DNA from: Treponemataceae bacterium
GTDB lineage: Bacteria; Spirochaetota; Spirochaetia; Treponematales; Rectinemataceae
Length of the DNA: 64,000 nt
NCBI GenBank assembly: GCA_963678065.2
Contig: CAXXVZ010000004.1
Span: 448,001-512,000, forward strand
Direction of reading: 5' to 3'
The notes under the pieces were generated by a model that searched no databases, was not told where the DNA came from, and was given only the letters and a program-made list of their open reading frames with translations. The first letter of the stretch is position 1; every line of letters begins with the position of its first letter. The translations under genes and the position numbers were made by a program. Below are positions 1 through 64,000 of this stretch, piece after piece.

Positions 1-8
1 GGCATGCC

Positions 9-854
9 ATGACAGAACACACACGCTACCGCCGCATCCTGCCCCACGTTTTCCTCATTTTCGCCGTCTTCATCATCGTGTTCCCGATCTATCTCGTGTT
101 CGACGCGTCGACGCATTCCAACGAGGACATCCTCGACGCGCCGATGCCGCTCCTGCCGGGCAGCCACTTCGTCGAGAACTATTCCAGAACCTTGCTCGAG
201 GGCTCGAAAAATCTCGGGGCCTCGGCCTTCGTCATGATCAAGAACTCCCTCATCATGGCCCTGGGAATTTCCACCGGAAAAATCGTCATCTCCCTTCTCG
301 CGGCTTTCGCGATCGTTTTCTTCGATTTCCCGGGACGTAAATTCTGCTTCTGGGCGATATTCATAACGCTCATGCTGCCGGTCGAAGTGCGCATCATGCC
401 GACCTACAAGGTCATCTCCGATCTCGGTTTGCTGAACAGCTACGCGGGCCTCATCCTCCCGATGGTCGTCTCCGCCACCGCAGTCTTCCTCTTCCGCCAG
501 TTCTACATGTCCATTCCGAGGGAAATCGCCGAGGCCTCGCAGATCGACGGCGCGACGCCGATGCAGTTCTTCCGCTCCATCCTGGCCCCGATGACGCAGA
601 CTCCGGTCGCGGCCATGTTCGTCATCCAGTTCATCTACGGCTGGAACCAGTACCTCTGGCCGCTCCTCATCACGACAAAACAGAGTTTCTACACGCTTCT
701 TATCGGCATCAATCGCATGATGTCGGGCGCGGATGTCCAGATCGAGTGGCAGATCGTCATGGCGACGACCCTCATCGCGATGATTCCGCCGGTCCTCGTC
801 GTCGTGGCGATGCAGAAGCAGTTCATAACGGGAATGACCGAGACCGAAAAATGA
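9..854 (+). CDS. ugpE: Carbohydrate ABC transporter permease, sn-glycerol-3-phosphate UgpE-like
   Basis: Multiple TM helices; EAA loop (EIAEASQIDGA); FWAIFITLMLPVEVRI and YGWNQYLWPLL match UgpE; ends GMTETEK like UgpE. Confidence 0.8.
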   Translation: MTEHTRYRRILPHVFLIFAVFIIVFPIYLVFDASTHSNEDILDAPMPLLPGSHFVENYSRTLLEGSKNLGASAFVMIKNSLIMALGISTGKIVISLLAAFAIVFFDFPGRKFCFWAIFITLMLPVEVRIMPTYKVISDLGLLNSYAGLILPMVVSATAVFLFRQFYMSIPREIAEASQIDGATPMQFFRSILAPMTQTPVAAMFVIQFIYGWNQYLWPLLITTKQSFYTLLIGINRMMSGADVQIEWQIVMATTLIAMIPPVLVVVAMQKQFITGMTETEK

Positions 855-923
855 ATACAGGGGTACAACCGATACGCGATGACATATGAGGCGACAGGCC
901 CGGCTCCGGCCGGCAGGCCGGCG

Positions 924-2297
924 TCACGGACAGGGAATCGTCAGGCTCGCCATGGTCCCGCGCAGGCCGTCGGGCCGGGGCTCAGCCTGGGCAGTCCATC
1001 CGTGCAGCTCCGCTGTCGCCTTCACTATGGTGAGGCCGAGGCCGTGGCCATCCCCCGAACGCGCGTGCGAACCGCGGTAAAAGGCATCGAAGACATAGGG
1101 AAGCTCGGCCTCGGGAATTCCGGGACCGTCGTCGATGATCTCGTAGCGGATGAAACCCTTCCCCACCGTCATGCGGAAGATGACTGAGCCCTCCTGCCCC
1201 GAATAGCGGAAGGCGTTGCCGATGAGGTTGTCCAAGGCCCTCTCCACGAGGCCCCTGTTCATGGGAATGGCGGGAACCGAGGCCGGGGGCCCGGAATCGA
1301 GTTTGGGGCCGAAGCCCCAGGAAAAACGCCTGCCTATCAGCTTGGAGTCGTCCTCGAAGCGTTTCCCCACGGACTCTCCGAGAAGGCAGGGATCCACGAG
1401 CGTCATGGAAAAACCCTTGTCTTTCTGCCCGACTTTCAGGAAATCGATGAGCTCGGAGGCGAGATCCTCGAGCTGACGCGACTTTTCCCTGATGATGCCG
1501 ATGTAACGCTCCTGGGTCTGGGCGTCCATGGCCACGCCGTCGGAGAGCGCGTCGGCGTAACCCTGGATCAGGGCTATGGGCGTCTTCAGGTCGTGACTCA
1601 CGCCCATGAGCATGCGCGATTGCCGGGCGAGAAGATCCTTCAGGTTGAGACGCATGAGATTGACGGAAGAGGCCAGGGAGCGAGTCTCGGCGCTCCCGGA
1701 GCCCGCGACCACGTAGTCGAGGTCGCCCGAGGCCACGATCCTCGCGTCGCGTCCGAGAGTGTCGATCGCTCTCTTGAGGGAGCGCACGATCAGCACGGAG
1801 AAGCCTCCCGCGATGACGAGGAGGGCGAGTTCCACCGAGCCGACGAGGAGAAGGCTCCGGTTCCTGAGATTCTGCCGTATGGCGATCGGTTCGATGTCGT
1901 AGATCAGGACGGGGCTCTCCGTGTTCTCGCGGTCCGTCCTCACGATATTGAAGTTCGGCCTCCCCTTCTCCTGTTTCCTGTCGCTCATGAGGTTCTTGAT
2001 GCTGATGACCTCGCCCGCGGCGATGCGCGGAATCGAGGAGAAGAGCACCTCGCCCTGAGCCGAAACGAGGGCCACCAACCGCGTGGGGAAGCCCGTCCTC
2101 CGCGCGAACCTGCCGATGGCCGCGGTGTCCAGCTTTCCCGCGGCCGACCACTCGTCGCTCACCATCTTCGCGAATTCCCGGACGGGTTCCCGGGGATCGA
2201 GGATGAAATTCCTCGTCCCGAGGAGAAAGATGGCGAATATCGCGGGGACGATGGCGAGAGCCGCGGTGAAATAGACGAACTGGGTTTTCAGCCTCAT
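924..2297 (-). CDS. Membrane sensor histidine kinase (2TM-HAMP-HisKA-HATPase)
   Basis: H-box SHDLKTP, N-box NLIGNAFRY, DDGPGI, GHGLGL. Start moved to MRLKTQF at 2297, which overlaps the stop of the regulator (ATGA). Confidence 0.92.
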   Translation of the reverse strand: MRLKTQFVYFTAALAIVPAIFAIFLLGTRNFILDPREPVREFAKMVSDEWSAAGKLDTAAIGRFARRTGFPTRLVALVSAQGEVLFSSIPRIAAGEVISIKNLMSDRKQEKGRPNFNIVRTDRENTESPVLIYDIEPIAIRQNLRNRSLLLVGSVELALLVIAGGFSVLIVRSLKRAIDTLGRDARIVASGDLDYVVAGSGSAETRSLASSVNLMRLNLKDLLARQSRMLMGVSHDLKTPIALIQGYADALSDGVAMDAQTQERYIGIIREKSRQLEDLASELIDFLKVGQKDKGFSMTLVDPCLLGESVGKRFEDDSKLIGRRFSWGFGPKLDSGPPASVPAIPMNRGLVERALDNLIGNAFRYSGQEGSVIFRMTVGKGFIRYEIIDDGPGIPEAELPYVFDAFYRGSHARSGDGHGLGLTIVKATAELHGWTAQAEPRPDGLRGTMASLTIPCP

Positions 2298-3016
2298 GAT
2301 ATGAACCCCGTATGTATAAGACTTTCGGGATTGAAGCGGTAGCCGAGCCCGTGAATTGTCTGAATATAGTACGGCGCGGAGGGATCGTCCTCGAGTTTGC
2401 GCCTGAGGCGCTGGATATAGACGCCGACCGCGCCGACGTCGCCGAATTCCTTGCCCCACACAGCGTCGTAGATCTCCTGAGGAGAGAGGGGGCGGCCGGA
2501 TTCGCTCACGAGGAAACAGAGAATGCCGAGTTCCCTCGAGGAAAGGGAAACAGGCACTCTGTCCCTGCGCAGGTACATGGCCTCGGTATCGAGATCGAAG
2601 GGGCCGAAACGGTAGCGGTTGACGGCGGAAGCCTGGTCCTCGGTCCTGGATTCCGCCGACCTCCGCAGATGGGCCCGCGCGCGCGCGGCGAGGACACGCG
2701 GAGGACAGGGTTTGGTCACGAAGTCGTCGGCTCCCGTCCCGAGCCCGAGGATAACGTCCTCGTCGGCCTCGCGCGCGGAGAGTATCATGACCGGAGTCTG
2801 GCTCATCGAGCGGAAGCGTTCGAGGAACTGGAAGCCGTCCATTCCGGGCAGGTTCAGGTCGAGTATCACGAGATCCCAGGACGTGGAGGTCACAAGGGGA
2901 AGCGCCGTCTCGGCGTCGGGGGCGATGGAGCACTCGAGTCCCTCTCTCTCGAGATAGAGTGCGTAGAGTTCGGCCAGCTCGACAGTATCCTCGATGATAA
3001 GGACCCGACCTTTCAT
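2294..3016 (-). CDS. OmpR/PhoB-family response regulator
   Basis: REC (IIED, LDLNLPGMDG, KP) plus winged helix (VYIQRLRRKLE, IQTIHGLGYRF). Confidence 0.95.
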   Translation of the reverse strand: MKGRVLIIEDTVELAELYALYLEREGLECSIAPDAETALPLVTSTSWDLVILDLNLPGMDGFQFLERFRSMSQTPVMILSAREADEDVILGLGTGADDFVTKPCPPRVLAARARAHLRRSAESRTEDQASAVNRYRFGPFDLDTEAMYLRRDRVPVSLSSRELGILCFLVSESGRPLSPQEIYDAVWGKEFGDVGAVGVYIQRLRRKLEDDPSAPYYIQTIHGLGYRFNPESLIHTGFIS

Positions 3017-3039
3017 GACGGCCTCCTTAAGGACCTCTC

Positions 3040-4452
3040 TCAGAACGTGAAAGCTTTGTACGAAAGATCCAGCTTGAGGTCGATCCTATCAGGCGCGCCC
3101 CAGGAGACAAAGGTCATGGGCAGGGAAACGGCGAAGCTCGAGACGAGATTCGGCGTCAGGGTGATCTTGGGCGTCACCTTCACGGAGGAGTCGGAGATGT
3201 TCGCTATCACCGTGGTTCCCAGGGCGAGGACATCGTCGAAGAGTCCCGTCAGGTTCGCGCTGCCGGCTGCGTACCACATGCCCGCCTGTGTCCTGTCCTG
3301 CTGGTTCAGCAAGGTGTAGGCGGCGGATGTCTTCAGGATGGAAGTGTCCTCGTAGCCTGTCCCATTGTAATACCCCTGTCCGCGGAGTTCGATGGAATAC
3401 AGATTGTCGCGGTTGTCGTAGGCCCACTTGAAGCCCAGTGTGCCCTGGAATACCGGCCGGTCCGCAATCGTGTAGGTCGCGTAGGCGGGGGAGATTCCTG
3501 TGGCGCGGAGGTAGGTCCTGTCCGAACCCCAGGCCGCGACTCCCTCCCCGTAGACGTCGAAGGCTCCGATCGCCCCGGAGAACATCGTCATGAGGCGGGG
3601 GCTCACCGCGAGATCGGGCCGGTAGTAGCCTCCGAGGCTGAGCTCGAAGTTGCCGACGACGACATCGGTCTTGGCAGCCACGGCGCTGCCCATGGGATCG
3701 AAGTTCTTCGCGCCTATGACGTAGACGGTGGCGAGATTCTGTTTGAAGGGTATGTCGGCCTTGAAGGCGAAGGGCCCTTCCCGCTTGGCCTCAGGATCAT
3801 CCGGGTCGATCTGGGCCAGACTGAGGATATCCGCCGGGCTGTACCAGTAGCCGACGCCCCAGCTGACGTACTGTTTCCCGAACCTGAAGAAGACCGAACG
3901 GTCGATCGCCGTGTCCGCGAAGGCTTCCAGAAGGGGGAAGGTCCAGAGACTCGACGGCGTCGTAGTATCGTACAGTGTCTTTCCGGATATATAGAAGCGA
4001 GAGAGCTCCGAAGGCCTGACATCCGCGTAGTAGTCGAAGAGTGTCGAGTAGATCCCGGCCGGACTGACGATGGTCGTGTTGTCCAGGTGGAGCTTGACCG
4101 TTTTCGAGGGAAGGAAGTCGAGTCCGAAAACAGACTTCGCGGTGGGCAGGAGACTGTTGCGGGCGACCGTTCCCGTAGAGGGAGGGTCGAGGTTCCAGAA
4201 TCCGGCGACTATGGCGCTCGCCGTGCCCGTCAGCTGCACCGAAGGTGCAAATGGTTTCTGGGCCACGAGGGTCACCGTCCCCGCGGCAGCCTCGGTGGGA
4301 TCGACCACCGTCACGAGGTCGGAGCTCCCCCCGAAGAGGGCGTTCTCGTCGAGGGGAACCGAAACGTTGGTGATGTCCTGGGACCAGGAGGAGAAAACCG
4401 CGGTCAGCGCGAAGAGCGGAAGAAGCGCGATTTTATGGGGAAATGTCCTCAT
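3040..4452 (-). CDS. Putative outer-membrane beta-barrel protein
   Basis: Signal peptide, alternating hydrophobic strands, RFGKQYVSWG motif, C-terminal Phe; sits downstream of the LolA-like gene. Confidence 0.65.
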   Translation of the reverse strand: MRTFPHKIALLPLFALTAVFSSWSQDITNVSVPLDENALFGGSSDLVTVVDPTEAAAGTVTLVAQKPFAPSVQLTGTASAIVAGFWNLDPPSTGTVARNSLLPTAKSVFGLDFLPSKTVKLHLDNTTIVSPAGIYSTLFDYYADVRPSELSRFYISGKTLYDTTTPSSLWTFPLLEAFADTAIDRSVFFRFGKQYVSWGVGYWYSPADILSLAQIDPDDPEAKREGPFAFKADIPFKQNLATVYVIGAKNFDPMGSAVAAKTDVVVGNFELSLGGYYRPDLAVSPRLMTMFSGAIGAFDVYGEGVAAWGSDRTYLRATGISPAYATYTIADRPVFQGTLGFKWAYDNRDNLYSIELRGQGYYNGTGYEDTSILKTSAAYTLLNQQDRTQAGMWYAAGSANLTGLFDDVLALGTTVIANISDSSVKVTPKITLTPNLVSSFAVSLPMTFVSWGAPDRIDLKLDLSYKAFTF

Positions 4453-4461
4453 CTGCGGCTC

Positions 4462-5397
4462 CTACTTGGCAAGTCGTTCGAGATATGCTTTGGAGAAGAC
4501 ATCGTCGGGAATGGGTTTCGTCGAGATATCGGTGTAGGTCGACTGGGTGCGCTTCTCGGGGATGAGTCCGTCCTGGTATATCTGGGTGGTGGGTATGTAG
4601 GAATCGCCGATCTGCACGTAGTTGGTGTAGTAGGATGTGCGCAGAAGCTTCTTGGAAAGGCTGTATTCCTCGACCTTGAGAACTATCGTCCTGTCCTTTT
4701 CGACCCACATCTTTATGTACGGAAAGGCGACCTCATCGTTCGTGGCCTTCATCTCGGCCATGAGGACATCATACTTGCCGAGCTTGGTCGGGACGACGCT
4801 CTCGACCGAATAATCGAGGGAGCGCTGCGTGCGGCGGAAGTCGGAATTGCGGGCCGTCGTGTCCTCGTATTGGTCCTTCAGTGTTGTGTGCATGAACTTT
4901 CGACTCGTCGGGTCGTAGCGCCACATGTTGTTGTCGACGCGGAGCATGCCCTGGCCCTTGCGCGATTCGGGTTCGATCGTGACCATGAGGAAGGCGTCGT
5001 CGCGGTCGCGGCGGTAGATCATGTTTTTTCGTGTCATGGTGCCGCGGTCGGGGCTGACGCTCACCATGTTGATCGTCGCCGTCATGTCCGAATTGTAGAA
5101 GCTCGAACTGATGTCGGTTCTCTTCACGAGTTCGAAGAAATCCTTCGCGGTGAAGTCCTTGATGTCGGCGGGAAGAGGCTTGTCGGAGGCGGGCCCCGTA
5201 AGGGGAGAGCGCATAAAGGGCTGCCCCTGTCCAGGTCTGGAACCCTGGCCGGACTGGGTCGACGAGGAACCGGAGCCGCCGGAGCTGCCGGTCCCGGAAC
5301 CTGTTCCCTGAGTCTGTGTCTGGGCCTGGGCCGCGGTCGCGAGGATGACGAGGAGAAACGAAACGGAGAAAAAACGCAGGGCGATTTTCTTCAGCAT
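4462..5397 (-). CDS. LolA-like outer-membrane lipoprotein-sorting family protein with Gly/Ser/Gln-rich N-terminal linker
   Basis: Start MLKKIALRFF at 5397 with AAGGAG RBS; signal peptide; PESRKGQGMLRVDNNMWRY and IPDDVFSKAYLE match this family. Confidence 0.8.
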   Translation of the reverse strand: MLKKIALRFFSVSFLLVILATAAQAQTQTQGTGSGTGSSGGSGSSSTQSGQGSRPGQGQPFMRSPLTGPASDKPLPADIKDFTAKDFFELVKRTDISSSFYNSDMTATINMVSVSPDRGTMTRKNMIYRRDRDDAFLMVTIEPESRKGQGMLRVDNNMWRYDPTSRKFMHTTLKDQYEDTTARNSDFRRTQRSLDYSVESVVPTKLGKYDVLMAEMKATNDEVAFPYIKMWVEKDRTIVLKVEEYSLSKKLLRTSYYTNYVQIGDSYIPTTQIYQDGLIPEKRTQSTYTDISTKPIPDDVFSKAYLERLAK

Positions 5398-5408
5398 GAT
5401 GGACTCCT

Positions 5409-6761
5409 TTACGTTGTTGTTCTCATGGCCTCGGCGGGAACGAGGGCGGCGGCGCGCCTCGCGGGGCCGCTCACGGCCGCAAACGACATGAGTATGACTG
5501 CTCCGAACGTGAGGGCGAGGGAAACCGCACCGGGCAGGAAACTCAGCCTGCCCCGCGAGAGGGCGAGGGCCAGGCTGCCCGAGGCGCTGAAGGGAAGGAG
5601 GCCGGCCGCGTAGCCGACGGGAAAACTCAGGGCGAGGCCCGCCGAGCAGCCCAGGATCGCTACGGAAACCGCCTCCAGGACAAAGATGCGGAACACATGC
5701 CTCCTGCGGAAACCGATGCAGCGAAGGGTCCCGATCTCGCGGGTCCTCTCCATGAGGACCATGCGGTAGGTGTTCGCTATCCCCGCCGCGGTGAGGGCGA
5801 GCATGATCACGAAGACAGCGACGCCTATCCACCGGATCGTTCCGAGCACGGCGCCCGCCTGTCCGGAGAGCTCGTTGATACTCGCGACCCTGAGCATGCG
5901 CGATCCGGGCTCCGGAGCGGGCAAAGATGCGCCCGCGGCTTGATCCGTCCCGGCACCCGGGCCGCCCCGCCCCGGATCGGGACTGGCAGTCCGAGTGGCG
6001 GCCTGGCCGGCTTTTGTCCGTGGGGCGACGGGATACGAGGCGGCCAGGATGTCATGTATTCTGGCCGCAGCCGCGTCCGCCCCCGACGCGTCGTCGAGGA
6101 AGACGGCGAGGGACTGGAACCAGCCATCGGGGAGATTGAGGTCGGCGCGGAGGTCGCCGAAGCCGACGAAGGCGGCGAGAAGCCCGCCGGCCGCGGAATC
6201 GTCGTATACGGCCGCAAGCTTGTACTCGGTGACGTTCTGCTGGCCGCTCGCCGTGGAAAAGTGCGCGAGCAGGGTGTCGCCAAGACCGAGCCCGAATCGC
6301 CTGGCCGCCCTCGCGCCGAGGATGATGGCCCTCGGCTGAGCGGCCGCTTCGATGGAGCCGAGCGTGACGATGAGATTTTCGCGGTAGAGCCTGTCGGCGC
6401 TCCAGTCGACGCCACGGAGGGTGATCTGCTGCTCGCGGGAACCGAAGACAAGGCTCGCCTGGACGGAGACGATGGGCGAGACAGAGCGCGCTCCGGGGAC
6501 AGCGTCGGCTATCGCTTTAGCCATCGATCCGTCGTCGCTCATCCTCGTCTGTATCCTGCCCGAGGCAGAGCGCATGCTTCCGGTGATGATGACGTGGCCG
6601 CCTGTCGCGAGGGTGATGTTGTCCTGCACAGCCTTGTTCATCCCGGAGGTGAAGCCCGAGGAAAGGCAGATGATGAGGACAGCGAAGGCCACGGCCGAGC
6701 CGAGAAGGAGGCTCCGGCGCTTCTGGCGGGTCAGGTTCCGCATCGCCATGGTCAGTATCAC
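5409..6761 (-). CDS. FtsX/MacB/LolCE-like ABC permease
   Basis: AMRNLTRQKRRS N-terminus, large periplasmic loop, ERTREIGTLRCIG motif; GTG start with GGAGG RBS. Confidence 0.9.
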   Translation of the reverse strand: MILTMAMRNLTRQKRRSLLLGSAVAFAVLIICLSSGFTSGMNKAVQDNITLATGGHVIITGSMRSASGRIQTRMSDDGSMAKAIADAVPGARSVSPIVSVQASLVFGSREQQITLRGVDWSADRLYRENLIVTLGSIEAAAQPRAIILGARAARRFGLGLGDTLLAHFSTASGQQNVTEYKLAAVYDDSAAGGLLAAFVGFGDLRADLNLPDGWFQSLAVFLDDASGADAAAARIHDILAASYPVAPRTKAGQAATRTASPDPGRGGPGAGTDQAAGASLPAPEPGSRMLRVASINELSGQAGAVLGTIRWIGVAVFVIMLALTAAGIANTYRMVLMERTREIGTLRCIGFRRRHVFRIFVLEAVSVAILGCSAGLALSFPVGYAAGLLPFSASGSLALALSRGRLSFLPGAVSLALTFGAVILMSFAAVSGPARRAAALVPAEAMRTTT

Positions 6762-6774
6762 TTCGCCCTCCCCT

Positions 6775-8277
6775 TCAGTCGGATTGCATGGCCGTGACGG
6801 GTTTGACCCGCAGGGCGACGACTGTCGGATACCAGGCCGACAGAAGACTCAGGGCGCTTATCCACAGGAAGGCCTTGACAGCCGCCCCCGCGGAGACGCG
6901 CGGGACGAGGACGGGTCCGCCGAAAAGCGCCTCGAAAAAAAGATTCGGCGCGTGGATGCCCACCCTGGAAAGGACGAGAAGGATGAGCCCTCCCGCCGCG
7001 AGGCCGGCGAGTCCGGCGATGATGGCGAGGAAGGCCGTCTCCTGGAGGACCATGGAGCGGACGAAGGCGCGCCTCGCCCCGATGGCGCGAAGGGTTCCTA
7101 TCTCGGCCACGCGCTCGCCTATCGAGACAACGAGGGCGTTCATGGTGATGATGACGACGACGACAGCCACGATGGACACGAGAAGGTCGAAGACGAGACG
7201 GACTGTCATGGCTGTGCGCGCGACGGTGCCGGCGCTTTCGACCCAGCCCTGCACGCGGGTGTCGACCTCGAGGCGGGCTGCCTCCTTTTCGACCGCGGCC
7301 ATAGTCCGCGAAGCGCTCTGGCCTTTCTTCATCGAGACGAGGAGGAATTGCCATGCGGGTTCGGGTTGATGTGACACCGTTGCAGAGGCGGGGCCCGCTG
7401 CGGCGCCGGTGGGAGGAGTCGCTCCGGTCGCGGCGGGAGAGGCTGTCGCCCCCGTCCCTGCTCCCGAGGTCGCGGCGGGAGAGGCGGCCGTCGCGGGTGT
7501 CTCGTCCGTGAACAGGCTGTCCGGGTTGAAGGACGCGACGAAAGCGCTCTCGGCGACAGTCAGCACGACAGGGCCGTCCCTGAGGCTCGCGAATCCCAGA
7601 AGATCGCGCATGGTATCGGCGTCGGCGAGTCCCATGTCCGCCAGGTCCCTGTTGTTCTGATTGAAGCGGAAGACCGCGCAGAGAGTCACTTCCCGGATGA
7701 CGGTCCCGGCCTGGTCCCCCTCGGCGCTCAGGATGATTCTGCTTCCGGGACCGACGGGAGCGGAACCGGCGCCTCCCAGCTTCCGGAGGGCCGATTCCGG
7801 CAGCATGACCCACGCGCCCTTCCCTGACTCCGGCCAGGAGCCGGAGACGAGCGTGATGTTCCCTGGGAAAAACTTTCGGTAGGAATCGATGTCGACGCCG
7901 AACATCGGCAGGCCGCCGAGAACCTGTTCCCCGAGTCCGATCGCGGTCCTGCCTGACAGCATCGGAAGGACGCCTCCGACTTCGGGCCTCGCGGACAGAA
8001 AGGAAGCGAGGGCCGCCGATTCCCTGATATGGGGCACGACTTCCTCTCCTCCGGAAGTCTCGGCGAAGACAGTCGTCGGAAAAACGGTGGGCCCGGTGAG
8101 CATGAAATCTCCGGTATATCCCTTGACGAAAATACGCTCGAGACCATTCACCGCCGTATCGATCAGGGAGTTCCCGACAAAGAGCACAGCTATGCCGAGA
8201 CACATGATCGTGCCTATCATGAGGGTCTTGGCTTTGTGGAGAAAGAGATTCCTGAACGCGATGGCGGAGGCGATCAT
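6775..8277 (-). CDS. FtsX/MacB/LolCE-like ABC permease with Ala/Thr/Pro-rich insertion
   Basis: IAFRNLFLHKAKT, ERVAEIGTLRAIG, C-terminal ALRVKPVTAM. Confidence 0.9.
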   Translation of the reverse strand: MIASAIAFRNLFLHKAKTLMIGTIMCLGIAVLFVGNSLIDTAVNGLERIFVKGYTGDFMLTGPTVFPTTVFAETSGGEEVVPHIRESAALASFLSARPEVGGVLPMLSGRTAIGLGEQVLGGLPMFGVDIDSYRKFFPGNITLVSGSWPESGKGAWVMLPESALRKLGGAGSAPVGPGSRIILSAEGDQAGTVIREVTLCAVFRFNQNNRDLADMGLADADTMRDLLGFASLRDGPVVLTVAESAFVASFNPDSLFTDETPATAASPAATSGAGTGATASPAATGATPPTGAAAGPASATVSHQPEPAWQFLLVSMKKGQSASRTMAAVEKEAARLEVDTRVQGWVESAGTVARTAMTVRLVFDLLVSIVAVVVVIITMNALVVSIGERVAEIGTLRAIGARRAFVRSMVLQETAFLAIIAGLAGLAAGGLILLVLSRVGIHAPNLFFEALFGGPVLVPRVSAGAAVKAFLWISALSLLSAWYPTVVALRVKPVTAMQSD

Positions 8278-9056
8278 GAGGCGGCCATGCGCCCCGAAGT
8301 CAGGCTGTCGGCGTTCCCGACGGACGCGTGATACTGTCGCTCCTGCCTGCCCCTCCGGAGATCCTCCACGACGAGACCGTCCCTGAGCCGTATGACGTGG
8401 TCGGCGATGCCTACTATCCCTGAGTCGTGGGTGCTGAAAATGAAGGTGGTCCCGAGTTCCTTGTTCATCCTCTTCATGAGGGCGACAATGCTCTCGCCCG
8501 TCGCCGAATCGAGGTTGGCCGTCGGCTCATCGGCGAGGACGACCGGCGGCCTCATGACGAGGGCCCGGGCTATGGCCACGCGCTGGCGCTGCCCGCCCGA
8601 AAGCTCGGCGGGTTTGTGGTTGCGCCTGTCGACGAGCCCCACGCTCTCGACAAGGTGGTCGATCCACTCGCGATCCGCGCCGCGGGCGACGCGGCCTGAG
8701 CCTTTTTCGAGAAGGCGCGGCAACTCGATGTTCTCGATGACCGACAGGACGGGCACCAGGTTGAAGGACTGAAAGATAAAACCGAGGCCGGTGTGCCGCA
8801 GGGCGGTCAGCTTTTCGTCGTCGAGCTTGCCCGTATCCTGGCCCAGCACCGTAACGACGCCTTCGGTGGCGGTATCGATGCATCCTATGAGGTTCAGAAT
8901 GGTCGATTTCCCCGATCCCGAGGGGCCGGCGATGGAGATGAAATCCCCGCGGGAAATCCCGAAGCTTATGCCCCGGACAGCCTTGACCTCGGTGCTGCCG
9001 AGGGCGTAGGTCTTGTGGACGTTTTCCAGCCTGACAATGATGTCGTTTTCCTGCAT
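8274..9056 (-). CDS. LolD/MacB-type ABC ATP-binding protein
   Basis: Walker A GPSGSGKS, LSGGQRQR, ADEPTANLD, THD. Start MQENDII at 9056 with GGAGG RBS. Confidence 0.93.
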   Translation of the reverse strand: MQENDIIVRLENVHKTYALGSTEVKAVRGISFGISRGDFISIAGPSGSGKSTILNLIGCIDTATEGVVTVLGQDTGKLDDEKLTALRHTGLGFIFQSFNLVPVLSVIENIELPRLLEKGSGRVARGADREWIDHLVESVGLVDRRNHKPAELSGGQRQRVAIARALVMRPPVVLADEPTANLDSATGESIVALMKRMNKELGTTFIFSTHDSGIVGIADHVIRLRDGLVVEDLRRGRQERQYHASVGNADSLTSGRMAAS

Positions 9057-9135
9057 GTCGAAGGATCCTCCGGCGGAATGCCCGTGCAAGGAGATCCCGC
9101 GGACTCGAATGTACCTGATCGCTGTTCTTTTTTCC

Positions 9136-9152
9136 ATTAAACGGGGATTAAA
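9136..9152 (-). promoter_or_regulatory. 11-bp-spaced direct repeat (TTTAAT-N5-TTTAAT), candidate OmpR-family site
   Basis: ATTAAA at 9136-9141 and 9147-9152, just upstream of the -35 position of a minus-strand TACATT -10 (9108-9113). Confidence 0.45.
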
Positions 9153-9305
9153 TGAAATAACAGAAGAGGGCCAAGAGGGCGGACAGTTCCGGCGCCGGCC
9201 GCGCAGATGCGGGCCGCCCGACTCCCCCCTTCCGCCAGGATTTCATGCAAGGCGGGCTTCGGCCCACGCTTCCTCGACAAGGCGTATCCGGGATATAGTT
9301 TTGCC

Positions 9306-10763
9306 ATGGCATACAGGGATCTGCAGGATTTCATGGCTCGCCTCGAGGAACGGGGCGAGCTTGTCAGGATAAAAGTCGAGGTCGACGCCGAACTCGAGAT
9401 CACGGAAATAGCCGACCGCGTCATGCGCTCAGGCGGCGCGGCTCTCCTCTTCGAAAAAGTCAGGGGTTCGGACTATCCGGTCCTCATCAACGCGATGGGG
9501 ACGGAATCGCGCATGGCGCTCGCCCTCGGGGCAGAGAGCCTCGACGCGAAGGCGAAGGAGATCGAGGATCTCCTCGGCTGGGTCTGGAAGCAGGTCCGCG
9601 GCTTCTCTGTGTTCTCGTCGATCCCAGAGGCTCTGCCGAAACTGCCGATCGCTCTCTCCCTCCTTCCCAAAAATGTGGCGAGGCCGCTGTGCCGCGAGGT
9701 CATCGACGACGAGGCCGGATTCGACAGCCTCCCTGTGCTCAAGTGCTGGCCGAAGGACGGGGGGCGCTTCTTCACCCTGCCCGTGGTCTGCACGGTGGAC
9801 CCCGAGAACGGGGCGCAGAACTGGGGCATGTACCGCATGCAGGTCTACGACGACAGGAGCTGCGGCATGCACTGGCACCTGCACAAGGACGGCGCGCACT
9901 TCTTCCAGAAATACCGCGAGCGCGGCCAGAGGATGCCCGTCGCCGTCGCCCTCGGCTCGGACCCCGCCGTCACCTACGCGTCCACCGCTCCGCTTCCCGA
10001 GGGCGTCTGGGAGGCCATCTTCGCGGGCTTCCTGCGCGGCAAGGCCGCGGAAGTGACGACGGCCACACTCTCCGGCATCAAGGTTCCGGCAGACGCGGAA
10101 TTCGTCCTGGAAGGCTACGTCGACCCCGCCGAATCGAGGATCGAAGGCCCCTTCGGCGACCACACCGGCTTCTACTCCCTGGAGGACGAGTACCCCGTCT
10201 TCCACCTGCAGAGGATCACGCGGCGGAAAAATCCCGTCTATCCGGCCACCATCGTCGGCATCCCTCCCAAAGAGGACTGCTTCATGGCCAAAGCCACCGA
10301 GCGGCTCTTCCTGCCCTTCCTGAAACAGCTCTGCCCCGAGATCGCCGACCTGACCATGCCCCTGGAGGGCGTCTTCCACAACTGCGTCATCGTGTCGATC
10401 AAGAAGCGCTTTCCCGGCCACGCCCGCAAGGTCATGGACTTCATCTGGGGCATGGGGCAGATGATGTACACCAAGCTCATCGTCGTGGTGGACGAGGAGG
10501 TCGACCTCAAGAACCTCTCGATGGTCGCCTGGAAGGTCTTCAACAACATCGACGCGCGGCGCGATCTCGTCCTCTCGGACGGTCCGCTGGACGCCCTGGA
10601 TCACTCCTCGCCCATGCCCCGCTACGGAACGCGCCTCGGGATCGACGCGACGCGGAAAGGGCCGGACGAGGGCCACACGCGCCCATGGCCCGACGGCCTC
10701 GCCATGAGCCCGGAGATCGTCGACCTCGTCACCAGGCGCTGGAAGGACTATGGAATTGACTGA
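9306..10763 (+). CDS. ubiD: UbiD-family prFMN-dependent decarboxylase, MqnL (menaquinone) type
   Basis: MAYRDLQDF start; NWGMYRMQ, HWHLHKDG, EGPFGDHTGFYS, GMGQMMYTK. Confidence 0.92.
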   Translation: MAYRDLQDFMARLEERGELVRIKVEVDAELEITEIADRVMRSGGAALLFEKVRGSDYPVLINAMGTESRMALALGAESLDAKAKEIEDLLGWVWKQVRGFSVFSSIPEALPKLPIALSLLPKNVARPLCREVIDDEAGFDSLPVLKCWPKDGGRFFTLPVVCTVDPENGAQNWGMYRMQVYDDRSCGMHWHLHKDGAHFFQKYRERGQRMPVAVALGSDPAVTYASTAPLPEGVWEAIFAGFLRGKAAEVTTATLSGIKVPADAEFVLEGYVDPAESRIEGPFGDHTGFYSLEDEYPVFHLQRITRRKNPVYPATIVGIPPKEDCFMAKATERLFLPFLKQLCPEIADLTMPLEGVFHNCVIVSIKKRFPGHARKVMDFIWGMGQMMYTKLIVVVDEEVDLKNLSMVAWKVFNNIDARRDLVLSDGPLDALDHSSPMPRYGTRLGIDATRKGPDEGHTRPWPDGLAMSPEIVDLVTRRWKDYGID

Positions 10764-11679
10764 GCCGCGGACCGAGGCGCCCGGACCGGATGCGAAGGCC
10801 CCGGACGGAGCCGGAAAAACTTTCGCAGGCAAGCTCGGCATGATCGGCGACGCGGTCATGATCCGCCACACCCTCTTCTCCCTGCCCTTTGCCCTCTCGG
10901 CCCTTCTTCTCGAGACAGGCGGTCACCCGCCTCTCGGAAAGACGGTCTGGATACTGCTCGCTGCGGCCTCGGCGCGCAACGCGGCCAACGCCATCAACCG
11001 CATCGTCGACAGGACCATCGACGCCCGCAACCCCCGCACGGCGGGGCGTCACCTTCCGTCAGGGAGGCTCGCGGTGAAGGACCTGGGATGGTTCAGCGCG
11101 GCCATGCTCGCGGTCTTTGTCTTCTCGACGGCGATGCTCGGCCCCCTCTGCCTGGCGCTCCTCCCCGTGGCCGGGATACTCGTTTTCGGCTACTCCTACA
11201 CCAAACGCTTCACCTGGCTCTGCCACGCATGGCTCGGCCTCACCTGCTCGGCCGCCACGATGGGCGCCTTCATCGCGATCGCCGGACGCTTCGAGTTCAG
11301 GTACTTCGTCATGACGGGAGCGGTGGCGGCCTGGGTCTGCGGTTTCGACATCATCTACGCGCTGCAGGACGTCGGGGTGGACCGCGCGCAGAAACTCCAC
11401 TCCATCCCCGCCCGCTTCGGTCCCAGGATCGCGAGGCTCATGGCGGCCGCATGCCACCTCGCCGCCGTGGCGGGATTCGCCGCGATGCCGTTCTTCTGGG
11501 AAGGGCTCGGCGCCGGCTACTGGCTCGCCCTCGCCCTCGCATCGGCGCTCCTCGTGGCCGAGCAGGTCATCGCCCGGGGCGGGACAGGACGGCATATCCG
11601 CATCGCAGCCTACAGTATCAACGAAATTATTCCGATTATATATACGATTGGCATTGTCAGCGAATTATACATACTATAA
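10750..11679 (+). CDS. ubiA: UbiA-family polyprenyltransferase, MqnP type
   Basis: HTLFSLPFA, NRIVDRTIDARNPRT, YSYTKRFT, FDIIYALQD; multiple TM helices. Confidence 0.9.
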   Translation: MELTEPRTEAPGPDAKAPDGAGKTFAGKLGMIGDAVMIRHTLFSLPFALSALLLETGGHPPLGKTVWILLAAASARNAANAINRIVDRTIDARNPRTAGRHLPSGRLAVKDLGWFSAAMLAVFVFSTAMLGPLCLALLPVAGILVFGYSYTKRFTWLCHAWLGLTCSAATMGAFIAIAGRFEFRYFVMTGAVAAWVCGFDIIYALQDVGVDRAQKLHSIPARFGPRIARLMAAACHLAAVAGFAAMPFFWEGLGAGYWLALALASALLVAEQVIARGGTGRHIRIAAYSINEIIPIIYTIGIVSELYIL

Positions 11680-11682
11680 AAT
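11654..11682 (+). promoter_or_regulatory. Internal sigma70-type promoter for ubiX (leaderless)
   Basis: TTGTCA (11654-11659), 17 bp, TAAAAT (11677-11682), 6 nt, ATG 11689; locally very AT-rich; no SD. Confidence 0.6.
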
Positions 11683-11688
11683 AACTGC

Positions 11689-12297
11689 ATGGCCCGATAC
11701 CTCGTTTGCCTGACCGGCGCCTCCGGCGCGATCTACGGCATCAGACTTCTTTCGGCCCTCGCCTCGACGGGAGCCACGGTGCACCTCGCCGCCTCTTCAT
11801 GGGGAGCCCGCGTTGTCCTGGAAGAAACGGGGCGCCCTCTCGGGTATTGGGTCGGCAAGATCAGGACCGCCGGCGGCCCCGGCGGCAGACCAGCCACCAT
11901 CTCAGTCCACGCCTCCGACGATCTCGGCGCCCCCGTCGCCTCGGGCAGCTTCAAGCTGGACGGAACGGCCATCGTGCCCTGTTCCATGGGCACGGTCGGG
12001 GCCCTCGCCTCGGGAGCGGTGTCCAACCTCGTCCACCGGGCCGGGGCGGTCGCCCTCAAGGAAGGATGGCCCCTCGTCCTCGTACCCCGCGAATCGCCGC
12101 TCTCCCTCGTCGCGCTGGAAGGGCTCGTCAAGCTGAAAGAGTCGGGCGCGACCATCCTTCCTGCCTGTCCCGGTTTCTACAACCGGCCCAAGGCGATCGA
12201 CGAACTGATAGACCAGATCACCTACCGGGTCCTGGACCACCTCGGTCTTCCGACGCCCGGCGCCCCTAAATGGAAAGACACAAGGGGCGAGGAGTAA
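11689..12297 (+). CDS. ubiX: Flavin prenyltransferase UbiX
   Basis: TGASGAIYG, APVASGSF, PCSMGT, VPRESP, PGFY. Confidence 0.95.
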   Translation: MARYLVCLTGASGAIYGIRLLSALASTGATVHLAASSWGARVVLEETGRPLGYWVGKIRTAGGPGGRPATISVHASDDLGAPVASGSFKLDGTAIVPCSMGTVGALASGAVSNLVHRAGAVALKEGWPLVLVPRESPLSLVALEGLVKLKESGATILPACPGFYNRPKAIDELIDQITYRVLDHLGLPTPGAPKWKDTRGEE

Positions 12298-12301
12298 TTC
12301 C

Positions 12302-13219
12302 GTGAAGCGAACAGCCACCTTTCTCACCTTCTTGGCCCTCGTGGCCTTCTCTCTCGTCGCGCAGGGCAGAGAACTCAGGATCGGCATTCTCCCCGACGCC
12401 GACTCCCTTCCCCTCATGGTAGCCGAGGCCGCCAACGACTTCGCCGCCGAGGGCGTCGCGGTCAGACTCGTGAAGTTCCAGAATCCCGTCGAGCGGGACG
12501 CGGCATTCCAGGCGGGAGCCGTGGACGGCGTCATCGGCGATATCCTCGCCGCGGCCCTCGCTGTCCAGGGCGGCTTCGAGGTCAGGATCACGAGCCTCAC
12601 GGACGGACGCTACGGCATCGTCGTCGGACCCGATTCCGGCGTTTCCTCCCTGAAAGATCTCGCCGGAAAACAGATAGGCCTCTCCGCGAACACCATCATC
12701 CAGTACATGGTCGACAGCTTCATGACCGATGCGGGAGTCCCGCCTGAGAAAATCCTCAGCCTCGCCGTTCCCAAGATGCCCGTCAGGCTCGAGATGGTCC
12801 TGGGAGGCCAGACGGCCGCCGCCGGACTTCCCGAACCTCTCCTGACCCTCGCCAAAATCCGAGGCGGAAAAATCCTCGCCTCCACCGATGACTCGGGACT
12901 GCGCGCCGGCGTCATCCTCTTCACGAAGAAGGCCGCAGACTCGATGCAGGCGGAGATCCGCGCCATGTACAAGGCTTACTGGAGAGCGGCCAGGGCGATC
13001 AACGCGGACAACGAAGCCTACAGACCCTTCCTCGTCTCCAAGGCCAACTTTCCCGAGGAGACGGTATCGGCCTACCGCTTCGTCCGGTACGAAAAACCGC
13101 GGCTTCCCCTCCGCGCAGACATCGTTCCCGTCCTCTCCTGGATGAGGTCGAAGGGATTGCTGAGGGCCCCGGTCGATCCTGACAGCCTCCTCGACGGTAG
13201 AGCCCTGGCGGGATGGTAG
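12302..13219 (+). CDS. ABC substrate-binding protein, SsuA/NMT1/THI5-like
   Basis: Signal peptide; RIGILPDADSLP, ERDAAFQAGAVDG, LPEPL; followed by ATPase and permease. Confidence 0.8.
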   Translation: MKRTATFLTFLALVAFSLVAQGRELRIGILPDADSLPLMVAEAANDFAAEGVAVRLVKFQNPVERDAAFQAGAVDGVIGDILAAALAVQGGFEVRITSLTDGRYGIVVGPDSGVSSLKDLAGKQIGLSANTIIQYMVDSFMTDAGVPPEKILSLAVPKMPVRLEMVLGGQTAAAGLPEPLLTLAKIRGGKILASTDDSGLRAGVILFTKKAADSMQAEIRAMYKAYWRAARAINADNEAYRPFLVSKANFPEETVSAYRFVRYEKPRLPLRADIVPVLSWMRSKGLLRAPVDPDSLLDGRALAGW

Positions 13220-13983
13220 AGCTCGAAGGACTGTCGGTCGCCTACTCCACTCCCCGTGGTCCCGTCCGGGCCGTGGAAGATGTCTCGATTCTGTTCGCCC
13301 GGGGCGGCATACACGCCATAATCGGACCTTCCGGCTCCGGCAAGACGAGCCTCGTCCAGGCGATGGCCGGCCTTTTCGTCCCGCAGGCCGGGACGATCAG
13401 GATCGACGGCTCTCCCCTGTCGGGCATCCGCCCCCGGACCGCGGTCATTTTTCAGGATTTCGGACTCCTGCCCTGGAAGACCGTGATCGCGAACGCAGAG
13501 CTCCCCCTCCTTTTGCGCGGGATGGACCGGCGCGAGCGGAGAAGACGGGTCATGCCCATCCTCGAGGAGCTGGGCCTCGAATCCTTCCTCGAACTCTATC
13601 CGGTCAGACTCTCGGGCGGCATGCAGCAGCGACTCGCCGTGGCGCGGGCCCTCGCGGCCGAACCCGACCTTCTCCTCATGGACGAGCCCTTCTCCAGCCT
13701 GGACGCGCTGACGCGGGAAAACCTCCAGGAAACCCTTCTCGAAGTCCACGCGCGCCACGGCGCGACCATAATCCTCGTCACCCACTCCATCGAGGAGGCG
13801 GCTTACCTCGCCGACACGGTCACGGTGATGACCGGACGAAATCCGGGAAGGATCAGCGCGCGGATCGAGACGGAGAAAAACGCCCGGAAGACCGGGGAAA
13901 GCGGGAACAGGTCCTTCCGATCGAGCCCCGGCTTTCTCACCCTGACGACATCGATACGCGCGGCGCTGGAAGCGGAGTCATGA
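13213..13983 (+). CDS. ABC ATP-binding protein, SsuB/TauB-like
   Basis: GPSGSGKT, LLPWKT, LSGGMQQR, MDEPFSSLD, VTHSIEEA. Confidence 0.93.
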   Translation: MVELEGLSVAYSTPRGPVRAVEDVSILFARGGIHAIIGPSGSGKTSLVQAMAGLFVPQAGTIRIDGSPLSGIRPRTAVIFQDFGLLPWKTVIANAELPLLLRGMDRRERRRRVMPILEELGLESFLELYPVRLSGGMQQRLAVARALAAEPDLLLMDEPFSSLDALTRENLQETLLEVHARHGATIILVTHSIEEAAYLADTVTVMTGRNPGRISARIETEKNARKTGESGNRSFRSSPGFLTLTTSIRAALEAES

Positions 13984-14738
13984 AAAAGAAAGGACTGGCT
14001 TCCCTCGCGGGCACGGCGGCGGCGCTCGCCATCCTCATCACTCTCTGGGGGCTCGCCTCGGCCCTCATCGCGAAGCCCTTCCTCCCGGGCCCTCTCAGGA
14101 CAGCGCTCCGCGCAGCCGAGCGCCTCGCCGACAGCAGGCTCCTTTCGCATCTCGGCGCTTCGGCGTGGAGGGTCTTCCTCGCCCTCGCCGCAGCAGGTCC
14201 CGCCGGTTTCGCCCTCGGCCTCGCGGCGGGCCGCTCGCGCCGCCTCGACACGCTGTTCTCCCCCTTCGTCTACATTCTCCATCCCCTGCCCAAGGTCGCC
14301 TTCCTGCCCGTCATCATGCTCCTCCTGGGCCTGGGGGATGCGGCAAAGATAACGCTGATCTGTCTCGTCATATTCGGCCAGCTCTTCGTCAACGCCCGGG
14401 ACGCCGCAAAGGATGTGCCGGAGCGCCTCGTCGACTCCGTCCGCTCCCTGGGCGGCAGCGGGGCCGACATCCTCAGACACGTCGTCCTCCCTGCATCCCT
14501 GCCCTCCCTCCTGTCCTCCCTGCGGGTGGCGCTCGGAACCTCCATCGCCGTCCTCTTCCTCTCCGAAACCTTCGCGTCGGAGAGCGGGCTCGGCTGGTAC
14601 ATTGTAGACGCATGGTCCAGGGTGGATTATCCGGATATGTACGCGGCCATCATCGTCCTCTCCGCCTTCGCCCTCGTCATCTTCGGGCTGATAGACGCCG
14701 CAGAAAGGGTCGCCTGCCGCTGGAGGGACAGGGATTGA
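13980..14738 (+). CDS. ABC permease, SsuC/TauC-like
   Basis: PLPKVAFLP, VRSLGG...VVLPASLP, GLGWYI; ATGA overlap with ATPase. Confidence 0.9.
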   Translation: MKKKGLASLAGTAAALAILITLWGLASALIAKPFLPGPLRTALRAAERLADSRLLSHLGASAWRVFLALAAAGPAGFALGLAAGRSRRLDTLFSPFVYILHPLPKVAFLPVIMLLLGLGDAAKITLICLVIFGQLFVNARDAAKDVPERLVDSVRSLGGSGADILRHVVLPASLPSLLSSLRVALGTSIAVLFLSETFASESGLGWYIVDAWSRVDYPDMYAAIIVLSAFALVIFGLIDAAERVACRWRDRD

Positions 14739-14758
14739 GCGGCCTCTCCGTATATGCC

Positions 14759-14787
14759 TTGCCCGTCGGCGAACCAGTGGCTACAAT
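14759..14787 (+). promoter_or_regulatory. Sigma70-type promoter upstream of the PAS kinase
   Basis: TTGCCC, 17 bp, TACAAT. Confidence 0.5.
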
Positions 14788-14855
14788 CGAGTTTCATAAA
14801 GGCATCCAGAAACCGGACCGGTCGCGGACGCGCCAGTCCATCCGGAGGCGCACCA

Positions 14856-15002
14856 ATGGACGATGTTGCCGGGATCGGAGTACGGATAGGGCTGCTCCGC
14901 GTTTCCTCGGGTACTCCCCACGAACTCGCTTCCGGATTGCTCGCGCTTTTTTCCGAGGCCTCCCGCACTGAAGTACCCGAGCGTGGAGGAATGTCCCGAT
15001 GA
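14856..15002 (+). CDS. Candidate 48-aa small ORF coupled to the kinase
   Basis: GGAGG at 14844-14848, 7 nt before ATG; stop overlaps the kinase ATG (ATGA); no recognisable motif. Confidence 0.3.
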   Translation: MDDVAGIGVRIGLLRVSSGTPHELASGLLALFSEASRTEVPERGGMSR

Positions 15003-17581
15003 ACAGCCAGAGCATCCTCACACTCGTACAGAACGCGGGCATCCTCATCGCCATCGCGATCCTCGGCGATCTGTCTTCTCCCCGATGGGACGCCGATAAA
15101 AAGGGAATCGGGCGGATCGTCCTCGGCGCAGTGACGGGCGCGCTCGGCATCATACTCATGCTGACACCGATGCGCCTCATGTCAGGCGTCGTCTTCGACA
15201 CGCGCTCGATCCTTCTTGGAATTTCCGGCCTCTTCTTCGGCCCCATCCCCACACTGATCGCGATGGCCATGACGGCCGCACTGCGGCTTGTGCAGGGCGG
15301 CGACGGGGCCAGAATGGGTGTGGCCGTCATTCTGGTCACCGGGTCGGCGGGCATTCTGTGGAGGAAACTGCGCCGGAAAAGGGCCGCCGACCTCGGCTGG
15401 CCCGAACTCTATGTTTTTGGCCTCAGCCTCCACGTCGCCATGCTCGCGTGCACGGTCTTCCTTCCATCCGCCATACGGGGGGCCGTGCTGGGGAGCATCA
15501 TAGCCCCTGTGCTGCTGATCTATCCTGCCGGGACTGCCCTCCTCGGCAGACTCCTCGTCAATCGTCTGAAACGGAAAGAGATTGCCGACGCACTTGCTGA
15601 GAGCGAGGAGAGGCTCAGACTCGCCATGGAAGTGAATGAGATCGGGTTCTTCGAGCACGATCTCGTGACGGGCAGGGTCCATTACTCGTCCGAGTGGAAG
15701 CCACGGCTCGACCATCACCCTGCTGATCTTCCCGACTCTCCCGATGCCTGGGAAAGCCGGATACATCCGGATGACAAGGCTGCCGTTCTCGCGAAGGAGC
15801 GCGAATGGTGGGCGGGGCAGTCGCCGGAATACGAAGCGGAATTCCGGTTCAGACACCTCGATGGGAGCTGGCGATGGCTGCTGGCCCGGGGCCACCTCGT
15901 CACGGACGACAAGGGTCGGCCAATCAAGGCGGCGGGCTGCCACATCGACATCACAAAGCGGAAACAGGACGAGGAAGCGATCCGCGCCACCGAACGACGG
16001 TTCCGGAGCCTCGCCGAAAGCTCCAGCGACTACATCATGCTCTACGACCGGGAAGGCAGGCATGTTTACATGAATCCGGCCGGCATGGCGGCCGCGGGAT
16101 TCACCGAGTCGGACATCATCGGGAAAACCCATCAGCAGGCCAACTACGGGGCGCATGCGAGCGAGTACCGGAAATCCGATATCGAGGCGGTTTTCGAAAC
16201 CGGCAGGCCGTCGACCCGCCTCATCAGGTGGGAGAAACCCGAAGGGACCTTCTATCTTGACTGGCGACTGTCCCCCGTGCCCGGTCCCGACGGAAACACC
16301 GAGCTCGTTCTGGGCATCTCCCGCGATATAACCGCGCTCAAGCGCGCCGAAGCCGAGCTCAGGAAAAAGGAAGAACTGTTTCGGGCGCTCATCGAGAACG
16401 CGCCCGACGGAGTGACCCTCATAAACCTGGAGGGCGAGTTCATCTATGTCAGCCCCTCGGCCCGAAAGATGTTCAGCTATGAGCCCGACGAACCCATTAC
16501 GGCGAGGCCGGTGGACAGCACACATCCCGATGATCTTCCCTCCGTCCTGGAGGCCCTGGATCAGACAATAAAAAACCCCGGAACCGTGCCGGCCAGGGAA
16601 TACCGTTTCCGCAAGAAAAATGGCGAGTGGCTCTGGATCGAGAGCAGGTTCTCCAACCTCCTGGACCGGCCGGGCGTCGAGGCCATCGTCATCAACTTCC
16701 GCGACATAAGCGCGCAGAAAAAATCGGATGCCGAAGTGAAGTCCACCCATCTCGAACTGCGCCGCCTTCTTGGCGAAGCCGACGAGTCGCGGAAAGTTCT
16801 CCTCAGCATGGTCGAGGATCTGAAGCGGTCGGAAGAACAGATACGCAGACTCAACGCGGAACTCGAGAGCAGGGTCAGGGACAGGACGGCCCAGCTGGAG
16901 GCGGCCAACAGGGAACTCGAATCTTTCGCCTACTCCGTCTCGCACGATCTGCGCTCGCCTCTGCGGGCGATAGACGGTTTCAGCGTCGCCCTTCTGCGCG
17001 AATACCGGGACAGGATGGACGAAAACGGAATCCACTACCTCGAGCGGATCACGGAAGGGACGAGAAGGATGGGACAGCTCATCAACGACCTGCTCGGTCT
17101 CTCCCGGGTCACCAGATCCGAGTTCGCGCGGAGCGTGGTGGACCTGAGTTCCCTCGCGGCGGGAATTCTCGCCGGGCTCGCGGCCGGCAGCCCCGACAGA
17201 AAAGTGGAGACCCGCGTCCAGCAGGGACTCTGCGTTCAGGGCGACCCGAGCCTGCTCGACATCATGCTTGAAAACCTTCTTGGAAATGCCTGGAAATTCA
17301 CGGAAAAAACGCCAAGCCCGGTCGTGGAGTTCGGCGCCGGATTCTCCGACGGCAGGACTGTTTTCTTCGTTCGGGACAACGGAGTCGGCTTCGACATGGC
17401 CTACGCGAACAAGCTCTTCGCCCCCTTCCAGAGGCTCCACAGGACGGACGAGTTCCCCGGGACAGGCATCGGACTCGTCACTGTACAGCGGATCGTGCAG
17501 AGGCACGGCGGAAAAATCTGGCCCGAGGCCGCGCCCGGCACGGGAGCCACGTTCCGGTTTACGCTCGGCAATACCGTTTGA
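14999..17581 (+). CDS. 5TM-LytS/YhcK receptor, three PAS domains, histidine kinase
   Basis: VVFDTRSILLGISGLFFGPIPT (5TM-LYT); PAS/PAC motifs (IHPDD, THPDD); SVSHDLRSPLRAI, NLLGNAWKFT, DNGVGF, GTGIGL. Confidence 0.92.
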   Translation: MNSQSILTLVQNAGILIAIAILGDLSSPRWDADKKGIGRIVLGAVTGALGIILMLTPMRLMSGVVFDTRSILLGISGLFFGPIPTLIAMAMTAALRLVQGGDGARMGVAVILVTGSAGILWRKLRRKRAADLGWPELYVFGLSLHVAMLACTVFLPSAIRGAVLGSIIAPVLLIYPAGTALLGRLLVNRLKRKEIADALAESEERLRLAMEVNEIGFFEHDLVTGRVHYSSEWKPRLDHHPADLPDSPDAWESRIHPDDKAAVLAKEREWWAGQSPEYEAEFRFRHLDGSWRWLLARGHLVTDDKGRPIKAAGCHIDITKRKQDEEAIRATERRFRSLAESSSDYIMLYDREGRHVYMNPAGMAAAGFTESDIIGKTHQQANYGAHASEYRKSDIEAVFETGRPSTRLIRWEKPEGTFYLDWRLSPVPGPDGNTELVLGISRDITALKRAEAELRKKEELFRALIENAPDGVTLINLEGEFIYVSPSARKMFSYEPDEPITARPVDSTHPDDLPSVLEALDQTIKNPGTVPAREYRFRKKNGEWLWIESRFSNLLDRPGVEAIVINFRDISAQKKSDAEVKSTHLELRRLLGEADESRKVLLSMVEDLKRSEEQIRRLNAELESRVRDRTAQLEAANRELESFAYSVSHDLRSPLRAIDGFSVALLREYRDRMDENGIHYLERITEGTRRMGQLINDLLGLSRVTRSEFARSVVDLSSLAAGILAGLAAGSPDRKVETRVQQGLCVQGDPSLLDIMLENLLGNAWKFTEKTPSPVVEFGAGFSDGRTVFFVRDNGVGFDMAYANKLFAPFQRLHRTDEFPGTGIGLVTVQRIVQRHGGKIWPEAAPGTGATFRFTLGNTV

Positions 17582-18452
17582 ACCTGCCCGCCTTTCCCGC
17601 CCCGGCGAGGTATCCGGCCTTCGTGAAGGTGTAGAGGATCTTGCGCGCGGCGCTTGTGGCGATGCCGAGACTCTCGGAGAGGCTTTCTGTCGTCCAGGAG
17701 CCTTCCTCCGCGGGCAGGAGGGCGAGCCAATCGGCGGGACAGGCCATGACGCGCGATTCCCGCACCGCCGACAGCCTTCTGTCGAGGAGGCTGTCGCCCT
17801 TGCGGCGCCAGGACCCGGCTCCATCGAGCATCCTGAGATCCTCAACTTCCACAGAGAGGACTTCGACGACGATTCCCGGGGTCGAAAGGAGCAGAGGCGC
17901 GTGGACCATCTCGTCGAAGACCGACCAGAAGTCCCGCCTTTTAGGACTCTTCCGGCGGGAGAGGACTTCTCCCGTTTCCGGATCGAGCCGCACGACAACC
18001 GACCGCGCGATGACAGGGTGGATTATTCTCACTCTGTGACCGGCGCCAGCCAGGTAGATCGCCTTTTCCTGGATACTTCCGAGCTTCGAAGTCTGTATCT
18101 CGACAATCTCGCCATCGGGCAGGACGAGGTCGACGACCCGCCCGAGAACAGGCACCTCGAAGCGGGGCGAGGGCGCATCGCTCCGGGCGGCCCGGCTCAA
18201 GTTCCGGGCAGCCCGGCTCAGGTTCTGGGCCGCCCAGAGTTTGAGCTGGGCGTGGAGACCGTACTCGGACCAGAGATTGATGCCGGCGCGCTCCGCCGCA
18301 AATTCCTGGCCGGAATCCTCGAGCGCATACTCCGCGACAGAGTCCCGCCCGACCCCGAGCGCGGGGTGTCTCTCCGAACGCAGCGTGCGCACGAGCCCGG
18401 CGGGTACGACTTCCTGTGTGCCGGCGCAGCCGGCTCTGTCAGCGGAGGACAT
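17559..18452 (-). CDS. Hypothetical protein, PD-(D/E)XK nuclease-like fold with C-terminal winged helix
   Basis: E-x2-LH-x2-LK helix, FE...VVD...IVEIQT pattern; C-terminal WTTESLSESLGI...ARKILYTF...GYL resembles wHTH; start uncertain. Confidence 0.55.
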   Translation of the reverse strand: MSSADRAGCAGTQEVVPAGLVRTLRSERHPALGVGRDSVAEYALEDSGQEFAAERAGINLWSEYGLHAQLKLWAAQNLSRAARNLSRAARSDAPSPRFEVPVLGRVVDLVLPDGEIVEIQTSKLGSIQEKAIYLAGAGHRVRIIHPVIARSVVVRLDPETGEVLSRRKSPKRRDFWSVFDEMVHAPLLLSTPGIVVEVLSVEVEDLRMLDGAGSWRRKGDSLLDRRLSAVRESRVMACPADWLALLPAEEGSWTTESLSESLGIATSAARKILYTFTKAGYLAGAGKAGRFKRYCRA

Positions 18453-18461
18453 GCGCGCCCG

Positions 18462-19793
18462 TCAATAGGCCATGCCCGCGATGATGTCGCGGTAGAAGTA
18501 AAAGCTGTCCTTCGGAATCCGCTTCAGGCTCATGTAATCGCAGTACACGATCCCGAAGCGCCGGGCGTATCCCCAGGACCACTCGAAATTGTCGATGAAG
18601 GACCAGAGAAAATAGCCTTTGAGGGGAACTCCTTCGGCAACAGCCCGTTCGCAGGCCTCGAAATGCCCCCTCAGGTACTCGATCCGCTCCGGATCGTGGA
18701 CGCGGCCATCCGCGGGGTCCACGCTGTCGTCCCGGGCGCAGCCATTTTCGGTGACGTAGAGAGGAAGGCCAGGCGCTTCGTCCGAGAGCCAGCAGAGGAG
18801 GCGGCAGAGCCCGCCCGGAACGACAGGCCAGCCCATCCGGGTGACCGGCTGCCACTGCGGCATCCGGCGGATGCCATCCGGGGAGGCGGCATCGTGGGCC
18901 ACGACATTCTCGAAATAGTAGTTGAGGCCCGCGAAATCTATCTTCGAGGCGATGATCTCCATATCGCCCGGCTCTATGGGGAGTTTCATTCCCATCGAGG
19001 AGACGAAACGTTCGGGGTAACCCTTCCCGAGAACGGGGCCTGTGAACATGCGGGAATCGCGGTCCGTGACCCACTCCGCCGCCCGGATATCCTCGGGTTT
19101 CGCCGAGGCGGGCCTCGGACGGGAGAGATTCCAGACGATGCCGATTTCGCCTCGCAGTCCGGATTCGCGGAAGGCGCGGGTGGCGAGACCGTGCGCGAGG
19201 TTGAGGTGGTGGGTGGCCCGGGCATTGTCCCCGAGATCCTTCCGTCCTGGGGCGTGGATGCCTGTCATGTAGCCGAGATAGGCCGAGCACCAGGGTTCGT
19301 TGAGAGTGACCCACTTTTCGATCCTGTCCCCGAACTCGCGGAAACAGACCTCGGCGTATTTCGCGAAGGCGTAGGCGGTCTTTCTGTTCGTCCAGCCGCC
19401 CGAGTCCTCGAGAACCTGGGGAAGGTCCCAGTGGTAGAGCGTCGCGAAGGCTTTGAGCCCTCGTTCCTCCATGGCGTCGAGGAGCCGCTTGTAGAAATCG
19501 ACGCCGGCGCGGTTCACGCTCCCCGAGCCTTCTGGGATGATGCGGGGCCAGGCGATGGAGAAACGGTATGCCCTGACGCCGAGTTCCTTCATGAGGTCGA
19601 GATCTTCGATGTAGCGGTGGTAGTGGTCGACAGCGACATCGCCATTGTTGCCCGCGTAGACCGCCCCCGGTTTCCTCGCGAAGCTGTCCCAGATGCTTTC
19701 GGATCGGCCTCCCTCGCGGGTGGCGCCCTCGATCTGATAAGAGGCCGTGGCGACTCCCCAGGTAAAATCAGCCGGCAGTGTAAGCCTGTTCAT
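18462..19793 (-). CDS. Beta-glucosidase, glycoside hydrolase family 1
   Basis: FTWGVATASYQIEG, TLNEP, VTENG, DNFEW; start MNRLTLP at 19793 with AGGAGG RBS and ATGA overlap. Confidence 0.96.
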   Translation of the reverse strand: MNRLTLPADFTWGVATASYQIEGATREGGRSESIWDSFARKPGAVYAGNNGDVAVDHYHRYIEDLDLMKELGVRAYRFSIAWPRIIPEGSGSVNRAGVDFYKRLLDAMEERGLKAFATLYHWDLPQVLEDSGGWTNRKTAYAFAKYAEVCFREFGDRIEKWVTLNEPWCSAYLGYMTGIHAPGRKDLGDNARATHHLNLAHGLATRAFRESGLRGEIGIVWNLSRPRPASAKPEDIRAAEWVTDRDSRMFTGPVLGKGYPERFVSSMGMKLPIEPGDMEIIASKIDFAGLNYYFENVVAHDAASPDGIRRMPQWQPVTRMGWPVVPGGLCRLLCWLSDEAPGLPLYVTENGCARDDSVDPADGRVHDPERIEYLRGHFEACERAVAEGVPLKGYFLWSFIDNFEWSWGYARRFGIVYCDYMSLKRIPKDSFYFYRDIIAGMAY

Positions 19794-20839
19794 GATTCCA
19801 ATCCTCCTACAGTGCAGATTTTGCGGCAGGAGCCGCGCATGATGAAGGTGGCCGGGACGGTTATCCGTTCCGGGACGGTTTTTCCGGAAATTCTGTCGAG
19901 AAGCAGAGCGGCGGAGAGCGCGCCGATCGCGGCCCTGTCCTGCCTGAAGGTCGATATGGAAGGGCGTTCGATCGCCGTCCACTCGGAATCGTCGAAGCCG
20001 ATGACCGAAAGATCATCCGGTATCCCGATTCCGAGTTCGCGGCAGGCGCGCATCGCGCCGAAGACGAGGATGTCGGCAGCGACAAAGATGGCTGTCGGCA
20101 TCGCCCCTCTCTCCTTGCTCCCGGTCAGAAGCGCGATCATGGCTTCGTAGCCTGCGTGCATGCTCCACTGCCTTGCCTCGACGACCAGACCCGGATCGAA
20201 GTCGAGCCCGCAGGAGGCAAGTCCGCGCCTGTACCCCTCGAGCCGTTCGGAGCCGGCCGTGGCGAAGGCATCCTGGGGGCCGGCGATGTGGGCTATCCGC
20301 CTGTGGCCGAGGGAGTAAAGGCTCCGGACGGCTTCGGCCGCGGAGGCTTGGTTTTCCGAGGTGACCGAGGGCACCCCGGGCAGGATGATGTTCGAGGAGA
20401 CACATGGTATGCCCGATCCGGCGAGTTCCTGCACCCCGGGCTCATGCCCATCCGCGTCCAGGATGAGGACTCCGTCGAGGGCGCGGTAGCGGCAATGCCC
20501 GAGGAGGCTCATCCTGCGGCCACCCAGATTCCGGGCGAGAAACAGGATTTCGTGTCCCGAGGCTTCCATCCCCGAGCGGAAGGCGTCCAGAATGCCGGGG
20601 AAAAGCGGATGCTCGAGTCCTGCATCGAGTCCGCCCTCCTCGAAGAGTACGCCGACGAGCCAGGATTTTCGGGTCTTGAGGCTCTTTGCGCTCTGGTTCG
20701 GGATATAGCCGAGTTCGGAGGCGGCGCGCAGTATCTCTGCTGTGGCCGTCTTTCCGATATCCGGGTGCCCGTTCAGGGCTTTCGAGACAGTAGGCGCCGA
20801 GTAGCCTGTCTGCCGGGCAATATCGTATATCGTTGACAT
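19790..20839 (-). CDS. LacI-family transcriptional regulator
   Basis: MSTIYDIARQTGYSAPTVSKALN, YIPNQSAKSL, IPDDLSVIGFDD. Confidence 0.95.
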   Translation of the reverse strand: MSTIYDIARQTGYSAPTVSKALNGHPDIGKTATAEILRAASELGYIPNQSAKSLKTRKSWLVGVLFEEGGLDAGLEHPLFPGILDAFRSGMEASGHEILFLARNLGGRRMSLLGHCRYRALDGVLILDADGHEPGVQELAGSGIPCVSSNIILPGVPSVTSENQASAAEAVRSLYSLGHRRIAHIAGPQDAFATAGSERLEGYRRGLASCGLDFDPGLVVEARQWSMHAGYEAMIALLTGSKERGAMPTAIFVAADILVFGAMRACRELGIGIPDDLSVIGFDDSEWTAIERPSISTFRQDRAAIGALSAALLLDRISGKTVPERITVPATFIMRGSCRKICTVGGLES

Positions 20840-20848
20840 CAGGTTTTC

Positions 20849-20905
20849 GCAATCGATTGCGCAATCGATTGCTTCGACTATATACCGACTCAAGGCGGGT
20901 GGCAA
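20849..20905 (-). promoter_or_regulatory. Promoter of lacI-bgl operon with tandem LacI-type operators
   Basis: Minus-strand TTGCCA (20900-20905), 17 bp, TATAGT (20877-20882); two abutting perfect GCAATCGATTGC palindromes at 20849-20860 and 20861-20872. Confidence 0.75.
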
Positions 20906-20952
20906 TAGGCGGTATTGCTCTTTGCGCTCTGCTCGGGGCACAATCCTTGCCG

Positions 20953-23469
20953 ATGATCGGCCATCTACCCCCAGCATCGGAACTACCCGACCTTCCCGTC
21001 CGGGCTTTCCTGCCCCGCATAGCTTCGCTCCTGGCAGAGCAAGGCAGGCTCGTGCTGCAGGCTGAGCCTGGGGCCGGCAAGACGAGCCTTGTCCCTCTTC
21101 ACCTCGCCGCACATCCCGGGTTTGAAGGCAGGATCATCGTTCTGGAGCCGCGGAGAATGGCCGCTGTCGCGGCGGCGCGCCGGGCCGCCGATCTCTGGGG
21201 CTGCGCCTTGGGCGCCAAGGTCGGCTACCGGGTCAAAGGCGACTCGCGGGCGGGAAGGGACACGCGCGTCGAATTCATGACGCACGGTGTATTTCTCCGG
21301 ATACTCCAGGCCGATCCGGGCCTCTCCTCAGTCGGCCTCGTCGTATTCGACGAGTTCCACGAACGGAGCTGGCAGAACGATCTCTGCCTCGCCCTCTGCA
21401 GGGATCTCCTCAGTCTGCGGGACGACCTCAGACTGCTCGTCATGTCCGCGACCCTCGATGCGGCCGCCTGCGAAACCCTGCTCGACGCCCCATCGCTGTC
21501 CGTGCCGGGAATCGTCCATCCGGTCGAAACACGCTATCGGCCCATTCCTGCCGGCCAGGAACCCTGGTCCGCGGCGGCCAGGGAAGCCATTGCGCTCGCA
21601 GGAGAATGCGGCGGCGACGTTCTCGTATTTCTCCCGGGCATGGCACAGATCGAGGAGGTCGCGGGGATGATCGCCCGCGCGGCCTCCGGTCTCTCGGTCT
21701 GCCGCCTCCACTCTTCCGTACCCCTGCAGGTGCAGATGCAGGTCCTCGAGCCACCGCCCGATTCGCCGCGACGGATCATTCTCGCCACGAGCATCGCCGA
21801 GACGAGCCTGACCGTCCCGCGCGTGCGCGCCGTCGTCGATGCGGGGCTCGTGAGGGCGAACCGCTTCCACCAGAGAAGCGGCCTCAATCACCTTGTGACT
21901 GAAACCGAGGCAGCAGACCGGGCCGACCAGCGACGGGGCCGGGCCGGACGCATAGCTCCGGGGATCTGTGTCCGACTCTGGGCGGAGCGGGATAGTCTGC
22001 CCGAAAGGACAGTCCCCGAACTATTCCGATCGGAACTCTCTTCCGCCCTCCTTGAATCGACCCTCTGGGGCGCTTTGCGGCGTGAAGACCTTCCCTGGAT
22101 GGATCTCCCGCCCGAAGCCGCGTGGAACGCCGCGCACGAACTGCTTTCCATGCTCGGCGCCCTCGACGCCGATGGCAGGATCAGCGCCAAGGGACGGAAG
22201 ATGGCCCGTTTCGGTATCGAACCACGGCTCGCGGCCATGATCATGGAAGGCGTGGACTCAGGCGAGAGTGGGCGGGCGTGTTTCCTGGCAGCCTTCCTGG
22301 ACGGACAGACATCCTCGGCGGAGGCGGAGAGCGACATCGAGCGCCGCATCCAATCCCTCGACCCGGCCTTTCTCGGAAGGATCGGACAGGAGGCATGCCG
22401 CCTGGAGCGTCTGACGCTTCCGACGGCTGGAAGGCCCGGCGCGGTCAAGACTGCCTCGGTCAGGGATGCATCGACCAAGGCTGCCTCGCCGGGCGGAATA
22501 CTGGCCGCCGGTTTCCCGGACAGAGTCGCCCGCAAAGTCTCCGCCGAAGGCACCCGCGGCCTTTTCCAGCTCGCGACGGGAAGACTGCTGCGCGTCAAAG
22601 GCGAACTGGCACAAAGCGACTGGATCGTCGCCGCCGAGGCAGATGCCGGAATGGGACCGCTGCCCGGCACACTCTATGTCGGCGCCCGCCTTTCAGGGGA
22701 AGCGGCCCTCGCGATCCTCGCGCCCCTGACGAAAGAGACTCTGGAGCTCGAATGGTCGGGAGTGGCGTTCAGGGTACGAAAAAGAAGACGAGTGCAGTCC
22801 ATCATCCTCTCGGATACGCCTGAGGGGAGAGCCGATCCCGACCTCGTCGCCGGATCCTTCGCCCGCCACCTCGCCGCCGAAGGCCTCGCCGTCCTTCCGT
22901 GGAACGAAAACTGCGTGAAGCTTCTCGGACGGATTCGCGCCTTCTGGTCGCTGCGAATCGTGGATGCCTCGCCTTCCACCCCGGTATCCACGGCCTACCC
23001 CGACGATGCTGTCCTCGCGGCCACGGCCGGAACCTGGTTACTGCCCTGGATCGACGCCTCCGGCAACCCTGTGCTCGGGCCGGAAGCCCTGGCACGGGCC
23101 CTCGAGAACCTCGTCCCGGATCAGTACCGCCGGGCCTTCCGCGACGAAGCGCCCGCTTCGCTCATGCTTCCGGCCGGAATCCGGCGCAGCCTCGAGTACC
23201 GCTCCGACGGATCGGTGCTGCTCGAAGCGAGGATACACGAGTTCTTCGGCATGAAAACCCATCCTATCGTCCTCGGTAAACCCGTCGTGGCCTGCCTGCT
23301 TTCTCCCGCTGGCCGGCCCGTCCACATCACCACCGATATACCGGGGTTCTGGCGCGGCGCCTGGAGCGAGCTCAGGAAGGAACTCCGGGGAAGGTATCCC
23401 AAACACGACTGGCCGGAGGATCCTTCCACGGTCGGGCCAAGGCTTCGCTCGGTCAAACCCCGAAGCTGA
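20953..23469 (+). CDS. hrpB: ATP-dependent RNA helicase HrpB
   Basis: AEPGAGKT, DEFHER, MSAT, ATSIAETSLT, QRRGRAGR, C-terminal RGRYPKHDWPEDP; start approximate. Confidence 0.94.
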   Translation: MIGHLPPASELPDLPVRAFLPRIASLLAEQGRLVLQAEPGAGKTSLVPLHLAAHPGFEGRIIVLEPRRMAAVAAARRAADLWGCALGAKVGYRVKGDSRAGRDTRVEFMTHGVFLRILQADPGLSSVGLVVFDEFHERSWQNDLCLALCRDLLSLRDDLRLLVMSATLDAAACETLLDAPSLSVPGIVHPVETRYRPIPAGQEPWSAAAREAIALAGECGGDVLVFLPGMAQIEEVAGMIARAASGLSVCRLHSSVPLQVQMQVLEPPPDSPRRIILATSIAETSLTVPRVRAVVDAGLVRANRFHQRSGLNHLVTETEAADRADQRRGRAGRIAPGICVRLWAERDSLPERTVPELFRSELSSALLESTLWGALRREDLPWMDLPPEAAWNAAHELLSMLGALDADGRISAKGRKMARFGIEPRLAAMIMEGVDSGESGRACFLAAFLDGQTSSAEAESDIERRIQSLDPAFLGRIGQEACRLERLTLPTAGRPGAVKTASVRDASTKAASPGGILAAGFPDRVARKVSAEGTRGLFQLATGRLLRVKGELAQSDWIVAAEADAGMGPLPGTLYVGARLSGEAALAILAPLTKETLELEWSGVAFRVRKRRRVQSIILSDTPEGRADPDLVAGSFARHLAAEGLAVLPWNENCVKLLGRIRAFWSLRIVDASPSTPVSTAYPDDAVLAATAGTWLLPWIDASGNPVLGPEALARALENLVPDQYRRAFRDEAPASLMLPAGIRRSLEYRSDGSVLLEARIHEFFGMKTHPIVLGKPVVACLLSPAGRPVHITTDIPGFWRGAWSELRKELRGRYPKHDWPEDPSTVGPRLRSVKPRS

Positions 23470-23574
23470 AGGCAGCCCGATCTCGGTGGTCCGCGAAAGC
23501 GCGGCGGCGCCTCAGGCGAGTCTCTCCCGGGGGGGCATATACGGACATGCCTCTCCTTCAGTATCTTTGCCGGA

Positions 23575-24657
23575 ATGGATTTTCTGCGCGACAGAATCCG
23601 GGCTGCCGGTCTCGGGTTTTACGAAACCGGCATGACCGCCCTCGATGCGTATTTCGGATTGAAAAATCCCGACATCTCCTTCCTGCTCGTGGAGGGAGGC
23701 ATCGTGAACCTCGCGCGCCTGGCCGACAACCTGCGCTTTCCGGGCCTGCCCTACGCGGACGCCTCCGTCCCGGAGGGCAACTCACTCATCTACATCACCT
23801 GCGCCGAATCGCTCCGGGAAGCGGAGCGCCACGCATTCACGCGGCTCGACATCTTCAGGGACCCGGTCAGCCGCAGATACCACGACCCCTACGGCGTCTA
23901 CCCTTCCCTCAGGACGCAACAGCTCGAAGCGCGCCCGGCAAGCCCGGAGCAGGCCTTGTTCGAGGCCGCCGTCCTCGTGTCGAGACAGGAATGTGTCCTC
24001 CCGGAAGGCTATTGTCCACCCTCTCCGGCCTCGGTCCAGCCCGCCTGGCAGAGAGACCTTCTGCAGCTCATTCTGACAGGGAACCATCCGGAGAGAGGCC
24101 TCGAGCTCCTGAAATCGTCGGGATTCATCGAGGCCCACTGGCCCGACCTCGCCCGCCTCTCCGATGTCGACCACGCGAAGGATATGCACCCCGAGGGGGA
24201 CGGCTGGGCGCACACGCTCGAAACGATGCGTTACCGGAAACTCCCCGACCTGAGGCTCTCCCTGGCCCTCCTCCTCCACGACACGGGCAAAGCGCGCGCC
24301 TCGAACGTGGAAGGGAGAAAATTCGACAGGCACGCCGAGATCGGAGCCGGCATGGCGCGGCGCTTTCTCACGCGGCTCGGCTTCGAACCCGCCCTCGTCG
24401 ATGACGTGGCCTTCCTCATCCGCTACCACATGATGCCGGCCGCCCTGCCCCGCCTTCCCCTCAACCGGGTCGACGGCATCATCGACGATCCCAGGTTCCC
24501 GATGCTCCTCGAGCTCTACAAGTGCGACGAACTATCCTGCTTCAGGGGGCCTGAAGGCTACTACGAAGCCTGCGCGGCCTACAGGACCTACCTCAGGAAT
24601 GTCAAAAATCCCTACCGGGAGGCCGACGGCAGGCTCCTCGCGAAAACTTTCCTCTGA
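23575..24657 (+). CDS. HD-domain protein with degenerate class II nucleotidyltransferase (CCA/PAP-like) scaffold
   Basis: HPEGDGWAHT, LLLHDTGK, HAEIGA, YHM match the HD domain of long CCA enzymes; head-domain catalytic motifs are eroded. Confidence 0.7.
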   Translation: MDFLRDRIRAAGLGFYETGMTALDAYFGLKNPDISFLLVEGGIVNLARLADNLRFPGLPYADASVPEGNSLIYITCAESLREAERHAFTRLDIFRDPVSRRYHDPYGVYPSLRTQQLEARPASPEQALFEAAVLVSRQECVLPEGYCPPSPASVQPAWQRDLLQLILTGNHPERGLELLKSSGFIEAHWPDLARLSDVDHAKDMHPEGDGWAHTLETMRYRKLPDLRLSLALLLHDTGKARASNVEGRKFDRHAEIGAGMARRFLTRLGFEPALVDDVAFLIRYHMMPAALPRLPLNRVDGIIDDPRFPMLLELYKCDELSCFRGPEGYYEACAAYRTYLRNVKNPYREADGRLLAKTFL

Positions 24658-24679
24658 GAGCCTCTCATCCCGATCGCGC

Positions 24680-24718
24680 CGCCGTACCCGTCACTGCGCC
24701 GTACCCGCCACTGCGCCG
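24680..24718. repeat. 17-bp tandem repeat, about 2.3 copies
   Basis: CGCCGTACCCGTCACTG, CGCCGTACCCGCCACTG, CGCCG between convergent genes. Confidence 0.8.
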
Positions 24719-24768
24719 ATCCAGGTCGACGAGGGCCCCATCGCGGCCGGCCTCCAGCCGGGGCGCAT

Positions 24769-24794
24769 AAAAAAGGGACCCGATCGGGTCCCTT
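24769..24794 (-). terminator. Intrinsic terminator of the HD-GYP gene
   Basis: GGGACCC-GATC-GGGTCCC hairpin with A6 on the left (U-tract on minus strand). Confidence 0.8.
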
Positions 24795-24801
24795 CCACGC
24801 T

Positions 24802-26055
24802 TCAGGCCTTCTTCAGCTCGTATACATCGCGGGGTCTCATCTCGAAGGGGGAGTACTGGCACTTGAGAACCCATTTGGGAAGCTTGTACTCGCCGAATTC
24901 CTTGTACGAGAGAGCGAGGATCTCAACTATCTCCTGGTCGAGGGCGATGGAGCGGAGGTGTTCGAAGGCGTCATCTATCGGCATGGGAGAGCGGTAGGGC
25001 CTTTCGCCGACCAGGGCGTCGAAGACATCGGCCACCGCGATGATGCGGGACTCGAGGGGTATGGCGGTTCCCCATATACCTTCCGGATATCCGGAGCCGT
25101 CCATCCGCTCGTGGTGATACAGGGCGAAAACGCCGAGATGGGAGAGCTCGCGGAAATTGTTCAGAATCTTGGCGGAACTCAAGGGGTGTCCCTGCACGAT
25201 GGCGTACTCCTGGGGAGTGAGGGCACCGTTCTTGATGAGGATCTCGAGAGGAATGGAGAGCTTTCCGATATCGTGCAGGAGGGCGGCGATGTAGAGATCG
25301 CGCAGTCTGCGCCCCTTCATGCCCATCTGCATGCCGATGAAGGCGGCAAGGGCGGCGACGCGGCGGGAGTGGTTGGAGGAGAACCGCTCCGACTGCTCGA
25401 ACAGAAAGATGATCGATTCGAGCCCCCGGGATTCGTAGAAGAAGCTCGATCTGCGCCGCACCCAGAAATAGGTGGGAAGAAAGGCCAGTATGGAGGCGAA
25501 TACCGCAAGCGCAAAATCCTGGAAGCTGAGGACGAAGTTCTTGAAGTCGGCCTTGAGGTTGAATGTGAAGGGTCTGCCTCCCGTTCTCGCGATCTGGAGG
25601 TCTCCCGAGCTCTGGAGATTGGCGAGCACCTTGCGGGCGTCCAGTTTGACGACTCCGTGGTACTGGGTCAGGGCGTTGGTCTGCTCGCCGTCCTGGATCG
25701 GGAACTGCACAATGAGATCCCGGCCATCGCTCTCGACAGTGTAATTCGCGGAGTCGGGGGGCGAACCCCGCTCTATGTCGGCGGCGAGGACGAAGGGATA
25801 GTTCCCTTCGATTTCGTCCATGGCGCTGCGGCCCGCGGCCGCGCCCCTGTTGTCCACGAGATCGCGCAAATCGGTCCAGACGAAGAAACCGTCCCGGATT
25901 CCGGTCAGCTCGAGCCGGACAACTGTCTCAAAGCTGTTTTTCGCGGCGTTGAACATGTTTTCACGTTCACTTGTCCGCGCCACGATGAGGAGGGCAATCG
26001 TTCCGAAAAGCGTGATGACAAGAACCAGAATGGAAACCAGTAAATTACGTTTCAT
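24802..26055 (-). CDS. Membrane-anchored HD-GYP cyclic-dinucleotide phosphodiesterase
   Basis: Two TM helices flanking a periplasmic domain; HSRRV, LHDIGK, HHERMDGSGYP, VADVFDAL, RPYR. Confidence 0.9.
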   Translation of the reverse strand: MKRNLLVSILVLVITLFGTIALLIVARTSERENMFNAAKNSFETVVRLELTGIRDGFFVWTDLRDLVDNRGAAAGRSAMDEIEGNYPFVLAADIERGSPPDSANYTVESDGRDLIVQFPIQDGEQTNALTQYHGVVKLDARKVLANLQSSGDLQIARTGGRPFTFNLKADFKNFVLSFQDFALAVFASILAFLPTYFWVRRRSSFFYESRGLESIIFLFEQSERFSSNHSRRVAALAAFIGMQMGMKGRRLRDLYIAALLHDIGKLSIPLEILIKNGALTPQEYAIVQGHPLSSAKILNNFRELSHLGVFALYHHERMDGSGYPEGIWGTAIPLESRIIAVADVFDALVGERPYRSPMPIDDAFEHLRSIALDQEIVEILALSYKEFGEYKLPKWVLKCQYSPFEMRPRDVYELKKA

Positions 26056-26167
26056 AATGTCTATATTCTAATCTCCTTCCTCCAGGTTATCAAGTCAAAA
26101 CACGTAGTAGTCCTTCATTTTTGGCTCGCAGGCCCCAAAGCCCTCCGACGAGAAGAGGAAAACGCTG

Positions 26168-26196
26168 TTGACGGTCCTGCCGACCGGCTCTAGTAT
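26168..26196 (+). promoter_or_regulatory. Sigma70 promoter of pepP (leaderless)
   Basis: TTGACG, 17 bp, TAGTAT, 6 nt, ATG 26203; no SD. Confidence 0.65.
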
Positions 26197-26202
26197 GGTT
26201 TT

Positions 26203-27636
26203 ATGTTCCCGAAAGAAACGTACAGGGCGAGACGATCCGCTCTCCGCACACTCCTTTGCGCCTCGGGCGGCAGCTACGGTGGCCCCGACAGCGGCTCCGA
26301 TGGCCTCGTATTCCTCCCCGGAAACGGCGACAGCCCGCGCAACTACCGGGACAACGCCTATCCGTTCAGGCAGGACTCGACATTTCTCTACCTCTTCGGC
26401 CTCTCGGTGCAGGGCTTGGACGCCCTCGTCGATCTTGCGAGCGGCGAGGTCACGCTCTACGGCGACGACGCGCGGATGGACGACATCATCTGGACCGGCC
26501 CCCTCCCGACTGTGGCGGAAATGAGAGATATGGCCGGAGCGGAGCGCTCGGCCTCCGCAGCTTTGCTCGCGAGGGATCTCGCGGCCGCGCGCGCGGCGGG
26601 CAGGACGGTACACTTTCTGCCACCGTACAGCGACGCAGTCCGCCTCAGACTGTCGGCACTTCTCTGCCTTGTCCCTGAGGAGCTTGACGGTTTTGCGTCC
26701 CTGCCCCTCATAAGGGCCATGATCGCGCTGCGGGAAATCAAGGAAACCGCTGAAATAGCGGAATTGGAAAAAGCTGCGGGCGTCTCCGTCCGCATGCACT
26801 CCGCCGCGCTGAGAGGCGCGCGCGCCGGTATGTCCGAAGCGCGCGTCGCGGCACTTGCCACGGAAGAGGCCCTTTCCGGAGGTGGGGATCTCTCTTTTCC
26901 GATCATCGCGACGACACACGGAGAAGTTCTCCACAACCACGGTCGCGCAGGCACGCTGAAAGCGGGCGGGACCCTCCTCCTGGATGCGGGCGCCGAAAGC
27001 CCTGAAGGGTACGCGGGGGACCTCACGACGACCTTTCCGATCGGGCCCCGCTTCTCCGACCGGCAGCGGGACATCTACTCCCTCTTGCTCTCTGTCTTCG
27101 CGACCGCGACTTCACTCCTCGCTCCGGGAATGCTCATGCGGGAAGTCCACAAGGCCGCCTCGAAGACTCTCGCAGAGGGCCTCGTCTCTCTCGGCATCAT
27201 GAAAGGAGATCCGGTCGAGGCTGTCGAACAGGGCGCCCACGCCCTGTTCTTTCCCCACGGACTCAGCCACATGATCGGACTCGACGTGCACGATATGGAG
27301 AACTACGGCGAGGACCTCGTCGGCTATGACGACGATACGGGCCCGCGCCCCGCACAGTTCGGCCTCAGCTCTCTCAGACTGGCCAAACGCCTCAAATCCG
27401 GAATGGTCCACTCCGTGGAGCCGGGCATCTATTTCATCCCCGGTCTCATCGGCCTCTGGAAAAGCGAAAGGCGCCACGAATCCTTCATCGCCTACGGCAG
27501 GCTCGAAGACTGGCTCGGAGTCGGCGGCATGCGCAACGAGGAAGACTGGCTCATCACGGACTCAGGCGCCCGGCGTCTGGGCCCATCATTCGACAAAAGC
27601 CTCGCGGCCATCGAGGCCGCACGGAGCGGTATATGA
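26203..27636 (+). CDS. pepP: Xaa-Pro aminopeptidase (M24B)
   Basis: YPFRQDSTFLY, LDAG..GYAGDLT, HGLSHMIGLDVHD, VEPGIYF, RNEED. Confidence 0.92.
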   Translation: MFPKETYRARRSALRTLLCASGGSYGGPDSGSDGLVFLPGNGDSPRNYRDNAYPFRQDSTFLYLFGLSVQGLDALVDLASGEVTLYGDDARMDDIIWTGPLPTVAEMRDMAGAERSASAALLARDLAAARAAGRTVHFLPPYSDAVRLRLSALLCLVPEELDGFASLPLIRAMIALREIKETAEIAELEKAAGVSVRMHSAALRGARAGMSEARVAALATEEALSGGGDLSFPIIATTHGEVLHNHGRAGTLKAGGTLLLDAGAESPEGYAGDLTTTFPIGPRFSDRQRDIYSLLLSVFATATSLLAPGMLMREVHKAASKTLAEGLVSLGIMKGDPVEAVEQGAHALFFPHGLSHMIGLDVHDMENYGEDLVGYDDDTGPRPAQFGLSSLRLAKRLKSGMVHSVEPGIYFIPGLIGLWKSERRHESFIAYGRLEDWLGVGGMRNEEDWLITDSGARRLGPSFDKSLAAIEAARSGI

Positions 27637-27866
27637 AAACAGTGTTCGCGTCGACCTTCCAGGATGACGCCGTCGTCGTGAAGAGCCTCCTCGAATCAGC
27701 CGGCATCGAGGCCGAAATTCTTGTGGACGGCATGTTCGACATCAATCCCCTCTTCGTCATGGACATGAAAGGCGCACAGGTCCTCGTCGCGGACGCACAG
27801 GCCGAGGATGCCCTGTCCATCGTCGAAGATTTCCGGAAAAACAAGAGTCAGAGTCATGCGGACTGA
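27633..27866 (+). CDS. Small PII-like putative signal-transducing protein (DUF2007-like)
   Basis: VVKSLLESAGI...VLV...AEDA pattern; ATGA overlap with pepP. Confidence 0.7.
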   Translation: MKTVFASTFQDDAVVVKSLLESAGIEAEILVDGMFDINPLFVMDMKGAQVLVADAQAEDALSIVEDFRKNKSQSHAD

Positions 27867-27962
27867 GGTAGCGCCCGCAGAATGCGGATCACTCGCTATA
27901 AGCGAGTAAATCACACTCTTGGAGCGAATTGCTTTTAATTTCAGGGGCCATACCATGGCCCT

Positions 27963-28310
27963 GTGACCGAGCTCCAAAAAAATCTTTCCGACAACATGAA
28001 ACGCCGCCGCAAATACCTTGGCATCTCCCAGATGGATCTGGCGGCCAGAGCCAATCTCTCTTCGGGCTACATCGGAGAACTGGAGAGCGGCACGAAGTTC
28101 CCTTCCGGAGAAACTCTGGAAGTTCTGGCCGAGGCGCTGGAAGTGAGACCTTTCGTTCTGCTCATGAGCAGCGAAGACCTCTCGCTGGAGGTCAGGGACC
28201 AGGCTGTCCTCGAGGCGACAGACAGGCTCAGATCCATCGTGGACAAGGGATTCGGCGAACTCATGGAAACGATCCGCCCCCGCTCCGGCGACAAGGGCAC
28301 CTACGACTGA
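27963..28310 (+). CDS. XRE-family helix-turn-helix regulator
   Basis: RRKYLGISQMDLAARANLSSGYIGELESGTKFPS; upstream TTGCTT, 16 bp, TACCAT, 6 nt, GTG. Confidence 0.9.
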   Translation: MTELQKNLSDNMKRRRKYLGISQMDLAARANLSSGYIGELESGTKFPSGETLEVLAEALEVRPFVLLMSSEDLSLEVRDQAVLEATDRLRSIVDKGFGELMETIRPRSGDKGTYD

Positions 28311-28412
28311 AGGCCCCGCCCGAACGAATCGGAGGCTGTACCCGGGACAGAACTGCATGCTCTGTTCTTCCGCTAGAAAACCCGCAGTGGAGGGCTTTTT
28401 AGCGGAAATCTT

Positions 28413-29516
28413 TCAGTCCTTCCCCTCGGGGAGCGCCCTCACGAGCCTCTCATTGAACGAAATCGAGACGCGGGCGCCTTCGGGCGCAATTTTTTTGCCC
28501 GCGGGGTCGTCGATCTGGACGAGGATTTCCCCGTACGCGGTCTTTATGAAACTCTCGACGCTGGATCCGAGGTAGACGTTGGCCGACACCGTCCCGTCGG
28601 TGATGCCTGCGCCAGGTTCGCCGAGCCTTAAAGATTCAGGTCTCGCCATGAGGACGGCCTTCCCGCCCGCGAAGAGCCCCGGGGCGCTCTTCGCCGCCCT
28701 GACCGGCTTGCCCTCCACCGTGCAGACGCAGGCTCCGTCCGCCTCCATCCCCTGGATATCGGCGGGGAAAAAAGCGACCTTGCCGACGAATCCTGCGACG
28801 AACATGGAATCAGGCGCCTCGTATATGGTGTTCGGACTGCCGATCTGCCTGATGAGACCGTTTTTCATGACGATGACGCGGTCCGAGAGGCTCATCGCCT
28901 CGACGCGGTCGTGGGTCACGTAGATGGCCGTTATGCCGAGCGATTTCTGGATGCGTCTGATCTCCACGCGCATCTGCTCGCGGAGAAGGGCGTCGAGGTT
29001 GGACAGCGGTTCGTCGAGGAGGAGGACCTGGGGCTCGACGACGAGAGAGCGGGCGAGGGCCACCCGCTGCTGCTGACCGCCCGAAAGCCTTCCGGGAGCG
29101 CGCGCTCCCAGCTCGGAGAGCCCCACGAGGGCGAGGGCGCTCTCGACCCGCCTCTTCATCTCGCCATCGGAGACCTTGCGCACGCGAAGGCCGTAGGCAA
29201 CGTTGTCGAAGACGTTGAGATGGGGGAAGAGTCCGTAAGACTGAAAGACGGTCGCGGTGTCGCGCCCGTTGGGCGGCAGGTAGGTCACGTCGACCCCGCC
29301 GATGAGGATCTTTCCATGAGTCGGCAGTTCGAAACCGCCTATCATGCGGAGAGTCGTCGTCTTGCCGCAGCCCGAGGGGCCGAGCAGCGTCACGAGTTCG
29401 CCGGGCTCGACCTCGAAATCCGAGTCGCGCACGGCGGCCACTTCGTTCTTCGTCTTGGGATCCCTGAATATCTTGGAAACTTTTTCGAGCCTGACAGGCA
29501 CTGATTTTTCGGCCAT
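28413..29516 (-). CDS. ABC ATP-binding protein, FbpC/AfuC/PotA-like with TOBE domain
   Basis: GPSGCGKT, LSGGQQQR, LDEPLSNLD, YVTHD; start MAEKSVP at 29516 with AAAGGA RBS. Confidence 0.93.
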   Translation of the reverse strand: MAEKSVPVRLEKVSKIFRDPKTKNEVAAVRDSDFEVEPGELVTLLGPSGCGKTTTLRMIGGFELPTHGKILIGGVDVTYLPPNGRDTATVFQSYGLFPHLNVFDNVAYGLRVRKVSDGEMKRRVESALALVGLSELGARAPGRLSGGQQQRVALARSLVVEPQVLLLDEPLSNLDALLREQMRVEIRRIQKSLGITAIYVTHDRVEAMSLSDRVIVMKNGLIRQIGSPNTIYEAPDSMFVAGFVGKVAFFPADIQGMEADGACVCTVEGKPVRAAKSAPGLFAGGKAVLMARPESLRLGEPGAGITDGTVSANVYLGSSVESFIKTAYGEILVQIDDPAGKKIAPEGARVSISFNERLVRALPEGKD

Positions 29517-29611
29517 GGTTATCATCCTTTTCCGGTCACATTCCGGGCGTTCCGGATTGTCCGGACGGCCGGAACCTGACGAGGCCCGCATTCCGTCCGG
29601 ATATCGGCATC

Positions 29612-31816
29612 TCACTGCGCCGTGACAGTCTTTTCGAGGTTCTCGCTCTGTCTCACGAGGAGGCGCATGAGCCCGAACACCGCCAGCACGATGATGATGA
29701 GAGTGGTCGCGAGGACCGAGGCGAGTCCGAAGCGGATGTTCTCCGAGAAGTTGTAGATCTGGATCGTGATGTGGTACCAGCGCGCGCTGATGAGGAAGAT
29801 GATCGCGCTGACAGCCGTCATCGAGCGGACGAAGGTGTAGGACATGCTCGAAATGAAGGCCGGCCGTATGAGAGGCAGAATGACGGTCCGGAAGATCGTC
29901 GTCTGGTCGGCGCCTAAGTCCGCGGCCGCCTCCTCTATGGAAGGATCGATCTGCCTGAGCGCCGCCACGCCGCCCTCTATCCCGACGGGAAGCTCGCGGA
30001 TGACGTAGTTGATGACGAGGATGGCTCCCGTGCCGACGAGGAGCAGCGGAGGCTTGTTGAAGGCGAGAATGTAGGCGATACCGATGAGGGTTCCCGGTAT
30101 GGCGAAGGGCGTCATCATGAGGGCCTCGAGGAAGCGCTTGCCCGGGAAACTCTTGCGCACGAGGAGGACTGCCGCGATCATGGCGAGGAGCCCCGCGATA
30201 GGCGTCGCGATGCCGGCCAGGGTCATGGTCGAGAAGAGAGCCGCCTTGCCGCGCTCGAGGGCCTCGCCGATGTTCGCGAGGGTGAAGGTGTAATCCACGC
30301 CCCAGTTTTTCACGAAGCAGCCGGCCACGATGGTTCCGTAGAGGGCGACGATGAGGGCGCTCGTCACGATGACGAAGGCGGCCAGGCCGCGGCGGACGGG
30401 CTTCGAGGCCAGGTCCGAGAGCCTCGTGGAGGGCTTGCCCGTGACGACGACGAAGGACTTCCGCGAAACCCACCAGCGCTGGGCGAAGAAGGCCGTCAGG
30501 GTTGGAAGCAGAAGCAGGATGGAGAGGGCCGCGCCGTTGCCGATTCGGTTCATGCCGGTCACCTCGATGTAGGATTCCACCGAGAGGACCCGGAACGAAC
30601 CCGACAGGAGGAGAGGATTGGCGAAGTCGGCGAGGGAGTTGGTGAAGACGAGGAGCCAGGCCGAGAGGATGCCCGGAGCCGCGAGGGGAAGAGTCACGTG
30701 AGTGAAGGTGTGCCATCTGCCAGCGTTCAAGTCCAGCGAGGCGTCCTCGAAGGTGGAATCGATGGCCTGGAGCACTCCGGCGAGCGTGAGGAAGGCGATC
30801 GGGAACATCGAGATGGTCTGGACCGCCGTGAGCCCGCCGAGTCCGTAGATCGAGAAATGCTCGAGGTGGAGGAATCGCTTCGTTATGAGACCGTTGTTGC
30901 CGAAAAGGAGGATGATCGACAGGGTTAGGGAGAATGGCGGCGAGATGACAGGCATGGTGGCGAGGGCCGTGATGAGCTTTTTCCCTTTTATCGATGTCCT
31001 CGCGACAGCGAAGGCGAAGAGGAATCCTATGAAGGTGGAGACTGTCGCCGTCATGGCTCCGAGTTCGACCGATCCCCAGAGAGCCTGCAGGTATTGCTTC
31101 GTCCCGAGGATTGTCTTCCAGATCGCGAAGGAGAAACGTCCGTCCTTCAGGAAGGTGAGCCTCAAGGCCTCCACGAGGGGGTAGGCGACGAAGGTCAGGA
31201 CAATCCCGAAGAGCACGAGGACAGCGTAACCCGTCACCGGATCGCGCGAGAAGGTCGCGATGCCGAAGCCGAGCGCGAAGACGGCGAAGGCGATGAGCAT
31301 GAGAGCGTCCGCGAGCCGGAGGAAGGATGTCGAGCGGGCGCCGTCGATCGCGACGATGACGACCCCGGCCGCGCCGTCCTGGGCCTCGGTCGGCACAGGG
31401 GCGAAGACGAGTTTCACGTCCGCCTTCCCGAGCCGGTATGATCCAGGCGCTATGAAGGTCTCGAGATATGAGGCCGCCTCGATCCCCTTCGCAAAATCGG
31501 GGGAATCCTTCCGGGCGGCGTAGAGCGCCGCAAGCTCGGGGTTGCCCGCGTACTCGGCGGCTCCTTCCTCGCCCGGGAGCCCCTTCAGATAATGGAAGGA
31601 TATGCCCGGATAGCTCGACGCGGCCTTGCCGAGCCAAGCAAAGATGGCCCCGGGATCGGAAGGGACCGAACGGGCCACCGCTGTCGCGAGCCCCCGCTGG
31701 TCCTCCGATACCGTCTTCACGAATCCTGCCTTGAGCGTCGAGACCATCCAGAAATCGAAGCAGAGAAAAATGATGCATGCGGCCGCGAAGGCGATGATCT
31801 TCTTTTTTGTGAACAC
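29612..31816 (-). CDS. FbpB/AfuB-type double ABC permease with extra N-terminal TM-periplasmic-TM module
   Basis: Two EAA loops (FEDASLDLNA, IEEAAADLGA); about 190 extra N-terminal residues. Confidence 0.9.
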   Translation of the reverse strand: MFTKKKIIAFAAACIIFLCFDFWMVSTLKAGFVKTVSEDQRGLATAVARSVPSDPGAIFAWLGKAASSYPGISFHYLKGLPGEEGAAEYAGNPELAALYAARKDSPDFAKGIEAASYLETFIAPGSYRLGKADVKLVFAPVPTEAQDGAAGVVIVAIDGARSTSFLRLADALMLIAFAVFALGFGIATFSRDPVTGYAVLVLFGIVLTFVAYPLVEALRLTFLKDGRFSFAIWKTILGTKQYLQALWGSVELGAMTATVSTFIGFLFAFAVARTSIKGKKLITALATMPVISPPFSLTLSIILLFGNNGLITKRFLHLEHFSIYGLGGLTAVQTISMFPIAFLTLAGVLQAIDSTFEDASLDLNAGRWHTFTHVTLPLAAPGILSAWLLVFTNSLADFANPLLLSGSFRVLSVESYIEVTGMNRIGNGAALSILLLLPTLTAFFAQRWWVSRKSFVVVTGKPSTRLSDLASKPVRRGLAAFVIVTSALIVALYGTIVAGCFVKNWGVDYTFTLANIGEALERGKAALFSTMTLAGIATPIAGLLAMIAAVLLVRKSFPGKRFLEALMMTPFAIPGTLIGIAYILAFNKPPLLLVGTGAILVINYVIRELPVGIEGGVAALRQIDPSIEEAAADLGADQTTIFRTVILPLIRPAFISSMSYTFVRSMTAVSAIIFLISARWYHITIQIYNFSENIRFGLASVLATTLIIIVLAVFGLMRLLVRQSENLEKTVTAQ

Positions 31817-31950
31817 GGGTGCGGTCTCCTGGTTTCGGGTAGGTTCGCGTCATCGCGGACTACGGCGTTCGAACGCCGCGATGGCTGTCCTCGTGCCGGC
31901 CGGGAAGGCCCGCTGCAAAGCGCCCCGCCTCGTCCGGTCTGGATAAAACC

Positions 31951-31989
31951 GCAGTGGGCCGGTCGATCTTGAATCGACCGGCCCACTGC
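31951..31989 (-). terminator. Intercistronic 17-bp perfect stem-loop after the binding-protein gene
   Basis: GCAGTGGGCCGGTCGAT-CTTGA-ATCGACCGGCCCACTGC, followed by GGTTTT on the minus strand. Confidence 0.7.
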
Positions 31990-32035
31990 CCTGATCCCGA
32001 ATGGGTTCAATCGGAGAAGGAACTGTACCCTAGAA

Positions 32036-33031
32036 TCAGCGCTTGGAACCGATTTCCTTCGTCCAGCGCTCGAGGAGACGGACCTTGTTGGCCGCGTCCC
32101 AGTCGAGATTCTGTTTCACGGTCTTCACCTCTTCCATGCTGAAGGCGACGGGATTCTTGGTCGCGATCTTGGAGAGGGGGACGACATACCACTTGGCTAT
32201 GATGCTCTGTGCCTTGGCGCCAAGGACCCAGTCGTAGAGCTTCTTGCCGTTGACGGCGTCGGGGCCGTTCTTGACCATGGACATCGAGGCGATCTCGAAT
32301 CCGGTGCCCTCGGTCGGGACCGTGATGGTCACGTCGGCGCCTTCGACTCTGAGTTTGACCTGGTCGTGGGCGTAGCCGACAGCGACGGGAATCTCGCCGA
32401 TGGCGACGCTCTTTCCGGGCGCGGCGCCCGACTTGGTGTACTGGTCGATGTTGGCGTCGAGCTTGCGCATGTAGTCGAAAGTCTTCTCCTCGTCGCCGCC
32501 GAAGACGTAGCGGATGGTGGTCACCATGTTGTACGCGGTCCCCGAAGTGGTCGGGTTGGGCATGCGGATCTTGCCCTTGTACTCCGGCTTGAGGAGGTCG
32601 GCCCAGGATTTCGGGGGAACGATACCCTGCTCCTTGGCGATTTTATTGTTGGTGATGAAGGCGAGCGGGCCCATGTAGAGTCCGATCCAGTAGTTCTCGG
32701 GATCGCGGTACTGGAGGGGGGTATTCTCCGCCATCTTGGACTTGTAGGGGGCGGTCAGTCCCTTGAGCTTCGCGCTCATGTGGTTGAGGCCTACGCCGCC
32801 GACCCAGATCGAGGCCTGGGGATTGGCTTTCTCGGCTTCGAGCCGGGTTTCGGCTTCCCCGCCGGCGAGGCGCTGCCAGTTGACCTGTATCCCTGTATCC
32901 TTGGTGAACGTGTCGAAGAGTTCCTTGGCGAGGGGTTCCTCAAGCGTGGTGTAGGCGCCGACTTTCTGCTGGGCGCCAGCGAAACCGGCGAGAACGACGA
33001 GCGCCGCGAAGAGCGCGAGCATCTTTTTCAT
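32036..33031 (-). CDS. ABC substrate-binding protein, AfuA/FbpA family (possibly sugar-phosphate)
   Basis: Signal peptide; RLEAEKANPQAS, MPNPTTSGTAY, QYTKSG, AHD, EGTGFEI resemble AfuA. Confidence 0.8.
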   Translation of the reverse strand: MKKMLALFAALVVLAGFAGAQQKVGAYTTLEEPLAKELFDTFTKDTGIQVNWQRLAGGEAETRLEAEKANPQASIWVGGVGLNHMSAKLKGLTAPYKSKMAENTPLQYRDPENYWIGLYMGPLAFITNNKIAKEQGIVPPKSWADLLKPEYKGKIRMPNPTTSGTAYNMVTTIRYVFGGDEEKTFDYMRKLDANIDQYTKSGAAPGKSVAIGEIPVAVGYAHDQVKLRVEGADVTITVPTEGTGFEIASMSMVKNGPDAVNGKKLYDWVLGAKAQSIIAKWYVVPLSKIATKNPVAFSMEEVKTVKQNLDWDAANKVRLLERWTKEIGSKR

Positions 33032-33069
33032 ACCTTTTCCTCCATGTGTCTGATACGATCCGGCAATTA

Positions 33070-33102
33070 CTAACCAAATCCTGACATAATTCTAACAATC
33101 CC
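33070..33102 (-). promoter_or_regulatory. Three 11-bp-periodic repeats, Pho-box/OmpR-like
   Basis: Minus strand GTTAG-N6-GTCAG-N6-GTTAG in the AT-rich region upstream of the afuA-like gene. Confidence 0.5.
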
Positions 33103-33148
33103 ATTCTACGCGCCTTCCGCGAGTTGGGCAAGGATAATTTTGCAGGAC

Positions 33149-34516
33149 TTATCGCAGGTAACCGAGCCACGCCCGCTGTCGGTCCAGCATGACATCGACG
33201 AGCTCGACCACCTGGCGGCAGTTCCCGACGATCGGGTTGACGAGCAGAGCCTGGACGACAAGCTCGCGCTTTCCTTCCAGGATAGCGTCGGCGGTGAGGT
33301 CGTAGACGCCGCAGTAGTTGCGCAAAAGGGCCGCAAAACCCTTCGGGTAGCCGGGGAAGGCTACGCCTTCGAAACCGGAGCGGCCGACTGTGGCCGGAAC
33401 TTCGACGGCAATATTGGAGGGGAGGGAGGGGATCAGCCCCGCGTTCAGTATATTGACCGCGCCCTCCTCGAAGCCTGAATCCTCAAGGATGCCTTCCATT
33501 ATCGGCACGACGCGTTCCCTGACACCCGCTTCTATCTTCGGCCGGACAGAGGCCAGGCTCATCCGGTAAAAATCGTAGAAATCGAGGATTCCCCTGTGGT
33601 CGGCCACATCGTAGGCCCAGGGGATATACTCGCCGATGTGGCTGTCCGAGGTGATGGGCAGAAGCCTGAAGTGTTCGAGAATTTCCTTAAAAAGCCTGCG
33701 GTCGCTCCATTCACGGGCACTTTCGGTCTTCCCGATGAGAGGCCTGTAGGTGGCTCCCTCAGTCTCCGGGATGAGCCCCGTGCGCTGGCTGTACTCCCAG
33801 ACATCGGAGTAGCCGAGTTCACGTTCAAAAAAAGCCGGAGCCCTTTCGAGGATGTCGGGATAGGCGTCCAGGCCCGCCCTTTCGCCTGCGGCATAGGAGG
33901 CCTCGACGAGCACGCTGAAGTGGTTGAGCCCGGCAGCCCTCAGCTTCAGTTCGGCGAAGGGGGTGTCGAGGATCTGCGGCAGATACCGCTCCAGCGAGGC
34001 TAGCTCGTGACAGAGTCCGACAAAGCGCAGGCCGGGGAAGCGGCGGAGGACTGTCGTCGTGATCGCCGTCATGGGGTTGGAATAACAGAATACGAAGGCT
34101 TCGGGGCAGAGCTTCTCGATATCTGCGCATATTTCGAGAATGGGAGGCGTTATCCGCAATGCGTGAAAAAGCCCGCCGGGGCCACCGTTCTCGCCATAGA
34201 CCTGCCTGATGCCGTACTGCAGGGGAATCTTCCAGTCCTGGTCCCATAGTTCGAAGCGATTTCCGACTTCGATGGAGATGATGACGAAATCCGCCCCCGC
34301 GAGAGCCGCTTTCCGGTCGGTGTGGGCCGATATTCTGCATCGAAGGTTGCCCGCGGCCGCATATTCGAGGGCGGCGCCCTGCACCCGGCCCAGGGATTCG
34401 CCGTTTATGTCGACGAGGGCAATCTCGCTGTCGCTAAGGACAGCGCTGGAAAAGATGTCGCCGAGGGTCCCGAGCCCGAACTGTGCGCTTCCCGCGCCGA
34501 TAAGGACTATCTTCAT
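33149..34516 (-). CDS. Glycoside hydrolase family 4 (NAD/Mn-dependent alpha-galactosidase/glucosidase)
   Basis: IGAGSAQF, GENGGPGG, YSNPM, GLCH, AGLNHF, HIGEY. Confidence 0.93.
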   Translation of the reverse strand: MKIVLIGAGSAQFGLGTLGDIFSSAVLSDSEIALVDINGESLGRVQGAALEYAAAGNLRCRISAHTDRKAALAGADFVIISIEVGNRFELWDQDWKIPLQYGIRQVYGENGGPGGLFHALRITPPILEICADIEKLCPEAFVFCYSNPMTAITTTVLRRFPGLRFVGLCHELASLERYLPQILDTPFAELKLRAAGLNHFSVLVEASYAAGERAGLDAYPDILERAPAFFERELGYSDVWEYSQRTGLIPETEGATYRPLIGKTESAREWSDRRLFKEILEHFRLLPITSDSHIGEYIPWAYDVADHRGILDFYDFYRMSLASVRPKIEAGVRERVVPIMEGILEDSGFEEGAVNILNAGLIPSLPSNIAVEVPATVGRSGFEGVAFPGYPKGFAALLRNYCGVYDLTADAILEGKRELVVQALLVNPIVGNCRQVVELVDVMLDRQRAWLGYLR

Positions 34517-34543
34517 GACGCACTCCTTTCGGTTAGATGCGCC

Positions 34544-34581
34544 ATTATACCCAGAAAGGCGGGCTATGAAACCGGTTTACA
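34544..34581 (-). promoter_or_regulatory. GH4 promoter with LacI-type operator
   Basis: Minus-strand TATAAT (34544-34549); palindrome core AAACCGGTTT (34569-34578) overlapping the -35 region. Confidence 0.6.
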
Positions 34582-34701
34582 TCCAGGATGACGAGCCTTT
34601 TTCGCAAAAAATCACGCATCCTTTTGCGAAATCTACCGTGGGCGTCCTTCCCGGCGGAAGGACAAAGAACATCGCGGAGGGAGTCCTTCCGCGCGATGCC
34701 G

Positions 34702-35562
34702 TTAACCCTTGACCGCGCCCGTGGAGACGCCCTTCGTGATCTGCTTGCGGAAGATCGCGTAGAACAGCAGCATGGGCAGCATGCCGATGGTGAGGGCGGC
34801 GAACTGCTTGCCGTAATCGCTCGAGAGCGAGCCTGAAAACCTGAACATTCCGAGCGGCAAGGATTTCAGCTCGGTCTTCGAGACCAGAATGTTGATGAGG
34901 GCGAACTCGTTCCAGACCTTGCTGATGTTGAGAATGGCGAGGGTTGTCGCCACCGGCACGGTCATCGGCAGGATGATGGCGCGGAAGATCCGGAAATAGC
35001 CCGCCCCGTCGATCCTGGCCGACTCCACGAGGGCCGTGGGGATCGCCTTGATGAATTCGGTGGAAAGATACACCCCGATAGGCAGTCCTGCGCCGATGTA
35101 GACGAGGAGGACGGCGAAGCGCGTGTTGTATATCCCGAGAATGGAGACTTCCATGAAAAGCGGGATCATGAGGGATTCGACCGTCAGGAGAATCCCGATG
35201 ACGAAGCTGCCGTAGATCGGTTTTGTCGCCTTCGACTTGATCTTGGAGAAGGCGAATCCGGCCATGACGGACAATAGGATGATGCCGATCGTCGTCCCGG
35301 CGGTGTAGATGAGGGAATTCGGAAAAAGTTTCGAGAACTCTCCGAGCTTCCAGGCGCCCGCGAAATTATCCAGGGTCGGCACCTTCGGGAATCCGAGCCT
35401 GTTCATCTGGAATTCCCTCGTGGGCTTCAGCGAATTGATCATGAGCCAGAGGATCGGGTAGATAGTCATGACCGAGAAGACTCCCATGACGAGGTAGGCG
35501 AGGGCCTTGGCGAGAATGCCCGCTATCCTGGCCGCGGCCGTAGTTTTCAGTTCTTCCGACAT
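34702..35562 (-). CDS. Carbohydrate ABC permease (MalG-like)
   Basis: Start MSEELK at 35562; LVESARIDGA, WNEF; ends KGVSTGAVKG. Confidence 0.92.
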   Translation of the reverse strand: MSEELKTTAAARIAGILAKALAYLVMGVFSVMTIYPILWLMINSLKPTREFQMNRLGFPKVPTLDNFAGAWKLGEFSKLFPNSLIYTAGTTIGIILLSVMAGFAFSKIKSKATKPIYGSFVIGILLTVESLMIPLFMEVSILGIYNTRFAVLLVYIGAGLPIGVYLSTEFIKAIPTALVESARIDGAGYFRIFRAIILPMTVPVATTLAILNISKVWNEFALINILVSKTELKSLPLGMFRFSGSLSSDYGKQFAALTIGMLPMLLFYAIFRKQITKGVSTGAVKG

Positions 35563-35567
35563 GGCGC

Positions 35568-36692
35568 TCACTCTCCCTTTCCGCCGAAACGTTTTTCGAT
35601 CCCCTTGGTCAGCGCGATGAGGCTGAAGCTGATGGCCACGGCTATGAGGGCGATGGCGTTGGCGAGGGGAAAGTCGGGCTTGCCGAGGAAGGCGTTGTTG
35701 TACATGTAGATCGAGAGGACTTCGGTGACCCGCGAAGGTCCTCCGCCCGTCATCGCGAAGATGAGGGCGAAGCTCGAGAGCGAGCCGGCTATCGCGAGTA
35801 TCGACGAATTGACGATGGTGCCCGAAAGGGCGGGCAGGATGATGTAGCGCATGACCTGACCCTCGTGCGCCCCGTCGATCCGGGCCGATTCGATGATCTG
35901 GGTGTCGATCTTCTGCATGTTCGCGAGGAACATGATGAGGTACATGCCCGTGTACATCCACAGGATGACGAAGAGGACGGGAATCATGGCCACGCCCCGC
36001 TTCGTGAGGAATTCGGGGCTCCAGGCGGGCGCGAAGAGATTGGTGAGATCGTTCATGACCTGCCCCAGCTGGTCCGGCTTGTAGCTCAGTATGAGTTCCT
36101 TGAGTTCCGGAACCGGGTTCGTGAACATGCCCGCGCCCTTCGCTCCGCCCAGGTCCAGGATTTTCCGCACAAGGTCGTCGGTGACATTGAAGCCGCCCGC
36201 ACCGTTGAAGACGAGCGTCAGCTTCTGATGGAATCCCGAGCGGAGCACTGCGTTGATCGCCTCCGCGAGGGGGCCGTTCGGCGAAAAGATAGTCTGCCAG
36301 AGAATTCCCACCACGATTACCGAGATGATGTTGGGGACATAGAGGATACCCTGCCAGAAGTCGGGTCCCTTCACGATCTTGCGGAAAATGAGGTAGGCGA
36401 AAATGAATCCGAGAGGCAGCTGGCCGAAGACCGAGATGAGGACGATGTAAACGTTGTTCTTTAGCGCGTTCCAGAAGGCGGAGTCTGCGAGAATGCGGGC
36501 GTAGTGTCCAAGACCGACTATGTGCCAGGGTTTTCCGCCGAACATCCTGCCGCCGTTGTAGTCGCTTACTGACAGGATGATCGACAGAACTATCGGGAAG
36601 GCCATCACCAGGAGGTAAATGCTGAAGGATGGCAATACCATGGCCCAATACGCCCTGCGTTCCTCGCTTCCCTTCCGCTTCGAACCTTCCAT
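35568..36692 (-). CDS. Carbohydrate ABC permease (MalF-like) with enlarged periplasmic loop
   Basis: Start MEGSKRK at 36692 with GGAGG; IIESARIDGA, MTGGGP. Confidence 0.92.
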   Translation of the reverse strand: MEGSKRKGSEERRAYWAMVLPSFSIYLLVMAFPIVLSIILSVSDYNGGRMFGGKPWHIVGLGHYARILADSAFWNALKNNVYIVLISVFGQLPLGFIFAYLIFRKIVKGPDFWQGILYVPNIISVIVVGILWQTIFSPNGPLAEAINAVLRSGFHQKLTLVFNGAGGFNVTDDLVRKILDLGGAKGAGMFTNPVPELKELILSYKPDQLGQVMNDLTNLFAPAWSPEFLTKRGVAMIPVLFVILWMYTGMYLIMFLANMQKIDTQIIESARIDGAHEGQVMRYIILPALSGTIVNSSILAIAGSLSSFALIFAMTGGGPSRVTEVLSIYMYNNAFLGKPDFPLANAIALIAVAISFSLIALTKGIEKRFGGKGE

Positions 36693-36794
36693 ACAATTCC
36701 TCCGGCTGACTTTGCTGCACGACATCGGCACCAGCCTGACAGGACAGCGCAGGCAGTTCGGAATGCAGCAGTCCCCATGTCTTTATTCTAAGGA

Positions 36795-36820
36795 GAAGCC
36801 CGGGACAGTGCCCGGGCTTC
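36795..36820 (-). terminator. Intercistronic hairpin after the sugar-binding-protein gene
   Basis: GAAGCCCGGG-ACAGTG-CCCGGGCTTC. Confidence 0.6.
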
Positions 36821-36852
36821 CGTGAAAATCACACTCGTTTTACCGGAAAATT

Positions 36853-38157
36853 TTACTTTTTGGCACGCCAGGCATCCACGGCCTTCTGCATGTCGGCGGC
36901 AACTACGGCCGGTGTTGTGGTTCCGAGGCCGATGGACTGGAGACCGTCATTCAGAACATTGTAGATGCTCGGATCGAGAACGCCATCGAGGACGTAGCAG
37001 GTCTTGGGGATGGTATCGTAGTAGCCGACGAGCTTGGTGGTGAGAGGCTCGACCTTGGAACTTTTCACGCCCTTGAGGGTCGGGATGTAGGAGCCGGCCT
37101 CGTAGCGGAGGGTCTGGACTTCCTTGGAATACAGGTACTTGACGAGGCGGACGGCGGCCTTCTCCTTGGCGGAGCCGGCGGGCAGGTTCGCAGAGATGCC
37201 GTAGCCGACGCCCGCGATGGCGGAGACGATGCCGGGGTTCTTCTCGCCGGGGATGGCGGGGAAGTTCATGAGGACAAAGTCGGATTCCTGGGCCTTGGGC
37301 GTGATGAGGGCGACGCCGGAAGCCTTGTCCGTGATGTAGGCGCCGACTCTCCAGTCGCCGTCGACGATGATGGCGGCCTTGCCGGAAGCGAAGCTCGCGG
37401 GACCTTCGCCGTAGCCGACCTGGTTTCCTTCTTTCGCGAGGACGCCGTCCTTGTACATAGTCTCGACGAAGGCGAGCGCATCGACGAAGGCCTTGTCGGT
37501 GAACTTGGCCTTGCCGGCCTTCACGTCATCGATGAACTTGTCGCCGACCAGGCGGCCGGAGACGGTGGAGAAGAGGCAGGACTGCATGGGCCACTTGTCG
37601 AGATCGGGGATGGACATAACCTGGATTCCCTTGAGCTTGAGCTTGGGAACCATCTTCTTGAGGTCGGCGTAGGTCTCGGGGAGGTCGAAACCGTTGTCGG
37701 CGAGGAGCTTCTTGTTCACATACATCGTGGTGGTGTAGGTGATGGACTGGGGAAGCTCGGCCACGTAGTTGCCGGCCTGGGCTGCGGGATCGACGGCGGC
37801 AGGTACAAATCCGGCGAGGTAGTCCTTGCCGAGCAGCTTCGTGAGATCCTTGGCGAGCTTGTTCTCGTGGATCAGGGCGGAGCGGCCCGAGGGCCACATG
37901 TAGAAGACGTCGGGGAGGTTGCCGGAGGCGATGTAGGCCTGCATCTTCTGGTGGAAGGGCTCGTTGAAGAGCTCTTCTTTGACCAAGTTGATGTCGGGAT
38001 TGTCCTTGACGAACTTCGCCCAGATTCCCTGATCGACGTCGTAGCCCGCCTGGGTCGCGTCGATGTAATAGAAAACATTGAGAGTCACTTTGTCCTGCGC
38101 CATGAGGCCGGACGCCACGACCGCGAGCATCATGAGCGCGACGAGCAGTTTCTTCAT
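36853..38157 (-). CDS. Sugar ABC substrate-binding protein
   Basis: Start MKKLLVAL at 38157 with AAGGAGG; signal peptide; SGNLPDVF, FASGKAAI, DGDW. Confidence 0.92.
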   Translation of the reverse strand: MKKLLVALMMLAVVASGLMAQDKVTLNVFYYIDATQAGYDVDQGIWAKFVKDNPDINLVKEELFNEPFHQKMQAYIASGNLPDVFYMWPSGRSALIHENKLAKDLTKLLGKDYLAGFVPAAVDPAAQAGNYVAELPQSITYTTTMYVNKKLLADNGFDLPETYADLKKMVPKLKLKGIQVMSIPDLDKWPMQSCLFSTVSGRLVGDKFIDDVKAGKAKFTDKAFVDALAFVETMYKDGVLAKEGNQVGYGEGPASFASGKAAIIVDGDWRVGAYITDKASGVALITPKAQESDFVLMNFPAIPGEKNPGIVSAIAGVGYGISANLPAGSAKEKAAVRLVKYLYSKEVQTLRYEAGSYIPTLKGVKSSKVEPLTTKLVGYYDTIPKTCYVLDGVLDPSIYNVLNDGLQSIGLGTTTPAVVAADMQKAVDAWRAKK

Positions 38158-38254
38158 GAAAACCTCCTTGCTGGCTTTTGACGGCCATGTAAAACCCAAT
38201 TCCGATCGGTGCGGTCGGATCGCCCGAGGCGCCCGCCGCCCGATACATCCACAA

Positions 38255-39412
38255 TCACTCGCTTCCGAGTCCCGGCAAACCCTTCTCTCCGAGAAGCCTC
38301 TCGAAAGCCATGCCGGCCGCCCCGCAGGAGACCGCCGCGTCGCCGAAACTCGAATAACCGATGACAACATCCTTGGGGTAGGGATACATCCAGTTCTCCT
38401 CCAGTCTCTTCCTGAGGAGCTCGGGGAAACGGGGACCGAGGATGTCTATGTCCCCGCCGATGAAGATGTGGTTGAAATCCATCGTGTTGACCAGCATGGC
38501 CATGTTCCGGGCGAGTTCGTCCGTCACCCTGGCGTGGGCCTCGCGGTCGGTGTCGATGCGTCCGAGGACTTCCTTGGGCAGGGAGAACTGGAGCTCGCCC
38601 GGGCCATCGCAGAAGGCGGATCTGAACTCGCCCGCGTTCCCGTGCTGCCCGGAATACACTTTTCCGCCGAAAACCGTGCCGAACCCGACTCCGAGCCCTC
38701 CGTACTGTCCGAGGGACATCCTGTCCTTCCGGTACTCGACGAGTGCGAAGAGGAAATCCCTGAGCTTGTTCGAGCGCTGGAATGAAAGCTCGCCCCAGGC
38801 ACAGCAGTTGGCGTCGTTTTCTATGTAGCAGGAAACATCCAGCCTGGAGGCGACGCACTCGGCGAAATCGATCGGAGTCTTGATGGCGAGCGGCACGGAA
38901 TAGTTTATGATCTTTCTGGCCGGGTCGATGAGGCCGCCGGTCCCGATGCCGATGCCGAGGAGCCTGTCGCAGTCGGTCCCGCGTGCGCCTGAGGGCGAAC
39001 CTTCAGGGACGCAGAAGGCCGCCCGGCACTGTCTGATGATGCCGAGAACCGTTTCGGCAAAATCTTCCGCCCTGATGAGGGCTGCGCCGCGGAGCTCGGC
39101 GAGTATGACGCCGGAGAGGTCGACGAGGACGGCGACCCAGCTCTCGACCTGTATCTCGATTCCGATGAGGACTCCGTAGCGGGAGTTGAGGCTGAGGTGG
39201 ATGGGACGCCGTCCGCCGCGGGACGAGGCGTCGCCCTCGGAGACTTCCCGGATGAGACCCATGGCGAGGAGGGCCGAGACTTGATTCGTGATCGTGGATT
39301 TATCGAGTCCGAGTTCCTGGGCGAGGGCAATTCTCGAGATATCCGGGTTCTGCCGGACAGTCTTGATTATGCGTTCCGTAGTCGCCCTGCCGCTCTCTTT
39401 CGCTCGTGCCAC
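38255..39412 (-). CDS. ROK-family transcriptional repressor
   Basis: N-terminal HTH (ISRIALAQELGLDKSTIT), GGRRP, IENDANCCAWGE, AGEF. Confidence 0.93.
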   Translation of the reverse strand: MARAKESGRATTERIIKTVRQNPDISRIALAQELGLDKSTITNQVSALLAMGLIREVSEGDASSRGGRRPIHLSLNSRYGVLIGIEIQVESWVAVLVDLSGVILAELRGAALIRAEDFAETVLGIIRQCRAAFCVPEGSPSGARGTDCDRLLGIGIGTGGLIDPARKIINYSVPLAIKTPIDFAECVASRLDVSCYIENDANCCAWGELSFQRSNKLRDFLFALVEYRKDRMSLGQYGGLGVGFGTVFGGKVYSGQHGNAGEFRSAFCDGPGELQFSLPKEVLGRIDTDREAHARVTDELARNMAMLVNTMDFNHIFIGGDIDILGPRFPELLRKRLEENWMYPYPKDVVIGYSSFGDAAVSCGAAGMAFERLLGEKGLPGLGSE

Positions 39413-39438
39413 GCTCGCCTTTCCTTGTCGTCGTTTTG

Positions 39439-39492
39439 TTGGTTGATTTTATCAACCAATCGTGGTATACCATGAGTTGTACAAACCGTCAA
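39439..39492. promoter_or_regulatory. ROK-type operator and overlapping divergent promoters
   Basis: TTGGTTGAT-TTT-ATCAACCAA (39439-39459); plus-strand TTGATT-17-TATACC and minus-strand TTGACG-17-TATACC sharing TGGTATACCA. Confidence 0.65.
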
Positions 39493-39543
39493 CAATGATT
39501 CGCAATAATTTTTTACGAACCGGTTCTGCCGGCGGGAGGAATA

Positions 39544-42210
39544 ATGGTGAGAATTGATCTCTCGGGGATCTGGTCCCTCACCCGCGTATCCGATGCATCG
39601 GTCCGCCCTATTGTCCTGCCCGGCGACATAATCTCGGCCCTTCTCGCCTCGGGTGAGATTCCCGATCCCTACTCGGGCACGAATGAGCTCGAGTTGCAGT
39701 GGGTCGGGCGCGAGGACTGGCTTCTCGCCCGCGATTTCGAGCTCGACAGGGCGATGGCGGCGATGCCTGAGCTGTTTTTCGAGGCGGAAGTCATCGATAC
39801 GGTCGCAACCGTTTCCGTGAACGGCCGGCAGATCGCGGCCTCGCGAAACATGTTCCGCAGACTCCGCGTCGATCTGTGTGGCGCCGTCGTCCCGGGGAGG
39901 AACAGGATCGAAGTCCGCATAGGCTCGCCCGAAAAGGCCGCGGTCTCAAAGGCGGCCGCCCTGCCCTACCCCGTCCCCTATTCGACCTATCCCGTGAGCT
40001 CCCCGCACCGCAACCTCCTCAGAAAGGAGCAGTGCATGTCGGGCTGGGACTGGGGTCCCTGCCTCATGACGGGCGGCATCTACGATTCGGTCGCCATCGT
40101 CTCCCACACAGGTCCCCGGATCGAGTACGCCCGCCCGCGCTTTTCCCGTTCGGGAACCAGCTGGACAGTGCGCGTCGAGCTGGATCTGTACGCGACACAT
40201 GCCTGTTCGGTCGGGATTTCGGCACTGCTCGCGGATCGGGCGACTGCGACCTTGCGAGAGACTGTGCCCCCTGCGGCCGGTCTCGCCGCCCAAAGAGAGA
40301 GTGCGATCGGGGCGACCGCGACCGAAAACACCGATGTACCGGCCGACACAATCGTGGCGACCGCGACCGAAGTCTTCGAACTGCCTGCCGGTCTCTCGAC
40401 GCGGCACGTCGCGCTCGCGGTCGAGGCACCCCGCCTGTGGTGGCCCGCCGGATACGGAAATCAGGCCCTGTACGGGCTCAGGCTCACTGTGCAGGAGACG
40501 GGCGCGGGCGCCGGGACAGGCTACGCCCTCGACATCGATATCGGCTTCAGGGAACTCGAGATGGTGGCGGAAGAGGACTCGATCGGGCGCTCCATGTATT
40601 TCCGGGTCAACGGCAGGGATATCTTCGCGAAGGGGGCCAACTGGATACCGGCCGATGCCCTGCCTTCGCGCAGGACGAGGGCGCGGCTCGAATCCCTTCT
40701 GGATTCGGCCGTCGCGGCCAACATGAACTGCCTGCGCGTCTGGGGCGGCGGCCGCTACGAGTCCGGGGAATTCTACCGGCTCTGCGACGAGAAGGGCATT
40801 CTCCTCTGGCAGGACTGCATGTTCTCCTGCGCCCTGTACCCAAGCGATGCGGACTTCCTCTCGGAAGTCGACGCGGAGATCCGCCACCAGGTGAGAAGAC
40901 TCCAGCACCATCCCTCGCTCGCACTCTGGTGCGGCAACAACGAAGCCCTGGGCGCCATCGGCTGGTACGAGGAATCGCGCAAGAACCCGGAGCGGTACTA
41001 CATCGACTACGACAGGCTCAACGAGGGTGTGCTCGGCAAAGCCGTCCGCGAACTCGATCCGGACCGGACCTGGTGGCCCTCCTCTCCCTCGGCCGGCCCC
41101 GAGGACTTCAGCGACAACTGGCACGTGGACGGCCGCGGCGACATGCACTACTGGTCGGTCTGGCACGAGGGCAAGCCCTTCTCCGCCTACCTCGACGTGA
41201 AACCACGATTCTGCTCGGAGTTCGGCTTCCAGTCCTTCCCCTCGGCGAGGACGGTCGCCGGCTTTGCGCCCGCCGATCAGCGAAACGTGACGAGCCCCGT
41301 CATGGAGCATCACCAGCGCCATCCGAAGGGCAATTCCCTCATCCTCGACACCATGACGCGCTACTTCAGGATGCCATCGGGCTTCGCGGCGACCCTCTAC
41401 CTCTCCCAGGTTCAGCAGGCCATGGCGATCCGGACCGCCGTGGAATGGTGGCGCTCGCTCCGGCCCGAGTGCATGGGGACACTGTACTGGCAGCTGGGCG
41501 ACGTCTGGCCGGCCGCGAGCTGGTCCAGCCTCGAATACGACGGAAGCTGGAAGCTCCTCCACTATGAAGCCAGACGCTTCTACGCTCCCCTCCACCTTGC
41601 CCTCATCGAGAAGGGCGGTGAAATCCGCGCCGTGGGCATGAACGACACAAAGATTCCGCGGGCGGGCAGGCTCCAGGTGAGGATACTCGGGTTCGACGAC
41701 AGCACGGTCGCTCAGTGGCAGGAGGAGACAGAGATTCCCGCCGATGCCTCGACATGCCTGTGGAGGGCGCGGAAGGAGGCGCTTCCGGGCGATCCAACCC
41801 GCAGCTTCGTCCACGCCGAATGGATACCGGCAGAGTATGACGAGAGGAACACACTCGGGCCGGATTGCCCGGCTTCCGGAGGCGGCAAGGATGGGCAGGA
41901 AAATCCGGAAAGCCTCTCAGCCTGGATGTTCCGGACCGAGCCGAAGCGCTGCAATCTGCCCGACCCGGCCATCTTCCGGGAAGTCAGCCGGCTCTCCGAC
42001 AACTCCTTCAGTATCCGGCTCTCCGCCGAATCCTGCGCCTTCCACGTACAACCTGTTGCCGCGACGATGGGCGGGCATTTTTCGGATGCGGGTTTTGTCC
42101 TCCTGCCCGGAAAGCCCATCCTGATCGGTTTCGAGGCGAACGGGGTTCACACGGCGCAGGAAGTGGAGGAATCCCTGGAACTGTGGCATCTCGCGGCAAG
42201 TTACCGCTGA
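39544..42210 (+). CDS. Beta-mannosidase, glycoside hydrolase family 2
   Basis: RKEQCMSGWDWGP, KGANWIP, RVWGGG, WCGNNE, GDMHYW, SEFGFQS, LYWQLGDVWP. Confidence 0.93.
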   Translation: MVRIDLSGIWSLTRVSDASVRPIVLPGDIISALLASGEIPDPYSGTNELELQWVGREDWLLARDFELDRAMAAMPELFFEAEVIDTVATVSVNGRQIAASRNMFRRLRVDLCGAVVPGRNRIEVRIGSPEKAAVSKAAALPYPVPYSTYPVSSPHRNLLRKEQCMSGWDWGPCLMTGGIYDSVAIVSHTGPRIEYARPRFSRSGTSWTVRVELDLYATHACSVGISALLADRATATLRETVPPAAGLAAQRESAIGATATENTDVPADTIVATATEVFELPAGLSTRHVALAVEAPRLWWPAGYGNQALYGLRLTVQETGAGAGTGYALDIDIGFRELEMVAEEDSIGRSMYFRVNGRDIFAKGANWIPADALPSRRTRARLESLLDSAVAANMNCLRVWGGGRYESGEFYRLCDEKGILLWQDCMFSCALYPSDADFLSEVDAEIRHQVRRLQHHPSLALWCGNNEALGAIGWYEESRKNPERYYIDYDRLNEGVLGKAVRELDPDRTWWPSSPSAGPEDFSDNWHVDGRGDMHYWSVWHEGKPFSAYLDVKPRFCSEFGFQSFPSARTVAGFAPADQRNVTSPVMEHHQRHPKGNSLILDTMTRYFRMPSGFAATLYLSQVQQAMAIRTAVEWWRSLRPECMGTLYWQLGDVWPAASWSSLEYDGSWKLLHYEARRFYAPLHLALIEKGGEIRAVGMNDTKIPRAGRLQVRILGFDDSTVAQWQEETEIPADASTCLWRARKEALPGDPTRSFVHAEWIPAEYDERNTLGPDCPASGGGKDGQENPESLSAWMFRTEPKRCNLPDPAIFREVSRLSDNSFSIRLSAESCAFHVQPVAATMGGHFSDAGFVLLPGKPILIGFEANGVHTAQEVEESLELWHLAASYR

Positions 42211-42443
42211 TGTTCTTAGCCAGTGTTTCTTATTGAAACATACGATAGTGTCAAAATGAAGCATTCCGTGTTCCAAAGGCACAGCCTGGGCCTGCTCCAG
42301 TGGCGGTCCTGACCCGGGGTATCCTCAAAAATGAGTCCGGGCGCATGAAAATGAGAAAACACCCCGTGCACCGGAATTTCTATTTCATTCAGGTACAAAA
42401 ATTTACTTTTATTGCATAATTTCCCTCACCAAAACACAAAACT

Positions 42444-42459
42444 TGGCACGCATCATGCT
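42444..42459 (+). promoter_or_regulatory. Sigma54 (-24/-12) promoter of hsp20
   Basis: TGGCACGCATCATGCT has GG and GC at canonical spacing; AT-rich tract and palindromes upstream. Confidence 0.7.
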
Positions 42460-42585
42460 TATCTATTTGTGAGCGCCGATAAGGGCTCGGACAGCGAGGA
42501 AGAATGGCAGGCCCGTGAGGCACGCGCTTCCCGCCTATGGTTCCTGAAACGGGAACCGACAGAATGACCCATGGAGGGTATTTGT

Positions 42586-43038
42586 ATGAAAAGCATGAAT
42601 GTTTACGACTTGGCTTTCCCGGCTCTGCGCGGCACCGTGGTCACCGACCCCTTTGCCCTTCTCGACAGTTTCTTCTCGGATGACTTCGTTTTCGGACGCG
42701 AGACCCGCGGCCCTGTGGTCGATGTCCGCGAGGAGAAGGATTCCTACCTGATCGAGGCCGAGCTGCCCGGACTGAGCGAGAAAGATATCAAGCTCGAACT
42801 GAAGGACAATGTCCTCACCATGTCCACGGCGCACGATGAGGAGAAGAACGAAAAGGCTCCGGAGGCCGGATGGATGCGCCGCGAGCGCCGCAGCTTCCGC
42901 TTCAGCCGCAGCTTCGCTCTCCCCGAGGACACCGACCAGGAGTCCGTGAAAGCCACCTTCAAGGATGGCCTTCTCACGGTCGTCGTCGCGAAGAAGCCCG
43001 AGACGGCTCCCAAAGTCGTCCAGGTGAACGTGAACTGA
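42586..43038 (+). CDS. Hsp20/alpha-crystallin small heat-shock protein
   Basis: VDVRE..AELPG, RER...FSRSFALP, ATFKDGLLTV; GGAGG at 42573-42577 favours ATG 42586. Confidence 0.95.
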   Translation: MKSMNVYDLAFPALRGTVVTDPFALLDSFFSDDFVFGRETRGPVVDVREEKDSYLIEAELPGLSEKDIKLELKDNVLTMSTAHDEEKNEKAPEAGWMRRERRSFRFSRSFALPEDTDQESVKATFKDGLLTVVVAKKPETAPKVVQVNVN

Positions 43039-43092
43039 TATCCGAAAATCCCTGGGCGGGCGCGGGGATGCACGCCCGCGAAAAAAATGACT

Positions 43093-43127
43093 AAAGGAGC
43101 CGGGAAGCGATTCCCGGCTCCTTTTTT
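43093..43127 (+). terminator. Intrinsic terminator of hsp20
   Basis: AAAGGAGCCGGGAA-GCGA-TTCCCGGCTCCTTTTTT. Confidence 0.9.
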
Positions 43128-43182
43128 CATGGACCACGGTTCGGGGCTGAGCGCGGGCATCTTCCTGGAATTCCGGAAAAAC

Positions 43183-43198
43183 CGTAACTGATGTTACG
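43183..43198 (+). promoter_or_regulatory. CRP/FNR-family (HcpR-like) palindrome
   Basis: Perfect CGTAAC-TGAT-GTTACG about 90 bp upstream of the ferredoxin-like gene. Confidence 0.6.
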
Positions 43199-43287
43199 AA
43201 TCATCCGGGCGCACTGTGCTAGATTTCCGACATCGCAAAGCTGAATGGCCGGAGATTTTTCCCGGCCGGCTTCCAGAGGAGAGCATT

Positions 43288-43923
43288 GTGGCGACACGGC
43301 AGATAATCGAGATAGACCAGGATAAATGCAACGGCTGCGGGGCCTGCGAGACAGGCTGTCACGAGGGCGCGCTCAGGATCATCAACGGCGTGGCCCGACT
43401 GGTCGGAGAGAACCTCTGCGACGGACTCGGCGCCTGCCTGGGCAATTGCCCATTCGGAGCGATCACCGTGGTCGAACGGGAAGCTGAGGACTACGACGAG
43501 GCCAAGGTCATGGCGGGCAAGCACCCCGCTCCGGCCGCCGTCATTCCCTCGGCACTCTCGCACTGGCCGATCCAGCTCCACCTCGTCAATCCGCGCGCGC
43601 GCCAGTTCGAGAATGCCGATCTCCTCGTCGCAGCCGACTGCACTGCCTTCGCCCTCGGATCCTTCCACGGCGAGCTCCTGGAAGGGCGAAGCCTTGTCAT
43701 CGCCTGCCCCAAGCTCGACTCGGGTCGGGAGCTCTACCTCGAAAAACTGGCTGTCCTTCTGGCCTCCGCCGCGACGGTGACTGTCGCCATCATGGAAGTG
43801 CCCTGCTGCTCAGGCCTCCTCAAGCTTGTGCTCGATGTGCGCGACAGGCTCACCGGGCACAGGCAGGTCAATGCGGTCATCGTGGGAATAGAGGGCGGCT
43901 TCGTGGCGCGAAAGACATTCTAG
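43288..43923 (+). CDS. 4Fe-4S ferredoxin-domain protein (FrdX-like, usually hcp-associated)
   Basis: CNGCGACETGC, CDGLGACLGNCP, WPIQL, AADC, ACPKLD, MEVPCC; GTG start with GAGGAG RBS. Confidence 0.85.
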   Translation: MATRQIIEIDQDKCNGCGACETGCHEGALRIINGVARLVGENLCDGLGACLGNCPFGAITVVEREAEDYDEAKVMAGKHPAPAAVIPSALSHWPIQLHLVNPRARQFENADLLVAADCTAFALGSFHGELLEGRSLVIACPKLDSGRELYLEKLAVLLASAATVTVAIMEVPCCSGLLKLVLDVRDRLTGHRQVNAVIVGIEGGFVARKTF

Positions 43924-43995
43924 GGCCGCGCCGAAGATTGTCGCGGTGCCGGGCGGTCTGCTGGCGGTCCCGGCACCAGTCAGGTCGAGGTTTTT

Positions 43996-45111
43996 CTACT
44001 TCAGGTTTTCCGGATTGAGGCACTCGAGCTCGGGCAGGACGAAGAGGCCGTCCTTGCGGACGAGACGGCCGTCGAACCGTATCTCGCCGCCGCCCCAGTC
44101 CGGTCTCTGGATGAGGACGAGATCCCAGTGGAGGGCGGAGCGGTTGCCGTTGAAGCAGTCGTCGTAGGCGTTGCCCGGGGTGAAGTGGATGGAGCCCGCT
44201 ATCTTCTCGTCGAAGAGGGTCTCCTTCATGGGCGAGGTGATGAAGGGATTGACGCCGATCGCGAATTCCCCGACGTAGCGCGCGCCCTCGTCGATGTCGA
44301 ATACCCGGTTGATCCGGGCTGTGTCGTTCGAACTCGCGCCGACGATTTTTCCCTTCTCGAAGTCGAGCACGATCTTCTCGTAGGTAAAACCGTCCTTCTC
44401 GCTCGGGGTATTGTACGAAATCCGGCCGTTCACCGAGTCGCGGAGGGGCGCAGTGTACACTTCCCCGTCGGGGATATTCATGCTGCCATCGCACTTGACA
44501 GGAGGCAGTCCTTTGATCGAGAAGGACAGGTCTGTGCCGGGTCCGCGGATCTCGACTCTGTCGGTAGCGGCCATGAGGGCGACGAGCGGGTCCATGGCTC
44601 GGGACATCTTTCCGTAATCCATCGTGCAGACCGAGAAATAGAAGTCCTCGAAGGCTTCCTCGCTCATCGACGCCGCCATGGCCATGGCGGCTGAGGGGTA
44701 GCGCAGGACGACCCAGCGGGTATTCGGGACGCGCTCCTCGATGTGGACTTTTTTCCAGATGTGGCGGTTGTAGAGCTCGAGCTTGTCGGAGGGAATGTCC
44801 GACCAGGCGTACTGGTTGCGCAGGCTCGAGAAGCCGATGAAGACATCCATCTCCTTCATGCGCTCTCGCTCGAAGCGAGCCTGGAGCTCGAAAAACTCTT
44901 CACTCCCCCGCCGGTAGAGGGCGCGCTCGATCGTCCTGTCCCGCAACGCCACGAAGGGGATTCCCCCGGCGTCGTGTACAGCCTCGATCAGGGCTTTCAC
45001 GAACTCGGGTTCCGTGTTGGTGTTCTGGATCAGAACTTTTTCTCCGGCTTGGACCCTGGTGGAAAAATTCACCAGTATGTCGGCGAGTTTCTTCAGTCTC
45101 GGATCGGTCAT
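43996..45111 (-). CDS. Aminopeptidase, peptidase family M29 (AmpS/PepS-like)
   Basis: NIPDGEVYTAP, GEFAIG, LFDEKIAGSIHFTPGNAY, SALHWD. Confidence 0.92.
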   Translation of the reverse strand: MTDPRLKKLADILVNFSTRVQAGEKVLIQNTNTEPEFVKALIEAVHDAGGIPFVALRDRTIERALYRRGSEEFFELQARFERERMKEMDVFIGFSSLRNQYAWSDIPSDKLELYNRHIWKKVHIEERVPNTRWVVLRYPSAAMAMAASMSEEAFEDFYFSVCTMDYGKMSRAMDPLVALMAATDRVEIRGPGTDLSFSIKGLPPVKCDGSMNIPDGEVYTAPLRDSVNGRISYNTPSEKDGFTYEKIVLDFEKGKIVGASSNDTARINRVFDIDEGARYVGEFAIGVNPFITSPMKETLFDEKIAGSIHFTPGNAYDDCFNGNRSALHWDLVLIQRPDWGGGEIRFDGRLVRKDGLFVLPELECLNPENLK

Positions 45112-45167
45112 TCCCGCGCTCCTTGGTCGATTATGTCACTCTCGGGGAGGTCTCAGGTCCCGTCGCT

Positions 45168-48100
45168 TCATGGCTTCTGCGCCCAGGCCTTCTTGATTAT
45201 GTAATAGCTTTCCTTGTACCGCTCGATATAGGGCGGAGGAAGCTCCCATCCCTTCCAGAAGAAGGGGCTCTCCGGATCGCCGTCGAGCCTGCCGACAACC
45301 TTTTTCCCGACATTGTCCCACCACATGACCGAGGCGACGACGCCTTCGGTCTTCTCCGCCTTGAGCTGGTCCTGGACGGGAATGAAGATATCCCAGCGCA
45401 GGTCGTGGAGGACGTGGAGTGAAGAAGGGTCGGTGAAGTTGATCCTCTGCCAGGGGATGCGGAAGCGGAACTTCGTCCCCTCGACCTTCCAGAGATTGGT
45501 CTGCCGGTCAAAATCCCCGCGGTAGAGCGTGCTCTGGTCGAAGTACTTCGCGGGGATCCGGCGGCCGTCCCTGGTCGTCACAGCAGCGTTCACGAGGGGC
45601 ACGATGCGCTCGAAGACGCCGTCCCAGAGGGGTTTTGAGTCGTAGCGGCCGAGGAACTTGTTGTAGGTCGTGATGACCTTGAGCTCAGCTTTGTCCTGCG
45701 AGGAAATCGTGATGAGGAATTCATTCCCCGACAGGAATGGGACGCCGCCGACGGGATAGCGCATCTGTCCGAGATCCCTGCGGTATGTATCGAGTCCGAT
45801 GAAGAGCGTCTGCTTCCCGAAATCGGGCATGTGGTCCAGGGTCACATCGATGTAGAAATAGGCGGGATCGTGGGCGAGCTCAAGCTTCGTGATCGGACCA
45901 TTGTTGTCGATCGCCGTCCATTCGGGCTTTTCCGGCGGCATGGGAGTCATGGCGAGGAGGCCGTAATTCTGCTCGGGATCGTCCACGTTGTGCCAGTAGA
46001 TGTGGCGCTCGTAGGGTATCATGAATGGCTCGTTGGTCCAGGTCTTCTTGACCCACTCGTCCATCCACTCGAACACGAGGCCTCCTGCGTAGCCCTCGGT
46101 CTTGATCGCCTCGAGCATGCGCAGTATCCCCTCTCCCTGCTCTTTTTCCTGGATCGCCCCGTGGTTGTAGCCGTCCGGATTGAAGTGAGCCACCGATGAA
46201 CCGTTTGCGAGGCCGAACTCGGCCACCAGAGCCGGATACTTGGAGTGCCCGCTCATGAACTCGCGGAGGTATCCGCCGTACATGAATCGTCCGGCGGCAT
46301 CGCGGTAGTATCCGAATTCCTTCTCGTCGTTCATGAAGTCAGGATAATTCGGGTATATATGGTAGGCGCCGAAGATGCCCGCTTCCATTTCCGGGAGGGT
46401 GTCGATGCTGTTGATGTCTATGGAGGCGTTGTCGTTGAAGCGACGGGCTTTTCCCGTTCCGGTATCCCACTCGTAATCGTGGCTCCGGGGGTCGAGAGTG
46501 GGCCAGCTGACCATGCCCACGGGATGCATTTTCCCGTACATGCGCATTTCCTGCTTGACGACCTCATCCATGCTCTCGGCGAGCCACACCTCGGTGGGAG
46601 AGGCTCCCGATCCCGATGTCACATAGCTTCCCTTGTAGCTGACGCCGGGGTTGAGCGAATTGGTGGCGATGACCTCCGGGGACTCGAGTTCCCGCCCCGC
46701 TATCCACCCAAGGAGCCAGCGCGAGACATCGGCGGTGTACACTCCCCAGGCCCTGCCCTTTCGCTCCGTTATGTTCGCGCGACCGTAGACAGCGTCCACC
46801 GCGTACTCGATTTCCTTGAGGAAGTTCTTCTGGTAGCCGGGCGCGAGATAGTTGTTGCCCGGGGGCTGCTCCTCGGGCCAGATGCCCTGAAGGAGATAGA
46901 GCGGTTTGTCGGGATGGAGACGATTGTAGGTGTCGAGGGCCTGGTAGAACTGCGGCGAGGGCAGAGTGTAGATGCGGACCACGTTGGCGTTCATCTCCCC
47001 CATGCCCTCCATCCAGCGCCTGAGAGTCGCCGCGTCGTCCGGAAACTCCGTGTGGTAGGTTCCCGGCATGGCCATTCCGAAGTTCACCCCCCGGACGAAG
47101 AAATCCTTCCACGAGCCATCGTACTGCCTCAGCTGGAAATACTTGCCCTTCGCCTTGACCCGGTACTGGATCGGGTCTTCCTCCTTCACATTGACGGTCT
47201 TCCATTCCTCGCGCCTCTGCTTCGTGGTCTTGAGGATGTAGCGGAACATCGGGACATAGGCTCGCCAGTAGAAATAGTCATTCGAGTCGACCGAGTCGTC
47301 CACGAGGACCTTGTTGAGCCTGTCTATGCCTTGGGCGCCGAAGGGTGTGTTCTTGAATTCGATGTCGGCGAAGTCCCCCGCGAAGTACCAGCCGTTGAAC
47401 TGGGGATTGACCGTGTGGAGAACAGCCGGAAAGCGCGTGGGAAGGCCCAGGCGTTTCAGGTGTGCCTTGCCCGCGTCGGTAAGGTCCCAGTCGTAGTCGG
47501 CGACGACCTCGACGGAGACGTCGGGCAAGGTCCACTCGAACCAGAATTTGAAGGAGACCGGATCGGGAATATTCAGTTTCTTGGCCCACGCGTCGCGGTA
47601 GATGATCTTGAGCATATCGGCGCCGACTTCCTTGCCGGCGGGAAAGACCTCGATGAGGTCGTCGTCGCGGATGAGGACAAAGCCCCGGCCGAAGTATTCC
47701 CAGGGTTTCTTCTTCTGGGCTTCGTAGTTCCTGACGACCCACTCGGGAACCTCGTTGTCCCGCGTCATGTCTTCGTAGAGCCGGCCGATCCAGCCCCGCC
47801 ACCCCATATTGAGGAGGGTTCCGAGGGCCTTGCGGTCGAATTCGTTGGTCGGCGAGGCTGCGGTGTTGAACTCGGCGATGAGGGTGTTGCCCTCGCCTAA
47901 GTGGGTGCGCAGGGAGAGAAGGTCCGAATCGGTGAGACCTCCGTACATCTTCTTGGAGAAGTCTCCCGAGAGCCTGCGCTGCATGTAGTCCTCGGTGTAG
48001 ACGCCGTATGTGTCCGCGAGGTAGATCATGTCCGGACGTGTCGTGGAAACGGGCATCTGCCGTGTTTTCCAGTTCTTGGTCCCGGTCGGGTAGAATCCGT

Positions 48101-48362
48101 AGTAGTCTGTCTTCCGTTCGTAGAGCTTTTTCTGGCCCGGCTTCGTGAGCTTCTCATAGTTGAGGACCCAGAACAGGCCGGTATGCTCGCGGTAGTTCGG
48201 GTAGGGGACGGTCTTGTCGACCACCCAGACATCGAGGTTGGAGAAGGGTTTGAGCTGCCAGATGATGAAGGGGGCGATGAGGAACCCGAGAATCACGACA
48301 GTCACGATGATGGCGAAAAAAATTGCCGCCGTCCATCTCCGCTTGTTTCCACGTTTTTTCAT
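45168..48362 (-). CDS. Membrane-anchored fusion of an uncharacterised N-terminal domain and a clan GH-A-like glycoside hydrolase
   Basis: N-terminal TM; C-terminal part has GVNFG, ANVVRIYT, GRELE, YHIYP, VAEFG, FEWMDEW, a TIM-barrel GH pattern. Confidence 0.7.
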   Translation of the reverse strand: MKKRGNKRRWTAAIFFAIIVTVVILGFLIAPFIIWQLKPFSNLDVWVVDKTVPYPNYREHTGLFWVLNYEKLTKPGQKKLYERKTDYYGFYPTGTKNWKTRQMPVSTTRPDMIYLADTYGVYTEDYMQRRLSGDFSKKMYGGLTDSDLLSLRTHLGEGNTLIAEFNTAASPTNEFDRKALGTLLNMGWRGWIGRLYEDMTRDNEVPEWVVRNYEAQKKKPWEYFGRGFVLIRDDDLIEVFPAGKEVGADMLKIIYRDAWAKKLNIPDPVSFKFWFEWTLPDVSVEVVADYDWDLTDAGKAHLKRLGLPTRFPAVLHTVNPQFNGWYFAGDFADIEFKNTPFGAQGIDRLNKVLVDDSVDSNDYFYWRAYVPMFRYILKTTKQRREEWKTVNVKEEDPIQYRVKAKGKYFQLRQYDGSWKDFFVRGVNFGMAMPGTYHTEFPDDAATLRRWMEGMGEMNANVVRIYTLPSPQFYQALDTYNRLHPDKPLYLLQGIWPEEQPPGNNYLAPGYQKNFLKEIEYAVDAVYGRANITERKGRAWGVYTADVSRWLLGWIAGRELESPEVIATNSLNPGVSYKGSYVTSGSGASPTEVWLAESMDEVVKQEMRMYGKMHPVGMVSWPTLDPRSHDYEWDTGTGKARRFNDNASIDINSIDTLPEMEAGIFGAYHIYPNYPDFMNDEKEFGYYRDAAGRFMYGGYLREFMSGHSKYPALVAEFGLANGSSVAHFNPDGYNHGAIQEKEQGEGILRMLEAIKTEGYAGGLVFEWMDEWVKKTWTNEPFMIPYERHIYWHNVDDPEQNYGLLAMTPMPPEKPEWTAIDNNGPITKLELAHDPAYFYIDVTLDHMPDFGKQTLFIGLDTYRRDLGQMRYPVGGVPFLSGNEFLITISSQDKAELKVITTYNKFLGRYDSKPLWDGVFERIVPLVNAAVTTRDGRRIPAKYFDQSTLYRGDFDRQTNLWKVEGTKFRFRIPWQRINFTDPSSLHVLHDLRWDIFIPVQDQLKAEKTEGVVASVMWWDNVGKKVVGRLDGDPESPFFWKGWELPPPYIERYKESYYIIKKAWAQKP

Positions 48363-48375
48363 ATGAGAAGACTCC

Positions 48376-51300
48376 TCATGCCGGTGGCTTGGCTCCGCCG
48401 AACCCCTTCCGATCCGCCTTTCCCCAGCCGGTCGGCTTTTTCATGGCATTGAAATAGCCGAGTACCCGCCAGAAACTGAAGAATTCCCTTGGGCCGAAGC
48501 TCTCGGCGAAGGCCGTCACCAGCAATCGCAGGTTATCCCTGTAGCTGAAATATATAATATTGCGCTCCGCAATGAGAACCGATGCCATGGAGATGAAGAT
48601 GCCGAACATGATCGTCGCGAGGAAGAGGAGAATGGCCATTTTCGTGGAGAGGAGACCGAAGAGCGCGGCGAGGAACACCATGACATAACCCTGAATCTCG
48701 AAGAGCGGCCCGACCATCTCGAAGAGGAAATAGTAGGGCATGGCGACCATCCCCATCCGGCCGTAGCGCGGATTGAAGAGGGTCCTGCGGTGGAAGAAGA
48801 GAATGTCGATGAGTCCCCGGTGCCAGCGGTCGCGCTGCCGCTTGAGGCTCTTGATGTCCTCGGGGACCTCTGTCCAGCAGTTCGCGTTGTAGGCGTATCC
48901 GATGCGGTACTTTATCTTGTTCTCGCGCATGTAGCGACTTATGCGCACGACGAGTTCCATGTCCTCGCCCACGGTGTCCTTGCGGTAGACCTCCGAGCTC
49001 GTGAGGTAGCCGCCGATGCTGACGACGCGGTCCTTGCGGAAGAGTCCGAAGGCGCCCGAGATGATGAGGAGGCTGTTGAGCTGCGCCCAGCCGAGGCGGC
49101 CGCACATGAAGGCGCGCATGTACTCGATGGTCTGGAGCCGGGCGAGTCCGTTCGCGGGGATTCCGATCTCCGTGAGCATGCCCCGGTCGACCACGCAGCC
49201 GTTGACGGGGAAGACATTGCCGCCCATGGCCGGCGTCTCGATGCCGTCGTCCAGGGTCAGGGAGGCTATCTTCAGCATGGCGTCCGAGTCGAGGAGGGAG
49301 TCCGCGTCGATTCCGCAGATATACTCGTTTTCGGCTATGTTGATGCCCGCGTTGATGGAATCGGCCTTGCCTCCGTTCTCCTTGTCCACGACGATGAGCT
49401 TGGGCATGAGAGGATTCACGTAGATTCCGCGGATCGGGTGGCACTTGAGTTTGGATGTGTACTGGAAGTCGACTCGCTGGAGATTGAAGTACTTGATGAG
49501 AGTCGCGAGCGTGGCATCTCTCGAGCCGTCGTTGACGACGACGAGTTCGTAGTCGGGATACTTCAGGTTGAGGAGGCTGTTCGCGCTCTCTATTATGGAC
49601 TTCTCCTCGTTGAAGGCCGGGGCGATGATGGACACGGAGGGCAGCATGCGCGGCTTGAAGAGCATGCTCCGCTTCTTGAGGTTCCACAGGCGTTCGAGGT
49701 TGCCGACCTTCATCCTCGAGAGGAGGAGGAGGAAGGAGTAGACGACGTTGACGATGATGGAGTAGTAGGCGAAATCGTAGTTGAACTCGACGATGAAGAT
49801 CTTGAGCTGGTGAAGGAATGGAACGACGAAGAGGTAGTCGAAGTGCCGCATGATGTACAGGAAGGGGAAGAAGGCTATCGCGAAGGCGAGGATGGCGTAC
49901 ATGGTGAGGACCATCTTCCTGTCCTGGACCTCCTCGCGTTTCTTCACCGGCAAAAGGACGCGGGCGAGTCCGCACTTGTCGAGGACGCGGTCGGGCAGAT
50001 AGATGCCGAATTCCCGCTCGAGCTCTTCGTTTCCGGGGACGACCTCGCGGATGATGGCGACGAGCGCATCCTCGAGGAGCATGTTCTCGTTGCGCTTCAG
50101 GAATTCGACGATTTCGCTCACCCGCCCGAGGCGGATGATCTCGCGGATGACGGTCTCCGATTGGGCTTTCTCCCTGCCGTCCAGCCTGTTGATGAAATAC
50201 TCGACGCGCCCCGCGAGAACTTCCGCTATGCGCTCGCGGCGGTACCCCGTCGATTCCACGAATTGTCCGACGAGGACCGGCGTGAGGCGCGGATGTCGCT
50301 CGAGAAGCCTCGCGAGGCTCCTCTTGGCGACGTCGGATGTATCCGGGGAATCGAGGAAGCCGACTATCTTGACGATATTGGCGGCGTCCATGCCCCTGCC
50401 CAGGGCGCTGATGGCCACGGCCTGGAGTTCCGGATCGCCGCAGTGCAGGTAGCGATCGTCGTCGAGCACCTTGAAATAGTGTTTTTCCAGGGTGCCCGCC
50501 GCCCTGATCATGAGCTTGCGGTAGTTGTCGCCCGGGTTGATGCTGACAGGAAGGATGGTGAAGTGCCGGCAGATGTCGGCCGCGTCCATGACGCCATTGT
50601 AGGGGCAGTCGCGCCTGTTGTTCTCGAGTACGGATCGGCCGTGAATGCAGTGGGCGCAGCTGCGGCGCGGGCAGCCCTTCACGGTCGAATCGAGGCGCGC
50701 CGCCTCGCGCTCCCTGTCGTCGATGAGCTGGAGGATCCAGTCCCGCAGGTCGCCCGAAACGGAGACACCGGCGAAATCGACCATGAGCTCGCGCACCTCG
50801 ACCTCGTCGCGCATGAAGAGCTTTGGCAGGTATTCCTTCAGGTCCTCCCCGAAGCCGGAGATGAGCATATTGACCTTGTCCCTGTACCAGCGGTGTGAGC
50901 CGAGGAGGCTCGACACCAAGGCGGGAATGGAACGCTTGTCGCCGATATCGGAGAGCGCGTTGGCTATGAACACCTTTACCGGGTAGACCTTTTCACGGGC
51001 GAGAGCGCGTTCCAGCTCGCGCCGGGCCGTCGGAGTGGCGATCACGCCGAGGGCCGAGGCGGCCTCCATCCTGCGGATGCGATCGCGCGAATTGAGGTGC
51101 CGCTCGAAGACCGGCTCGATATGCTTCGCGCGCGCGAGGTCGAGAATGGCGGTCCGCATTTCGGGAGGCAGGTCTATGGAGTCGTGGAGCTTGGCGTAGT
51201 TGGTGAACAGCCGCCTGACCTGCGCGTTGTTCCTGATCCGGCCGCGCTCGAAAAGCCTGACGAGGGCGGCGAGTTCCCTTGACCGTTTCTCCTGCTGGAG

Positions 51301-51402
51301 GATCCATTTTGCCTTGTTCGTGAGGGTCAGCACGACGAGAATGAGGTCGACCCAGATGAACAGGAGCAGGACGGCGAAGAGGAACTCTACATCGATGCTC
51401 AT
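48376..51402 (-). CDS. HEAT-repeat and processive GT2 glycosyltransferase fusion (PgaC/IcaA-like synthase)
   Basis: N-terminal TM and HEAT repeats (RIRRMEAASALG, VFIANALSDIG); PAFNEE, NDGS, NGGKAD, DADS, GED, QRDRW; C-terminal TMs. Confidence 0.9.
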   Translation of the reverse strand: MSIDVEFLFAVLLLFIWVDLILVVLTLTNKAKWILQQEKRSRELAALVRLFERGRIRNNAQVRRLFTNYAKLHDSIDLPPEMRTAILDLARAKHIEPVFERHLNSRDRIRRMEAASALGVIATPTARRELERALAREKVYPVKVFIANALSDIGDKRSIPALVSSLLGSHRWYRDKVNMLISGFGEDLKEYLPKLFMRDEVEVRELMVDFAGVSVSGDLRDWILQLIDDREREAARLDSTVKGCPRRSCAHCIHGRSVLENNRRDCPYNGVMDAADICRHFTILPVSINPGDNYRKLMIRAAGTLEKHYFKVLDDDRYLHCGDPELQAVAISALGRGMDAANIVKIVGFLDSPDTSDVAKRSLARLLERHPRLTPVLVGQFVESTGYRRERIAEVLAGRVEYFINRLDGREKAQSETVIREIIRLGRVSEIVEFLKRNENMLLEDALVAIIREVVPGNEELEREFGIYLPDRVLDKCGLARVLLPVKKREEVQDRKMVLTMYAILAFAIAFFPFLYIMRHFDYLFVVPFLHQLKIFIVEFNYDFAYYSIIVNVVYSFLLLLSRMKVGNLERLWNLKKRSMLFKPRMLPSVSIIAPAFNEEKSIIESANSLLNLKYPDYELVVVNDGSRDATLATLIKYFNLQRVDFQYTSKLKCHPIRGIYVNPLMPKLIVVDKENGGKADSINAGINIAENEYICGIDADSLLDSDAMLKIASLTLDDGIETPAMGGNVFPVNGCVVDRGMLTEIGIPANGLARLQTIEYMRAFMCGRLGWAQLNSLLIISGAFGLFRKDRVVSIGGYLTSSEVYRKDTVGEDMELVVRISRYMRENKIKYRIGYAYNANCWTEVPEDIKSLKRQRDRWHRGLIDILFFHRRTLFNPRYGRMGMVAMPYYFLFEMVGPLFEIQGYVMVFLAALFGLLSTKMAILLFLATIMFGIFISMASVLIAERNIIYFSYRDNLRLLVTAFAESFGPREFFSFWRVLGYFNAMKKPTGWGKADRKGFGGAKPPA

Positions 51403-53444
51403 TTGACCGCCCTTTTCTTGAGCAGGTTTCCGACGACACCAAGCACCTCCGACATCATGTAGGGTTTCTTGATGTAGTAGTCGATGCCGAGGCCGCAGGC
51501 CCTGATGACCGTGTGCTCGTCCTTCAGGTGCGAGAGTATGATAAACGGAATCTCCTTGGTCGCGGAACTCGTCGCCATGTTCTCTTTCAGGACGAAGGCA
51601 TCCATCTTGGGGACCATGATCTCGGCGATCACGAGGTCGGGGCCCTCCTTCTCGACGAGCCGCAGGGCTTCGGCCCCATCCGAGGCGGCGATGACGCGGT
51701 AATCCGAGTTTTCAAGGAAGGACCTGAGGACGTCGACGTTGACCCTGTCGTCGTCGACGATGAGGATGTGTCCGCGGGACTGGACTTCTACCTCGATCTC
51801 CGAAGTCGTGACGACCAGGTTCCCTCCCTTTTTCTTGGCCGACCGGAGCCGCCTGATGCCGATGTCGTAGAGCGCGGGGCCCGCTTCGGAAGGCGCGTTG
51901 ATCCCTGCCCGTATCTCGGAGAGGGCGATGACGCCCGCGGAGACCGTGACCCGCTCGATGAAGGAGCCCGAGCCTTCGACCAGGGTCCTGATGTTTTCAG
52001 CGAGCTGCGCTGCGGAGCGTACGCCGAGCCCCGGCAGCCACAGACCGAAGGTCGCCCCGTGAAGACGGAAAGCGGGATACTGCCGCTCCCGAACATTGTT
52101 GAGGATCTTCGCGATCCCGCGGAGGATCTCCTCGACTTCGCGGGGGCCGTACTGGTATTCGATCCTCGCCATACCTTCGTCGACGCCGATGAGAACGAGG
52201 GTGTTGTCCTCGACCGGCTCGTCCCTTGAGGCCTGGGCTATCTTGAGCGAGGCCTCCTCGTCGATGTAGCTCCTGAAGAAGGATTCATTGTAGAGACCCG
52301 TCACGGGGCAGGTCATCATGTGCTGCTGGGTCCTCTCGATCGTCTCGTTCAGCTCGTTCGTGAGCTTGGTCAGACGGCCCACTTCGTCGGTCAGGATGAC
52401 GGTCTCCTTCTGGGTCTCGAGGAGGGAGGAGCGGTAGATCTCGGGCTGGCGGATCGAGAACTCGGTGCATATTTTGCGCATGAGGGGGTCGAGGACGCCG
52501 AGGGCGGCGATGCCTTTCTCGAGGTAGATGGCCTCGAAGACCCTCTGCCAGAGGCGCTCGCCCTGGTGGCCATAGTCGAGGACGGTATTCGTGACGGGAT
52601 CCAGCTTCATGGAGAGGCGGTAGGCGACGGCCTTGAACGCATCGATGCCGAAGAGAATGGTGAATCGCCTGAGTATCTCGTCGACTATGACCGTGTAGCC
52701 GCCGATCTGGGCGAGATCCCGCCGTATGGAGTGCATGAGGACGCCGCACTCGAGATCGCGCAGGGCCACGATGTAGTCGGATATGTTGCCCCGGATGATC
52801 GAGCCGTGCTGGGGCGCGATGATCGTGATGTTCATCCTGAGGAAAAGTTCCATGACCGGCCTGAGGATTTCGTTGGAGGGCATGTAGTGCTCGTGGAAAG
52901 CCTTCATCCTCTCGATGTAGTCGGGGCCGGCGTAGAGGCTCCAGCCCGAACCGAAGGCGCCGAAGAGGTCGCTCGAGACGAGGATGCCGCTCGTTTTGTC
53001 GTAGGAGACGATGGAACCCGCAAAGTGGAGGTACGGTGTATGGATGAAACGGATGCTGCGCCCGGTGGCGAGGCAAAGGCTGTAGCCATGCTCGTCGACG
53101 AGATAGTAGGGCGACCTGATTCCGTAGAAGCGGACGAGGCCCCAGGTGCGCCAGTGTGTGACGATCGTGAAATTCATGCCCCTTTTCTCCATGAGGGGCA
53201 CCGCGGAGGCGAGGTCGGGGTCCTGGTGGGAGAGCACGACGTATTTCACTTTGTGGAGCGGGATGAGGCTCTCCACGTTGGCGATGACCCGTTCGTAATC
53301 CAGGACGGAGCCTGGATCGAAGAGGACGCCCTCGTCGCCCTCGATGAGGAGATAGGGATTGCATTGCAGGTTGTCGGAGGCTTCGGCGGTGCCGACCCAG
53401 AAGAACCCGTTGCCCAGAAACTCAATTTTTCGGCTGTCCCGCAT
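51399..53444 (-). CDS. ODP (oxygen-binding di-iron, MBL fold), degenerate GGDEF and atypical receiver fusion
   Basis: DPGS, SHQDPD, PYLHFAG, SSDLFG, FHEHYMP, PQHGS (ODP); VTGLYN..FF and RLHGATF (GGDEF fold); LIVDDD, LVIAEIMVP, KKP (REC). Confidence 0.85.
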   Translation of the reverse strand: MRDSRKIEFLGNGFFWVGTAEASDNLQCNPYLLIEGDEGVLFDPGSVLDYERVIANVESLIPLHKVKYVVLSHQDPDLASAVPLMEKRGMNFTIVTHWRTWGLVRFYGIRSPYYLVDEHGYSLCLATGRSIRFIHTPYLHFAGSIVSYDKTSGILVSSDLFGAFGSGWSLYAGPDYIERMKAFHEHYMPSNEILRPVMELFLRMNITIIAPQHGSIIRGNISDYIVALRDLECGVLMHSIRRDLAQIGGYTVIVDEILRRFTILFGIDAFKAVAYRLSMKLDPVTNTVLDYGHQGERLWQRVFEAIYLEKGIAALGVLDPLMRKICTEFSIRQPEIYRSSLLETQKETVILTDEVGRLTKLTNELNETIERTQQHMMTCPVTGLYNESFFRSYIDEEASLKIAQASRDEPVEDNTLVLIGVDEGMARIEYQYGPREVEEILRGIAKILNNVRERQYPAFRLHGATFGLWLPGLGVRSAAQLAENIRTLVEGSGSFIERVTVSAGVIALSEIRAGINAPSEAGPALYDIGIRRLRSAKKKGGNLVVTTSEIEVEVQSRGHILIVDDDRVNVDVLRSFLENSDYRVIAASDGAEALRLVEKEGPDLVIAEIMVPKMDAFVLKENMATSSATKEIPFIILSHLKDEHTVIRACGLGIDYYIKKPYMMSEVLGVVGNLLKKRAVK

Positions 53445-53511
53445 CCGCCACCTCTTCCGAACGTCTTCTTACGCTCTTTAGTATCGGCAGGACGGATGAC
53501 AGGCATGAATC

Positions 53512-54477
53512 CTATGTGGTCGGGGAGTTGACCGGGTTCAGGGCTTTATCTCCTTTCAGGACGCGGACAACCTCGTGGGCGGCCCGCCGTTTCAGCTCGA
53601 CGATGGATTTCTCGGAATACCAGGCCGCGTGAGGCGTCAGAATGACGGAATCGAGGCCGAGGAGGGGATTGTCCGGGCGAAGAGGCTCGGTCTCGAGCAC
53701 GTCGAGTCCCGCTCCCGCGATCCTTCCGGCCCGGAGGGCGCCGACGAGGGCCGACTCCTCCACGAGAGGGCCGCGCGCGGTATTCACGAGGAAAGTTCCG
53801 GGCCTCATCATGGCGAACTGCCTCTCGCCGAGGAGGCCGCGGCTACGCGCGTCGAGGAGGCAGTGCAGGCTGATAACCTCAGCCTGGGCGCAGAGCGTCT
53901 CGAGCTCGACCTTCTCGACGCCCAGCCGTCCCATGGCCTGTGCGTCGACATTCGGATCGGTGCCGATGAGCCTGAATCCGATGGGAGCCAGTTTGCGCGC
54001 GAGGCTCGAGCCGATCCTTCCGAGGCCGATGATGCCCGCCACCGTGTCCCGGGAATTGCGGATCGGCGCCGCGCGGGGATAATTGAAGTCGTCATCGCCT
54101 TTCGCCCTGTCGTAGCGGACGATTCCGCGCGTGAGGGCGAGGATGAGCGCCAGGGCGTGGTCGGACACTTCGTCGACGCAGTAATCCGGCACATTGCAGC
54201 AGAGGATGCCCTTTCGGGCCGCGTATTCCGTGTCGAGATTGTCGTAGCCGACGCCGTAGCGGACAATGATCCGGCAGCGCCTCATCGCGTCGATCACGCG
54301 GGGTCCGACCTTGTTGTGCTGGACAATGAGGGCGTCGGCATCGGCGACGAGGCCGGATATGTCATCCTCGGTCGGTACCCTGTGCGCGAGGACCTCGAAG
54401 CCCGCGGCCTCGAGGATTTCCCTCTCCTGGTCCACTCGGGGATGCTCGTAATGGCAGATCACGACTTTGGCATTCAT
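53512..54477 (-). CDS. D-isomer-specific 2-hydroxyacid dehydrogenase (CtBP/SerA-like)
   Basis: RYGVGYDN, NVPDYC, GIIGLGRIG, NTARG, DVLETEP, TPHAAWYS; start MNAKVV at 54477 with GGGAG RBS. Confidence 0.93.
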   Translation of the reverse strand: MNAKVVICHYEHPRVDQEREILEAAGFEVLAHRVPTEDDISGLVADADALIVQHNKVGPRVIDAMRRCRIIVRYGVGYDNLDTEYAARKGILCCNVPDYCVDEVSDHALALILALTRGIVRYDRAKGDDDFNYPRAAPIRNSRDTVAGIIGLGRIGSSLARKLAPIGFRLIGTDPNVDAQAMGRLGVEKVELETLCAQAEVISLHCLLDARSRGLLGERQFAMMRPGTFLVNTARGPLVEESALVGALRAGRIAGAGLDVLETEPLRPDNPLLGLDSVILTPHAAWYSEKSIVELKRRAAHEVVRVLKGDKALNPVNSPTT

Positions 54478-54576
54478 GGTTTTACTCCCGTTTTTTGTTC
54501 CCGCCCCCGTTCGCGCCCGCGGTGCCGTCACGCGCTGTGTCTGGCATGCATGCGCCGCGAAGGGCTCGCGATAGAA

Positions 54577-54605
54577 GTTGTAGCATCGACGACTTGTGTG
54601 TTCAA
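54577..54605 (-). promoter_or_regulatory. Candidate promoter of the 2-hydroxyacid dehydrogenase
   Basis: Minus-strand TTGAAC, 17 bp, TACAAC with extended TG. Confidence 0.45.
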
Positions 54606-54636
54606 AAACAAAAGGCGCACCGTGCCGCGCGCCTTT
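54604..54636 (-). terminator. Intrinsic terminator after the larA homolog
   Basis: Minus strand AAAGGCGCGC-GGCACG-GTGCGCCTTT followed by TGTTTTT. Confidence 0.75.
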
Positions 54637-54728
54637 CTGTCCAGTGGGGATTTGAACATGCACATTGTAGATCTATCATATTCACGAGCTTATTTCTACG
54701 GCATCCTTCATCAACGCTTCAGCGGTCA

Positions 54729-56132
54729 TCAGGCATTTTCATGTACCGGTATGCCATAGGGGCCGTCGGGAAGCCACGCGACGCGGGGTGCGGGAAGGCC
54801 GGCGCTCTGTCTGCGCTGGATCTCCAGTTCCACGGCCCGCTCGATGACCCGCGCCGCATCCTCGAGCGTCAGGTCCTTGCGCGGCTTTCCGTCCAGGAAG
54901 GCAATGCCGTCGAGGCCGGGAATGAGTTTCCAGTCTCCGTCGGAAAGCTGGGGGGCGAAGTAGACGAATCGCGCGAAAGGCAGCCTGCAAAAGAGCTTGC
55001 ACCACATCTGCACCTGCCACTGCTCCAGCACGAAAGGCCAGTCCGGACTCATGAGAAGCCGCTCGAAGGCCCCGACGCCCACCTGCTTCAGGAGGCCCAG
55101 CACCGTCCTGTAAGACGCCCCTCCGACAGGATCGGCGTCATGGTTGTCGGCGACCAGGATGCACAGGGCGCCTCCGGCCAGCATCGGCGCGATCGCGGTG
55201 CCGGTTTTCGCCGCCTGGTAGTGGTTGCGGCCCACGAACCCCGCGTGCGATACGACGATGTCGTATTCGCCGCTGAAGGGAATGCCCACGTAGGAGCGCA
55301 CCTTGGCTACCGCCGCCTCGTGGGCCGCCTCGAGCGCGCCTGCGAAGACGCCCGTGAGCCTGAACGAGTGATCCAGCGTCACGTTGACGATGAAATCGAC
55401 GCCGGCCATCCTGGCCGCGAACAGCGACTCTTCGTGGCAGGGATTTCCGGCCAGGTAAAGATCGCGCGTGCCGGGGTGGGCCATCATGGCCGCGCCATGG
55501 AAGACATAGGTGCTTTTTTTACCCACGATGCCGGGACAGACACTCTTGCGGCCGCCCGAGGCGCCGGCCATGAAGTGGCTCTCCACCAGTCCCGTCAGAA
55601 TCCGGAAATCCGCCTCCATGTACGCGCGGTTGACGAATACTTCGTTGCCCCGCTCCGTGCGCCCCAGGCGCACGAGATTTTCCTCATCTTCGCAGTCGTG
55701 GTTCAGCACCCGTATTCCGTTTTCGAAGACTTCCGGGTCGAGCATCGCGCGGAGTTCAGCCTCCGACATCGCGCGGTGCGTGCCTGTGCCCACCAGAACG
55801 GTGATGTCGCCGCGCGCGAATCCAGAATCCTCCAAGGCCCGTATGATGGGCATGAGGATGCCGGATTCGCCCCTGTACGGCACCGGGCGGGTGTTGTCGG
55901 AGACGACGACGACAGCGGTCGGCCGTTTTCCCGCGGCCGCCTGCCGCGCGGCGGTTTCCGCGGCCAGCGCGGCAAGAGGTCTGGATGCGATCGGCGCTTC
56001 GAGGGCGGCCGCAATCGCCGGGCCGGGATTGTCGAGCGCCCGGGGCGCCTTCATGGAGAGTACGTCTACTGGGCAGGAAAGCCGCGCGGTGACGGTGCGG
56101 CCGCCGGAAAAGGGAATCCGCAGTTCCGTCAC
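54729..56132 (-). CDS. larA: Nickel-pincer-dependent lactate racemase family 2-hydroxyacid racemase/epimerase (LarA homolog)
   Basis: SDNTRPVP, GTGTHR, ESHFMAGASGGRKSVCPG, FHG, NHYQAAK, PDGPY. Confidence 0.88.
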   Translation of the reverse strand: MTELRIPFSGGRTVTARLSCPVDVLSMKAPRALDNPGPAIAAALEAPIASRPLAALAAETAARQAAAGKRPTAVVVVSDNTRPVPYRGESGILMPIIRALEDSGFARGDITVLVGTGTHRAMSEAELRAMLDPEVFENGIRVLNHDCEDEENLVRLGRTERGNEVFVNRAYMEADFRILTGLVESHFMAGASGGRKSVCPGIVGKKSTYVFHGAAMMAHPGTRDLYLAGNPCHEESLFAARMAGVDFIVNVTLDHSFRLTGVFAGALEAAHEAAVAKVRSYVGIPFSGEYDIVVSHAGFVGRNHYQAAKTGTAIAPMLAGGALCILVADNHDADPVGGASYRTVLGLLKQVGVGAFERLLMSPDWPFVLEQWQVQMWCKLFCRLPFARFVYFAPQLSDGDWKLIPGLDGIAFLDGKPRKDLTLEDAARVIERAVELEIQRRQSAGLPAPRVAWLPDGPYGIPVHENA

Positions 56133-57412
56133 GACAGGTTCCGGATTCCGGAGAAATCGCCGGAGGCGGCCGCCCTGAGGATGGGCTCCATGTATTCGTC
56201 GACCAGCGCGGCGGTCAGGGGCACCGGCATGTTTTTCAGCTTCATTTCGAGCTGTGGATCCTTGGCGGCGGCGAGCGCCTTCGCGATGTGCGCCTGCGTG
56301 AATCCGGGGAAGTCGGTGAGCTTCGTGGGCGCGCCGATGGCCTTCGCGAAGGCCACCATGCCGCGGGCTACGGCCTCTCCCAGCGCCCTTCCGGCCAGGG
56401 CTTCCCAGCCCGCGGCCATGTAGCCGTACTGGCTGAGAATCTCGCCCATCACGCGGGCCTGCCGCTCGATCCTGGGCGCGAAGAACACCAGGTAATAAGG
56501 ATTCATGACGCCGCAGGCCGTACCGTGCCCCGCGACATCGACGAGGGAAAAACTCGTCAGGTGCGCGCCCGAGGTTCCGCCCACCATGATCGCGTAGCCG
56601 CCCAGGTCGGTGGCCATGCCGATCGCTTCCCTGGCTTCCATGTCCGCGGGATCGGCGATGACACGGATGGCGTACTTCACCGCCAGCTCGACCGAGGCCC
56701 GGGCAATCCGCTCGGCCTTGTCCAAGGCGCTGCCCGAGACAGAGCAGAACACTTCGAAGGAGTGGGCGATGGCATCCAGGGCTCCGTCGATGGTGACGGC
56801 GCGAGGCATGGAGACCGTCACATCGTAGTCAAAGAGCGCCCGTGAGGGAACGATCGCCTCGTCGACGATGAGCTTCTTCTGTCCTGCGACCGGATCGGTG
56901 ATATTGGAATATTTGGTCAGATGCGCCCCCGAGCTGGCGCTGGTCTGCACGGCGATCATAGGAATCAACGCGGCGCCGGTCTCCCCGAGCGCCGCGCCCA
57001 CGAGTCCCGTGCCGAAATAGCTGTCAATTTCGCACGATTTCCGGCCCAGAGTCGCGAGCACATTCGCCGCCTTCACCGCGTCGATAGTCGAGCCGCCGCC
57101 GACCGCGACAATACAGTCCGGCTTGTGGTGCAGGAGGTATCCTTGCAGCCGGTACACATCCGCGCGCGGGGCGTTGGGACCCGCGTCGGGAGCGATCCTG
57201 CCGCCAGCGAGCGACACTCCGGCGGCCGAGAGCGAGGCGACTACCGCATCGGCCAGAGGTTTCATGTAGGTGGTATTGCAGACCACAAGCGCAGTCTTTC
57301 CGTACGCGGCGGCGATCGGCCCGATGCGCCCGAGGACGCCGCGGCCGAAGATATAGCGGTCGCCCTTCCACTCGGTGAGCAGGGTGCGGGATTCGTCAAA
57401 CAGTCTGTCCAT
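56129..57412 (-). CDS. Iron-containing alcohol dehydrogenase family protein
   Basis: GPNAP, GGGSTIDAVK, QTSASSGAH, DAIAHSFE, AHLTS, HGTAC. Confidence 0.9.
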   Translation of the reverse strand: MDRLFDESRTLLTEWKGDRYIFGRGVLGRIGPIAAAYGKTALVVCNTTYMKPLADAVVASLSAAGVSLAGGRIAPDAGPNAPRADVYRLQGYLLHHKPDCIVAVGGGSTIDAVKAANVLATLGRKSCEIDSYFGTGLVGAALGETGAALIPMIAVQTSASSGAHLTKYSNITDPVAGQKKLIVDEAIVPSRALFDYDVTVSMPRAVTIDGALDAIAHSFEVFCSVSGSALDKAERIARASVELAVKYAIRVIADPADMEAREAIGMATDLGGYAIMVGGTSGAHLTSFSLVDVAGHGTACGVMNPYYLVFFAPRIERQARVMGEILSQYGYMAAGWEALAGRALGEAVARGMVAFAKAIGAPTKLTDFPGFTQAHIAKALAAAKDPQLEMKLKNMPVPLTAALVDEYMEPILRAAASGDFSGIRNLS

Positions 57413-57433
57413 CGTCGTTTCCTCGTTTATTTT

Positions 57434-58387
57434 TTATTGTCGCGCAAGCGCACGGCCTGCGGCGGATATAGCTTTCGCACTGATCCCGTACTTGTCAAGC
57501 AGGGCCTTGTAGGGCCCCGACTCGGTGAAGGTGTCGTGCAAACCGATGGCCGCCGCCTTCCACGCGCGGCTTGTTCCCGCGAAGCCGGATGCGGAGAGCC
57601 CTGTGAGGGCTTCGGCGCAGGCCGCGGCGAGGCCACCGGTGATGCTGCCTTCCTCCGCGGTGACGAGCCGTCCTGTCCTGGCCACCGAAGCGCCCAGAGT
57701 CGCCGCATCCAGCGGCTTCACGCTCGCCATGTCGAGCACCTCGGCGCCGATTCCCTCGGATGCGAGAATCTCCGCCGCCTCGAGCGCCTGGGCCACGCAG
57801 ATGCCGCAGGCGGCTATCGTCAGGTCATCGCCTGAACGGAAAATCCTGGCCTTGCCGAACTCGACCGGCTCCGGAGAAGGCACCGCGGGCAGCTCATTGC
57901 GGTTCAGACGGATGTACACCGGCCCGTCTGCCACGAGGGCGAGTTCCAGAGCCCGTTCGGCCGCGGCGTTGTCCGCAGGCACCAGCACGCGCATGGACGG
58001 CAGCGAGCGCATGATCGCCAGGTCGGCGATCGAGTGGTGGCTCGCGCCGTCGAAGGAATCGGAGAGGCCACCGTACGCGCCGGCGAGCACAACCGGAATC
58101 TCATTGTAACAAAGCACGTTGCGGATCTGGTCCGTCGCCTTCAGCGCGAGAAAGATCGCGAAGCTGTTCGCCACGGGCCTGTAGCCGCCCAGGGCCAATC
58201 CCGCCGCGACGTCGACCATGTTGGCCTCCGCCACGCCCACATTGAAAAACCGTTCGGGGAAGGCCTGCGCGAAATACGAAGATTTCGTGCTCGAGGAGAC
58301 ATCCGCGTCGAGGACGACGATCTTCGGATCGGCGTAGCCCATCGCCGCAAGTTTCTTCCCGAAAGCGTCGCGCATCGTCATGCCCAT
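57434..58387 (-). CDS. Transketolase, C-terminal subunit
   Basis: MRDAFG, DADVSSST, GVAEANM, DGASH, GPVYIRL, VKPLD. Confidence 0.92.
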   Translation of the reverse strand: MGMTMRDAFGKKLAAMGYADPKIVVLDADVSSSTKSSYFAQAFPERFFNVGVAEANMVDVAAGLALGGYRPVANSFAIFLALKATDQIRNVLCYNEIPVVLAGAYGGLSDSFDGASHHSIADLAIMRSLPSMRVLVPADNAAAERALELALVADGPVYIRLNRNELPAVPSPEPVEFGKARIFRSGDDLTIAACGICVAQALEAAEILASEGIGAEVLDMASVKPLDAATLGASVARTGRLVTAEEGSITGGLAAACAEALTGLSASGFAGTSRAWKAAAIGLHDTFTESGPYKALLDKYGISAKAISAAGRALARQ

Positions 58388-58388
58388 A

Positions 58389-59306
58389 TCAGGCCCCCTT
58401 CCCGGCGGCGGCGAGCGCGGATTCATACGCGGCCCAGAGCTCGGGGCGCGCGCGCCGCCACGCCTCATCATCGATCGGAGCGCCGTGCCAGACATTCTTC
58501 CCTTCCATGAACGATACACCCTTTCCCTTGACCGTATCGTAGACTACGGCGCGCGGCCATGCGCCGGGGCCGTCCATCCACTCGAAGGAAGCGGCGATAT
58601 CGTCGACATCGTGCCCGTCATAACGGCGCGGCGCCACGTTCCAGCCGAAGGCGGAGAGCTTTGCCAGCAGAAAGCCGAGCGGCATGATCTGTTCCGCCGT
58701 GCCGTCGAGCTGCACGCCGTTGTTGTCCACCATGAGCACGAGGCGATCCGGCCTGAACTTGGCCGCCGCCATCAGCGCTTCCCACGACTGGCCCTCGTCG
58801 AGGCAGCCCTCCCCCACCATGACATAGGTCCAGGCGCCGGAGCCGGAAAGCCGAAAGGCCAGGGACATACCCAGCCCCACCGAAATCCCGTGCCCGAGGG
58901 CGCCCGTGGAAAGATCCACGCCCGGGGTCTTGTTCATGGCCGGGTGCCCCTGGAGCCGCGAATCGATATCGCGGAAGGTATCGAGCCATTCGAGGTCGAA
59001 GAAACCCCGGCTCGCCAGCACCGAATACAGCATGGGCGAGGCGTGGCCTTTGCTCAGGATGAAGCGGTCCCTGCCCGGCGCGCAGGGTTCGGCCGGATCG
59101 ATGTGCATCCTGTAGAAATAGAGCATCGATACAAGGTCAGCCGCAGACGAGGATCCGCCCCAGTGCCCCGTGCCCTTCGCGTGGAGCAGATCGATGATCC
59201 TGACTCTGATCCGCGCGGAAAGTGCCGCTATCAGGCGCCGTTTTCTCGCAGGATCCTTCTCGCCAAGCGCTTCGCTGGCGATCGATTTCATCTCATCCAT
59301 ACTCAT
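58389..59306 (-). CDS. Transketolase, N-terminal (ThDP-binding) subunit
   Basis: GHWGGS, RDRFILSKGH, LQGHP, STGALGHG, GEGCLDEG...NN, KGKG...WHG; ATGA overlap at 59303-59306. Confidence 0.92.
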   Translation of the reverse strand: MSMDEMKSIASEALGEKDPARKRRLIAALSARIRVRIIDLLHAKGTGHWGGSSSAADLVSMLYFYRMHIDPAEPCAPGRDRFILSKGHASPMLYSVLASRGFFDLEWLDTFRDIDSRLQGHPAMNKTPGVDLSTGALGHGISVGLGMSLAFRLSGSGAWTYVMVGEGCLDEGQSWEALMAAAKFRPDRLVLMVDNNGVQLDGTAEQIMPLGFLLAKLSAFGWNVAPRRYDGHDVDDIAASFEWMDGPGAWPRAVVYDTVKGKGVSFMEGKNVWHGAPIDDEAWRRARPELWAAYESALAAAGKGA

Positions 59307-60181
59307 CCCCGATGGACCGCGCCGTCCCTCCCCATCGGGGGGAACGGTGATCCGAAGCATTCGTCCAACAGCATACGCACATGCCGAGCGCCGGAACGTG
59401 CGGCGGTGTCGGCGTCTGGACGCGGGAAAATCTCGAGGGTGATCCATCCGGAAAAGGCGGTATCCCTGAGCGCGGCGAGCGGCGAGCGGAAATCCATGTG
59501 CCCGCTCCCGGGGGCGTTGCGGTTCGAATCCGCGAAATGCAGGTATTTGATGCGCGACGCGTGGCGCCTCAAAGAATCGGTCGGATCCGCATCCTCGATA
59601 TTCATGTGGAACAGATCGGGCATGAGCCCCAAGGCGGAGAGCGCATGACGGTCGAGGAATTCCGCGGCCTCGTCGGTGGAGTTCAGGAAATCAGTCTCAT
59701 AGCGGTTGACCGGTTCGAGAAGAACCATGACGCCGAGTTCGCTTCCCCGCGCCGACAGCCTGCCGAGGATTTCCGCCACTCTCGCTTCCACTTCGGGGCG
59801 GGAGCCATTGGCCTCGACCGTTCCCCTGATCCTTCCCACGTTGATGAAGGCGCCGAATTCCGCGGCCACTTCGATCAAGCCCGCGAATCGCCGCTCCGCC
59901 TTGGCTCTCACTTCGGGGTCGGTCGATGCGAAGGAATCTCCCGCTTCGGCGAAAACCTGGCCCGTGGAGATCATCGGAACTTCGAGGCCTGTTTCAGAAA
60001 GAAGGCGCTTCAGATCGGCCATGTCGACTTGGGAACGATCGAGAAGGGCAAGCTCCACTCCGTCGTAGCCGAAATCGGCCGCCTTGCGCAGCGAGGAGGA
60101 GAAAGGCTCGCGGAAAACCACGAAGGCGCTGGGAAGCGCACGCTCCGGAGCCACGGCCAGCGCAATTCTCGGTGTTTTCAT
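59303..60181 (-). CDS. Xylose-isomerase-like TIM-barrel sugar epimerase (IolO/5-keto-L-gluconate epimerase-like)
   Basis: GYDGVEL, STGQ, EPVNRYE, DLFHMNIE, HFADSNR..PGSGH, LEIFP. Confidence 0.85.
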   Translation of the reverse strand: MKTPRIALAVAPERALPSAFVVFREPFSSSLRKAADFGYDGVELALLDRSQVDMADLKRLLSETGLEVPMISTGQVFAEAGDSFASTDPEVRAKAERRFAGLIEVAAEFGAFINVGRIRGTVEANGSRPEVEARVAEILGRLSARGSELGVMVLLEPVNRYETDFLNSTDEAAEFLDRHALSALGLMPDLFHMNIEDADPTDSLRRHASRIKYLHFADSNRNAPGSGHMDFRSPLAALRDTAFSGWITLEIFPRPDADTAARSGARHVRMLLDECFGSPFPPMGRDGAVHRG

Positions 60182-60345
60182 GCCTCTTCCTCCTTTGCGG
60201 CTATGGCGGCATGTGGCGCCAGCATGAGACCGGCCTCAAGGGCGAGCGAACTCGCCGGGCCCACACTCGCGATATCGGATGCCGTGCTGTGCGCACAGGT
60301 TGCGGTGGGCACCGAGAGGCCGAGCGGAACTACGATATATCGCAT
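60178..60345 (-). CDS. Candidate 55-aa leader ORF
   Basis: GAGGTG RBS before ATG 60345; first ORF after the promoter; stop overlaps epimerase start (ATGA). Confidence 0.35.
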   Translation of the reverse strand: MRYIVVPLGLSVPTATCAHSTASDIASVGPASSLALEAGLMLAPHAAIAAKEEEA

Positions 60346-60354
60346 GACCACCTC

Positions 60355-60404
60355 TATTGTATACAGTATACCATAACTATCCCATGAGATTCTCACTCTG
60401 TCAA
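60355..60404 (-). promoter_or_regulatory. Promoter of the epimerase-transketolase operon with GntR/FadR operator
   Basis: Minus-strand TTGACA (60399-60404), 17 bp, GATAGT (60376-60381); TATTGTATACAGTA at 60355-60368. Confidence 0.7.
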
Positions 60405-60537
60405 CTTTTTCTGCAGCGCTCTCAGGCCGGAAGCGCAAAATGATAAAAGCTTCTGCTTCTATCAAATGGACAAATTGCCGAAGAAAACGGTGCGATTGCG
60501 GAGATTTTTTCATGAAAACGGTGGCGTGCTCTGCCGT

Positions 60538-60553
60538 TTATTGTATACAATAA
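60538..60553 (+). promoter_or_regulatory. GntR/FadR-type operator upstream of gntR
   Basis: Perfect palindrome TTATTGTATACAATAA. Confidence 0.75.
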
Positions 60554-60563
60554 TTGCACGACC

Positions 60564-61202
60564 ATGAAAAACCTACACATGACCATTGAACAGTCAAGTC
60601 TCTCCGACCAGGTATACGACGGGTTGAAAGGCCTCATCCTCTCAGGCTCCCTGGGGGGAGGGGAACATGTCCCCGAAGAGCAGCTCGCGGCACAATTCGG
60701 CGTCTCGCGCACACCCATACGCGAAGCGCTCAAGCGGCTTGCGGAATATGGCCTCATCGTCATCAAACCGCGCAGCAAGGTCACCGTCGCGGCCATCTCC
60801 AAGGACGAGGCCGTCCATATCGGCAGGGTTCGCCAGGCACTTGAGACACTGGCCTTTGAACTGCTGGCAGAGAAAGGGGATACTGAGACCTTCGCCGAAC
60901 TCGAGCGCGTTGCCGGAGCGTGCCAGGACGCGATGACCCGAGGCGATCGCGCGAAGGCCTTCGAGCTGGATACGGCCTTTCACCAGAAAATGATGGACCT
61001 CAGCGGCAATCCCACCCTCGCGGACATCTACAAACGCCTCGACAGCCGCATTCAGCTGCTGCGTCTACGCCAACACCTGACGCCCCAGGAGCTCCTTCCG
61101 TATATGGTGCATCATATACATCTCATCCGCTTCATGCGCACCGGAGATATCGAGAAGGCCAAGGACATAATCAGCCAGCACATATTCCACGATATCGACT
61201 GA
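60564..61202 (+). CDS. GntR-family (FadR/FCD) regulator
   Basis: EEQLAAQFGVSRTPIREAL; FCD motifs R..LE, DTAFH, SGN, H..L, QHI. Confidence 0.95.
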   Translation: MKNLHMTIEQSSLSDQVYDGLKGLILSGSLGGGEHVPEEQLAAQFGVSRTPIREALKRLAEYGLIVIKPRSKVTVAAISKDEAVHIGRVRQALETLAFELLAEKGDTETFAELERVAGACQDAMTRGDRAKAFELDTAFHQKMMDLSGNPTLADIYKRLDSRIQLLRLRQHLTPQELLPYMVHHIHLIRFMRTGDIEKAKDIISQHIFHDID

Positions 61203-61212
61203 CCGGAGACTT

Positions 61213-62214
61213 TCAGTCGGGTCTGTACCCGGACATGTCCTGCACCCACTGTTCCACGAGCTGAAGGCCTTCGACAGAGTGCGCGAAATACGCATTCGGC
61301 TTTCGGCCCCAGAGCCCAATGTAGTCCACGATTGTCTCGCCCCTCGTGTATCTTCCGGAGGTTTCCACATCCATCGCCGCATGGATCGTACCGAACCACG
61401 AGGGATCGATGAGATAGGCTGTAGCGGTGAGATCATTGAGGCCGATCCCGCCCTTGCGTGTTGTTACCTGATCCCCAGCCTTGATGCTGCCTACTATGTT
61501 CCCTTTGGCGTCTTTTATGAGTTTGACGGCCTTCGTTCTGCGGAAATCCAGAATCTTGATAAGGAAATCGGTAACCTCGGTCTTTGACGCCCCGATCCTG
61601 TCCAGGTCCGCGACTGTCTGGGTAACGAGGTTGCACACATCCAAGCCAATCTGGACGACGGGAATGCCGGAATTGAATACGACATGCGCAGCCTCCGGAT
61701 CTACCGCCGCGTTGAAGCTTGCGCGAGGCGACTCGTTTCCGCTGACTTTGACCGCGCCGCCCATGAAAATGACTTGTGCGACATGGGACGCGAATTCCTT
61801 GTCCAGAAGCACGGCGAGGGCTACATTCGTAAGCGGCCCGAGGGCGAGAATGGTGACAGGCTCTTCGGATTCCTTCGCGATGCGGGCCATCTCCGCGGGA
61901 GCGTAGCCTTTCGCCTTTTTTGTCGTGGGCAAGGGTATGTCCGTATCGCCCAATCCATCCGCGCCGTGTATCCACTCGGCCTCTATGGGCTCCTTCACCA
62001 GGGGTCGGTACGCGCCGGCATAAACAGGGATGTCGGTGCGTCTGGCGACTTCGAGGACGCGCAGGGCGTTGATGACGCATTTGTCCACACCGACGTTGCC
62101 GTTGCTGATGGTCAGGGCTTTTATATCGAATTTGCCGGAAGCGATCGCCCAGAGGATCGACGCGGCGTCGTCGTCGCCGGGGTCCGTATCGATAATTACC
62201 GCTTTCTTGTGCAT
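61213..62214 (-). CDS. Nucleoside hydrolase (IU-NH family)
   Basis: DTDPGDDDA, HGADGLG, LGPLTN, MGG...GN, FN...DPEAA. Confidence 0.92.
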   Translation of the reverse strand: MHKKAVIIDTDPGDDDAASILWAIASGKFDIKALTISNGNVGVDKCVINALRVLEVARRTDIPVYAGAYRPLVKEPIEAEWIHGADGLGDTDIPLPTTKKAKGYAPAEMARIAKESEEPVTILALGPLTNVALAVLLDKEFASHVAQVIFMGGAVKVSGNESPRASFNAAVDPEAAHVVFNSGIPVVQIGLDVCNLVTQTVADLDRIGASKTEVTDFLIKILDFRRTKAVKLIKDAKGNIVGSIKAGDQVTTRKGGIGLNDLTATAYLIDPSWFGTIHAAMDVETSGRYTRGETIVDYIGLWGRKPNAYFAHSVEGLQLVEQWVQDMSGYRPD

Positions 62215-62222
62215 GTCCACTC

Positions 62223-62711
62223 CTACTGAATTTCGCTCAGGGGCTTAAGCCACCGTTTCCCGGACAGATTGGTCTGTTCTATTTCGTTCAGCAGACCGAG
62301 GGAGATATCGTGTCTGCCGCCTTCGTAGGGCGTATCCAGCCAATTGGAGAGTATGTCCTGTGCTTCGAACAAACCTATGCAGCGTCCTCCGAAACACAGG
62401 ATATTCGACGCGTTGTGGGCCGATGTCATTTTTCCTTGATAGGACGTGGAGCAGAGCGCGGCCCGTACACCCGGATACTTGTTGGCGACTATGGACATCC
62501 CTATGCCGGTTGAACAGATGAGAATTCCGCGCTCGAAGGATGCTTCGGAAACGGCGGAAGCGACCATGGCCGCGTAATAGGGATAACGGACGATACTTTC
62601 GGAGTGGCAGCCGACATCCTCGACCTCATAGCCGCGCTTAAGCAGGAATTCTTTGAGGCCGGTCTTCAGACCAAAACCGCCGTGGTCGCAGCCGATTATG
62701 ATTTTCTTCAC
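62223..62711 (-). CDS. rpiB: Ribose-5-phosphate isomerase B family
   Basis: GCDHGG, ICSTGIG, ANK..GVRAA, HNASN, EGGRH. Confidence 0.9.
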   Translation of the reverse strand: MKKIIIGCDHGGFGLKTGLKEFLLKRGYEVEDVGCHSESIVRYPYYAAMVASAVSEASFERGILICSTGIGMSIVANKYPGVRAALCSTSYQGKMTSAHNASNILCFGGRCIGLFEAQDILSNWLDTPYEGGRHDISLGLLNEIEQTNLSGKRWLKPLSEIQ

Positions 62712-62783
62712 GATCTCTCCTGAACCGCAACCTTCCTGACCGGCAGCACGGAGCTATGCCGGCCAAGAAGAGTGAGCTACCGC

Positions 62784-63836
62784 TTACCTCTTGAGCTGAT
62801 TCGCCTTGGTCCATTCGTCCAGATCCCTGGGATCCTTCGGCAGGACGATCTTGCCGGCGACAACGTCCTTGCGGACGGCGCTGACTATGTCCAGGATATC
62901 CTGCGGATACTTGATTTTGATCCCTTCGAGACTGACATCGCAGGCGCCGTCCTTGATTCCTTTCCGGACCGCGCCACCCTTCCAGGTGCCTTTGACCAAG
63001 GCTTCGATCTCCTGATACACGAAAACATCCGTCTTTTTCACCGAGGTGCAGAGGCTGAAGTTGGGGTCGGTCGTGCTCGGGCTGGTCGAGATGAAGTAGG
63101 CTTTCTGCTCTTTCGCGGCTTCGAGAAGGCCCAGGGCGCCGGCTCCGCAGTTGCCGGTTACGATATCGGCGCCGCGTTTGAAACCGGTAAGGGCGATTTC
63201 CTTGGCGGCGACCGGGTTCGAATAGGAACCGACAATCGTGTAGATGATCTGGACTGTCGGGTTGACATAGCGGGCACCGGCCATGAAGCCGGCGGCGCCG
63301 GCGCGGGAGGTCGGCGAATCCATTCCGCCGGCGTAGACGAGCACATTGGCGTCGTTGGACATCGGGAATATGGCCTTGTGTTTTCCCTGGGTCACGATGC
63401 CGGAGATGACGCCCGAGAGGAAGGCCTGTTCAGGGTCGATGGCCGCAACAGATGAAACGTTCTTTATGCCGCTCAGGGTCGTATCGACTATGGAGAAATT
63501 CTGGTCCGGGTAATCCTTCGCGAGATCTTCGACCGCATCGTTTGAATTGGAGCCCACATACATGACCAGGTCATATTTGTTGGCCTCGGTGTAGCTGCGC
63601 AGAGCCGATGCGACAGCGGCAAGATCCGAGGTATTGACCTGCGCATTGTCTACCTTGACGTTCAGCTCCTTGATCGCCTTCTTTACGCCGGAGAAGGCCT
63701 CGTCGTTGAAGCCATTGTCTCCGAGAAAACCTGTCACGACCGCGACATTGAAAGTCTTTGCGGCGGGCGCGGCAAAAACCGGGGCAAAGGAAATGACCGC
63801 GAGCGCACACGCGATGGAAACGACCATCCTTTTCAT
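62784..63836 (-). CDS. BMP-family (nucleoside) ABC substrate-binding protein
   Basis: LGDNGFND, YPDQNFSIVD, GFMAGARYVNP, GADIV; signal peptide without an obvious lipobox. Confidence 0.9.
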   Translation of the reverse strand: MKRMVVSIACALAVISFAPVFAAPAAKTFNVAVVTGFLGDNGFNDEAFSGVKKAIKELNVKVDNAQVNTSDLAAVASALRSYTEANKYDLVMYVGSNSNDAVEDLAKDYPDQNFSIVDTTLSGIKNVSSVAAIDPEQAFLSGVISGIVTQGKHKAIFPMSNDANVLVYAGGMDSPTSRAGAAGFMAGARYVNPTVQIIYTIVGSYSNPVAAKEIALTGFKRGADIVTGNCGAGALGLLEAAKEQKAYFISTSPSTTDPNFSLCTSVKKTDVFVYQEIEALVKGTWKGGAVRKGIKDGACDVSLEGIKIKYPQDILDIVSAVRKDVVAGKIVLPKDPRDLDEWTKANQLKR

Positions 63837-63923
63837 CTTGTCCTCCTGATTGTGTAGCGGGCTATAAGGTCCGCAAGGGTACCCGTAATCTCTGACGGAA
63901 CCGGCTATCTGCCGGCCCTGACT

Positions 63924-64000
63924 TTAGTCCAATTCCCCGATCTTCTGCATGAATTGCCTGACGGTTTCCGCGTCTACCGGATCGTTCATGTTGCCGCTCG
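63924..64000 (-). CDS. 3' end of a probable BtpA/SgcQ-family protein (truncated by window edge)
   Basis: Translates SGNMNDPVDAETVRQFMQKIGELD*, resembling the G...PVD...V..FM C-terminus of BtpA proteins. Confidence 0.5.
   Translation of the reverse strand, partial: SGNMNDPVDAETVRQFMQKIGELD

Follow-up and report, generated by a model that had tools for sequence, protein, structure and literature searches.

Six contiguous genes in a Treponemataceae genome probably constitute a salvage operon for vitamin K2, in which an ABC system would import a soluble dihydroxynaphthoate for prenylation by MqnP and decarboxylation by MqnL. The genes lie in a stretch of 64,000 nucleotides that was analysed as a whole (hereafter the window). 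The ring taken up would most likely be 1,4-dihydroxy-6-naphthoate, and other microbes would be its source; prenylation would presumably precede decarboxylation, and UbiX would supply MqnL with prenylated FMN. Because menG was not found in the genome, the final quinone is likely to be demethylmenaquinone. The importer may in addition feed the 2-isomer (DHNA) to a separate MenA/DmkA-like enzyme that the host encodes.

Layout of the cassette and its late quinone enzymes

The cassette runs from 9306 to 14738 on the + strand as six intact and uninterrupted open reading frames, in the order mqnL, mqnP, ubiX, binding protein, ATPase and permease, and the successive spacings of -14, +9, +4, -7 and -4 bp uphold the contiguity that the preliminary description had reported. 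We infer that the six genes are co-transcribed as one operon; a promoter scan upstream of mqnL gave no sigma-70-like site, and a terminator scan gave none directly after the permease gene. The order ubiD-ubiA-ubiX-binding protein is kept in 19 of 24 related loci, so the arrangement is not due to chance, and the complete six-gene set is present in 17. Three of the five loci that depart from this order stop at contig edges, and the other two, from Bacillota, have different neighbours. As judged by tblastn, mqnL, mqnP, ubiX and the genes for the binding protein and the permease are each single-copy in the genome. Short, near-identical pieces of all six genes also occur in RNA-library contigs from one lake-water study, a kind of record that cannot show transcription or co-transcription.

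The first gene, mqnL (9306..10763, + strand, 485 aa), encodes a UbiD-family decarboxylase of the menaquinone (SCO4490) type. Its product passes the curated cut-off of the menaquinone decarboxylase model TIGR03701 (595.9 against 495.9 bits), stays under that of the ubiquinone UbiD model (396 where 788 are needed), carries an EGPFGDH motif at 280, and is 61% identical to the MqnL of a complete menG-mqnL-mqnP-mqnE-mqnA-mqnC cluster. It is thereby predicted from sequence to be the decarboxylase of (prenyl)-1,4-dihydroxy-6-naphthoate; according to the accessible part of PMC4746308, the functions of MqnP, MqnL and MqnM are themselves genome-based predictions.

The adjoining mqnP-like gene (10750..11679, + strand, 309 aa) encodes a UbiA-family membrane prenyltransferase with both Asp-rich motifs, which passes the UbiA-like model TIGR01475 (242 bits, cut-off 181). 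It remains under the cut-offs of all three MqnP models, which are lineage-specific (238/430 for MqnP_DT, the best, then 199/420 and 168/375), and so does the MqnP of the complete futalosine cluster (350/430), to which it is 46% identical. With 98 bits against a ubiA_proteo cut-off of 275 it is not a proteobacterial UbiA, and the MenA model is absent among the 20 matches listed for it. The third gene, ubiX/mqnM (11689..12297, + strand, 202 aa), encodes a flavin prenyltransferase scoring 169 bits against the UbiX model TIGR00421 (cut-off 109); UbiX makes prenylated FMN, the cofactor of UbiD enzymes.

In ubiquinone synthesis, 4-hydroxybenzoate is processed by UbiA, UbiD and UbiX, and the trio of the window could by analogy convert an imported aromatic acid other than a naphthoate, such as hydroxybenzoate, to a different prenylated phenol or quinone. 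The low MqnP scores would fit such a substrate, as would the somewhat closer resemblance of the MqnL of the window to that of ring-less genomes, namely those with an MqnL-like protein and without MqnA/D (56-62% identity), than to the MqnL of the census's four loci with a complete pathway (51-52%), and the lack of menG, seen in 34 of the 42 ring-less Bacillota genomes and throughout the 22 others that carry the cassette of spirochaete type or the binding protein belonging to it. We nevertheless consider this substrate quite unlikely, given that MqnL meets the menaquinone-specific and fails the ubiquinone model, that its 61% identical counterpart in the complete cluster is likewise accompanied by an MqnP below the MqnP cut-offs, and that the importer family is also found next to over-cut-off MenA, an enzyme whose substrate is a naphthoate.

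Ring-building genes and the occurrence of the binding-protein family

If the cassette serves salvage of a dihydroxynaphthoate, as we favour, the state of the ring-building genes bears on it directly. In the host assembly (99.94% complete, 5 contigs), no profile match was obtained for MqnA/D (PF02621), MqnC/E or MenB, MenD (64 against 244 bits), MqnB (44 against 125 bits) and MenG matched only far under cut-off, and MqnA, B, C, D, E and MenB sequences of other genomes, used as tblastn queries, had no match at E<=1e-4. Neither a complete futalosine pathway (mqnA, mqnC, mqnD, mqnE, and mqnB or MTAN) nor the classical men pathway (menB plus menD) was found in the host. The preliminary description had placed mqnA-E outside the window and had named a complete set elsewhere, together with a binding protein that prefers sulfonates or thiamine precursors, as a finding against its reading; the early genes are absent from the window and from the rest of the assembly alike, and the whole-genome search for mqnABCDE and men genes that it proposed returned no ring-building genes. 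The host has a HepT-like polyprenyl synthase gene adjoining an NDH-2-like gene, and it also encodes cydAB (cytochrome bd), so that a chain synthase and likely users of a quinone are both represented.

Gene context was surveyed in Spirochaetota and Bacillota. Among 401 Bacillota genomes, the binding-protein family is present in 118. Either an MqnL-like protein (86) or only MenA (29) accompanies it in 115 of them, and the family occurs in 3 of 143 genomes with neither; 95 MenA-only genomes are without it. Within the MqnL-like genomes, it is found in 41 of 42 that lack MqnA/D against 45 of 92 that have it, and when only over-cut-off MqnL is counted, in 40/41 against 30/60, counts for which p-values overstate significance since the genomes are related. 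A control NitT/TauT family exhibited no such bias (7/42 versus 7/34). PF02621 matches below 47 bits were not scored as MqnA/D because three inspected in spirochaetes proved to be other ABC binding proteins, and in genomes G459 and G469 the weak matches overlap with the control family. MqnC/E is missing from every one of the 42 ring-less genomes and was found in each of 38 controls, by which we rejected assembly gaps as the reason for the missing mqnA/D. In the 23 genomes with the closest relatives, MqnC/E was found in none, and the seven weak PF02621 matches (25-38 bits) include the three inspected ones.

Of the 118 Bacillota genomes, 31 have mqnL and at least 13 have menA no more than 7 kb from a gene of the family, and 40 have either, where chance would give about 0.5% per gene per genome; in the other 78, neither mqnL nor a listed menA is that close. 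Adjacency to mqnL is seen in 23 of 41 ring-less versus 8 of 45 complete genomes. The importer is not confined to auxotrophs, since 45 of the 92 ring-making genomes keep it, as does G318, where it sits in the mqn late cluster with MqnC/E also present. Nor is it specific to futalosine genes, because in some relatives it sits beside an over-cut-off MenA; on the MenA side we saw no significant link to menB loss (23/29 versus 33/48, p=0.43). In a quick tree of the binding proteins, which has long branches, the copies next to mqnL or menA are spread over several distinct groups.

The ring could also be made by a replacement route, with the transporter as a passenger or engaged only in recapturing leaked intermediate. 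Chorismate synthase is present in the host, non-orthologous replacements in these pathways are described in the accessible part of PMC4746308, and recapture would account for the importer in complete-pathway genomes. Such a route appears very unlikely, however, as MqnA/D and MqnC/E are all absent together in 42 genomes, no uncharacterised enzyme gene recurs beside the cassette in 71 loci, and the control family lacks the pattern. Salvage from outside remains our reading: the linkage of transporter and quinone genes in other genomes, without which the preliminary description would have given up its proposal, is evident both in position (19/24 loci) and in co-occurrence (115/118, 41/42).

The importer and its probable cargo

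The last three genes encode an ABC substrate-binding protein with an NMT1/SsuA fold and candidate naphthoate receptor (12302..13219, + strand, 305 aa), a NitT/TauT-type ATPase (13213..13983, + strand, 256 aa) and a BPD_transp_1 permease (13980..14738, + strand, 252 aa). Over-cut-off matches to PF09084, PF00005 and PF00528 (78 bits), respectively, together with the type II binding-protein fold matches, make the importer a member of the NitT/TauT (NMT1-like) ABC superfamily. The ATPase has Walker A, LSGG and Walker B motifs, a signal-like hydrophobic helix is discernible by eye at the N-terminus of the binding protein, and the binding-protein architecture argues for import as the direction of transport.

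We rejected a sulfonate, taurine or thiamine-precursor importer, because scores fall under the cut-offs of SsuA (TIGR01728; 72.8 bits, far below 163.5), TauB (212/357, the best NCBIfam match of the ATPase), SsuB (148/395), TauC (106/342) and SsuC (102/347) and the neighbours do not fit, sulfonate or thiamine genes not being found as recurring neighbours of the importer-family loci; the permease is also under the cut-off of the SaoP model. A divergent MqnA/MqnD ring-making enzyme was likewise rejected for the binding protein, which has no PF02621 match and whose gene precedes those of an ATPase and a permease; the fold search puts true binding proteins ahead of MqnD and MqnA structures, the latter occupying ranks 14-17 (Z 17-20).

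The predicted model of the binding protein (pLDDT 93) resembles sulfonate, nitrate, PQQ, taurine and pyrimidine binders alike (Z 25-29), so the ligand is not readable from the fold, and its solved relatives among the matches listed are all at most 23% identical. R65, D66, D80, N130-T131, R162, P177-x-P179 and W280 are conserved in at least 75% of 106 relatives. The importer might serve the quinone system with another cargo: a flavin for UbiX/ApbE, a prenyl phosphate, an intact short-chain quinone or a redox shuttle. PqqT, which binds the quinone cofactor PQQ, heads the single-sequence matches in the PDB (E 6e-9), 5 of 71 loci have an ApbE-like neighbour and some have NDH-2, NusG-II or HepT, and half of the ring-making genomes keep the importer. 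Yet a need for flavin or prenyl groups would not predict presence in 41 of 42 ring-less genomes, the MenA-adjacent copies have no UbiX alongside, and an intact quinone would make the retained MqnP and MqnL needless, which leaves such cargoes unlikely. Gene context and co-occurrence point instead to a candidate naphthoate importer. The earlier proposal of an imported aromatic acid converted to a membrane quinone gains from the lack of ring genes in the genome and from the linkage of the transporter elsewhere, while the identity of the ligand is still something we infer.

Significance and relation to known systems

Transporters for soluble menaquinone precursors are expected, yet neither annotated nor described, in the accessible parts of PMC4746308 and PMC5738691, and our search, which covered the main texts of freely available papers, returned predictions of such importers and no paper naming one. 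The cassette offers for this predicted class a named candidate, a specific soluble binding protein that should be easy to express and has strong genomic support. We give an even chance to the wider proposition that this family accounts for the missing uptake of menaquinone ring precursors, delivering 6-naphthoate to the futalosine salvage route (MqnP/L/M) and 2-naphthoate to the classical one (MenA), and that it marks a large overlooked class of anaerobes that use 1,4-dihydroxy-6-naphthoate from their neighbours. The ring-less futalosine-type salvage class would comprise 42 of 401 Bacillota and about 20 spirochaete genomes. A pathway survey (PMC13386864) requires six futalosine proteins, and surveys by gene quorum would likely score these carriers as without a menaquinone pathway. 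If the proposition is true, about 10% of sampled Bacillota and free-living spirochaetes would build demethylmenaquinone in this way, and 1,4-dihydroxy-6-naphthoate would act as a growth factor within communities and could serve as a supplement for culturing such organisms.

With SsuABC, TauABC, ThiXYZ, NrtABCD and PqqT, the importer shares the fold and the three-gene architecture; it differs in its low identity, its separate conserved residues and its scores under the SsuA, TauB, TauC and SsuC cut-offs. The late futalosine (DH6N) genes mqnP/mqnL/mqnM (SCO4491/SCO4490/SCO4492), as given in the accessible parts of PMC4746308 and PMC3937554, belong to the same three families and are clustered like those of the cassette, which, however, lacks mqnA-E and menG and is joined to an ABC importer; among 254 gut genomes in the former source, mqnP/L/M occur only where the Mqn pathway is present. 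DHNA salvage with MenA alone or with MenG, described for truncated classical pathways in the accessible parts of PMC4746308 and PMC5738691, follows the same logic of losing the early steps, keeping prenylation and obtaining a soluble ring from neighbours, whereas the window relies for the late steps on enzymes of the futalosine type, where a further enzyme is needed for decarboxylation.

A conserved, putative salvage module

The six module genes lie intact on the plus strand at 9306-14738 of the window with spacings of -14, +9, +4, -7 and -4 bp, bearing out the contiguity of ubiD, ubiA, ubiX, binding protein, ATPase and permease claimed in the preliminary description, and their G+C content (64-67%) is similar to that of the flanking DNA. 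Using NCBIfam and Pfam models, gene 1 was assigned to the menaquinone-type UbiD decarboxylases (mqnL; TIGR03701, 596 bits, cut-off 496), gene 2 to the UbiA-like prenyltransferases (mqnP; TIGR01475 above cut-off, MqnP models at 168-238 bits, below cut-off) and gene 3 to UbiX. Gene 4 encodes an NMT1/SsuA-fold binding protein (SsuA model 73 bits, cut-off 163.5), and genes 5 and 6 a NitT/TauT-type ATPase and permease, both below the Ssu and Tau cut-offs. A PAS histidine kinase gene lies downstream, and upstream is a divergent LolD-like exporter operon (3040-9137, minus strand) with a LolD-like ATPase, two FtsX-like permeases, a LolA-like protein and one resembling outer-membrane proteins (the last labels assigned by eye); in roughly ten related spirochaete loci, too, the ATPase gene is found upstream of mqnL. 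Most of the closest relatives that carry a name belong to Spirochaetota, and several are Rectinema-like, which suggests that the host is probably a free-living spirochaete.

Scanning with the window's binding protein returned 24 loci, of which 19 retain the order ubiD-ubiA-ubiX-binding protein and 17 all six genes, so that the proposed linkage of the transporter to mqnL, mqnP and ubiX extends to other genomes. Three of the other five end at contig edges, and two, from Bacillota, are arranged differently, with the binding-protein gene directly before an above-cut-off MenA in one and after ApbE, near a divergent NDH-2-like gene, in the other. Thus, we conclude that the module is real and conserved. 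None of the 23 genomes holding these loci matched MqnC/E; seven had weak PF02621 matches (25-38 bits), and the three inspected were rejected as MqnA/D, being other ABC binding proteins. Two loci (L098 in genome G368, L111 in G662) combine the cassette with apbE, a gene for a NusG-II-domain protein and a HepT-like synthase, to which L098 adds a divergent NDH-2-like gene, forming an almost complete quinone-building and flavinylation unit. A narrow binding-protein profile matched 12 of 301 sampled Spirochaetota genomes, the window's own included. Eleven loci from 10 of these 12 genomes were retrieved, two weak matches (E ~1e-21) being excluded from the neighbour census: late mqn genes adjoin two of the loci (one in G318, a genome with MqnC/E), a menA-like gene a third and apbE a fourth; five have no recognised quinone neighbour.

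Ring-building genes in the host genome

The mqnA-E genes, reported missing from the window, also went undetected when they and the men genes were searched across the whole host assembly (99.94% complete, 6.72% contaminated, 5 contigs). There were no matches for PF02621 (MqnA/MqnD), TIGR03699 (MqnC, also detecting MqnE) or MenB, and weak superfamily matches only for MenD (64 vs 244 bits), MqnB (44 vs 125) and MenG/UbiE (48 vs 158). Independent tblastn queries were taken from the complete cluster of genome G371 (MqnA, C, E, L, P and MenG), from G382 (MqnB and MqnD) and from G570 (MenB), the labels MqnA, MqnD and MenB being based on places from the genome searches for those families; at E<=1e-4 they detected nothing for MqnA, B, C, D, E or MenB, and G371 MqnL and MqnP were 61% and 46% identical to the window's genes. 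Chorismate synthase is present. A hidden de novo route to the ring seems very improbable.

The genome also encodes cytochrome bd, a MenA/DmkA-like protein (278 bits, cut-off 289) and a HepT-like polyprenyl synthase whose gene adjoins a 685-aa NDH-2-like one (labelled from PF07992 and context). With the ring genes undetected, this gene content suggests a host possessing the quinone tail, finishing enzymes and likely quinone users, and no detectable ring synthesis. The MenA/DmkA-like gene stands alone (G000:C3:1561890-1562714, locus L028) in a genome where no menB or menD was found, and likely gives the same cell a second way to salvage the ring, starting from the 2-naphthoate isomer. A third UbiA-family gene (G000:C4:251106-251837; L064:8032-8889, minus strand; PF01040 73 bits, no NCBIfam match at 1e-8) immediately precedes cydA-cydB, the cydB product having a rubredoxin-like domain at its C-terminus.

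The importer family across Bacillota

Of 401 Bacillota genomes, 118 carry the binding-protein family by a broad profile (106 proteins out of 666 clusters, E<=1e-30); MqnL-like genes are present in 134 of the 401 (101 above cut-off) and MenA-like genes in 147. One or the other is present in 115 of the 118 carriers, and the family occurs in 3 of the 143 genomes with neither. A strong MqnA/D match is missing in 42 of the 134 MqnL-like genomes; MqnC/E is likewise missing in all 42 and present in 38 of 38 controls drawn from the 92 MqnA/D genomes. The co-occurrence with mqnL anticipated earlier emerged on phylogenetic profiling, the family being carried by 41/42 ring-less versus 45/92 MqnA/D genomes (40/41 versus 30/60 for above-cut-off MqnL only; control, a second NitT/TauT family, 7/42 versus 7/34 complete genomes), counts from related genomes uncorrected for kinship, for which reason p-values are not relied upon.

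In 40 of the 118 carriers the binding-protein gene has mqnL (31 genomes) or menA (at least 13, a lower bound with 23 weak menA places outside it) no more than 7 kb away, where chance would give ~0.5% per gene per genome; it adjoins mqnL in 23/41 ring-less versus 8/45 complete genomes. Among 60 of 123 places, hand-picked down the ranking in favour of those far from contig ends, ubiD-ubiA is just upstream in 13 and menA adjoins in 5; ApbE, NusG-II, HepT, NDH-2 and cydB recur nearby. A quick maximum-likelihood tree (80 proteins) scatters the copies next to mqnL over about seven separate branches and those next to menA over about four; inheritance as a single block therefore does not account for the link.

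Counting against import of the ring, about half of the ring-making genomes keep the family, and 78 of the 118 carriers have neither mqnL nor a listed menA within 7 kb. For the classical pathway, carriage of the family shows no significant association with menB loss (menB missing in 23/29 MenA-only carriers versus 33/48 non-carriers, the test covering 48 of 95 such non-carriers). Another cargo for the quinone system, to be weighed between these results and the ring-less enrichment, is unlikely.

Several variants were seen. An MqnL form of roughly 600 aa in 25 genomes (e.g. G429, G550, G436) scores 464-495 bits, just below the TIGR03701 cut-off, nearly always co-occurs with MqnA/D, and is probably a true MqnL. 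In one Bacillota clade (L142, L146-L149), whose genomes have MenA and mostly lack MenB, cydB and two cydDC-like ABC genes precede the importer at a distance of a few genes. Where the importer is rearranged (L105, L122, L125, L131; two cases around menA), a TetR-family gene, which may sense the ligand, precedes the ATPase-permease pair. Five family members of 607-657 aa (P0125, P0151, P0154, P0162, P0171; the P0154 cluster is Chloroflexota) have two matched stretches, as tandem binding domains, and two copies of the binding-protein gene, L026:7001-7839 and G478:C1:1459584, appear broken (a tblastn match split in two, as if by a frameshift; two stops).

Ligand and proposed route

The predicted binding-protein model (pLDDT 93) matches SsuA, NrtA, PqqT, TauA and ThiY about equally (Z 25-29, 14-21% identity), and MqnD and MqnA structures at Z 17-20; that the fold does not point to one ligand also counts against the importer reading. 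Its conserved P-E-P motif aligns with a PqqT stretch differing between the solved sequences 9b1u and 9ooz (Y161W variant), suggesting that the motif lines the predicted ligand cleft, and conserved R65 and R162 could hold a carboxylate. Action of the trio and importer on another aromatic acid is improbable, marginally more so than another quinone-related cargo.

We consider it probable that soluble dihydroxynaphthoate is taken up by the ABC importer and salvaged by MqnP, MqnL and UbiX to a menaquinone-type quinone. The binding protein would capture the ring in the periplasm, the ATPase-permease pair would import it, and MqnP would attach the polyprenyl chain from the HepT-like synthase. UbiX would supply prenylated FMN to the UbiD-type decarboxylase MqnL, which would use it to remove the 6-carboxyl. 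The 2-carboxyl is removed by MenA itself; that MqnL and UbiX have been kept speaks for an imported ring whose carboxyl survives prenylation, which fits the 6-isomer. As menG went undetected in the host (weak match only), in 22 of 22 other genomes of the spirochaete-type set and in 34 of 42 Bacillota of the ring-less group, demethylmenaquinone is the likely product and would connect NDH-2 with cytochrome bd or some other acceptor.

PMC4746308 leaves the order of prenylation and decarboxylation open, names mqnP/L/M as predictions, which among 254 gut genomes were found only alongside the Mqn pathway, and states that import genes 'remain to be annotated'. PMC3937554 places SCO4490-4492 in the DH6N pathway, bioRxiv 2021.10.26.465979 describes MqnP as a membrane prenyltransferase, and PMC13386864 scores pathways by gene quorum, uptake not being discussed in the part available. 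A literature search, its coverage leaving out most subscription papers, found no named naphthoate importer. The enzymes belong to known or predicted families, and what appears to be new, judged from sequence, is the ring-less futalosine-type salvage arrangement together with its putative importer, a well-supported candidate for an importer class predicted but, as far as that search went, undescribed.

Follow-up and report, generated by a model that had tools for sequence, protein, structure and literature searches.

A HEAT-GT2 synthase operon with an ODP-type sensor in a Treponemataceae bacterium and its place among synthase-dependent exopolysaccharide systems

Introduction

In PgaABCD/IcaADBC, the system for poly-beta-1,6-GlcNAc, a processive, membrane-embedded GT2 with D, DxD, ED and QxxRW motifs is operonic with an extracytoplasmic polymer-processing protein, and the same holds for the locus described here, which encodes a sensor, a HEAT-GT2 synthase and a membrane-anchored third protein. 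PgaD/IcaD, the deacetylase and the PgaA-type porin are absent from this trio, whereas its HEAT arm and sensor lack counterparts in PgaABCD/IcaADBC. The cellulose synthase BcsA-BcsB likewise has a GT2 gated post-translationally by a cytoplasmic module (in the trio, such gating is predicted), together with an anchored periplasmic partner and a glycosidase; unlike BcsA-BcsB, the trio is without PilZ, its regulator is a separate protein, and the BcsB fold does not occur in gene 3, which has an N-terminal anchor and a GH-A barrel instead.

A dead-GGDEF protein encoded with the synthase, as here, is known from PelD (Pel), YdaK-YdaLMN (B. subtilis) and PssE (Listeria), and the accessible portions of PMC5422440, PMC13274460 and PMC4125290 describe such proteins as required for their polysaccharide synthases. 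PelD, YdaK and PssE bind c-di-GMP via RxxD, which is missing from the trio sensor; they also come without ODP, receiver and HEAT partner.

Treponema denticola and Thermotoga maritima have chemotaxis sensors of the ODP (oxygen-binding di-iron protein) type, the domain family of the N terminus of our sensor, with identical HQDPD and QH, and ODPs are reported as O2/iron sensors, some fused to signal-transduction domains, in the accessible text of PMC7319448. The output of the two chemotaxis proteins is a chemoreceptor, whereas in the trio the ODP is fused to a dead GGDEF and a pseudo-receiver beside a polysaccharide synthase. Globin-coupled sensors and hemerythrin-GGDEF proteins carry an O2-binding metal centre N-terminal to GGDEF and have a biofilm output, according to the available sections of PMC7033309 and PMC9388753; they make c-di-GMP, whereas the trio sensor is without the catalytic motif and is predicted to be hard-wired to one synthase. 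Finally, the accessible part of PMC8669469 places the E. coli GT2 synthase NfrB under one dedicated signaling protein, DgcJ, and not under the global pool. As far as that account goes, NfrB-DgcJ resembles the Bacilli version of our system, which has an intact cyclase (see below). NfrB senses c-di-GMP via a C-terminal MshEN domain; HEAT, REC and ODP are not known to be involved.

Results

The window, a 64,000-nucleotide stretch from a spirochaete, Treponemataceae bacterium (GCA_963678065.2, CAXXVZ010000004.1:448001-512000), contains three co-directional ORFs on the minus strand at 45168..53444. These are the sensor gene P0001 (51399..53444; 681 aa, without a TM segment by hydrophobicity), the HEAT-GT2 synthase gene P0002 (48376..51402; 1008 aa, called by ORF, Pfam and NCBIfam) and gene 3, P0003 (45168..48362; 1064 aa). 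The gene 1 stop and the gene 2 ATG share four bases (ATGA, 51399-51402), and 13 bases, with a GGAG ribosome-binding site among them, separate the gene 2 stop from the gene 3 ATG, all as given in a preliminary description made from the sequence. The trio consists of real genes, since relatives are many (864 for gene 1 at E≤1e-20, 520 for gene 3), and it belongs with the synthase-dependent exopolysaccharide systems. It is flanked by a dehydrogenase gene and an M29 peptidase gene; no promoter or terminator was called between these and the trio. PilZ (at E≤0.1), deacetylase and porin families were absent from the three proteins in Pfam and NCBIfam scans, as the preliminary description had also held. 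Its expected Pfam set was recovered for ODP, GGDEF, Response_reg, HEAT_2 and GT2, and failed for gene 3, which matched no family.

A synteny survey covered 80 fetched loci related to the trio. GT2 was present in 57, and 49 of those 57 also had HEAT, fused in 24 and separate in 25; many loci without GT2 are short contigs. A REC gene stands directly before HEAT in 39 of the 49 and directly after GT2 in 4 more, and an adjoining REC gene is missing in 6, two of them at contig edges. Every ODP-type sensor among the 80 loci (21/21) lies directly before a fused HEAT-GT2, so that the trio is conserved together, as had been supposed. We conclude that there is a wider, unnamed system made up of a REC-containing regulator, HEAT (separate or fused), GT2 and a GH-like protein, in which ODP is just one of several kinds of input. 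The initial picture of an ODP sensor paired with the synthase held for the 21 loci with ODP inputs and has to be widened as regards the input: Bacilli use a regulator with the order Hpt-REC-GGEEF-REC, in which GGEEF and RxxD are intact, the receiver is phosphorylatable and a hybrid kinase is encoded alongside. With such an intact cyclase and receiver, c-di-GMP and phosphorylation are within the repertoire of the family. At the other extreme, the minimal regulators are lone receivers of 119–132 aa (L037, L050, L052, L053, L081), and REC is therefore suggested as the part contacting HEAT.

In the synthase, hydrophobic segments were found at residues 1–31, ~496–521, ~543–567 and 896–946. The HEAT-repeat arm (residues ~35–500; 49903..51300, minus strand), recognized by HEAT_2 at residues 99–173 (Pfam, 33.1 bits vs a cut-off of 27.7) and by hhalign, is predicted to be cytoplasmic because basic residues follow TM1. 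It carries a Cys insertion (C244, C249, C252, C266, C278) that is present in 12 of 20 sequences. Compared by hhalign, the 25 separate HEAT proteins match the fused arm with a probability of 98.7% and an E value of 2.1e-16 over 301 columns; judged from these profiles, the fused arm shares its ancestry, N-terminal TM helix included, with the membrane-anchored HEAT proteins that other lineages encode separately. The processive-type GT2 catalytic region follows at residues 591–928 (48619..49632, minus strand), with TM segments on both sides. Its motifs, proposed earlier to be intact and fused to HEAT, were located as NDGS (624), DAD (699–701), GED (812–814) and QRDRW (856–860), and are invariant across 20 aligned relatives. 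The best NCBIfam model was PgaC_IcaA (TIGR03937), whose partial match of 118.3 bits lies far under the equivalog cut-off of 422.3, and we rejected the synthase as a PgaC/IcaA equivalog. Likewise rejected was its identity as BcsA (TIGR03030 24.9 bits vs a cut-off of 699.1; PilZ absent at E≤0.1).

The sensor is composed of an ODP, a helical linker, a degenerate GGDEF and a Glu-substituted receiver, and the fusion of ODP, GGDEF and REC that had been read from the sequence was found in full by Pfam; ODP and REC occur together in all 120 relatives among the matches listed. The ODP di-iron domain (residues 26–214; 52803..53369, minus strand) matches PF19583 with 199.4 bits (E 6.9e-59; cut-off 27.2) and has the motifs SHQDPD (72–77), YLH (138–140), SSD (157–159) and PQHG (211–214), whose residues presumably ligate iron. 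In a PDB sequence search, the closest solved structures were the ODPs 6qrq (E 3.1e-31) and 6qnm, vs ~1e-9 only for flavodiiron proteins, which bears out the earlier choice of ODP over flavodiiron. The HMMER alignment to both structures shows identical metal-ligand motif residues (HQDPD, H, D, QH; positions 72–77, 140, 159, 212–213), with iron-ligating residues assigned from the motif description in PMC7785958. By analogy with the solved ODPs, the sensor domain would bind iron and O2.

The degenerate GGDEF (residues 380–509; 51918..52307, minus strand; PF00990) has HGATF at 462–466 in place of the catalytic motif. It scores 37.4 bits in the Pfam scan of the protein and 40.7 bits in the genome-wide comparison, where only one of the other 17 GGDEF matches is weaker and the 16 stronger ones reach 77–172 bits, and GG[DE]EF occurs in none of 23 ODP-type family members. 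The receiver (residues 560–668; 51441..51767, minus strand) matches Response_reg PF00072 with 72.7 bits vs a cut-off of 30.2, and where strand 3 should end in the phospho-acceptor Asp it has Glu608, in the context IAEIMVP. Of 23 ODP-type proteins, 21 have Glu here; of 26 non-ODP receivers from this system, 21 have Asp. Both the cyclase and the phosphorylation motifs are thus lost, as the preliminary description had claimed.

Gene 3 matched no sequence in Pfam, NCBIfam or PDB, and its domains were read from an AF2 model (pLDDT 89.4, pTM 0.87). A TM segment at residues 8–41 forms the N-terminal anchor, and the rest of the protein is predicted to be extracytoplasmic. The first domain is GATase1-like/ThuA-like (residues 38–395; 47178..48251, minus strand; pLDDT 90.5) and aligned best in VIA-align with domain B of GH42 (5xb7; Z 14.7, rmsd 3.1, 195 residues aligned), among 56 chains at Z≥8 that included Agd3 (14.3), OST48 (12.0), ThuA-like proteins and IFT52 (~12) and PelA (9.4). 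It is encoded as a gene of its own in four loci (L036, L037, L041, L050). Amidotransferase activity is not expected of it because Cys is absent from the columns that are invariant or at least 90% conserved among 32 sequences.

Next comes a clan GH-A (beta/alpha)8 barrel (residues ~400–800; 45963..47165, minus strand), for which Foldseek found GH157 (9fz9; probability 1.00, E 1.5e-15) and then GH2, GH158 and GH5, down to E 1e-8. Beta-rich domains of the beta-sandwich type, seen in the secondary structure of the model, end the protein (residues ~801–1064; 45171..45962, minus strand). Identity is ~11% to GH157 and about 10–13% across structural alignments, and membership in GH157, GH158, GH2 or GH42 at the sequence level was rejected on these values and on the absent Pfam and NCBIfam matches. 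Of the membrane-anchored GH proposed at the outset, the anchor and the GH-A fold were therefore retained and the sequence family was not, and the GH reading of the model holds at the fold level only.

The conserved barrel residues are R463, E558 (GRELE), Y667, E715 (AEFG) and W766/W770. E558 (at least 90% conserved) and E715 (invariant) follow what we count as the fourth and seventh strands of the model, a placement made from strand order, and would correspond to the Glu residues after strands 4 (acid/base) and 7 (nucleophile) of the (beta/alpha)8 barrels in GH157, GH158, GH2 and GH5. This putative catalytic assignment comes from the model and from conservation. Gene 3 shares with GH42 a GATase1-like domain and a beta-sandwich alongside the barrel; it differs from clan GH-A enzymes, GH42 included, in its permuted domain order (GATase1-like first), its membrane anchor, and RE before the putative acid/base where NE is usual.

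Discussion

We consider the trio a synthase machine that is likely gated by the ODP sensor through a receiver-HEAT contact, with gene 3 handling the polymer, and assign this reading a probability of roughly 0.55. The cytoplasmic sensor would read the O2/Fe(II) state, and its Glu-substituted receiver would likely dock on the predicted cytoplasmic HEAT arm of the synthase. This contact may activate or release the synthase, so that polymer synthesis would be gated by O2/Fe(II). Direct REC-HEAT docking is predicted from how the genes are ordered and translationally coupled and from the occurrence of split and fused forms; adjacency and coupling would also fit simple co-expression. Beyond the membrane, anchored gene 3 would likely trim or otherwise handle the polymer, presumably beta-linked, perhaps as an active retaining glycosidase on the nascent chain. 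We would guess that the product is periplasmic or cell-associated.

It is possible, if rather doubtful, that gene 3 does not trim and is instead an obligatory co-synthase or translocation partner in a BcsB-like role, or else works as a transglycosylase linking the polymer to the envelope. GT2 and GH are fused in L032 (1623 aa) and L053 (1238 aa), which argues that the synthase and gene 3 work as a complex and suits the preferred reading too, and with GT2 adjoining in 57 of the 80 loci the partnership is near universal. The non-catalytic GATase1-like domain ahead of the barrel, of the kind found in Agd3, PelA and OST48, points the same way, and retaining GH-A enzymes are capable of transglycosylation. 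However, the catalytic-type residues are conserved, and R463, E558 and E715 are kept even in a stand-alone gene 3 paralogue without a nearby synthase; moreover, three loci (L016, L018, L059) have full-length copies with no GT2 within 10 kb. The lone paralogue and these copies fit an enzyme able to act by itself.

Turning from gene 3 to the sensor, we regard it as unlikely that this protein works the way PelD, YdaK and PssE do, as a receptor for c-di-GMP whose dead GGDEF or pseudo-receiver would bind the nucleotide supplied by other cyclases and activate the synthase, with the ODP only modulating. Pseudo-receivers able to bind c-di-GMP exist, and the genome offers a source, since at least 16 of its 18 GGDEF matches are strong. 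The repertoire of the family makes a role of c-di-GMP in the ODP trio possible, and given the intact GGEEF and RxxD of the Bacilli cyclase, some part of the machine plausibly senses the nucleotide. Synthase-activating degenerate GGDEF receptors are established, but YdaK requires RxxD, as stated in the accessible text of PMC5422440, and in our sensor the I-site five residues upstream of the motif is absent (residues 453–456 are ERQY), as is any R..D at that place in its aligned relatives (window 448–480). Furthermore, Pfam and NCBIfam scans of the three proteins found no known c-di-GMP-binding family, PilZ included.

Quite improbable is a mostly fixed structural subunit with vestigial sensing, a locked receiver and control at transcription, since, although Glu at the acceptor site often imitates the phosphorylated state and the protein is retained in 3 of 22 ODP-type relatives that have lost most metal-ligand motifs (L006, L010, L051) and in one with Asn for the first His (L032), so that sensing would be dispensable to its role, 18 of the 22, across Spirochaetota and Bacillota, keep the full set of four ODP motifs, an argument that metal binding is under selection, and the ODP-GGDEF linker of ~130 residues is conserved as well ('mid' matches in 16 loci).

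Gating of the synthase through the receiver-HEAT contact is thus the reading we prefer. A literature search, in a scope that excludes Muok et al. 2019, found no publication on the control of such a synthase by direct sensor contact, nor one on a characterized system of this architecture, in line with the preliminary description; the predicted switching by contact would be a control route for which we found no published description. Of 61 genomes (21 genera) from the family to which the organism belongs, 33 (16 genera) were found to have the sensor.

A conserved receiver-HEAT-synthase system

The layout outlined in the preliminary description held throughout: three co-directional minus-strand reading frames encode a sensor (51399-53444, 681 aa), a synthase (48376-51402, 1008 aa) and a putative glycosidase, here called gene 3 (45168-48362, 1064 aa). 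The stop of the sensor gene and the start of the synthase gene overlap by four bases, and the spacer of 13 bases between the synthase gene and gene 3 contains GGAG ahead of the gene 3 start.

This trio is real and well conserved. The sensor is present in 33 of 61 genomes and 16 of 21 genera of the organism's own family, and a pattern scan that took one genome per species turned up 596 gene 3 relatives, from which the best 80 of 596 loci (L numbers below) were analysed. A GT2 gene on the same strand occurs in 57 of these 80. HEAT repeats are fused to the GT2 in 24 of the 57 loci and encoded in 25 by a separate gene of ~350-410 aa just upstream of the GT2 gene; the criteria used missed them in 8, among which L014 has a HEAT_2 protein and L007 is truncated. 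Homology links the separate HEAT proteins to the fused arm and extends to the N-terminal TM helix (hhalign 98.7%, E 2e-16, 301 columns). Detecting it needed a 25-sequence profile; one Bacilli HEAT protein aligned alone with that arm reached 8% probability.

A receiver (REC) gene lies directly before HEAT in 39 of the 49 HEAT loci (21 of the type with an oxygen-binding di-iron protein domain, ODP, PF19583; 18 others) and directly after GT2 in 4; none was seen in 6, two of which are at contig edges. ODP-type regulators always accompany a fused HEAT-GT2 (21/21), and the others range from single receivers of 119-132 aa up to Hpt-REC-GGDEF-REC proteins. REC and HEAT are neighbours whatever other domains the regulator has, and this conserved pairing, together with the translational coupling seen here, suggests that the receiver is the element addressing HEAT.

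The acceptor residue of 26 non-ODP receivers is Asp in 21, Glu in 4 and Asn in 1. Six loci from Bacilli (L058, L060, L070, L073, L078 and L079; Peribacillus, Neobacillus and Bacillus spp.) have Hpt-REC-GGDEF-REC regulators with intact GGEEF and RxxD motifs, in the order Hpt-REC-GGEEF-REC, separate HEAT, GT2, full-length GH-like protein, single receiver and HAMP-GAF-HisKA-HATPase-REC hybrid kinase. Judged from these motifs and domains, the Bacilli version would comprise a complete phosphorelay and a cyclase, likely active, that is reserved for the synthase. Four Brevibacillus and Paenibacillus loci (L065, L067, L074 and L075) show the order GH-like protein, HEAT, GT2 and a protein of 263-275 aa that ends in a receiver with a Glu acceptor, followed by a UDP-glucose dehydrogenase gene. 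The Glu in this lineage looks like an independent loss of Asp, and the layout hints at a polymer with uronic acid.

The ODP-GGDEF-REC sensor

Pfam assigned ODP (E 6.9e-59), GGDEF (37 bits) and Response_reg (73 bits) domains to the sensor, in which no hydrophobic segment was found. Its N-terminus is a genuine ODP, as had been proposed: the top PDB hits are the two solved ODPs (E 3e-31 and 6e-25), vs only ~1e-9 for flavodiiron proteins, and both HQDPD and QH match the solved ODPs residue for residue. The suspected degeneration of the other two domains was borne out as well. HGATF replaces GG[DE]EF, with ERQY at the place of RxxD, and Glu608 replaces the phospho-acceptor Asp of the receiver. Among the 18 GGDEF matches in the genome, that of the sensor is the second weakest (40.7 bits).

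Comparison with 22 ODP+REC proteins drawn from related loci found GG[DE]EF in none of them and Glu at the acceptor site in 20 (21/23 counting the window's sensor). Eighteen of the 22 retain the full set of four ODP motifs; most of the motifs are lost in L006, L010 and L051, and the L032 sensor has Asn for the first His. The architecture is widespread: of 8000 clusters scored, 864 fall at E ≤ 1e-20. ODP and REC occur in all of the 120 matches listed and GGDEF in 118, and the listed relatives are annotated just as 'response regulator' or 'diguanylate cyclase-like'.

Two of the divergent sensors, L006:5134-6918 (Spirochaetaceae UBA6089) and L010:4942-6849 (a MAG labelled Leptospira biflexa), are of the ODP type without most metal-ligand motifs. 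Their remnants read HQQEPS/HGEEPG, YLY, GAL and SYG/TYG; both sensors retain the dead GGDEF and the Glu receiver, and the trio is complete at both loci.

The HEAT-GT2 synthase

Pfam recognized HEAT_2 and several GT2 families in the synthase, and the closest NCBIfam model, PgaC/IcaA, scored far under its cut-off (118 vs 422 bits). The catalytic motifs NDGS, DAD, GED and QRDRW are present, in agreement with the earlier reading of an intact enzyme, and are invariant in 20 relatives. Against PDB sequences the GT2 half gave generic N-terminal GT2 matches only (best 6e-10), with no pointer to the sugar.

Hydrophobic segments lie at residues 1-31, about 496-567 (two) and 896-946. The basic residues that follow the first helix predict a cytoplasmic HEAT region (35-500), on the same side as the catalytic domain. 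The arm carries a Cys-rich insertion (window 50569-50673; C244, C249, C252, C266 and C278, pattern CxxC...C...C), which is found in 12 of 20 fused HEAT-GT2 proteins, the window's included, and is missing in the Acidaminobacter/Peptostreptococcaceae and Sphaerochaeta groups. It could be a zinc or iron-sulfur cluster site and, if a cluster or zinc is bound, would constitute a second possible redox-sensitive site.

Gene 3 encodes an unnamed GH-A-like protein

Neither Pfam nor NCBIfam returned a family for gene 3. Its structure model, built from a 32-sequence alignment (pLDDT 89.4, pTM 0.87), comprises a TM anchor (residues 8-41), an N-terminal domain (residues 38-395) with a class I glutamine-amidotransferase-like fold (pLDDT 90.5 when folded alone), a middle clan GH-A barrel recognized by Foldseek, and beta-rich C-terminal domains. 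The N-terminal domain best matches the non-catalytic domain B of GH42 (Z 14.7), followed by ThuA-like proteins, Agd3 (14.3), IFT52, OST48 (12.0) and PelA (9.4); its profile reached at best E 0.4 against PDB sequences. The alignment of relatives contains no conserved Cys in this domain, which is therefore not expected to be an amidotransferase. YdaL, considered as a DUF2194 protein akin to the domain, was dropped: DUF2194 was a weak Atlas lead (0.81) only, and PF09960 was absent from the organism's own genome and gave no match in B. subtilis among the controls.

The original assignment of gene 3 as a glycosidase stands at the level of the fold, the GH-A barrel, while sequence kinship is weak (~10-13% identity). 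Foldseek ranked GH157 first (E 1.5e-15), then GH2 glucuronidases, GH158 and GH5 mannanases. Conservation is complete at R463, Y667 and E715 and reaches at least 90% at E558 and W766. By the strand order of the model, E558 and E715 would follow strands 4 and 7, after which the acid/base and nucleophile of clan GH-A sit. A non-hydrolytic role is a rival reading of this protein.

A stand-alone paralogue of the GH-A half (809 aa, minus strand, G000:C4:98565-100994 in the same genome, or L086:8565-10994) is 33% identical over residues 395-1060 and keeps the putative catalytic residues. It lies between genes for aspartate carbamoyltransferase (pyrimidine) and a tRNA methyltransferase, with no synthase nearby. 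Full-length gene 3 relatives without a related GT2, HEAT or REC gene within 10 kb on either side were seen in Carboxydothermus islandicus, Caloramator fervidus and Bacillus sp. RO1 (L016, L018 and L059). In four loci the N-terminal domain is encoded by a gene of its own. Two loci have GT2 and the GH-A half of gene 3 in one frame, as assembled in MAGs: L032:6539-11410 (1623 aa, Marispirochaeta) and L053:3909-7625 (1238 aa, Candidatus Anoxymicrobiaceae). We argue from these fusions that the gene 3 protein sits on the synthase.

A proposed direct switch from sensor to synthase

We propose that the sensor controls the synthase directly. The receiver would address the HEAT adaptor, and the adaptor would control the synthase. 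The receiver could be phosphorylated in most lineages. In the ODP lineage, which has Glu in place of Asp and has lost the cyclase motif, its state would instead be set by the ODP domain via the conserved linker and the dead GGDEF. We give a probability of roughly 0.4 to the full reading as a second-messenger-free O2/iron switch, in which the di-iron ODP drives a pseudo-receiver that docks on the membrane-anchored HEAT adaptor and opens the GT2 synthase. The anchored GH-A protein would receive the chain outside the membrane and then cut, shorten or transfer it, an extracytoplasmic processing role filled elsewhere by BcsZ, the C-terminal domain of PgaB and PelA. The trio encodes no outer-membrane export part, and the host is a diderm.

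The main rival to this direct switch is that the sensor acts as a c-di-GMP receptor, which would suit the intact cyclases of the Bacilli versions and the many cyclases in the organism's own genome; the sensor, however, is without an I-site, and no known binding family was found. That the sensor is purely structural and has lost its sensing is another reading, to be set beside the four ODP motifs kept in most relatives.

The trio works like other synthase-dependent systems, namely Pga/Ica, Bcs, Pel and Yda/Pss (which have dead-GGDEF receptors), and its logic resembles that of O2-sensing cyclases. By the criteria applied, its synthase is neither a PgaC/IcaA nor a BcsA, and its sensor neither an I-site receptor, an active cyclase nor a phosphorylatable receiver. 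Biofilm biology depends heavily on synthase-dependent exopolysaccharide machines (those for cellulose, PNAG, Pel and alginate), whose known post-translational switch is, to our knowledge, c-di-GMP binding. The present system would add a HEAT-repeat adaptor as a regulatory port of a synthase, fed directly by receiver domains, whether or not these can be phosphorylated. If true, REC-to-HEAT-to-synthase would be a new two-component output class, present in hundreds of species, in which the target of the response regulator is the adaptor arm of an enzyme and not DNA, paired with an unnamed GH-A-like family. In one lineage a di-iron O2/Fe(II) sensor would have taken the place of phosphorylation, which could plausibly let anaerobes start or halt production of a protective glycan upon oxygen exposure. 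The HEAT adaptor port and the GH-A-like family are two unnamed components, the latter a large, glycosidase-like family and candidate new CAZy family. Carriers include Acetobacterium, Sphaerochaeta, Desulfosporosinus, Carboxydothermus, Peribacillus and Brevibacillus; since these bacteria are culturable and non-pathogenic, bench tests are possible.

Full-text literature searches, outside which the original ODP study lay, found no publication on this gene set. According to a passage in PMC7319448, that study had noted ODPs joined to signal-transduction domains; the fusion itself may thus already appear in it. The Romboutsia mixed-linkage glucan synthase RiGT2 (PMC10374906) is BcsA-like with PilZ, has no such operon and belongs to another family, and ODP fusions are not the subject of the CheWS paper (PMC10653840).

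Genomic surroundings and accessory genes

Several related loci contain additional genes. GH16 genes occur in L023 (4031-4783) and L052 (8516-9994), with a weak match in L022, sometimes with a Cu_amine_oxidN1 domain; the Sphaerochaeta-like L022 also has a CE4 polysaccharide deacetylase (17993-19690). UDP-glucose dehydrogenase is an accessory gene in L064 and L074, and TPR proteins lie between GT2 and the GH-like gene in L054, L056 and L068 (WOR-3 and unclassified MAGs).

Within the organism's own genome (5.27 Mb, 5 contigs), the trio is flanked by genes for a 2-hydroxyacid dehydrogenase upstream (gap of 67 bases) and an M29 peptidase downstream (gap of 56 bases). The names attached to the best protein hits (Rectinemataceae, Treponemataceae) point to a free-living spirochaete. 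The peptidase, considered as a part of the system, lies downstream only in spirochaete loci, with one copy elsewhere in L014, and was thus treated as lineage synteny outside the system. Promoter and terminator scans were at chance level (5 vs 2.5 expected and 7 vs 8.9 expected) and did not place the operon ends; the terminator scan found no terminator-like site in the 67 bases before the sensor gene. Upstream on the same strand (window 53512-58519) are the 2-hydroxyacid dehydrogenase, a LarA-like protein of the lactate-racemase family, an iron alcohol dehydrogenase and a transketolase-like protein. Downstream of the trio lies a sugar-utilisation block (window 34702-42210) with a GH2 beta-mannosidase-like gene on the plus strand (39544-42210) and, on the minus strand, a ROK-family regulator (38255-39412) and an ABC solute-binding protein and permease (36853-38370 and 34702-36720).
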